Assembly: GCA_038882955.1 (NCBI GenBank)
Contig: JAVZNC010000009.1
Location: 1-25,454, forward strand
Direction: 5' to 3'
Origin: Candidatus Bathyarchaeia archaeon
Lineage (GTDB): Archaea; Thermoproteota; Bathyarchaeia; Bathyarchaeales; Bathycorpusculaceae
Length of the DNA stretch: 25,454 bases
The notes under the pieces are model-generated. The model was not told the DNA's origin, ran no database searches, and saw only the letters and a list, made by a program, of their open reading frames with translations. A program made the position numbers and the translations under genes. Shown here in pieces: positions 1 to 25,454 of this stretch (position 1 is its first letter; every line of letters begins with the position of its first letter).

Positions 1-164
1 CGTTGTTGGATTAGGATGCGGAGTTGTTCTAGGTTTATGGCGATGTGTGCTAGTATGCATCTTTGGTGTGCTTCTGATGCTGGTGTGCAGTGGCTAGAAA
101 GTGTGCAGTGTTTGCAATGGATGTTTTGCCAGAGTTGTAATGGTGTAAATGTGGTTTTCTGCAT
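1..164 (-). CDS. Small Cys/His-rich hypothetical protein, truncated by the window edge (MQKTTFTPLQLWQNIHCKHCTLSSHCTPASEAHQRCILAHIAINLEQLRILIQQ...)
   Basis: Manual translation; ATG at 164 preceded by GAGGTGA RBS; CxxC-x5-C-x9-C pattern; not in the ORF track. Confidence 0.6.
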   Translation of the reverse strand, partial: MQKTTFTPLQLWQNIHCKHCTLSSHCTPASEAHQRCILAHIAINLEQLRILIQQ

Positions 165-166
165 GG

Positions 167-271
167 TTACTGTTCACCTCTGTTTATTGTTCGCCAGAAA
201 CAGCCGAAGCATAGGAGAGCTTTAAGCTGCAGCCATTCAGCGCCTCTTAAACAGTTGCGTCGTGCAGCCAT
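167..271 (-). CDS. 34-aa micro-ORF (MAARRNCLRGAEWLQLKALLCFGCFWRTINRGEQ)
   Basis: Manual translation; fills the gap between the AbrB stop (273) and the next ATG (164) with 1-2 nt spacing; contains CxxC. Confidence 0.4.
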   Translation of the reverse strand: MAARRNCLRGAEWLQLKALLCFGCFWRTINRGEQ

Positions 272-272
272 G

Positions 273-458
273 TTATACGCTCTCCTTAGGTTTTGATGGT
301 TTAGGGATTAGGGGCGCAATTTTGAGGACGCGGTTTACTTCTATGGCTACGGCTTCTATGCGTGTGCCTGTTTCCTTCTCATAATATTCTATCCAGTCTT
401 TTGGTAGGCAAACCGCCTTGGAGTTGCCTATTTCAAAGATTTTGCGTATTATAGGCAT
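273..458 (-). CDS. AbrB/MazE/SpoVT-family DNA-binding protein
   Basis: RKIFEIGNSKAVCLPKDW swapped-hairpin signature; ATG at 458 after GAAGTGA RBS (track start 467). Confidence 0.8.
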   Translation of the reverse strand: MPIIRKIFEIGNSKAVCLPKDWIEYYEKETGTRIEAVAIEVNRVLKIAPLIPKPSKPKESV

Positions 459-564
459 TTTAATCACTTCGCTTTAAACAAAGTTTAAATGTTGTTAGAA
501 GACTGTAATATTGTTTTGAATTGCAGTATTGCAGTACTGCAAACTTGACGGGGAGAATTGCAAT

Positions 565-1143
565 ATGCGAATAGGCATATTTGAAGGGAAAAAGGCAGAT
601 TATAACCGTAAAATCCTAAAACTTCTAGTTGAAAAAGAACCGTTAAAGGCGTGGGATATTGCTAAACAAATAACTAAAGGAAGTATGGATAAAACGCAAG
701 ATGTCTACAGCACTCTTATAAGAAAAAACGGAAGGTTAGACGAGCTTATTCAAAAAGAATACCTCACCATGTTGCCTAATAAAAGATATTCTCCAACATT
801 TAAAGGAATTATAGCTTACCTTCACATGGAACAACATCCTAAAATTTCAGAATCCTACAATAACATTCTGTCCTTAACTTCACAAATTCCAGACAATTTC
901 ACCATGCCATTTTTAGGGTTCAACGTGGATACTAGATTCATTAAAAAACAGCTGGAAAAATTAAGTTTAAAACGTGAGGCACTCCAAGCTATTAAAAACA
1001 CTTTATACGAGGAAAATCTTCAATGGATAGATTTAGACAGCATCCACGAAAAAGAGCTTGCCATAATAATCCTTTTAAGATTAGCCTTTAAAGATGCACA
1101 ATTAACCGATGAGTTGAAAATGCTATTCCAGCAATTAGAGTAA
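565..1143 (+). CDS. Winged-helix (HTH) domain protein, probable transcriptional regulator
   Basis: N-terminal ILKLLVEKEPLKAWDIAKQI...RLDELIQKEYL...RYSPTFKG wHTH pattern; ATG at 565 after GGGAG (track start 529); divergent from the AbrB gene. Confidence 0.65.
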   Translation: MRIGIFEGKKADYNRKILKLLVEKEPLKAWDIAKQITKGSMDKTQDVYSTLIRKNGRLDELIQKEYLTMLPNKRYSPTFKGIIAYLHMEQHPKISESYNNILSLTSQIPDNFTMPFLGFNVDTRFIKKQLEKLSLKREALQAIKNTLYEENLQWIDLDSIHEKELAIIILLRLAFKDAQLTDELKMLFQQLE

Positions 1144-1197
1144 ATGTAATTTGACAAACGTAAAATCTTTAAACAATTTTGGCAAAGTTTAAATTTG

Positions 1198-1356
1198 ATG
1201 CGTATGCCTCGCATGTTGACTTTTAAAGGTAAAACTGATAATCCAGTTAGGGATGTATGCGCCTACTGCGGTTTAAAGTTCAACGTTGGAGACCATGTTA
1301 TACGCACGTGTAAACGCTACTATCACGCTTCATGCTTCGAGAAGCTGCTGCATTAG
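1198..1356 (+). CDS. 52-aa zinc-finger protein, C-x2-C-x18-H-x2-C (LIM-half/treble-clef-like)
   Basis: Manual translation MRMPRMLTFKGKTDNPVRDVCAYCGLKFNVGDHVIRTCKRYYHASCFEKLLH; TTTAAA TATA at 1168-1173 suits a leaderless start; below the ORF-track cutoff. Confidence 0.7.
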   Translation: MRMPRMLTFKGKTDNPVRDVCAYCGLKFNVGDHVIRTCKRYYHASCFEKLLH

Positions 1357-1370
1357 CAAAAGTTATAAAC
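1357..1370 (+). promoter_or_regulatory. BRE-TATA promoter for the ORF at 1394
   Basis: CAAAAG-TTATAAA ending about 25 nt upstream of the GTG at 1394 (leaderless geometry). Confidence 0.55.
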
Positions 1371-1393
1371 TGTAGTGCATACAAATATATACG

Positions 1394-1711
1394 GTGAAAC
1401 TTGTGAAAGTCCGAACAAGCATCTTAATAGAAGAAGCAATTTTAAGAAAAGCTCAAGAAATAGGCATAAACGTTTCACAATTCTGTGAAAACGCTTTAAA
1501 AGCTGCAATAACCGCGTTAGAAGCTGCACAACAACAAATAGCTTCAAATCAAACCAGAAAAGAGAAGGGGGGAAGCGCGAAAACCTCCTCGGGGTTTTCG
1601 CAGTGGACCGGGCGGGATTTGAACCCGCGACCTCCCGAGTGCAAGTCGGGCGTTCATACCAGACTGAACTACCGGCCCACACATGTTCTTCATAATCACC
1701 TTCTGAATTAA
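1394..1711 (+). CDS. CcdA-like ribbon-helix-helix protein whose frame reads through tRNA-Ala antisense; possible N-terminal fragment of a split (SSV1-type) integrase
   Basis: RTSILIEEAILRKAQEIGINVSQFCENAL is an RHH/CcdA pattern; WTGRDLNPRPPECKSGVHTRLNYRP is the antisense tRNA translation. Confidence 0.6.
   Translation: MKLVKVRTSILIEEAILRKAQEIGINVSQFCENALKAAITALEAAQQQIASNQTRKEKGGSAKTSSGFSQWTGRDLNPRPPECKSGVHTRLNYRPTHVLHNHLLN
1555..1601 (-). terminator. Hairpin plus pyrimidine tract immediately 3' of tRNA-Ala
   Basis: GCGAAAACC...GGTTTTCGC 9-bp perfect stem (1577-1601) followed on the minus strand by CTTCCCCCCTTCTCTTTTCT. Confidence 0.45.
1604..1678 (-). tRNA. tRNA-Ala(TGC), intronless, CCA not encoded
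   Basis: GGGCCGGTAGTTCAGTCTGGTATGAACGCCCGACTTGCACTCGGGAGGTCGCGGGTTCAAATCCCGCCCGGTCCA: cloverleaf, anticodon arm CCCGA-CT-TGC-AC-TCGGG, G3:U70 Ala determinant, GTTCAAATC T-loop. Confidence 0.97.
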
Positions 1712-1718
1712 GTTTTCC
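1704..1718 (-). promoter_or_regulatory. BRE-TATA for tRNA-Ala
   Basis: GGAAAA-CTTAATTC on the minus strand about 30 nt upstream of the mature 5' end. Confidence 0.45.
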
Positions 1719-1749
1719 TATGCATAAAATTTGTATATCGTTCACGCAG

Positions 1750-1762
1750 CGAACCTTTTATC
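1750..1762 (+). promoter_or_regulatory. BRE-TATA for the C/D-box sRNA
   Basis: CGAACC-TTTTAT ending about 24 nt upstream of the sRNA 5' stem. Confidence 0.5.
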
Positions 1763-1784
1763 TTTGTTTTCACTTATTGTTTTT

Positions 1785-1848
1785 GCCGGATGATGAGAAG
1801 GCATTAGATTGACAACTTTGGATGAAATTTCAGAGTTACTCGGACGGC
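1785..1848 (+). ncRNA. Archaeal double-guide C/D-box sRNA (2'-O-methylation guide), predicted to target 23S rRNA around H69-H71
   Basis: GCCG stem; box C ATGATGA (1790-1796); 12-nt guide; D' TTGA (1809-1812); C' TGGATGA (1819-1825); guide; D CGGA (1841-1844); CGGC closing stem. Guides are antisense to the rRNA-like motifs AAUGCCUU and AGUAACUCUGA. Confidence 0.8.
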
Positions 1849-1907
1849 TTGATACAGTAAGTTTTATGAAGCGTTGTTTTGAGTCTTGTCGGATACTGCC
1901 ATTACTT

Positions 1908-2705
1908 TTACTTCATTTCTGTTGCTAATTGTTTTAAGGCTTTTCTTGCGAAGGTTATGTAGCCAGTATGCGCCGTCATCAGAGTTTGGGGTCTGGTTTT
2001 ACCCCTTTCTATTTGCATACCCCGCATTAGGCATTCAACAGTTTCTACGTCGATGAAATGGTTTTCTTTTAGGGCTTCAACGGTTTTGATAACTTGGTCT
2101 ATTGTTGGACTGAAGGAGACTGTGGTTCCACTGGGCTTTAGGGCTTTATAAGCGTGTGGGATAACAAGCCACGGTGTCGCCATGTCTAAGATAACTGCGT
2201 CCAAGTTGTTTTCATCTATTCCAGCCGTAATATCCTTGTTTTTAAGTTCGACGTAGTCCGCTAAACCGGCGCGTTTTATGTTTTTCTCCGCTGTTTCAAT
2301 GAACTCTTTTCTGACCTCGTAGCTATATACGCGACCGTTTGGCTTAACATAGTGGGCTAGGGCTGTTGTTAATGCTCCTGTTCCTGTTCCAGCCTCCACA
2401 ACTCGGCTGCTTGGGCCTATTCCACTGAAAATTATGATTAGGGCTATATCCTTTGGATAGGTGATTTGGGTTCGTCTAACAGCCTTCATTATGTAATCGC
2501 GCAGTAGCGGTTTTAGAATTGTGAATTGCACGCCGAGGCTGCTTGTGACCATTGAGCCGTACTCTTTTCCGATTAGGTCGTCAAATCTTATGAAGCCTTT
2601 GTGGGTGTGGAAGGTTTTGCCAGCCTCAACCTTGACAAGGTATGTTCTCTTCTGGTCTAAGTACAAGAGTACATAGTTGCCTTCCATTATTTTTTGACCT
2701 GGCAA
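1908..2705 (-). CDS. trmI: tRNA (adenine-N1)-methyltransferase, TrmI/GCD14 family
   Basis: QITYPKD, VVEAGTGTGALT SAM motif, ILDMATPW and HTGYITFARK motifs. Confidence 0.93.
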   Translation of the reverse strand: MPGQKIMEGNYVLLYLDQKRTYLVKVEAGKTFHTHKGFIRFDDLIGKEYGSMVTSSLGVQFTILKPLLRDYIMKAVRRTQITYPKDIALIIIFSGIGPSSRVVEAGTGTGALTTALAHYVKPNGRVYSYEVRKEFIETAEKNIKRAGLADYVELKNKDITAGIDENNLDAVILDMATPWLVIPHAYKALKPSGTTVSFSPTIDQVIKTVEALKENHFIDVETVECLMRGMQIERGKTRPQTLMTAHTGYITFARKALKQLATEMK

Positions 2706-2717
2706 GCCCTTTCACAC

Positions 2718-4196
2718 TTATGGCGTATATTTGAAGGGATGCTTTGCCCTTTCCTTGTTTTCTATTAACTCGTCTATTGTTGGTCTTCCCTCTATGGCTT
2801 TTCTTATTGCGTGGCGCATAGCCTTATAATTGTTTATGTAAACGCGTTGCCTGTCCACGGCTGATGGGTGTACAAAGACATTCGCAATTATAACTAAATC
2901 TTCCATCGCTTCCTTTGGAATTGTGCCATCTGCGACGCTGTCCACAACGGCTTTGGCTGCCGCTGTTTGGGCTGGTCCGTAAACAAGGCTGGCTTGTCGC
3001 ATACTCGTAATTGTGACTGTTGGAACAATAAGCGTTAAGGGTTTAACGGTCAAGTTCGGCTCTAATATAGCTAAGAGTGGCTCATGCCCTGGTGTTGGAG
3101 TAGCCTTAGCCTTAATAAAGGCTGCACCTACTGGGCCGTCTTTCTTGCCTATAACTAGGTCTATGTGAGCTACTTCTGCACCCGACCCAGCTAGTGCCTC
3201 ACCCACTCGGAGGTTAAAGTCTTTTATGACTTCAGGGGTTATGTCAATGGTCACGAAGCGCTGCTCAAGTGGTTTTTCTTCAATTTCGAAGGTTACGGGT
3301 TTTGGCTCTATTTTGCCGATTTTTTCAAGGTCTAGGCGGAGTTCTTCCCGAGCCTCGTAGGTTAGTTCTCCCCCAACGCTGAGGGGCTGCCTTACGGGGC
3401 CAGCTTTTATTTTCATCATGTTTAAGGCGGCTTTGGTTCCAACCGGTCCGCTTCCAGCTATTATGCGGGCTATTTTCTGAACTTTGTACTGAAGTTCGCG
3501 AGCTTTTTGCAATTCGCCATTCTTTATGTAGTTGTATATTTGAACCCAAATGTCTGGTATAACGTTGGCGCTTGCAAGGATGGCACCTGAGCATCCTGCC
3601 GCTAATGCTGCCACAACAACTTCGTCGTGTCCGCACAACACATTGATTTTGTCTCTAACCTTTTCCAGCACAGCAAGTATGTAGTTAAGTTGTCCACTAC
3701 TATCTTTTAAGCCTACAATGTTTGGGATTTGAGCCAAGTCTTCCACCATTTGCCATGTAAGCTGTACGCTTGTGCATTGTGGAATATTGTAAAGTATTAT
3801 GGGAATGTCAACCTTGTTTGCTATGGTGTCGAAGTGCTCATATATTCCGCGGTCTGCCGGCTTCAAGTAGAATGGTGTAACGATTAGGGCGGCGTCAGCG
3901 CCAACATCCTTAGCATATTTTGTCATTTCTAAGGCTTGGTCTGTCCCGCTTGCTCCAGTTCCGGCGACTACTGGAACCCGCCCGTTAACCTCATCTACAA
4001 CAACTTTTATGACTCGTTTTCGTTCTTCAGTTGTCATGTTTACGAATTCACCTGTTGTGCCGCATGGAACAACGCCGTGGACGCCTAACTCTACGCACCG
4101 GTTAACCAGAAATCGCAGTCTATTTTCGTCAACGGCTTTTCCATCGTCGGTGAAGGGTGTTACAAGCGCTGGGAAAATTCCTTCGGGCTTAAACAT
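2718..4196 (-). CDS. Fusion of a DapA/NAL-family class I pyruvate aldolase (N-term) and a formaldehyde-activating enzyme Fae domain (C-term)
   Basis: GTTGE, TPFY, LYNIP and GLKDSSG (Schiff-base Lys); C-term VGEALAG..EVAHIDLVIG..PLLAILEPNL..KP..GPAQ..VFVHP..HPF is Fae. ATG at 4196 after AGAGG (track start 4259). Confidence 0.88.
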   Translation of the reverse strand: MFKPEGIFPALVTPFTDDGKAVDENRLRFLVNRCVELGVHGVVPCGTTGEFVNMTTEERKRVIKVVVDEVNGRVPVVAGTGASGTDQALEMTKYAKDVGADAALIVTPFYLKPADRGIYEHFDTIANKVDIPIILYNIPQCTSVQLTWQMVEDLAQIPNIVGLKDSSGQLNYILAVLEKVRDKINVLCGHDEVVVAALAAGCSGAILASANVIPDIWVQIYNYIKNGELQKARELQYKVQKIARIIAGSGPVGTKAALNMMKIKAGPVRQPLSVGGELTYEAREELRLDLEKIGKIEPKPVTFEIEEKPLEQRFVTIDITPEVIKDFNLRVGEALAGSGAEVAHIDLVIGKKDGPVGAAFIKAKATPTPGHEPLLAILEPNLTVKPLTLIVPTVTITSMRQASLVYGPAQTAAAKAVVDSVADGTIPKEAMEDLVIIANVFVHPSAVDRQRVYINNYKAMRHAIRKAIEGRPTIDELIENKERAKHPFKYTP

Positions 4197-4278
4197 GTTT
4201 TTTCCTCTTGAATTACCATAAATGTTAAACAATTTAAGCTTTGAATAAGAATTGTGCAACTCTGTTGGAGGAAATCAT

Positions 4279-5562
4279 TTGAAAGCGATTAGGGAAAAAT
4301 TGCTGATCGATGAGAAAAATCTTAGAGAGGTTAACGCCTTCCTTTTGCGGGAAGATAATCCCCTCGTTAATGGAATTCTTGATATAGTTGAAAGGTATGG
4401 CGGAGTTGAGGAAATAAACCGTAAAGCCGAAGAGAATAGCAAACTTGAAAACCTTATGAAACGCCTTGAAGAGAAAAAGTTGCCTTTTGTAAAGGACCTT
4501 GAGTGGCTGATAAAGCAGCGGGATAAAGGTGCGTTTGTAAGCATACAAGAGTATCACAGAAAAATCCTTGGGAAAAAAGCGGAATCCATGCGTTTTGACG
4601 AGTCCTTTGCCGTCACGCTTGAAATCAGTGCATGTAACTTTTTCCCATGGCTCATTGAAGAGGCTAAGAAGGCCATCAAGCAGCAAGACCTCATGCCAGC
4701 CCGCTACATCCGCGTCCGCTCAATGAAAGAACAGGTTGAAGACGGCGATATTCTGGCTTTTGCTGCCGCAATGCAGATTATTGGGGCGTCTTATGTGCAG
4801 ACACTAGACACAAAGGGGACAATGCTTGGACCAGATGGAAAACCAATAAACGTCCATTTGGGTGGACCGGAAACGATAACTGGGTATTTTGGCGGCGTCG
4901 GCGTTCCAAACGAGTACGTTTTAAAATGGGTTGAAGAGTATCTGCATTACCATACGGAATACGGTGTTAAACAAGTTTTGAATACGAATTCCGGAACCGT
5001 GTTGCTTGGCTATTTGCTTTATAAACTTGGAATAGACATTGAATTCAAAATTTCAGTATTCCTCGGGAATGATAATCCATACTCGATTTTGTGGACGCTT
5101 ATGACCGCCAAGCTCTTCAGCCGGGAAGATGGAGCAACACCCCTTGTTGGATTTAACCTATCAAACTCTGTGGATAATCGTACCATTGAGCTTTCAGCCT
5201 ACATGAGGAAAACCTTCGGATTTGAGGACATCGTGCGCATAGAACATCATATTACAGAAGCCTACAAAAGCATTGTTAGGCAGCCATACGACCGTCTAGA
5301 TGAACTTTTAGAAATAGCGGACCACGTGAAAAACATAAGCGCCAAGCACGAGGGCGCACCGCCAGAAGTGGAGAAAAACCGAGAACACCCTTCAGATATT
5401 CTTGATTATTTCATGCCAAAAAAGGAAATATTGGAAAAGGGATTAATGCCGAAACTCTTAGCCAACTACCTAGACAAACACGACGCCGTGAACAGGACAG
5501 CAAAAGCTCTAACAGAAAAAGGCTTAACATTCATCGCAGCTCAAAACCTACACAAAAAGTAG
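4279..5562 (+). CDS. Uncharacterised soluble protein (427 aa), enzyme-like
   Basis: Long ORF with Gly/His/acidic motifs (TLDTKGT, HLGGPETITGYFGGVG, RIEHHITE, KHEG); TTG at 4279 after GGAGGA (track start 4252). Confidence 0.8.
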   Translation: MKAIREKLLIDEKNLREVNAFLLREDNPLVNGILDIVERYGGVEEINRKAEENSKLENLMKRLEEKKLPFVKDLEWLIKQRDKGAFVSIQEYHRKILGKKAESMRFDESFAVTLEISACNFFPWLIEEAKKAIKQQDLMPARYIRVRSMKEQVEDGDILAFAAAMQIIGASYVQTLDTKGTMLGPDGKPINVHLGGPETITGYFGGVGVPNEYVLKWVEEYLHYHTEYGVKQVLNTNSGTVLLGYLLYKLGIDIEFKISVFLGNDNPYSILWTLMTAKLFSREDGATPLVGFNLSNSVDNRTIELSAYMRKTFGFEDIVRIEHHITEAYKSIVRQPYDRLDELLEIADHVKNISAKHEGAPPEVEKNREHPSDILDYFMPKKEILEKGLMPKLLANYLDKHDAVNRTAKALTEKGLTFIAAQNLHKK

Positions 5563-5572
5563 CGGTGGCTGT

Positions 5573-6286
5573 TCACCAATATTGCTTGGGTTTCCGAAAC
5601 ACTAGGTAGGCTGTTGTAGCCAAAAAGAACACCGTTGTAACCGCTAAAACGGCTATGGTGCTTCGAGTTCCGCTTAGCTCCCCCTCATATTGCTTTTGAA
5701 TGTTTGTTAGGTTATCGCGGAGTTGAGTCAGAGTGCTATTAAGATTTGACAGTTCATTTTGAAGGCGCGTTAAATTCTCCCTCAACATAGCATTTTCATT
5801 TCTTAAATTCTCAAGCTCTAAACTCTTTAAATAACTCATAATAACCGGCAATTCCCGTTCATATGAGACTGCTTCTCCAGTGCCCCTAAGCGTCCACTTC
5901 AATACGAGTTTACCGTAAATCAAATTGGTTGCATATTCAGGAATAAGCACCTCGTAAGTTTTATTGAACCATTCCCCATTTCCCAAAAGTTTAGGCGCAG
6001 AGATGTGAAAGACGCTGTAGAAAAGAATTTCTTCCTTTGTCATGTTGTGGAGTACATATAAATCCAATTGAGTACAATTGACTGTTAAAGTGGTTAATGC
6101 TTTTGTTGCAACGTTAATAGTTATGTTTTGATTAGGATAGGTTTCAAATGGGTACTCAATTCTCACCTCAATACCAGCGAAGGAATACGTGTAAACTCGT
6201 AAAGTTACCTCTGCCCTAACGTTGTACACCAAGACCATAATAAGCGATGTGAGCAGTACTAAAGTCAAGATTTTCTGTTTCAACAT
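5573..6286 (-). CDS. Membrane-anchored surface protein: signal peptide, beta-rich domain, coiled coil, C-terminal TM
   Basis: Hydrophobic N-term ending VRA|E; several N-x-S/T sequons; heptad repeat LENLRNENAMLRENL...; C-term TM followed by RKPK. Confidence 0.75.
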   Translation of the reverse strand: MLKQKILTLVLLTSLIMVLVYNVRAEVTLRVYTYSFAGIEVRIEYPFETYPNQNITINVATKALTTLTVNCTQLDLYVLHNMTKEEILFYSVFHISAPKLLGNGEWFNKTYEVLIPEYATNLIYGKLVLKWTLRGTGEAVSYERELPVIMSYLKSLELENLRNENAMLRENLTRLQNELSNLNSTLTQLRDNLTNIQKQYEGELSGTRSTIAVLAVTTVFFLATTAYLVFRKPKQYW

Positions 6287-6412
6287 CGTCCAGACCTCAA
6301 TCAAGCGATTTAATAACCGTATTCCGGAAATTTATTTAATGGTTTTTTATTCTTCTTTTGCTATTTACCCGCATTTAAAACGTGTTTTTTAAATTTTAAT
6401 GCTTAATAATGG

Positions 6413-6679
6413 CTATTTTATTGAGCGGATGAAGCGTTGGTACATGTATATGAAATAGATAAGGGCGAAAAATGTTAGAACTATTTCAAATGTTAGTATT
6501 GCTGGGTTGTTTTCTACAGCCATGAAGTAACCGTGTTGCATTATATCCGTGAAGACTAGGATTTGGAGGAATATGGCTCCTCCTAGGCAGCTTAAGCCTA
6601 AGCTGTGGATCAGTATTAGTATGCGTCTGTCGATTTTCGCTGCTGCTTTCATGGGAGTATCGTGTGTATTAAGATTCAT
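6413..6679 (-). CDS. Small two-TM membrane protein
   Basis: Two hydrophobic segments; fills the intergenic gap. Confidence 0.65.
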   Translation of the reverse strand: MNLNTHDTPMKAAAKIDRRILILIHSLGLSCLGGAIFLQILVFTDIMQHGYFMAVENNPAILTFEIVLTFFALIYFIYMYQRFIRSIK

Positions 6680-6802
6680 CTGAAAACTTATAGGTTATGA
6701 ATCTTAAGACATTACGAAGCCTTATGATTAAGCTTGCTGACTTAAAATTAGCATTTAACGGAAATATGCGCGTTTATTTTTGGTTTTACCGAGATGGCGG
6801 CT

Positions 6803-7717
6803 TCAGTTTTCTGAAAGTTGGCTGATGGCTTCCTTTATGACGGCGGCGGATTTTTCTAAGCGTTTTTTGGTGTCTGGTAGCAATTCAAGTTCCAGAATTT
6901 TTTCGACGCCGTTTTTTCCGAGGATTACTGGAACGCCCATGGCGATGTTTGAGAAGCCATACTCTCCTTGAAGGTCTGTGGAGACGCCCATGACTCTGTT
7001 TCTGCCCCTTAATATGGCATCTGCCATTATGGCTATAGCGGCGGCTGGAGCATGGACCGTTGAGCCTTTAAGTTTGATGACTTCCGCTCCTGACGTTACT
7101 GTTAGATTAATGATTCTTTCGATTTGCTCTTTTGTGAGGAGGCGGGTTATTGGTATTCCGGCGACTGAGGCGTATTCGGCTAACGGAACCATTGTGTCGC
7201 CGTGTTCGCCTATCACTAGAGCGCGAATGTCTTCTCTTGAAACGTTTAGCTCTAAAGCTATGTAGGACCTAAAACGCAGCGTGTCTAATATGTTACCCAT
7301 TCCAAAGACACGGTTCCTTTCAAAACCTGACTCTTTGTAGGCAACATAAGTCATGACATCAACAGGATTTGTCACCATCATGAGCTTGCATTTAGGCGCG
7401 TATTTCACAACTTCGCGGACTATAAGTTTGACTATGCCAGTGTTCTTTCTCATCAAGTCCAGTCTGCTCATTCCCGGTTTTCTAGCCTCGCCAGCTGTTA
7501 TAACCACAAGTTCCGAATCCCTCATTTGGCTATAGTCGCTTGTCCCAATTATTTTTCCATCAAATTCTAGTGCTGGGGCTGTTTGCATCATGTCTAGGGC
7601 TTCGCCCTTCGCCAAGTTTCCAGCCACGTCTATCAGAACAACATCGCTTATCCTATACCTTAAAATGTTAAAGGCTGCGGCGCTTCCAACATTTCCAGCG
7701 CCAATTATTGTTATCAT
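6803..7717 (-). CDS. mdh: Malate dehydrogenase (LDH-like)
   Basis: GAGNVG Rossmann motif; ARKPGMSRLDL (Arg, malate-type); NPVD; GEHGD. Confidence 0.92.
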   Translation of the reverse strand: MITIIGAGNVGSAAAFNILRYRISDVVLIDVAGNLAKGEALDMMQTAPALEFDGKIIGTSDYSQMRDSELVVITAGEARKPGMSRLDLMRKNTGIVKLIVREVVKYAPKCKLMMVTNPVDVMTYVAYKESGFERNRVFGMGNILDTLRFRSYIALELNVSREDIRALVIGEHGDTMVPLAEYASVAGIPITRLLTKEQIERIINLTVTSGAEVIKLKGSTVHAPAAAIAIMADAILRGRNRVMGVSTDLQGEYGFSNIAMGVPVILGKNGVEKILELELLPDTKKRLEKSAAVIKEAISQLSEN

Positions 7718-7767
7718 ACCTTAAAAGTGGATTTTCAAAGAGATATAGTTAACGCGTGCCAAGCGAT

Positions 7768-9126
7768 TTAAAACTGGTATTCTTTGCCCTTTTCAGGAAT
7801 TATAACTTGACTTTTTGAGTTTTGCATGAATTTAGTGAAGAGCTCCGCATTTTCGGTGTGTACCGGGAAAATTGTTTTTGCGCCGATTTCTTCAAGGATA
7901 GCCTTTAACTGTAGTGGCATTATGTGACCTGAAACGTGGACGTGGTATTGGGGCAACCCATAATGCCTAAGCCAGTTCACGAGTTTTTCATAGTCTATTT
8001 CCATTTCCTCATTGAAGGGCTCTGATGATGAGGATACGTAGCAGCTTCCAGGTTTTGGCTGAATTTCAACAAGTTGTTCTAAATCGTAAAAGGATATTGT
8101 TAGGATTATTTCGCGCTGTTGCTTTGAAACTTGTTCGCTATCCACAACCTTGCTGTGGTAACGTTCCAGAAGTTGTTTTTCCCAACCGCGCAGTCTTTCT
8201 TTGCCTTCTGTAGGCTTTTTCGATTTTCGAAAAATTAAAATGTTCTCGTCTTCTAGGCGTGGAATGTTTAGCCTCTCGTCGCTGCGGAGAGCATCCATCA
8301 AATAGGCTTGCTTCGGTGAAACCGCAAAGCAGCGCCCATTTTCCTTGGCTACACGACAGAAGGAGTTCAACCTATCAACATCTGTGGAGGCAAATTCTGC
8401 AAGCACGATGCCGCTTGTCTGCTCCACAATCTGGTTTAGTTTTCTTTCAACGTCGTCTTCTGAAGAAACGGTTGCCCCAGTCATGTTAGTGGCTTCGGTG
8501 ATAACCGCGACTGGTTCCGCCTCCTTCGCCTTTTCAACAAAATCTCGGGTCATTTCGGGCTTCGTTCCATGAACACGAAAATCTCCAGTATACACGACAG
8601 TGCCGCTAGAAGTGTGGATTATGAAGCCGTATGCTCCCGGAACCGAGTGGTCTACGTGTATTGGTTCAATTTTTAAGCCGTCATCCACATTGACGGTTTT
8701 GCCCGTTCTGAAATCCTTAAAGCCTATACCTTCCACGTTAAACTCTAAATCTGTTTTGCGGATTTCCCCGAAGGCTTGTAGAATAATCCTTGTTGTTTCG
8801 CCACAGTAAACCGGGATTTCTCTCTTGATGAAGGATAGATAGGCTGAATGGTCCATGTGTCCATGAGAAATGAATATTGCGTCCACTTCTGGCGGCTTAT
8901 CGTCAAACTTGTAGACGCCGTCGATTTTTGGGAGTACGCCGAGCTCTTGCAGACTTTTTTCGCTTTTCGGCGAAAGCAAAGGTGGAGAATAATACTGCCT
9001 TCTCAAGGCGAAGGACATGCCGAAATCAAAGAAGACTTTCACATCGCCATCTTTCAACAGAATCTTGTTTCCGCCTATTTCGTTGACTCCGCCATAAAAG
9101 GTTAAGGCGGTTCTTCCTTTAACCAT
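7768..9126 (-). CDS. MBL-fold beta-CASP ribonuclease, RNase J-like
   Basis: GGVNEIGGN, SHGHMDH, DHS, TGDFR, HVSGH and PVHTE motifs. Confidence 0.85.
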   Translation of the reverse strand: MVKGRTALTFYGGVNEIGGNKILLKDGDVKVFFDFGMSFALRRQYYSPPLLSPKSEKSLQELGVLPKIDGVYKFDDKPPEVDAIFISHGHMDHSAYLSFIKREIPVYCGETTRIILQAFGEIRKTDLEFNVEGIGFKDFRTGKTVNVDDGLKIEPIHVDHSVPGAYGFIIHTSSGTVVYTGDFRVHGTKPEMTRDFVEKAKEAEPVAVITEATNMTGATVSSEDDVERKLNQIVEQTSGIVLAEFASTDVDRLNSFCRVAKENGRCFAVSPKQAYLMDALRSDERLNIPRLEDENILIFRKSKKPTEGKERLRGWEKQLLERYHSKVVDSEQVSKQQREIILTISFYDLEQLVEIQPKPGSCYVSSSSEPFNEEMEIDYEKLVNWLRHYGLPQYHVHVSGHIMPLQLKAILEEIGAKTIFPVHTENAELFTKFMQNSKSQVIIPEKGKEYQF

Positions 9127-10837
9127 CCATTAACCCCAGCTCTTCCGCTCTCTTACAAACATTTGATATTGCAAAAATTATGTGAGGAAACACGAAAACG
9201 CTGAAAACCTTTGTGTATTTTGGTTTTCCAGCCTCTTTCACCGTTTTTATGTCTCCGCCAGCACTTAAATAGCCTTTAATAAAGGCTTTGGCCATAAGCT
9301 CTGCTGGATAAGTGCCTACAAGTGGTGGCATGTAATGTCCAACATAGTAAAGAAATTCGGCTATATCCCATGCTTTGTCGCCGCCTTTTGAAGCTTGCTC
9401 AAAATCCAAAAGGTAAATTTCACCGTTTTTCCCAACTAAGATGTTTTCCGGCTTAGTGTCTCCTAAAGTCACATTTAAAGCGTGGATGCGAGCGAATGTC
9501 TCGCCAACCGTCCGCAAAACTTTCAAATATTTCTCTCCAACTTTTCTTTCATTTTTTGCGTTTACAATTTTCCTAATAATTTTTTCTAGACTCTCCTCTT
9601 CAACGTATTCCATAAAAACAAGCCTTTCGTTATGGTTTATGGCTAAAAGCTTTGGAACAAGAAAGCCTTTTCTGTATAAAAACTGGTTGGTGGCGCATTC
9701 CCTTTCAAGTCTTGTTTGCCCAAGAAGGGCGAAGGTTCTTGTTCCAAAAGCCCATATGTTTATTGGAAGCCATTTGAAACTTGACCAGTCTTTAAAGGTT
9801 TTGACTACAACCTTGCGCTCTTGTCCGTCTGCATGCACCCTAACCAGATAGACTTCATTAAGCACGCCACCGAGCTCCTCGATGGTGACTCTTGTATCTT
9901 TGCTTGCTGAATGAATGTTCTTTGCGAACTCTTCAATGTTTGTCTCGGTGACTAGAGGAGTTAACCCGTTGGCGGTTGGAATAAACAAGTATCTATTTGA
10001 GTCTTCAATATGATATGAACTTTTCAAAGTTTCCCAGTTAAAGTTTCTTAATTTTTGAAGCAAGTCCTTATTCTGCAGCAGAGCCATAAAGATTTTGGGA
10101 AAAGTTCCTAAAAGGGATAGGAACAGGGTTTTCTGCGCAGTTTTCAAGAGATTTGCGAAGCGAAATTTTCGGCTTTTTATAGAGTCGGCAAAATCCTTCG
10201 AGATTTTTACATACCCGTTCACACGTGTAACCATGTTTTCTTTTTCCACAATTTCTAATGCTTGAAGAAATCCTTCCATTACGGTTTGCAAATTTTCCTT
10301 TTCAACGTCTCCTCGTAGAAAGTTTGCCAGCGTATAACGGATTGATGGGAAAAGTCTCGCTCTGTTGCGTATGGCCTCGTACATAAAGTATTCTGGTTTT
10401 ATGTGAATTTCATAGCATAGTTCTGGAAAGTCTAAGACAAGGTTTTCCAAAGCTTCCAGTATTAGGCGCCTTTTTAGTTTAAGTTCCTCATCTTTCAAAT
10501 ATTCGGCGTTCACTAACGGCGTATATGGGAAAATGAGCTGGATGGCTAGGACTTCGCCGAGGAAGCCTCGCTTCACATCCTCTTCAAAAACCCACTTGTC
10601 GATAGCGTAGACGATGACCGCTGTGTCGTGAAAGAATTTCACGTAGTTCATTAGCTTAGGCTGAAAACCATCAATTATGAGCAAAACTTCTAACAGTGCC
10701 TTTTCTTCAAGATTTTGAAGCACTGAGTTGCCGCATAGGCATATGCTTGTTATAGGACGAGAGCTGGCGACACGTCTGGAGAAGGCTATAATATATTTTA
10801 CAAAGTTTTCATCTGGTTGTTTGCTGTTTTGGGTCAA
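9119..10837 (-). CDS. Degenerate nucleotidyltransferase-like N-terminal domain fused to a Bud32/Kdo/RIO-like kinase domain
   Basis: Kinase motifs VVVK, FMEYVE, LGDTKPEN, LLDFE, DIAEF; N-term ICLCGNS...LLEVLLII resembles an eroded GS..DxD motif. Confidence 0.75.
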   Translation of the reverse strand: MTQNSKQPDENFVKYIIAFSRRVASSRPITSICLCGNSVLQNLEEKALLEVLLIIDGFQPKLMNYVKFFHDTAVIVYAIDKWVFEEDVKRGFLGEVLAIQLIFPYTPLVNAEYLKDEELKLKRRLILEALENLVLDFPELCYEIHIKPEYFMYEAIRNRARLFPSIRYTLANFLRGDVEKENLQTVMEGFLQALEIVEKENMVTRVNGYVKISKDFADSIKSRKFRFANLLKTAQKTLFLSLLGTFPKIFMALLQNKDLLQKLRNFNWETLKSSYHIEDSNRYLFIPTANGLTPLVTETNIEEFAKNIHSASKDTRVTIEELGGVLNEVYLVRVHADGQERKVVVKTFKDWSSFKWLPINIWAFGTRTFALLGQTRLERECATNQFLYRKGFLVPKLLAINHNERLVFMEYVEEESLEKIIRKIVNAKNERKVGEKYLKVLRTVGETFARIHALNVTLGDTKPENILVGKNGEIYLLDFEQASKGGDKAWDIAEFLYYVGHYMPPLVGTYPAELMAKAFIKGYLSAGGDIKTVKEAGKPKYTKVFSVFVFPHIIFAISNVCKRAEELGLMDG

Positions 10838-10932
10838 TTTTTCACCGTTAGTTCCGTCAGAATTAGAATTGTGATTGTGTGAAATATAGTTTAGGCTAAT
10901 TTAAACGTCAATTTTAGCAGCTCTCGTCTAGG

Positions 10933-12339
10933 CTAAAATTGATAGTCCCCTCTATTTTTCTGCGTTTTGCCCATTTTCTCAAGGATTTTGCCATAGGTTC
11001 TTAGGATTTTTAGGGTTTTGACTCCCTTTTCTGGGAGGTTGTAGACTGGTATGTTGCTTTCGCCAATAACCCTATAAACAAGTTCGAAGTCTTCGCCTCC
11101 AGCTGCCACGTCCACAGCTGGCTTTTTAGGATACTTTGCTGTGACTTGCGGAATGACTTTCGCGTCTTCAGGCTCAAAGAAGCATGACTTAAGCATGTTT
11201 ATGACTAGAACTCCATCAACATTTTTGTCTGCTAAGACAAGGTCTAGTATTTCCTTGTATCTCTCTGCTCTTGCATCAGCTATCATGTCAATGGGGTTGG
11301 CTGCATCCATTCCTGGATAAAGACTTTCAATCTTCCTTTTCGTATCATCTGACAGCCTTGCAAGTTTTAGACTGTTTCTTGCAACGGCATCAGCTGCCAA
11401 TATGGCTGGTCCGCCTACATTGCTTACTATGGCTATGTTGTCGCCGAACATGGGAGGCTGCTTTGAAAGAGCTATAGCCGCATTCATAAGCTCCTCCGGG
11501 TCTTCAACCCTTATTATTCCAGCTTTTTTGAAGGCGGCATCGAAAATTTCATCTGAACCAGCCATTGAGGCGGTGTGAGATTTGGCTCTATGGGCGGATT
11601 CTTGGGTTATTCCGCCTTTTAGGGCTACAATTGGCTTTTTAACAATTATTTTTCTCGCTTCTTCTATGAATTTTCTGCCGTTTTTAATGCCTTCCATGTA
11701 TAGGCATATAACCTTTGTTTCTTTGTCTCTGGCGAGGTAACGCAACAAGTCAATGTCATCTACGTCTATTTTGTCTCCCATGAAGGCGAACTTGCTTATG
11801 CCAATTTTATAGTAGCAAGCCCAGTCGAGGAGGCATGCGCCAACCCCGCCGCTTTGGGAAATTACCGCTATGCTTCCCTTTTTAGGCATAACGTCCTCCT
11901 CAAATGTTGTGTTCAGCCCATTAGTGGTGTTTATAACGCCCAAAACAGTGTTTGGTCCCAAAATTCTAACGCCATACTTCTCTTTAAGCCTAACTAGTTC
12001 TCGACGCTGTTCGTCTTTGTACCCGCCAGTAATCATGATGAAGGCTTTAACGCCTATCCTTGCGCATTTTTTCGCCTCAACTATGGATATTTCAGGCGGA
12101 AGCATGATGACTGCAAGTTCTGGAACCTTTGGCAACAACTCTATGCTTTGTTCCTCTTTTCCGTCAACGTCCCTTACGCAAATTTCTCCTTTGAAGAACT
12201 CCTTCATGTTATGTATTACGCTTCTGAAAAGTTGTGGAGAGCTCAAACCCACTTTTTCACGCATTTTGCTTGAACCTATTAGGATAACGCTTGATGGCTC
12301 GAAGATAGCGTCCACTCTACTCATAAATTTAGCCTTCAA
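10933..12339 (-). CDS. acdA: Acetate/acyl-CoA ligase (ADP-forming) alpha subunit
   Basis: ILGPNT, SQSGG, YMEG, SHTASMAG (phospho-His) and NPIDM; no ATP-grasp domain. Confidence 0.85.
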   Translation of the reverse strand: MKAKFMSRVDAIFEPSSVILIGSSKMREKVGLSSPQLFRSVIHNMKEFFKGEICVRDVDGKEEQSIELLPKVPELAVIMLPPEISIVEAKKCARIGVKAFIMITGGYKDEQRRELVRLKEKYGVRILGPNTVLGVINTTNGLNTTFEEDVMPKKGSIAVISQSGGVGACLLDWACYYKIGISKFAFMGDKIDVDDIDLLRYLARDKETKVICLYMEGIKNGRKFIEEARKIIVKKPIVALKGGITQESAHRAKSHTASMAGSDEIFDAAFKKAGIIRVEDPEELMNAAIALSKQPPMFGDNIAIVSNVGGPAILAADAVARNSLKLARLSDDTKRKIESLYPGMDAANPIDMIADARAERYKEILDLVLADKNVDGVLVINMLKSCFFEPEDAKVIPQVTAKYPKKPAVDVAAGGEDFELVYRVIGESNIPVYNLPEKGVKTLKILRTYGKILEKMGKTQKNRGDYQF

Positions 12340-12397
12340 AGCAGCTTAATGATGGAAGGAGAAAATATGCAGTTCACATTCATAAATTTAACCATAG

Positions 12398-13171
12398 CTA
12401 CTTTTGAGTAACCTTCATATATGCAAGCATGGCAAACGATGCAAAAACCAGCGCATATAAGGCTATGTCGATAAGCATGTAAGGCGCAAATGGGGGTTCT
12501 TTCAGCAGAAACGCTCTTGAAAGGTCTGCACCGCAACTTAATGGATTGTAACGCGCCAAAAGTACCAATTGAGGAAGGGCTCGTTCTATAAGCCCCATGG
12601 GATAGAATACGGTGCTGCAGAAGAAAAGCAAATAATAAACCACGCCTCTGGCTGTTATGTACTTTTCAAAGCTTGTTGTTGAAACAGCCAAAGCTATGCT
12701 TAAACCAGAAGTTCCCAAAGAAACCAAAAACAAAGCCACCAAAATTGTGAAAAAATCAAGCGGTGCGGGGAAAACCCCCGTGTAAAGGTAGGTTATGCCA
12801 AGCGTTGTGGCCAGAAGAGGCGCCATATAGATTACTCCTCTCAAACCTCCGGCTAAAACCCTTCCAACAGCCAGTTCCCATCGTTTTATCGGCAAGCTCA
12901 GCATGTAATGGGAAATTTCACGTCTAACCTCCATGTTTATCTCCCTTCCAATCATGAAGGCTGCGGCAAAAAGTGCTGTTATTGTCAAGCCTGGAGCGAA
13001 GAAAACAAAGTAGTCTGTTATAACGTTTGGATTAACCATCCTTGTGTAGACTATTGCCATTATGAAGAGGTCGGCAAGGTTCATGCTAACCATCCCGGCA
13101 ACCCACCACTTGTAACGGAAGAAATACTTGAAGTCCCTCTCCACAATGGTCAATATGGGTTTTACTGCCAC
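12398..13171 (-). CDS. ABC-2 type exporter permease
   Basis: About six TM segments, LSLPIKRWELAVGR, FYP and NPLS motifs. Confidence 0.88.
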   Translation of the reverse strand: MAVKPILTIVERDFKYFFRYKWWVAGMVSMNLADLFIMAIVYTRMVNPNVITDYFVFFAPGLTITALFAAAFMIGREINMEVRREISHYMLSLPIKRWELAVGRVLAGGLRGVIYMAPLLATTLGITYLYTGVFPAPLDFFTILVALFLVSLGTSGLSIALAVSTTSFEKYITARGVVYYLLFFCSTVFYPMGLIERALPQLVLLARYNPLSCGADLSRAFLLKEPPFAPYMLIDIALYALVFASFAMLAYMKVTQK

Positions 13172-13947
13172 CCTCCCCCCTCCAATCTGCGCTCATGCAA
13201 AATGATGCCTAGGAAGGTGAATATTGAAAAGAAGGCAACTATTCCGAAAGCTGCCAATAAAGGCGAGACAGAGGCTGCTGATTCCAACCCAGCTCCCCAT
13301 CTGAAAAAGTCGGCGGCAAATGTTAGCGGGTTAACTAGGGCAATTCCCTTATAGTATGGTGGCATGTAAGCTATTGGATAAAGCGTCGTGCTCAATCTAA
13401 TAATTAAGGCGTCAATAACACCCATCAAAATGTCAAATCGGTCAGAGGATTTTATGCTGACAGCCAATGTGATGCTGAAGCCAGCCACGCCAAAAGCGAA
13501 AAGAAAAAGGGATAATAAAGCCACAAGAAGCTGTAGGGGATTCGAAACTCCGATCAGGTAGAGAATAAAAATCATCATAGGTCCAACATATAGGAAGCTT
13601 CTTAAACCGCCTCCAACAGACCTGCCCAAAACAAGATCTTTTCTTGAAACAGGGACGCTCAGTAAATATTCTATGACGCCGTGGTCTGCTTCTTCGTAAA
13701 TGTCGTAGCCGATGAAAACTGTTGTTGAATATAGCATTGTTATTATTATTCCCGCTGCGTAATAGTTGAAGTAGCTTCCTCCGACAGCGGCTTGAACATC
13801 AATTCGGAACATGTGGTTTACAACTAATCCGAAAAGGGCTATTTGTGAAACAAACCATATGGCGCGCATAATTAGCAGAAACTTGTAACGCAAAAACATT
13901 TTAATGTCTCTTTCAGCAACAATCCAGACCTTTCGAAGGCTTATCAT
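13162..13947 (-). CDS. ABC-2 type exporter permease
   Basis: TM pattern, LSVPVSRKDLVLGR, LYP, NPLTF; overlaps both neighbours. Confidence 0.88.
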   Translation of the reverse strand: MISLRKVWIVAERDIKMFLRYKFLLIMRAIWFVSQIALFGLVVNHMFRIDVQAAVGGSYFNYYAAGIIITMLYSTTVFIGYDIYEEADHGVIEYLLSVPVSRKDLVLGRSVGGGLRSFLYVGPMMIFILYLIGVSNPLQLLVALLSLFLFAFGVAGFSITLAVSIKSSDRFDILMGVIDALIIRLSTTLYPIAYMPPYYKGIALVNPLTFAADFFRWGAGLESAASVSPLLAAFGIVAFFSIFTFLGIILHERRLEGGGWQ

Positions 13948-14900
13948 TCCTTCTGAGCCTCTTCAATAGTTAAGCCAGTATAATGCGCAAAAACATCATC
14001 CAACGAAGGCTCACTCATACGTATAGACTTGACTTGAACCTGCATCTTCATAAAGAATTCGGTGATTTTCGGCAAGACTTCTTCAGCCTGGTTCAAATAA
14101 ATTTTCAAGTGGTTCTGCTTTATCGCCAAAACATTTACAACCCTTGGAATCCCCTTAAGTTTTTCAAGAACATTGATCGAGGCGTCCTTTTCAAGGGTTA
14201 TTTCCACAACATCTCCGCCTGGTATGCTGTCCTTCAACTTTTTGGGTTCGTCACAAACTAGCAGTTTGCCCTTATGCATTATTGCCACTCTGTCTGAAAG
14301 CACGTCAGCCTCGTAAAGCTCATTCGTCGCCAAAAGAATAGTGGAACCCTCGTTTCTAAGGTCTCTTAGCATGTTCCATATCCTATGCTTGCCCACAACA
14401 TCTATTTGGGCTGTTGGCTCATCAACAATAGCAATTTTAGGTCTCTGAATTAAGATTTTAGCTATCTCCACCCGTTTCCGCATACCACCGGAAAAGGCGT
14501 GCACGCTTTTGAAACGGTCATTCCAAAGCTCAAGCTCCTCAAGAGCCCACCGCACCCTCTTCCTACGTTCGTCTGGGGGTAAACCGCAAACTTTGGCGTG
14601 CCAGTTAAGTATATCCCACGGCGAGTCAACCCACAAAAGCTTAGGCTCTTGAAAAGCCATACCGACAAGCGTCCTAGCCTTATCCGGTTCCCTATTAACA
14701 TCATAAGGCCCTATGAACGCTGTTCCTTCTGTCGGCTTAATAACGGTTGTAAGCATCAGCAATGTTGTTGTTTTTCCAGCTCCGTTAGGCCCGAGGATTC
14801 CGAGGATTTCGCCCTCTTCTACTTCAAGGTTTAGGTGGTCAACTGCTGTGAAATCGCCGAACTTCTTTGTGAGATTTGCAATGCGAATTATCGGCGCCAT
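13944..14900 (-). CDS. ABC exporter ATP-binding protein (DrrA-like)
   Basis: Walker A GPNGAGKT, signature FSGGM, Walker B IVDEPT, C-term EPSLDDVF. Confidence 0.93.
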   Translation of the reverse strand: MAPIIRIANLTKKFGDFTAVDHLNLEVEEGEILGILGPNGAGKTTTLLMLTTVIKPTEGTAFIGPYDVNREPDKARTLVGMAFQEPKLLWVDSPWDILNWHAKVCGLPPDERRKRVRWALEELELWNDRFKSVHAFSGGMRKRVEIAKILIQRPKIAIVDEPTAQIDVVGKHRIWNMLRDLRNEGSTILLATNELYEADVLSDRVAIMHKGKLLVCDEPKKLKDSIPGGDVVEITLEKDASINVLEKLKGIPRVVNVLAIKQNHLKIYLNQAEEVLPKITEFFMKMQVQVKSIRMSEPSLDDVFAHYTGLTIEEAQKE

Positions 14901-14943
14901 TCCAATTCCTTACGTGAAATAAACACAGTTGATTGGCGGTTAC

Positions 14944-16266
14944 TTAAAGATTGCGTGAAAGCAGCTCAAAAGCACGCCTTTCAGCTTTTTCAATAACGGC
15001 ATGCTCATCCAACGTTTTGACAACCCTATTTTCCATTAAAATTTTGCCGTCAACTATTACTGTGTCCACGTCGCTTCCCTTAGCCGAATACAATATGCTT
15101 GCATAAACATTGTGCAAGGGCTTCAAATGGGGTTTTAGAAGGTCAATTAAGATTATGTCCGCTCTCTTTCCTACCTCTAATGAGCCTATACTTTTTTCCA
15201 GCCCTAGCGCCTTAGCCCCATCGATGGTTGCCATCTTCAAAGCTTCATGGGCGGATAAGACTTCGGGCTTCTTATAAACAAACTTTTGGAGTAAAGCCCC
15301 AAACTTCATGGTTTCAAATATGTCAAGGGAATTGTTGCTTGCCGGCCCGTCGGTCCCAAATGCTGTGTTAACGTCTAACTCGATAAGCTCTTTAACTTTT
15401 GCTGTATTCAATCCAAGCTTCATGTTAGCCACTGGAACATAAGCGATGTTCACCTCATGTTCCGCCAAAATACGTTTGTCCCCTTCTGACAGGTTGATGC
15501 AGTGGGCCGCGAGAACGTGTCCACCAAAAAATCCAAGTCTCTCTAGAAACTCAACTTCGCTGCAGCCATACTTTATTTCGAAATCCTTGAACAGTTCCGC
15601 CGACTCGGCCAAGTGGATGTGGACGCCAACCCCAAGCTCTAAAGCTTTATCCTTAACTTCTTTAAGCAGTTCTGGACTGCAACTGTAAGCCGCATGCGGT
15701 CCAAGCATTGTTTTCACTCTTCCACCAGCATATCCATTAAAAGACTTGGCGAAGTCGACGCTTGCATTTAGCATTTTCTTGCCCTGTTCCTTATCACCAG
15801 CCTCGATTATACCCTCCGCTAAAATTGCCCTCAAGCCGCTTTCAGAAACAGCCCTGGCAACCGCATCCTCGTGGAAATACATATCTGCAAAACATGTGGT
15901 TCCACTCTTCAACATTTCCAAGCAACCTAAAAGCGACCCAACATAGACATCGTCACGTGTCAACTTCGCCTCTAAAGGCCATATTGTCTCCCGAAGCCAC
16001 ACATCCAATGGCTTGTCTTCGGCCAACCCTCTAAAAAGTGTCATAGCTACGTGAGTGTGACAATTTATCAACCCTGGCACCGCAGCTTTACCCTTGGCAT
16101 TTATCTTTTCACTCGCAGATATGCCAGATGCAGATGCGTGTTTCCCAACAAAAACTATTTCCCTATCTTTTACGGCTATGGCGCCATCTTCAATAATGTC
16201 GGCGCTGTCCCTCCACATGGGCAAAATAATGCATCCATAAATAAGAATATCAGCCTTCATAGGCAC
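14944..16266 (-). CDS. Amidohydrolase, MTA/SAH/5'-deoxyadenosine deaminase (MtaD/DadD) family
   Basis: NCHTH, FADMYF, PHAAYSC, HIHLAE, AHC and GTDGPASNN motifs. Confidence 0.85.
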   Translation of the reverse strand: MPMKADILIYGCIILPMWRDSADIIEDGAIAVKDREIVFVGKHASASGISASEKINAKGKAAVPGLINCHTHVAMTLFRGLAEDKPLDVWLRETIWPLEAKLTRDDVYVGSLLGCLEMLKSGTTCFADMYFHEDAVARAVSESGLRAILAEGIIEAGDKEQGKKMLNASVDFAKSFNGYAGGRVKTMLGPHAAYSCSPELLKEVKDKALELGVGVHIHLAESAELFKDFEIKYGCSEVEFLERLGFFGGHVLAAHCINLSEGDKRILAEHEVNIAYVPVANMKLGLNTAKVKELIELDVNTAFGTDGPASNNSLDIFETMKFGALLQKFVYKKPEVLSAHEALKMATIDGAKALGLEKSIGSLEVGKRADIILIDLLKPHLKPLHNVYASILYSAKGSDVDTVIVDGKILMENRVVKTLDEHAVIEKAERRAFELLSRNL

Positions 16267-16368
16267 CCCGGAAAACTAGAAAGGATGCGAGCAAATAAAA
16301 AGTATGCTAAAAGTTTTCTGATTTCCGGGCCCCTTTCTCCCCCTTTCAGAGCTCCGTCTAAACAGGGA

Positions 16369-16854
16369 TTAAAAGCTGAGCCTATGGCTATGTTTTTCTA
16401 CCCTCTTAATGAGGGAATGCAAAGCCGGCTGCGTCAAGTCTTCGCCTATTGCTGACCCTTTCGGGATTCCTGTAGTACCTATCTTCTTGCATATGAAATT
16501 GAGGGAGTCCTCTGTAAAGTTTAGGAGATTTTGTCCCTCAACTGTAAGCTTGTAAACTTTTCTAGGGCGTTCATTTGACATATCCCACTCGCTTTTGACA
16601 TAGCCGCTCTTTTCCAAGACATTCAAAAGTGGATAAATTGTGCTTGGACCAAAGTATACCCCGAAGTTTTTACGGATCTTGGTTATTATCTGGTAGCCGT
16701 GCATGGGCTGGGTGCTCAGGAACTGAAGCACTATCAAGTCTAGGAGGCCCTTCATGAGTTTAACCTGAACCTCTTTTGAATTGTTCACCACGGCTTTTCC
16801 CTTCCATTTTGTATTTCTGTTAAACTCGTATACGATATGTCCAGTTTTAGACAT
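16369..16854 (-). CDS. PadR-family transcriptional regulator
   Basis: PMHGYQII, GPSTIYPLL..LE, RPRKVYKLT. Confidence 0.9.
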   Translation of the reverse strand: MSKTGHIVYEFNRNTKWKGKAVVNNSKEVQVKLMKGLLDLIVLQFLSTQPMHGYQIITKIRKNFGVYFGPSTIYPLLNVLEKSGYVKSEWDMSNERPRKVYKLTVEGQNLLNFTEDSLNFICKKIGTTGIPKGSAIGEDLTQPALHSLIKRVEKHSHRLSF

Positions 16855-16869
16855 ATCTCAAGACTCTAT

Positions 16870-16962
16870 AAAGCATAAACAAAAATATAAAGGTTCACAC
16901 TTACCAAAAACATAAAAAAGCATAACAAAAGCATAACAGAGACTATTCCAAAACATGCATAA
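16870..16962. repeat. Phased short direct repeats (AAAG/AAAA)CATAA between the divergent PadR genes
   Basis: CATAA cores at 16874, 16911, 16921, 16932 and 16958; the central three are 10-11 bp apart. Confidence 0.55.
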
Positions 16963-17019
16963 GCCATATAAACTCAACACGGATAAGTCAAAAATAGAAC
17001 ACAAAAAGGCAAAAGCCAA

Positions 17020-17343
17020 ATGGAAGAAAACCTCAAAAAAGAAATTGTTCAACACATAACCAGAAACCTACTAGACATCCAAATACTAATGCTAGTAAAT
17101 AAAGAACCAACGTGGGGATACAAAATAAAAAAGCGAATAGAAGCCTTTTCAGGGCTGAAAATACGCCACGGAGCCCTATACCCACTACTAAAAAAGCTCG
17201 AGGATAGAGGTCTAATCAAAAGCCAAAAACAACAACAAGGAAAACGATTGAAAAAAGTTTATGCAATGACAGAGAAGGGGAAAGAATATATTAGGATATA
17301 TAATGCCATGTTAATGGAACGTGTCATGAACAAAACACAATGA
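17020..17343 (+). CDS. PadR-family transcriptional regulator
   Basis: PTWGYKI, HGALYPLLKKLE, KKVYAMTEKG. Confidence 0.9.
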   Translation: MEENLKKEIVQHITRNLLDIQILMLVNKEPTWGYKIKKRIEAFSGLKIRHGALYPLLKKLEDRGLIKSQKQQQGKRLKKVYAMTEKGKEYIRIYNAMLMERVMNKTQ

Positions 17344-17406
17344 ACATTGCATTGCAAACGTTCTAGCTATTTATTTTTAAATAGTTTTAGCGGTAAATTA
17401 AAAATT

Positions 17407-18411
17407 ATGAGCTCAAAAGAAAATAGGGGTATATCTCACACAATTTTAGAAATTCTCCGGGAAAAAAGCAGAAACGGTTTGATTTACACGCGAAAAATAA
17501 TGCTGGCTGAAAAAATTCAAAGCAATGTCATACGGAAAGCGCTCCAATATTATGTTAATAATTGGGGCATATCAACACATCCAGCTCCCTTTATATTAGC
17601 ATATGAAGCGGTTGGTGGAAACCCGAACGATGCGATGGAGGCTCAAGCAGCGATAGTTATGTTATCTGCTGCATTAGATATCCATGATGATATAATTGAT
17701 AAATCTGTTAGGAAACGTGGAAAACTAACTGTGGTTGGAAAGTTCGGATCAGATATTGCGCTTCTTTTAGGGAATGCCTTTTTTATAAAAGGTTTCTCCC
17801 TTTTTAGTACATATATTGGTAAATTAGACGAAGAAAAAAGAAACAAGGCTATACAGATACTAAAAGAGGCAATGTTCGAGGTTGGAGATGCGCATGCTTT
17901 AGAGTTTAATTTCCGGGGAAAAACTAACGCAGATCCTGAAGAATACATGAAAATTTTACAAATGAAAGCGGTAACAACACAGGTTACTATGCAGCTTGGT
18001 GCGATATTCGGAGGTGGTACAGTAAAAGAAACAGAAGCTTTAGCAAGATATGGAAGGATCTTAGGAACATTAGCTGCGTTAAGAGAGGAATTTATAGATA
18101 TTTTTGATGTTCAAGAGCTGAATCAACGTATTCAAAAGGAATGTTTACCAATACCCATACTATATGCAGTACAAGATATGGATTCTAAAGAAATAAGAAG
18201 AATAATTTCACAAAGAACAGTGAAAAAGAATGACTTGCCTAAGTTACTTGAGATAATTTTTGGGTCCCATGAGGTCAAGGAGCTGAGGGAAAAAATGGAA
18301 TCCATGGCTAGAGTTTCTGCAAATACGGTCCAAGAGATTAAAAATGAAGAGATTAAAAGTTTATTAACTCAGTTAGCCGCATCTATGCTTGAAGATATTG
18401 CTGACCCTTAA
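17407..18411 (+). CDS. Isoprenyl-diphosphate-synthase-fold protein with degenerate SARM (ComQ-like prenyltransferase candidate)
   Basis: FARM DDIID (17686-17700) followed by RKRGK; SARM position reads REEFID (EEFID at 18085-18099); no GKRxRP motif; ATG at 17407 (track start 17347). Confidence 0.8.
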   Translation: MSSKENRGISHTILEILREKSRNGLIYTRKIMLAEKIQSNVIRKALQYYVNNWGISTHPAPFILAYEAVGGNPNDAMEAQAAIVMLSAALDIHDDIIDKSVRKRGKLTVVGKFGSDIALLLGNAFFIKGFSLFSTYIGKLDEEKRNKAIQILKEAMFEVGDAHALEFNFRGKTNADPEEYMKILQMKAVTTQVTMQLGAIFGGGTVKETEALARYGRILGTLAALREEFIDIFDVQELNQRIQKECLPIPILYAVQDMDSKEIRRIISQRTVKKNDLPKLLEIIFGSHEVKELREKMESMARVSANTVQEIKNEEIKSLLTQLAASMLEDIADP

Positions 18412-18461
18412 ATCCCTGGATAACTACGTACTGGGATTTTCCTTTTTTTCGTAGCCTTCAT
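18408..18461 (-). CDS. Putative 17-aa peptide MKATKKRKIPVRSYPGI
   Basis: Manual translation; GGGAGTGGG immediately before the ATG; upstream BRE-TATA; stop interlocks with the prenyltransferase stop (shared TTAA). Confidence 0.5.
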   Translation of the reverse strand: MKATKKRKIPVRSYPGI

Positions 18462-18470
18462 CCCACTCCC

Positions 18471-18508
18471 TGTGTATAATTGTTCTACACAAATACTTAA
18501 GATTTGCT
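18471..18508 (-). promoter_or_regulatory. Promoter (AGCAAAT-CTTAAGTA) and inverted-repeat operator (TGTGTAtAA-N3-TTcTACACA, 18471-18491) for the 17-aa ORF
   Basis: TATA at 18494-18501 predicts a TSS near 18470; an 8/9 inverted repeat lies between TATA and TSS. Confidence 0.5.
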
Positions 18509-18607
18509 ATTGCCTAAGAACTTGTATTCAAATTGAACATATGAATTGGTGATTAATAATGCTATTATCCATAATATAGCCTCTAAGATATTGTTGGTCG
18601 AAATACC

Positions 18608-19819
18608 TTGGGAGGCATATCCGGTAAAGAAGTTTATTGGAGGGATTTCACTCCAGCTTTAATAGTTGTAGTGAACAGCTTAACGTGGAACGCATTTATG
18701 TTATCAATTTTCAGTACAATTGTTGGAAGCCTTCCGATATCACCTACCCAAGTTTTAACGCTTTTTTCTATTGAATATGCCTCAATTGCAGCGTCCGCTG
18801 TTATTGGGTCTTTTTTCTTTCCATTTTCTAGGCGGATAACAATTTTTATATGGATGCTCAGCGGAGCTTTATTGCCAATTTCATTTTTCACTATACAAAA
18901 CAATGATCTATGGGTTAATGGGTTAATTTCCTCTTTTTTTGGCGTTTGTCTTGGAGCTGGGCTGCCCTCAGCTCTTGCATGCTTTGCTGACTCGGCAATT
19001 GTTGAGAAACGCGGTTTTCTTGGGGGTATTGTCTACTTATCTGTAGGTCTCTCAACAGCCTTTTTTGTGGTTGTCGCAGCTTTCCTCGGTAATACAATGA
19101 TTCTTCTTGGAATGATTTTATGGAGGCTATCTGGAGCTTTTCTTTTTCTACTTACATATAAGAATAAAAAACAAGAGCATCCGATTCCTTCTTACTCGTT
19201 TATTCTGAGACAACGAGATTTTATGTTGTATTTTTTGCCTTGGGTAATGTTTTGCATTGTTAATTGGATTGAAGCACCCATCTTACAAAATCTTTTCGGG
19301 GAACTCTACGGTTTAATCGGTTTCGCAGAAATTATAATATCAGGCGCGTCTGCATTTTTGGGTGGCATCATTTCAGATCATGCCGGAAGAAAACGTGTTA
19401 TAATGATCGGTTTCGTCATGTTAGGTATCGAGTACGCTATGCTCAGTCTCTTTTCAGAAGTGCCATTTTCATGGTATGCTTATGCAATTTTTGACGGTAT
19501 TGCTTGGGGGATGTTTGCATCCGTTTTCTTCATGGTTTTGTGGGGTGATATTAGCGGAAATTACCAGAAGGAGAAATACTACACGTTAGGAGGGCTTCCT
19601 TATCTCCTTGCCATGTTCTTGTCAGAACTATTTAAACCATATGTTGGCTTAATGCCTTTAGTTACTGCTTTTTCTTTGGCTAGCTTTTTCTTGTTTTTGG
19701 CTGTGGTCCCGCTTGTATATGCTCCTGAGACTTTGCCTGAGAAAGCTATTAAAGAAAGGGAACTTAGGGGTTATATTGAGAAGGCTAAGCGGATTAGGGA
19801 AAAGTTTACCAAAGGCTAA
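18608..19819 (+). CDS. MFS transporter
   Basis: About 12 TM segments; motif A GIISDHAGRKR; C-term APETL. Confidence 0.88.
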   Translation: MGGISGKEVYWRDFTPALIVVVNSLTWNAFMLSIFSTIVGSLPISPTQVLTLFSIEYASIAASAVIGSFFFPFSRRITIFIWMLSGALLPISFFTIQNNDLWVNGLISSFFGVCLGAGLPSALACFADSAIVEKRGFLGGIVYLSVGLSTAFFVVVAAFLGNTMILLGMILWRLSGAFLFLLTYKNKKQEHPIPSYSFILRQRDFMLYFLPWVMFCIVNWIEAPILQNLFGELYGLIGFAEIIISGASAFLGGIISDHAGRKRVIMIGFVMLGIEYAMLSLFSEVPFSWYAYAIFDGIAWGMFASVFFMVLWGDISGNYQKEKYYTLGGLPYLLAMFLSELFKPYVGLMPLVTAFSLASFFLFLAVVPLVYAPETLPEKAIKERELRGYIEKAKRIREKFTKG

Positions 19820-19848
19820 GTAAAAAGTTTGCTTTGTTGGTGAGCTGG

Positions 19849-20970
19849 GTGTTCTTTCATGTTATGTTGACGACGGAATGTGACCTTCAGTGTCGTTATT
19901 GTTTTAGTGAAGCCCTAGAGGATTTTGGTGGCGATTTTGGCGAGTTTAGTGTTGATTATTCTTTGCCTAATCGTTTAAGCTATGATGTTGGTTTGTTACA
20001 GCGTTTTTGCGGGCTTGATTCTGACTGTTTTTTGATTTTTTATGGCGGTGAGCCTCTTTTGTGCCTTGAAGATGTTAGGCGTGTAATGGACTGCGTTGGG
20101 GTTAGGGGTTTTGCTGTTCAAACGAATGGTTTGCATTTGGACAGTTTGGAGTCAGCCTATGTTAACCGTTTTAGTGTTATTCTAGTGTCTGTTGATGGGG
20201 ATGAAGCTTTGACGGATTATTATCGTGGGCGGGGTGTTTATCGTAGGGTTGCGGAGAATTTAAGGTTGGTTAGGAGTAATGGCTTTGAGGGTGAGATTAT
20301 TGCTCGAATGACTGTTATGGAGGAAACCGACATTTTCAAGCAGATTTTGTGGCTTCTAATCAATGATGACTTTGCCTTTTCTTCTATTCACTGGCAGCTT
20401 AATGCCGGTTTTTGGAACGATTTTGATAGGCGAAATTTCAAAGAATGGATTGAGAAAAGTTATAATCCTGGAATTCGCCGCCTTGTGAAGTTTTGGGTTG
20501 ACCAGATGGAGAAGCGGGGTGTTATTTTGAGGCTTTATCCGTTTTTGGGTGTAGCACAATCTCTTTTGTTTGGCGAGGAGAAATCGCCTTTAAGGTGTGG
20601 CGCTGGTTGGATCAATTACGCTATTCAGACGGACGGGCATATTGTGCCTTGTCCTAGCATGTGGGGTATGCGGGACTTTTACGTGGGGCATATTAACAAT
20701 GCGCATCCGTTGAGGCTTAAGAAGGTTTTTGTTGGTGAGCCATGCACAAGCTGTGGAATCTTCAACGTTTGTGGTGGAAGATGCCTATACGCCAACATAA
20801 CAAGACGCTGGAGCCCCGAAGCCTATAGGCTTGTCTGCAAGACTGTTGAGAACATGATTAATGCCATAATGAACGAGTTGCCGAGAATTAGAGAGCTTAT
20901 TAGAACTGGCAGGATAAGGGTTGAGGATTTCAACTTTTTGAAATATGTTGGATGCGAAATAATCCCATAA
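19849..20970 (+). CDS. Radical SAM/SPASM protein, resembling the AF0577 (TIGR04084) putative peptide-modifying family
   Basis: CDLQCRYC, YGGEP, QTNG, SVDG; SPASM cysteines CGAG..PC..CxxCx5CxxxC..C; C-term EIIP; GTG at 19849 after GGTGA (track start 19834). Confidence 0.85.
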   Translation: MFFHVMLTTECDLQCRYCFSEALEDFGGDFGEFSVDYSLPNRLSYDVGLLQRFCGLDSDCFLIFYGGEPLLCLEDVRRVMDCVGVRGFAVQTNGLHLDSLESAYVNRFSVILVSVDGDEALTDYYRGRGVYRRVAENLRLVRSNGFEGEIIARMTVMEETDIFKQILWLLINDDFAFSSIHWQLNAGFWNDFDRRNFKEWIEKSYNPGIRRLVKFWVDQMEKRGVILRLYPFLGVAQSLLFGEEKSPLRCGAGWINYAIQTDGHIVPCPSMWGMRDFYVGHINNAHPLRLKKVFVGEPCTSCGIFNVCGGRCLYANITRRWSPEAYRLVCKTVENMINAIMNELPRIRELIRTGRIRVEDFNFLKYVGCEIIP

Positions 20971-21002
20971 GTATTTAATGCCATGCTGGCGTAGAAAAAT
21001 GG

Positions 21003-21515
21003 GTGGAAGATGAAATGAGTTACAAGAGAAAGTCTTGGCAGGAGAAGCTGGCAGATAAGAAGGGTTTACCGAAGGTGCTGAAATTGGAAAAGAGTTTTCC
21101 TTGTTATAATGCGGTTCACAAGATGGGTGCTGAAGTGGGCGACGAAGTTGTTATTGCTAACCCAAGCGAAGTCGTTGAAATAATGAAGAAAGTGCCGAAG
21201 GGAAAACTAATCACAATCTCTGAAATTTGCAAGAAAATCGCGGAAAAACACAAAGTCAAGGCTTGCTGTTCTCTCACAACTGGAATCTTCATTATGATTG
21301 CGGCGAATGCGGCTGAGGAAGCTGCTAGGAAAGGAAAAAATCTTGGAATTCCGTATTGGCGCACTTTGAAGGCGAATGGATTCCTGAATGAAAAGTATCC
21401 TGGCGGGGCTGAGGCGCATAAGGAACTTTTGGAAAGGGAAGGGTTTAAGATAACGCGAATAGGCAAGAAGTACGCCGTTCAGAATTATCAGGATTTCTTA
21501 CTGCGTGAAAGCTGA
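21003..21515 (+). CDS. MGMT-family DNA-binding / alkyltransferase-like protein
   Basis: KVPKGKLIT..I; PYWRTL in place of PCHRV; LLEREG. Confidence 0.75.
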   Translation: MEDEMSYKRKSWQEKLADKKGLPKVLKLEKSFPCYNAVHKMGAEVGDEVVIANPSEVVEIMKKVPKGKLITISEICKKIAEKHKVKACCSLTTGIFIMIAANAAEEAARKGKNLGIPYWRTLKANGFLNEKYPGGAEAHKELLEREGFKITRIGKKYAVQNYQDFLLRES

Positions 21516-21691
21516 AGAAAACGTCATATTTGTGGTTGCTGGGATTCAACAAGTACACTAGCCTCTCTAGGTTTTCTGCCATTAAAAGAGGGGAAAATAG
21601 GCTGGACAGCAGTTTTATTTTCGCTACCACCTCCCCTCTAGGTTTTTCACTCGAGAATGAGGGTTGAGTATAAGATTTAAACCTACATAGC

Positions 21692-22426
21692 ATGTTTAAT
21701 TCAAGTTGTGAGTCGAAGTTGCCGACCTTCTTAGAAATTGAAGGGACTATTGTGAAAGGGGTTTTTAAGAAGCGGCTAACCCGTTTCTCAGCACAAGTTA
21801 AGGTTGGTGAGAAGATTGTTGAATGCTTCTTGCCTAATCCTGGAAGACTCAGCGAATTGCTGTTTTCTGGTGTCAGAGTTGTCTTGAAGGAAGCGAGAAC
21901 AGCTGATGATAGGAAGACTGCTTATGACCTTGTCGGCGTCTACCATGATGGCAAAGTGGTTTCCATCGATGCCCGCATACCCAACAAGCTCGTTTTTGAA
22001 GCCTTAAGGAATGGGGACTTGCCAGAGTTTTTAGTCTACACGGTTATTAAGCCTGAACACTATTATGGGCGTGCAAAGTTTGACTTCTTCCTTGAAGGGT
22101 TAGGGCTGAAGCCCTGCCTTTTAGAGATTAAGTCCTGCACCCTTGTCCGCGATGGCGTAGCAATGTTTCCAGACGCCCCAACCGAGAGGGGTGCACGACA
22201 CGTTTTGGAGCTTGTTAAAGCCTTGAAGAATGGCTATAGAACAGCTGTGCTCTTCATTATTCAAAGAGACGACGCTTATATGTTTACAACGAATGATGAA
22301 ACAGACCCAAAATTTAGGACGACTCTTCGAGAAGCCCATAAGTGGGGAGTGGAGGTCTACGCCTACTCAGCGAGCTTCGCCAAAAACAGGGTGTGGCTTA
22401 ACGGAAAAGTTGAGGTTGTGCTTTAG
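21692..22426 (+). CDS. sfsA: SfsA DNA/RNA nuclease (sugar fermentation stimulation protein)
   Basis: R..RF, LPNPGRL, DFFL, EIKSCTL, FPDAPTERGARH and DPKF. Confidence 0.92.
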   Translation: MFNSSCESKLPTFLEIEGTIVKGVFKKRLTRFSAQVKVGEKIVECFLPNPGRLSELLFSGVRVVLKEARTADDRKTAYDLVGVYHDGKVVSIDARIPNKLVFEALRNGDLPEFLVYTVIKPEHYYGRAKFDFFLEGLGLKPCLLEIKSCTLVRDGVAMFPDAPTERGARHVLELVKALKNGYRTAVLFIIQRDDAYMFTTNDETDPKFRTTLREAHKWGVEVYAYSASFAKNRVWLNGKVEVVL

Positions 22427-22471
22427 CCATGTTGATTTGGAGCCGTTGAAAAGGGAAATTATAAAAATAGG

Positions 22472-23131
22472 TTGCGCATGAGAAGATTTAACCCAAAATT
22501 GATGGAGATGGCGTTAATGGCTAAGACTGTTCAGAGGAAGTTTGTGGCTGTTGACCCCGCCAAGTGCACGGGCTGTAGCCTATGCGAATACGTGTGTGTT
22601 TTAGAAAAGAATGAGCCTCTTTGGAACCCTTTGAGGTCTAGGGTTAGGGTGATACGCCTAACACCAGCCTTCAACCTCGCCTTAACATGCCGTTTCTGTG
22701 AGAATGCCCCATGCGTTAGAGCGTGCCCAAGAAAAGCCTTAACCCAGTCTGAGGAAGGCTTCATCCTAGTTGACGAGGCTAAATGCGACCGCTGCGGCTG
22801 GTGCATCCAAGCCTGCCCCTACGGTGGGATTTCACTTCACCCTGACAAGACTTCTGTTTTGGTCTGCGACTTGTGCAAAGACAAGACAGAAGGACCCCAA
22901 TGTGTGGAGTTCTGTCCAGAAGAAGCCCTGGAACTTGTGAGTGGAGATGATGTTGTAGCTAAGAAGTGGCTGACCGCCATGGAAAAGATACCAGCAGACA
23001 TTGAGAAGTTGACAAAACTTGTTAAGAGGCGAGAGTGGGCTGTCCTTTTCGAGGAAGCAGAAGACAGAGCGAAGAGGCTTTCGGAAAAGCTTGAGGCAAT
23101 AAACAAAAAGTGGGGCTACAAGCTAAAATAG
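22472..23131 (+). CDS. 4x[4Fe-4S] electron-transfer protein (DmsB/HycB-like) with a C-terminal helical extension
   Basis: CTGCSLCEYVC, CRFCENAPCVRACP, CDRCGWCIQACP, CDLC..CVEFCP; true start may be ATG 22517. Confidence 0.85.
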   Translation: MRMRRFNPKLMEMALMAKTVQRKFVAVDPAKCTGCSLCEYVCVLEKNEPLWNPLRSRVRVIRLTPAFNLALTCRFCENAPCVRACPRKALTQSEEGFILVDEAKCDRCGWCIQACPYGGISLHPDKTSVLVCDLCKDKTEGPQCVEFCPEEALELVSGDDVVAKKWLTAMEKIPADIEKLTKLVKRREWAVLFEEAEDRAKRLSEKLEAINKKWGYKLK

Positions 23132-23138
23132 TTTTGAG

Positions 23139-23498
23139 CTAGCGTTTGCCTTCGCAGTCAAAGCATAAATCGCTTTCGCGGTTTGTCCAGAAGATTTTAC
23201 TGCATCGCTTGCATGTTGTTTTCCGCAGTAAGCCTTTCTCCTCTGTTTTTGTTGGTGTAAAGGCGAACTGGGGTTTTGGGAAGGTTATAGCTTTTTTGTG
23301 GCATAAGGGTTCGCATGCCGTGCAGCCATTAACGCATTTGTGGGGGTTGGCTATAACTGCCTTATCATCTATGAAGGCGAATACGCCTTTTGGACAATAT
23401 TCCACACAGCGGGGCTTGCCAAAAGGTGCACAGCCGTCACATTTTTCTGGGAAGACCGTCGGATACCATGGGGTGCAAGCCCTAGCCACGCATTTCAC
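23139..23498 (-). CDS. Ferredoxin (2x[4Fe-4S]-type) with a C-terminal Zn-ribbon
   Basis: CDGC..CVEYCP, CVNGCTACEPLC; C-term CKRC..CFDC. Confidence 0.8.
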   Translation of the reverse strand: MKCVARACTPWYPTVFPEKCDGCAPFGKPRCVEYCPKGVFAFIDDKAVIANPHKCVNGCTACEPLCHKKAITFPKPQFAFTPTKTEEKGLLRKTTCKRCSKIFWTNRESDLCFDCEGKR

Positions 23499-23689
23499 CC
23501 TTTCGTTTTCTTGCGGCAGTCATAGCAGTATTCCGTTTCAAAGTTTGTTAGGAAAGTTTTGCCGCAGCCCTTGCACTGCACTTCTTTAAGCATGCCCTCT
23601 TTTATTGGCTGAACAGCTTTTAGGGATTCTACTGCCTCTTGGGCGCATGGGCAAGGGCGCTTAACTCCAAAATCGTTTTCGCCAGTCAT
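23495..23689 (-). CDS. Small Cys-rich protein (CPC plus Zn-ribbon)
   Basis: CPC, CKGC..CYDC; 4-nt overlap with the downstream gene and 3-nt gap to the upstream gene. Confidence 0.7.
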   Translation of the reverse strand: MTGENDFGVKRPCPCAQEAVESLKAVQPIKEGMLKEVQCKGCGKTFLTNFETEYCYDCRKKTKG

Positions 23690-23692
23690 GGG

Positions 23693-24742
23693 CTACAGCG
23701 ACCCGCTTAACATGCCATACAACAGCCCAAAGGTTACGCTTCCAGCCCAAGCTATAAGCATGTAGGTGGCTACAACCTTCCATTTGGCTATCCTTGAGAC
23801 AGCTAGAGCGTTAGCGAAGTCGTAGGGTTGACCCATAAGCCATGCAAGCAGTGCCCCTTTTGATAATATTATGCCTCCTTTTACCCATATGCCCCTTCCA
23901 AGAACTATTTCAACCAGTGTTGGTGTGTAGAGGGGCCCGCCTAGGACCGAGGCTAGGAGAACCCCGTCTACCCCGGTTAAGTATTCCTTTATTAGCTCTT
24001 CTGGGAGGAACGCCTCCAAGTAGCCGACTACAATTAAGCCTAATATAAAGAAGGGTAAGATTTGCTTTGCCAAGTATCCTCCAAACTTTAAAGCCGCCCA
24101 AAGTCTTTCATCTAATGGCGGTCTAACAATTTCCACTTTGGCTGACGCGGAGGCTACAGTGTTTACCTGATGTTCCCTTTCAATGGCTTTTCCCCAAGGA
24201 GTTTTGGATATTACTATGCCGGCGACAAGAGCCACTGTTATGGAGGCTATGATTCTTACGCCTGCAAGCTCCCATGAAATAAGTTCTCCTGTTAGCAAGA
24301 TTGCCAGTATGTTGGATGCCGGCGCCATAAGTAAGAAGGCTATGGCTGGACCTATTCCAGCCCCAGCGTATAGAACCCCACCGAAAAGCGGAACCATTGT
24401 GCACGAGCAAACCGTCAAGAATGGCGCCATTCCAAGGGCTAGTCCATAGCCTAAGGCTCTACTGCTTCCCATGTATTTTGTTATGGCTTCTTTTGGTACA
24501 AACTCGTAAATTAGTCCAGCAGTTGTAAAGGCGAAGAGTAGGCATATTGTTCCGTGGCTGAAGTAGTCGTAAAGATAGACTAGTGGAATTTGCCATAATG
24601 GATAGCCGCGCAGTTCAATTGGCGTGGAGGTGGGTGCCAGCGAATATGCTTGTATACGGCTGTAGATTAAAAGCCCTATTACAACAGCTATGAAGGCTAG
24701 TATTATGCCGGCGCGAAGGACTCTTTTGGTTTTTTCTTCCAT
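23693..24742 (-). CDS. ArsP/DUF318-family permease
   Basis: PFLTVCSCTMVP, FLLMAP and GGPLY motifs; multi-TM. Confidence 0.85.
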   Translation of the reverse strand: MEEKTKRVLRAGIILAFIAVVIGLLIYSRIQAYSLAPTSTPIELRGYPLWQIPLVYLYDYFSHGTICLLFAFTTAGLIYEFVPKEAITKYMGSSRALGYGLALGMAPFLTVCSCTMVPLFGGVLYAGAGIGPAIAFLLMAPASNILAILLTGELISWELAGVRIIASITVALVAGIVISKTPWGKAIEREHQVNTVASASAKVEIVRPPLDERLWAALKFGGYLAKQILPFFILGLIVVGYLEAFLPEELIKEYLTGVDGVLLASVLGGPLYTPTLVEIVLGRGIWVKGGIILSKGALLAWLMGQPYDFANALAVSRIAKWKVVATYMLIAWAGSVTFGLLYGMLSGSL

Positions 24743-24757
24743 AGGCTTTTTCGCCTT

Positions 24758-25030
24758 TTATTTAGCCGCTTCCATTATCAGCTTTTCAACTTCTTCCGCG
24801 CTTGGAACACGCCCCATGATTTTTACGGCGTTGTTTATGGCTATGGCAGGTGAGACCAGTACGCCGTATTTTTGAACAGTTTCCTTTGACATTATGTTGG
24901 CTTTTTCAATGTTCACCATAACGCCAGCCTGCCTAAGCTTCTCAGCTGCTTTTTCCACGGCCTTTTTTGCTGCTTGGCACCGCATGCATGGCGGTTCCGG
25001 TCCGATGACTTCTACTTTGACTTCTTTCAT
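24758..25030 (-). CDS. Small thioredoxin-fold redox protein (MTH895/Thioredoxin_3-like)
   Basis: CMRC, YGVLVSPAIAIN, GRVPS; GGTGA RBS. Confidence 0.88.
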   Translation of the reverse strand: MKEVKVEVIGPEPPCMRCQAAKKAVEKAAEKLRQAGVMVNIEKANIMSKETVQKYGVLVSPAIAINNAVKIMGRVPSAEEVEKLIMEAAK

Positions 25031-25060
25031 GCTTTTTCACCTTGTAGAGTGAGGTGAGAA

Positions 25061-25086
25061 TATAGCAATATTTAAATATTGTTATA
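25061..25086. promoter_or_regulatory. Palindromic operator, probably bound by ArsR, overlapping the divergent promoters
   Basis: TATAGCAATATTT|AAATATTGTTATA, 12/13 symmetric, centred on TTTAAA. Confidence 0.75.
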
Positions 25087-25101
25087 GAGTTTGCTTTAAA
25101 C

Positions 25102-25425
25102 GTGCATCCAACAATGAAAAACCTCGACAAGTTTAGGGCTAAAGTCTTCAACGCGCTTGCCGACCCTGTTAGGCTTAAAATTCTTGAGTTCTTGCGTGAT
25201 GGCGAGCGATGTGTCTGTGAAATCGTTCCCTATGTGGGAATAGCCCAGCCGCTGGTTTCTAGGCACTTGGCAATCTTAAAGCGATGCGGGCTGGTAAAGG
25301 ATAGAAAAGAGGGAAACAAGCGGTTCTACTCGGTGACTAGTTCGGCTGTTTTCAGAGTGATTGATGCTGTTGACGCAGGTTTTGTGGATGCACTTGTGAG
25401 GCATGTTGTTGAGCAAATAGTTTAG
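25102..25425 (+). CDS. ArsR/SmtB-family metalloregulator
   Basis: FNALADPVRLKIL, ERCVCEI (alpha3 Cys pair), QPLVSRHLAILK; start may be ATG 25114. Confidence 0.92.
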   Translation: MHPTMKNLDKFRAKVFNALADPVRLKILEFLRDGERCVCEIVPYVGIAQPLVSRHLAILKRCGLVKDRKEGNKRFYSVTSSAVFRVIDAVDAGFVDALVRHVVEQIV

Positions 25426-25454
25426 GGAAAGGTGAAACGCGAAATGGTTGTGAA

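Follow-up and report, generated by a model that had tools for sequence, protein, structure and literature searches.

Does a Bathyarchaeia locus that sets an IPPS-fold enzyme beside a hidden small ORF, a transporter, paired regulators and a radical SAM enzyme make and export a prenylated peptide? The original prediction proposed as much from the window (i.e., the whole stretch of DNA analysed, 25,454 nucleotides of contig JAVZNC010000009.1 from Candidatus Bathyarchaeia archaeon); its gene coordinates were confirmed, and all of the parts it had observed proved real. We compared 82 loci, namely 80 public loci, the window locus and a paralogue in the window's own genome, which belong to related species and do not count as independent observations. 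The invariant core is the enzyme gene, a convergent micro-gene of 12-31 codons and an MFS gene divergent from the micro-gene, and the whole arrangement is kept in both array copies of the window's own genome. The cassette is specific to Bathyarchaeia and resembles a RiPP cluster (i.e., one for a ribosomally made, post-translationally modified peptide). From sequence we infer prenylation, export and sensing by the cassette, and we put at roughly 55% the reading that an enzyme of separate descent from a GGPP synthase prenylates a ribosomal peptide, which is then exported, in analogy to ComQ/ComX rather than as part of that family.

A micro-gene convergent with the enzyme gene

The micro-ORF of the window (MKATKKRKIPVRSYPGI, 17 aa; 18408-18461, minus strand) overlaps the IPPS-like stop with its own stop and encodes a polybasic leader, a P-V-R motif and the hydrophobic tail SYPGI. 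With wider margins and a looser motif, an ORF of 12-31 aa was found at the same position and strand in 77/82 loci and was not found in the other 5; one locus (L060) has two identical copies. Members of the family share a polybasic N-terminus, P-[VIM]-R (67 loci) and a hydrophobic tail of 3-9 aa. Under a strict definition (a minus-strand ORF with P[VIM]R, -40 to +160 nt from the IPPS-like stop), 63 of the 82 loci were positive, compared with 1/82 on the plus strand, and dinucleotide shuffles averaged 0.8 and never exceeded 4. When both strands of 1.35 Mb were read, 65 of the 92 occurrences of the strict polybasic pattern fell at the micro-ORF site. Pro is written with four codons (CCA 34, CCT 12, CCC 8, CCG 7) and Arg with six spanning both the CGN and AGR groups (CGA 23, AGA 18, AGG 8, CGG 6, CGC 4, CGT 2), which indicates that selection acts on the amino acids of the micro-ORF. 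No reads over the locus were found in a raw RNA run, and the sequencing runs that do contain the locus are probably DNA. Judged by its conservation, the convergent ORF that the original prediction had picked out is a real, conserved and previously unannotated peptide gene, and we propose that it encodes the precursor or substrate peptide.

The micro-ORF had also been credited with its own TATA box, RBS and operator, and all three recur across the family. In the window, the divergent promoter spacer (18462-18607, including the MFS promoter region) holds an SD complement (about 18462-18470), an inverted repeat TGTGTA...TACACA (18471-18491, including TGTTCTACA at 18481-18489) and a TATA-like box for the micro-ORF (about 18492-18501). 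We aligned 63 upstream regions and counted these elements in 61 distinct sequences against shuffles. The SD complement was present in 49/61 (shuffle mean 4.1), the operator-like palindrome TGTNNNACA in 53/61 (0.6) and the TATA-like box in 57/61 (21.6). Among the 72 loci with a spacer of 100-300 nt, most have one of about 185-200 nt.

The tails follow no single rule. An aromatic residue (W, F or Y) is present in 45/61. The expected small ORFs were found in the flanks but a conserved C-proximal aromatic was not, and the acceptor position supposed by analogy to ComX, an aromatic 3-4 residues from the C-terminus, does not hold throughout the family. Since 16/61 tails lack any aromatic, prenylation may instead fall on the invariant Arg, on the C-terminus or on a tail residue specific to the type. 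The occurrence of Trp in only 23/61 tails, together with these 16, counts against the prenylation reading. Median net charge is +5 for the peptide and -4 for the enzyme.

The IPPS-fold enzyme and a hypervariable cassette

By sequence comparison, the IPPS-fold enzyme (17407-18411, plus strand; PF00348, 97.7 bits) is a Bathyarchaeia-specific family. Its best NCBIfam model is IdsA (117 bits, cut-off 468), GGPP_syn gave 86 bits (cut-off 500), and it missed all NCBIfam cut-offs, including those of the chain-elongating GGPPS/IdsA equivalogs. A profile search against the PDB gave 1wy0 as the best structure (1.9e-28), and unnamed 'prenyltransferase' entries scored no better than ordinary synthases. 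The top-scoring models and structures belong to GGPP synthases, the nearest being archaeal, and to octaprenyl synthases, which argues against the kinship with ComQ that had been supposed.

The enzyme had further been described as lacking chain-elongation motifs, which needs correction. The acidic motifs are kept: the FARM DxHDDxxD is invariant in 82/82 loci and the second acidic motif is conserved as R-[DE]-[DE]-F-x-D. No locus of the 82 departs from D91, H93, D94, D95, D98, K103, E166, K187, E237 or R241; position 228 is always acidic (D or E, 82/82), and R226 and D231 are each kept in 81/82. Trans-prenyl synthases bind IPP through basic motifs, namely GKxxR, the second Arg of RRG, GKxT and a basic C-terminus. 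These are what the family has lost: in an alignment with the genome's canonical paralogue (~20% identical), GGKRWR faces NNWGIS.., RRG faces K-[HNYG]-x and the GKRT segment is deleted, i.e., the equivalents of GGKRxR, the second Arg of RRG and GKxT are absent, and the C-terminus is LEDL, not basic. A new invariant polar/acidic set, with Glu, Asp, His and Trp among the conserved residues, now occupies the former IPP pocket, and the C-terminus is acidic. On this alignment, all allylic-diphosphate residues are kept and the basic residues that hold IPP are lost.

The enzyme lies in a hypervariable, replaceable cassette (17286-19667) made up of the IPPS-like gene, the micro-ORF, the spacer and most of the gene for the MFS transporter (18608-19819, plus strand; PF07690, 46.1 bits against a gathering score of 33.4 for MFS_1). 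The window and locus L038 share 85.3% identity at 12003-17285 and 86.9% at 19668-20969, and blastn found no match in the interval; i.e., genomes about 85% identical in the flanks have no detectable DNA similarity inside the cassette. Six other locus pairs have a similar gap. On the left, DNA similarity to L038, L049, L061 and L004 stops at 17283-17291, and the last ~55 nt of the PadR 'b' gene form the edge of the variable cassette; on the right, the MFS gene is inside except for its last ~50 codons. Between conserved flanks, then, a single hypervariable unit is swapped that comprises the enzyme, the peptide and most of the MFS, an observation beyond those of the original prediction. Physical linkage in one recombining cassette would alone give co-variation of peptide, enzyme and MFS.

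The MFS gene lies downstream of the IPPS-like gene on the same strand in 77/77 loci with enough sequence, and with the shared breakpoints this bears out the proposed genetic tie of the peptide gene to enzyme and transporter. Identities of IPPS-like enzyme and MFS correlate (Spearman 0.82), whereas their correlations with the radical SAM enzyme are 0.29 and 0.34. The peptide tail correlates with the IPPS-like enzyme when the radical SAM enzyme is controlled (partial correlation 0.46) and not with the radical SAM enzyme when the IPPS-like enzyme is controlled (0.002). The MFS thus appears to co-diversify with enzyme and peptide, and we propose that it is the exporter; alternatively, it may act as importer or receptor.

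The residues described above would suit another enzyme equally well. An allylic-diphosphate site kept and an IPP site lost are what a class-I terpene synthase needs, and the IPPS-like protein could be such a synthase or another small-molecule isoprenoid enzyme, with the MFS exporting its product and the micro-peptide having a regulatory or accessory part. Terpene synthases of insects evolved from prenyl synthases, PadR regulators and MFS/ABC exporters often handle hydrophobic small molecules, and many tails lack an obvious nucleophile. We nevertheless consider a terpene synthase unlikely: it leaves unexplained both a 12-31 aa ORF with a hypervariable tail at the exact site in 77/82 loci and the joint swapping of enzyme and transporter with this ORF, and the former IPP pocket gained invariant polar/acidic residues rather than decaying. 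We propose instead that the IPPS-like enzyme is a peptide prenyltransferase.

PadR regulators and a radical SAM enzyme in the conserved flanks

The cluster neighbours are the MFS, PadR regulators, the radical SAM enzyme, an ABC transporter and an amidohydrolase. The predicted divergent PadR pair is real, with PadR 'a' at 16369-16854 (minus strand; PF03551, 66.3 bits) and PadR 'b' at 17020-17343 (plus strand; 72.8 bits), both above the gathering score of 27 bits. Its place in the system is less certain than had been assumed: PadR genes are upstream in only 39/73 loci, and the pair, of which PadR 'a' is 55-89% identical in related loci carrying it, belongs to the conserved flank and does not co-vary with peptide type. 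The divergent control region of the two genes holds the palindrome ATATGTC-N8-GACATAT (16836-16857), a candidate PadR operator that probably resembles the ATGT-N8-ACAT operator of PadR; an ATGTC-N7-9-GACAT-like palindrome is found in 34/38 loci holding both genes. Because the conserved palindrome covers the annotated start of PadR 'a', translation may in fact begin at an internal Met.

Co-occurrence with the IPPS-like loci, partial for PadR and complete for the MFS, is high for the radical SAM gene (19834-20970, plus strand), which lies closely downstream of the MFS gene in 56/62 loci; in the window it starts 14-44 nt past the MFS stop, depending on the choice of start codon. Its product scores 302.3 bits with TIGR04084 (cut-off 225) and 38 bits with the SPASM domain TIGR04085 (cut-off 27), and its translation shows the cluster motif CX3CX2C, CX12GX4C and CX2CX5CX3C, including the seven-Cys SPASM motif. 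It could be the real peptide maturase (e.g., by epimerising or cross-linking P-[VI]-R), with the IPPS-like enzyme having another job. The most conserved enzyme would then match the stretch of peptide that varies least; the next-best scores after TIGR04084 are peptide maturases (PapB model, 1.8e-25), and radical SAM enzymes that cross-link Arg to Trp are reported (WprB).

Several results make this reading even less probable than a terpene synthase. The gene is a conserved flank outside the exchanged cassette, and five loci (L039, L055, L064, L072 and L075) keep peptide, IPPS-like enzyme and MFS with no radical SAM gene found within 6.5 kb. TIGR04084 is above cut-off in 130/301 Thermoproteota genomes; of 20 such loci fetched elsewhere, none had an adjoining micro-ORF, 19 had no IPPS-like, MFS or PadR match (L118 keeps an MFS match), and their neighbours had no common theme. 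The protein lacks an N-terminal leader-binding domain, its cluster motif beginning at about residue 17. In a quick tree whose search was not finished, the cassette-linked genes formed one clade, so adjacency could persist by descent alone. The radical SAM enzyme may be an accessory tailoring enzyme or, as the original prediction had allowed, only a neighbour retained by descent.

Relation to known systems and possible role

The enzyme resembles canonical archaeal GGPP synthases of the IdsA type in Pfam family, length, FARM and acidic second motif, and differs from them in lacking the IPP-binding basic motifs and in belonging to a hypervariable cassette with a peptide gene. The loss of these motifs, together with tandem paralogues in L018, L039, L048 and L051 that hint at heteromers, could mean that it is a non-catalytic partner modulating the genome's canonical GGPP synthase, like heteromeric small subunits. 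We regard this as very improbable, as such subunits are not known to keep acidic metal-/diphosphate-binding residues invariant and here all are invariant in 82/82 loci; moreover, the canonical synthase is on another contig, beside a 424-aa ORF (by eye a candidate IPP isomerase gene), and the peptide and MFS would be left unexplained. Least probable of all is that the micro-ORF is untranslated, its conserved sequence being the 3' region or terminator of the IPPS-like gene or an antisense RNA: its leader Lys codons do form a plus-strand T-run just past the IPPS-like stop, like an archaeal terminator, but the synonymous variation at Pro and Arg (including CGN/AGR switches), the SD before the ATG start in 49/61 sequences, the open frame with a stop at constrained distance, the 58 Arg among basic leader positions (whose codons contribute no T-run), hairpins folding no better than shuffles (z = -0.23) and a terminator-like site that was looked for and not found all oppose this.

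A peptide prenyltransferase has bacterial counterparts. The trans-IDS-like enzymes ComQ, PalQ and ChrPC prenylate ribosomal peptides (PMC13290415; PMC10853753); those characterised all target Trp, and their second motif is degenerate or repurposed and directly preceded by a conserved Gln (PMC13290415). Like ComQ/ComX of Bacillus, the archaeal locus sets an IPPS fold with an intact first Asp-rich motif beside a small, highly variable ribosomal peptide. Models and structures, however, place the Bathyarchaeia enzyme nearest to archaeal GGPP synthases and suggest an independent origin. It retains a second acidic motif, [DE][DE]xxD, in front of which stands Arg (81/82) rather than Gln; this Arg counts against the peptide-prenyltransferase reading. 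The peptide is 12-31 aa long, compared with 52-73 aa for ComX, and has a polybasic leader with P-[VI]-R and no conserved Trp. An MFS and PadR regulators stand where ComQ/ComX has a histidine kinase and a response regulator; no ComP/PalP-type histidine kinase was found in seven ORFs at 10933-16266 or the locus genes at 16369-21515, nor one in SfsA (21692-22426) or a ferredoxin-like ORF (22472-23131).

PalQ/PalX/PalP of Paenibacillus, the P domain of ChrPC and Ord1 (a free-Trp farnesyltransferase) are likewise cases of the isoprenoid-synthase superfamily repurposed for peptide or Trp. They are bacterial and Trp-specific, PalX has a long NHLP leader unlike the Bathyarchaeia peptide, and the profile search against the PDB gave the IPPS-like enzyme no affinity to them beyond the shared fold. 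The PalQ acceptor is at the extreme C-terminus of its peptide (PMC13290415; PMC10853753). Full-text literature searches, including one on bacterial enzymes, found no comparable system in archaea, in agreement with the original prediction that none had been described. There is precedent for true RiPP precursors encoded by very small ORFs, as in the biarylitides. Prenylation of peptides on the Arg guanidine or as Tyr O-prenylation also occurs, the cyanobactin ABBA prenyltransferases acting on Arg, Tyr or Trp. The biarylitide and cyanobactin enzymes differ in having unrelated folds (P450, ABBA), in being bacterial and in lacking such cassette polymorphism.

Under the prenylation reading, an enzyme that evolved from a trans-prenyl synthase of the archaeal GGPP-synthase type would use its former IPP pocket to hold the peptide by the conserved polybasic/P-[VI]-R segment and would transfer a prenyl group to it. 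The MFS would export the product or make the cell tolerate it. Where a PadR pair exists, it would repress both divergent promoters, and the TIGR04084 enzyme, whose gene in most loci is transcribed together with that of the MFS, may further modify an invariant part. The cassette resembles, in archaeal form, the lipid-modified peptide signals of bacteria.

Diversification of this allele-like kind suggests a role in specificity. Such a role could lie in signalling or kin recognition, by analogy to the pherotypes of comQXP, or in antagonism by a cationic lipopeptide, coupled to cognate self-protection. More tentatively, the locus might be the first peptide-based pherotype or kin-recognition system of Archaea, with ComQ-independent prenylation, a non-Trp acceptor, a leader-minimal peptide of ~16 aa and allelic cassettes that define incompatibility. 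If so, enzyme-peptide-MFS alleles exchanged between fixed breakpoints would define mutually incompatible groups in Bathyarchaeia populations. As described in PMC4008528, the enzyme, the peptide and part of the membrane partner of comQXP are polymorphic among close relatives while neighbouring genes are conserved, the same pattern as here, and the peptide gene of some com-like loci likewise lies on the strand opposite.

Gene content and distribution of the locus

All of the genes named in the original prediction were found in the window. These are two genes of the PadR family, PadR 'a' (16369-16854, minus strand) and PadR 'b' (17020-17343, plus strand); an IPPS-like gene (17407-18411, plus strand) that matches PF00348 at 98 bits but reaches only 117 bits with its best NCBIfam model, IdsA (cut-off 468); an MFS transporter gene (18608-19819, plus strand); and a radical SAM/SPASM gene, here rSAM (19834-20970, plus strand; TIGR04084, 302 bits against a cut-off of 225). 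A micro-ORF encoding a 17-aa peptide, MKATKKRKIPVRSYPGI, lies on the minus strand at 18408-18461. The source genome bin (1.54 Mb, 95.6% complete, 6.1% contaminated) contains three PF00348 paralogues: the window gene (contig C9), a copy on contig C4 and a canonical synthase on contig C2, which adjoins a 424-aa ORF that we take, by eye, to be an IPP isomerase gene. The C4 copy belongs to a nine-gene array that occurs twice in this 1.5-Mb genome, at 12398-20970 of the window and at 2764-11251 of the in-genome paralogue locus L004 (G000:C4:160000-178000). The C4 array reads two ABC-2 permeases, ABC ATPase, amidohydrolase, PadR (minus strand), PadR (plus strand), IPPS-like, MFS and rSAM, and its IPPS-like protein is 43% identical to that of the window. 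Given 6% contamination, the duplicate array could conceivably come from a second strain in the bin. The amidohydrolase upstream resembles MtaD/DadD deaminases and the ABC genes a DrrAB-like ABC-2 exporter; both were rejected as parts of the system, being present only in some loci and within the conserved flank.

In sediments and hot springs, Bathyarchaeia rank with the most abundant of the uncultured archaea. At E <= 1e-3 the IPPS-like protein has 899 relatives of ~331 aa, and every one with a named source is from this class. At E <= 1e-40 the family is present in 39 of 201 sampled genomes of the class, in 1-4 copies per genome, and its bearers cluster in a few families (21 of 27 genomes in the window's own). 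Matches in the ESM Atlas were the family's own clusters only, and the sole result of the MFS homologue search was a Bathyarchaeia-specific family. Two contigs, filed as 'Caldiserica bacterium' (L007) and 'Candidatus Acidoferrum' (L050), carry a full Bathyarchaeia-type cassette, which more probably reflects mis-binning than a transfer into bacteria.

For comparison, a 34-member profile yielded 233 confirmed places in species-representative genomes, and the best 80 of these, the window and the in-genome paralogue formed a set of 82 loci whose synteny was read by tblastn with the window proteins. The original prediction had proposed testing whether MFS, PadR and rSAM genes co-occur with the enzyme. 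An MFS gene follows on the same strand in every locus with at least 1.5 kb of downstream sequence (77/77); where the gap from the IPPS-like stop to the MFS start measures 100-300 nt (72 loci), it is mostly ~185-200 nt. An rSAM gene follows within 6.5 kb in 56 of the 62 loci whose downstream sequence reaches 5 kb or more, and a PadR gene precedes the enzyme gene in 39 of the 73 loci with 2 kb or more upstream.

A conserved micro-gene abutting the IPPS-like gene

Listing all small spacer ORFs revealed a minus-strand ORF that abuts the IPPS-like stop in nearly all loci and has a common layout: Met, a Lys/Arg-rich stretch, P-[VIM]-R and a short hydrophobic tail. Examples from the family are MKKAKRKIPIRALPDI, MKKVKKRKVPVRTLPL, MRAKRAKKKDVPVRVWG, MAKKKKKPMRLYHI and MKRRKDKPIRPATFGWF. 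Under a strict P[VIM]R definition it was found on the minus strand in 63 of 82 loci and on the plus strand in one; 100 dinucleotide shuffles averaged 0.8 such loci and never exceeded 4. A stricter polybasic pattern was found in 60 of the 82 loci (0.08 on average in shuffles), and of its 92 matches on both strands of 1.35 Mb, 65 fell at the micro-ORF site. Wider margins added four loci with P[VIM]R and ten with variants (KPKV, PAR, VRF). The small ORFs expected beside homologous enzymes are thus present in 77 of 82 loci; in the other five (L037, L040, L041, L063, L070) none was found even with wider margins and a looser motif. One locus, L060, has two identical copies (MEKRRAIRRKPKVLVW) at +5 and +314 nt past the IPPS-like stop, in one enlarged spacer.

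The 61 distinct micro-ORF sequences use all four Pro codons and six Arg codons from both codon groups. Their tails are 3-9 aa long, most commonly 4, with polar or charged residues at 27 of 260 positions. Upstream of the start, a Shine-Dalgarno sequence 5-13 nt away (49/61 versus 4.1 in shuffles), the palindrome TGTNNNACA ~26 nt away (53/61 versus 0.6) and a TATA-like box ~43 nt away (57/61 versus 21.6) recur. The alternative that the site is merely a terminator of the IPPS-like gene is weak: the hairpin it could form, AAATCCC...GGGATTT, has no folding advantage over shuffled sequence (z = -0.23), and the search for terminator-like sites scored none. These results demonstrate that the micro-ORF is a real, conserved gene. 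It was overlooked by gene callers and is of note even without any chemistry.

A candidate peptide prenyltransferase in a replaceable cassette

Across the 82 loci, D91, H93, D94, D95, D98, K103, E166, K187, E237 and R241 of the IPPS-like protein are invariant, R226, D231 and W53 are each present in 81, and position 228 is acidic in all and position 227 in 71. Comparison of the family with the genome's canonical paralogue revealed that the first Asp-rich motif is retained and the second conservatively replaced (QDDILD to REEFID), while the GGKRxR motif, the second Arg of RRG, the GQxxD motif and the GKxT segment are lost or deleted; the C-terminus is acidic (LEDL). On the basis of FPP synthase structures, we take the kept residues to serve in binding Mg2+ and the allylic diphosphate, and the lost ones in binding IPP. 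Because allylic-site residues are kept and the IPP site is lost, the enzyme would be predicted still to ionise a prenyl diphosphate and to need an acceptor other than IPP. Median net charge is +5 for the peptides and -4 for the enzymes, which fits peptide binding in a remodelled pocket without proving it. Among solved structures, ordinary GGPP and octaprenyl synthases match best (1wy0, 1.9e-28), and this comparison showed no particular closeness to the bacterial peptide prenyltransferases.

The enzyme, the peptide and most of the MFS gene vary together. Among the 42 loci having all parts, pairwise identities of the IPPS-like and MFS proteins correlate strongly (Spearman 0.82), but those of each with rSAM only at 0.29 and 0.34; mean identities are 0.44 for IPPS-like, 0.44 for MFS and 0.69 for rSAM. 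Peptide tails track the IPPS-like protein (Mantel 0.48; partial 0.46 with rSAM controlled) and MFS (0.41), and do not track rSAM (partial 0.002). Because the enzyme, peptide and MFS genes are physically linked, this co-variation alone is no proof of interaction. At the DNA level, the window is 85.3% identical to its close relative L038 over 12003-17285 and 86.9% over 19668-20969, with no blastn match in between. The edges of this cassette (17286-19667) hold approximately for L049, L061 and the in-genome paralogue as well. In the comparison with that paralogue, the flanks are 68-76% identical in DNA and the cassette shows almost no identity. Six further locus pairs have the same kind of gap, which opens close to the end of the upstream gene and closes 110-340 nt ahead of the MFS stop; in a seventh, L012/L016, weak similarity persists inside it. 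Tails differ along with the cassette, SYPGI in the window and LCL in L038. So sharply bounded a hypervariable cassette is a notable population-genetic feature even without the chemistry. Tandem IPPS-like genes, which hint at heteromeric enzymes or cassette stacking, lie ahead of a single rSAM in L018, L039, L048 and L051 (also in genomes G077 and G136); the micro-ORF of L018 follows the second copy, and L051 has a repeated IPPS-like-MFS unit.

We give a probability of roughly 55% to the reading that this is an archaeal, independently evolved cassette for peptide prenylation and export, with allele-like specificity types; its chemistry, acceptor residue and biological role, and any role of rSAM, we infer. 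The 82-locus comparison confirms and greatly strengthens what the original prediction had observed. Its interpretation as a ComQ/ComX-like system stands in part: a conserved peptide gene is tied to the enzyme and MFS, and the general outline, a relative of prenyl synthases with an adjacent peptide, is that of ComQ/PalQ-type systems, whereas several features that mark membership are missing. Known trans-IDS-like peptide prenyltransferases are ComQ, the ChrPC P domain and PalQ, while Ord1 acts on free Trp; all are bacterial and Trp-targeting and share a conserved Gln just ahead of the second motif, and peptide prenylation by isoprenoid-synthase-fold enzymes is described from bacteria and on Trp only (PMC13290415, a 2026 review). 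In the archaeal family that Gln is Arg, the precursor is much shorter, no histidine kinase occurs among the window proteins scanned and the enzyme's nearest kin among the models and structures compared are archaeal GGPP synthases. Nor did the predicted conserved aromatic acceptor hold: W, F or Y occurs in only 45 of 61 tails, W in 23 and Cys in one, with no conserved Trp. The cassette polymorphism resembles that of Bacillus comQ-comX-comP, where variability extends into the N-terminal membrane domain of ComP (PMC4008528); cluster architectures are described in PMC10853753 (PalQ system) and in the ComQXPA census of PMC4008528. Full-text literature searches found no archaeal counterpart, further ones matched only papers on the bacterial enzymes or none mentioning Bathyarchaeia, and no Bathyarchaeia peptide signal or RiPP-type lipopeptide was found in the searchable literature. 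If the reading is true, trans-IDS-like peptide prenylation would reach archaea through an independent origin and would probably gain a new acceptor residue, dozens of natural enzyme/peptide/transporter triplets would become available for specificity work, and recognition or antagonism between cells of an uncultured lineage would become directly accessible.

The caution that rSAM might be a mere neighbour was well placed. In a quick tree, cassette-linked rSAM proteins form essentially one clade (56 linked rows plus L118 and L119, which lack a full cassette), stand-alone copies from Bathyarchaeia come off at the base and those of other Thermoproteota are set apart by a long branch. Of 301 Thermoproteota genomes sampled, 130 have a TIGR04084 score above the cut-off, and outside Bathyarchaeia the scores are 400-640 bits; in the Thermoproteota loci sampled (L085-L134) it is widespread and usually stand-alone, the Bathyarchaeia clade being strongly diverged. 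Of 20 rSAM loci fetched, 19 lack IPPS-like, MFS or PadR matches (L118 has an MFS match), and in none of the 20 does a micro-ORF adjoin rSAM. Conversely, L039, L055, L064, L072 and L075 have the PadR pair, IPPS-like, peptide and MFS genes with no rSAM within 6.5 kb. Because rSAM occurs without the cassette and these five peptide loci lack it, the core consists of enzyme, peptide and MFS, and rSAM is an accessory at most. Its neighbours outside the cassette (M20 peptidase, LysE, CBS, SAM synthetase, family-less proteins) share no theme from which to read a function. A defence-system reading was dismissed, PADLOC matches being weak, viperin-like and to the generic rSAM core. Beyond rSAM, a gene at 21003-21515 encodes a protein of 170 aa that has, of O6-methylguanine methyltransferase, the DNA-binding domain alone (PF01035, 33 bits); the gene is inserted with respect to L038, where the sfsA region comes almost directly after rSAM.

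Expression data and candidate regulatory DNA

No RNA data set was listed as containing the locus. Exact low-depth contigs cover it in two 'metatranscriptomic WGS' sets (X1 and X2), which are probably DNA; raw RNA run X3 had 0 reads on the locus and X4 none, and these give no evidence for or against expression. Besides the elements upstream of the micro-ORF, the MFS promoter region, which lies beyond them, is conserved. Several loci without the PadR pair have, upstream of the cassette, the C-terminus of a conserved protein (…SRRQS[IT]EKPxR…), 1.5-2.8 kb ahead of the IPPS-like stop in L022, L023, L025, L027, L076, L078, L081 and L082; in L118 it lies ~1 kb upstream of MFS. An operator shared by the PadR-PadR and peptide-MFS spacers was rejected, TGTWSWACA occurring no more than twice in the window, a number equalled in 11 of 100 shuffles. 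The PadR-PadR spacer is highly conserved, and in 34 of 38 loci it has a palindrome of the ATGTC-N8-GACAT type, which suggests PadR autoregulation. The annotated N-terminus of PadR 'a' overlaps a conserved palindrome, ATATGTC-N8-GACATAT (window 16782-16862 and 38 related loci), and in other loci (15 of 38) also a CAACAG-N-CTGTTG palindrome. Because of these overlaps, PadR 'a' probably starts at an internal Met just ahead of the PadR domain, and its annotated N-terminal stretch is probably regulatory DNA.
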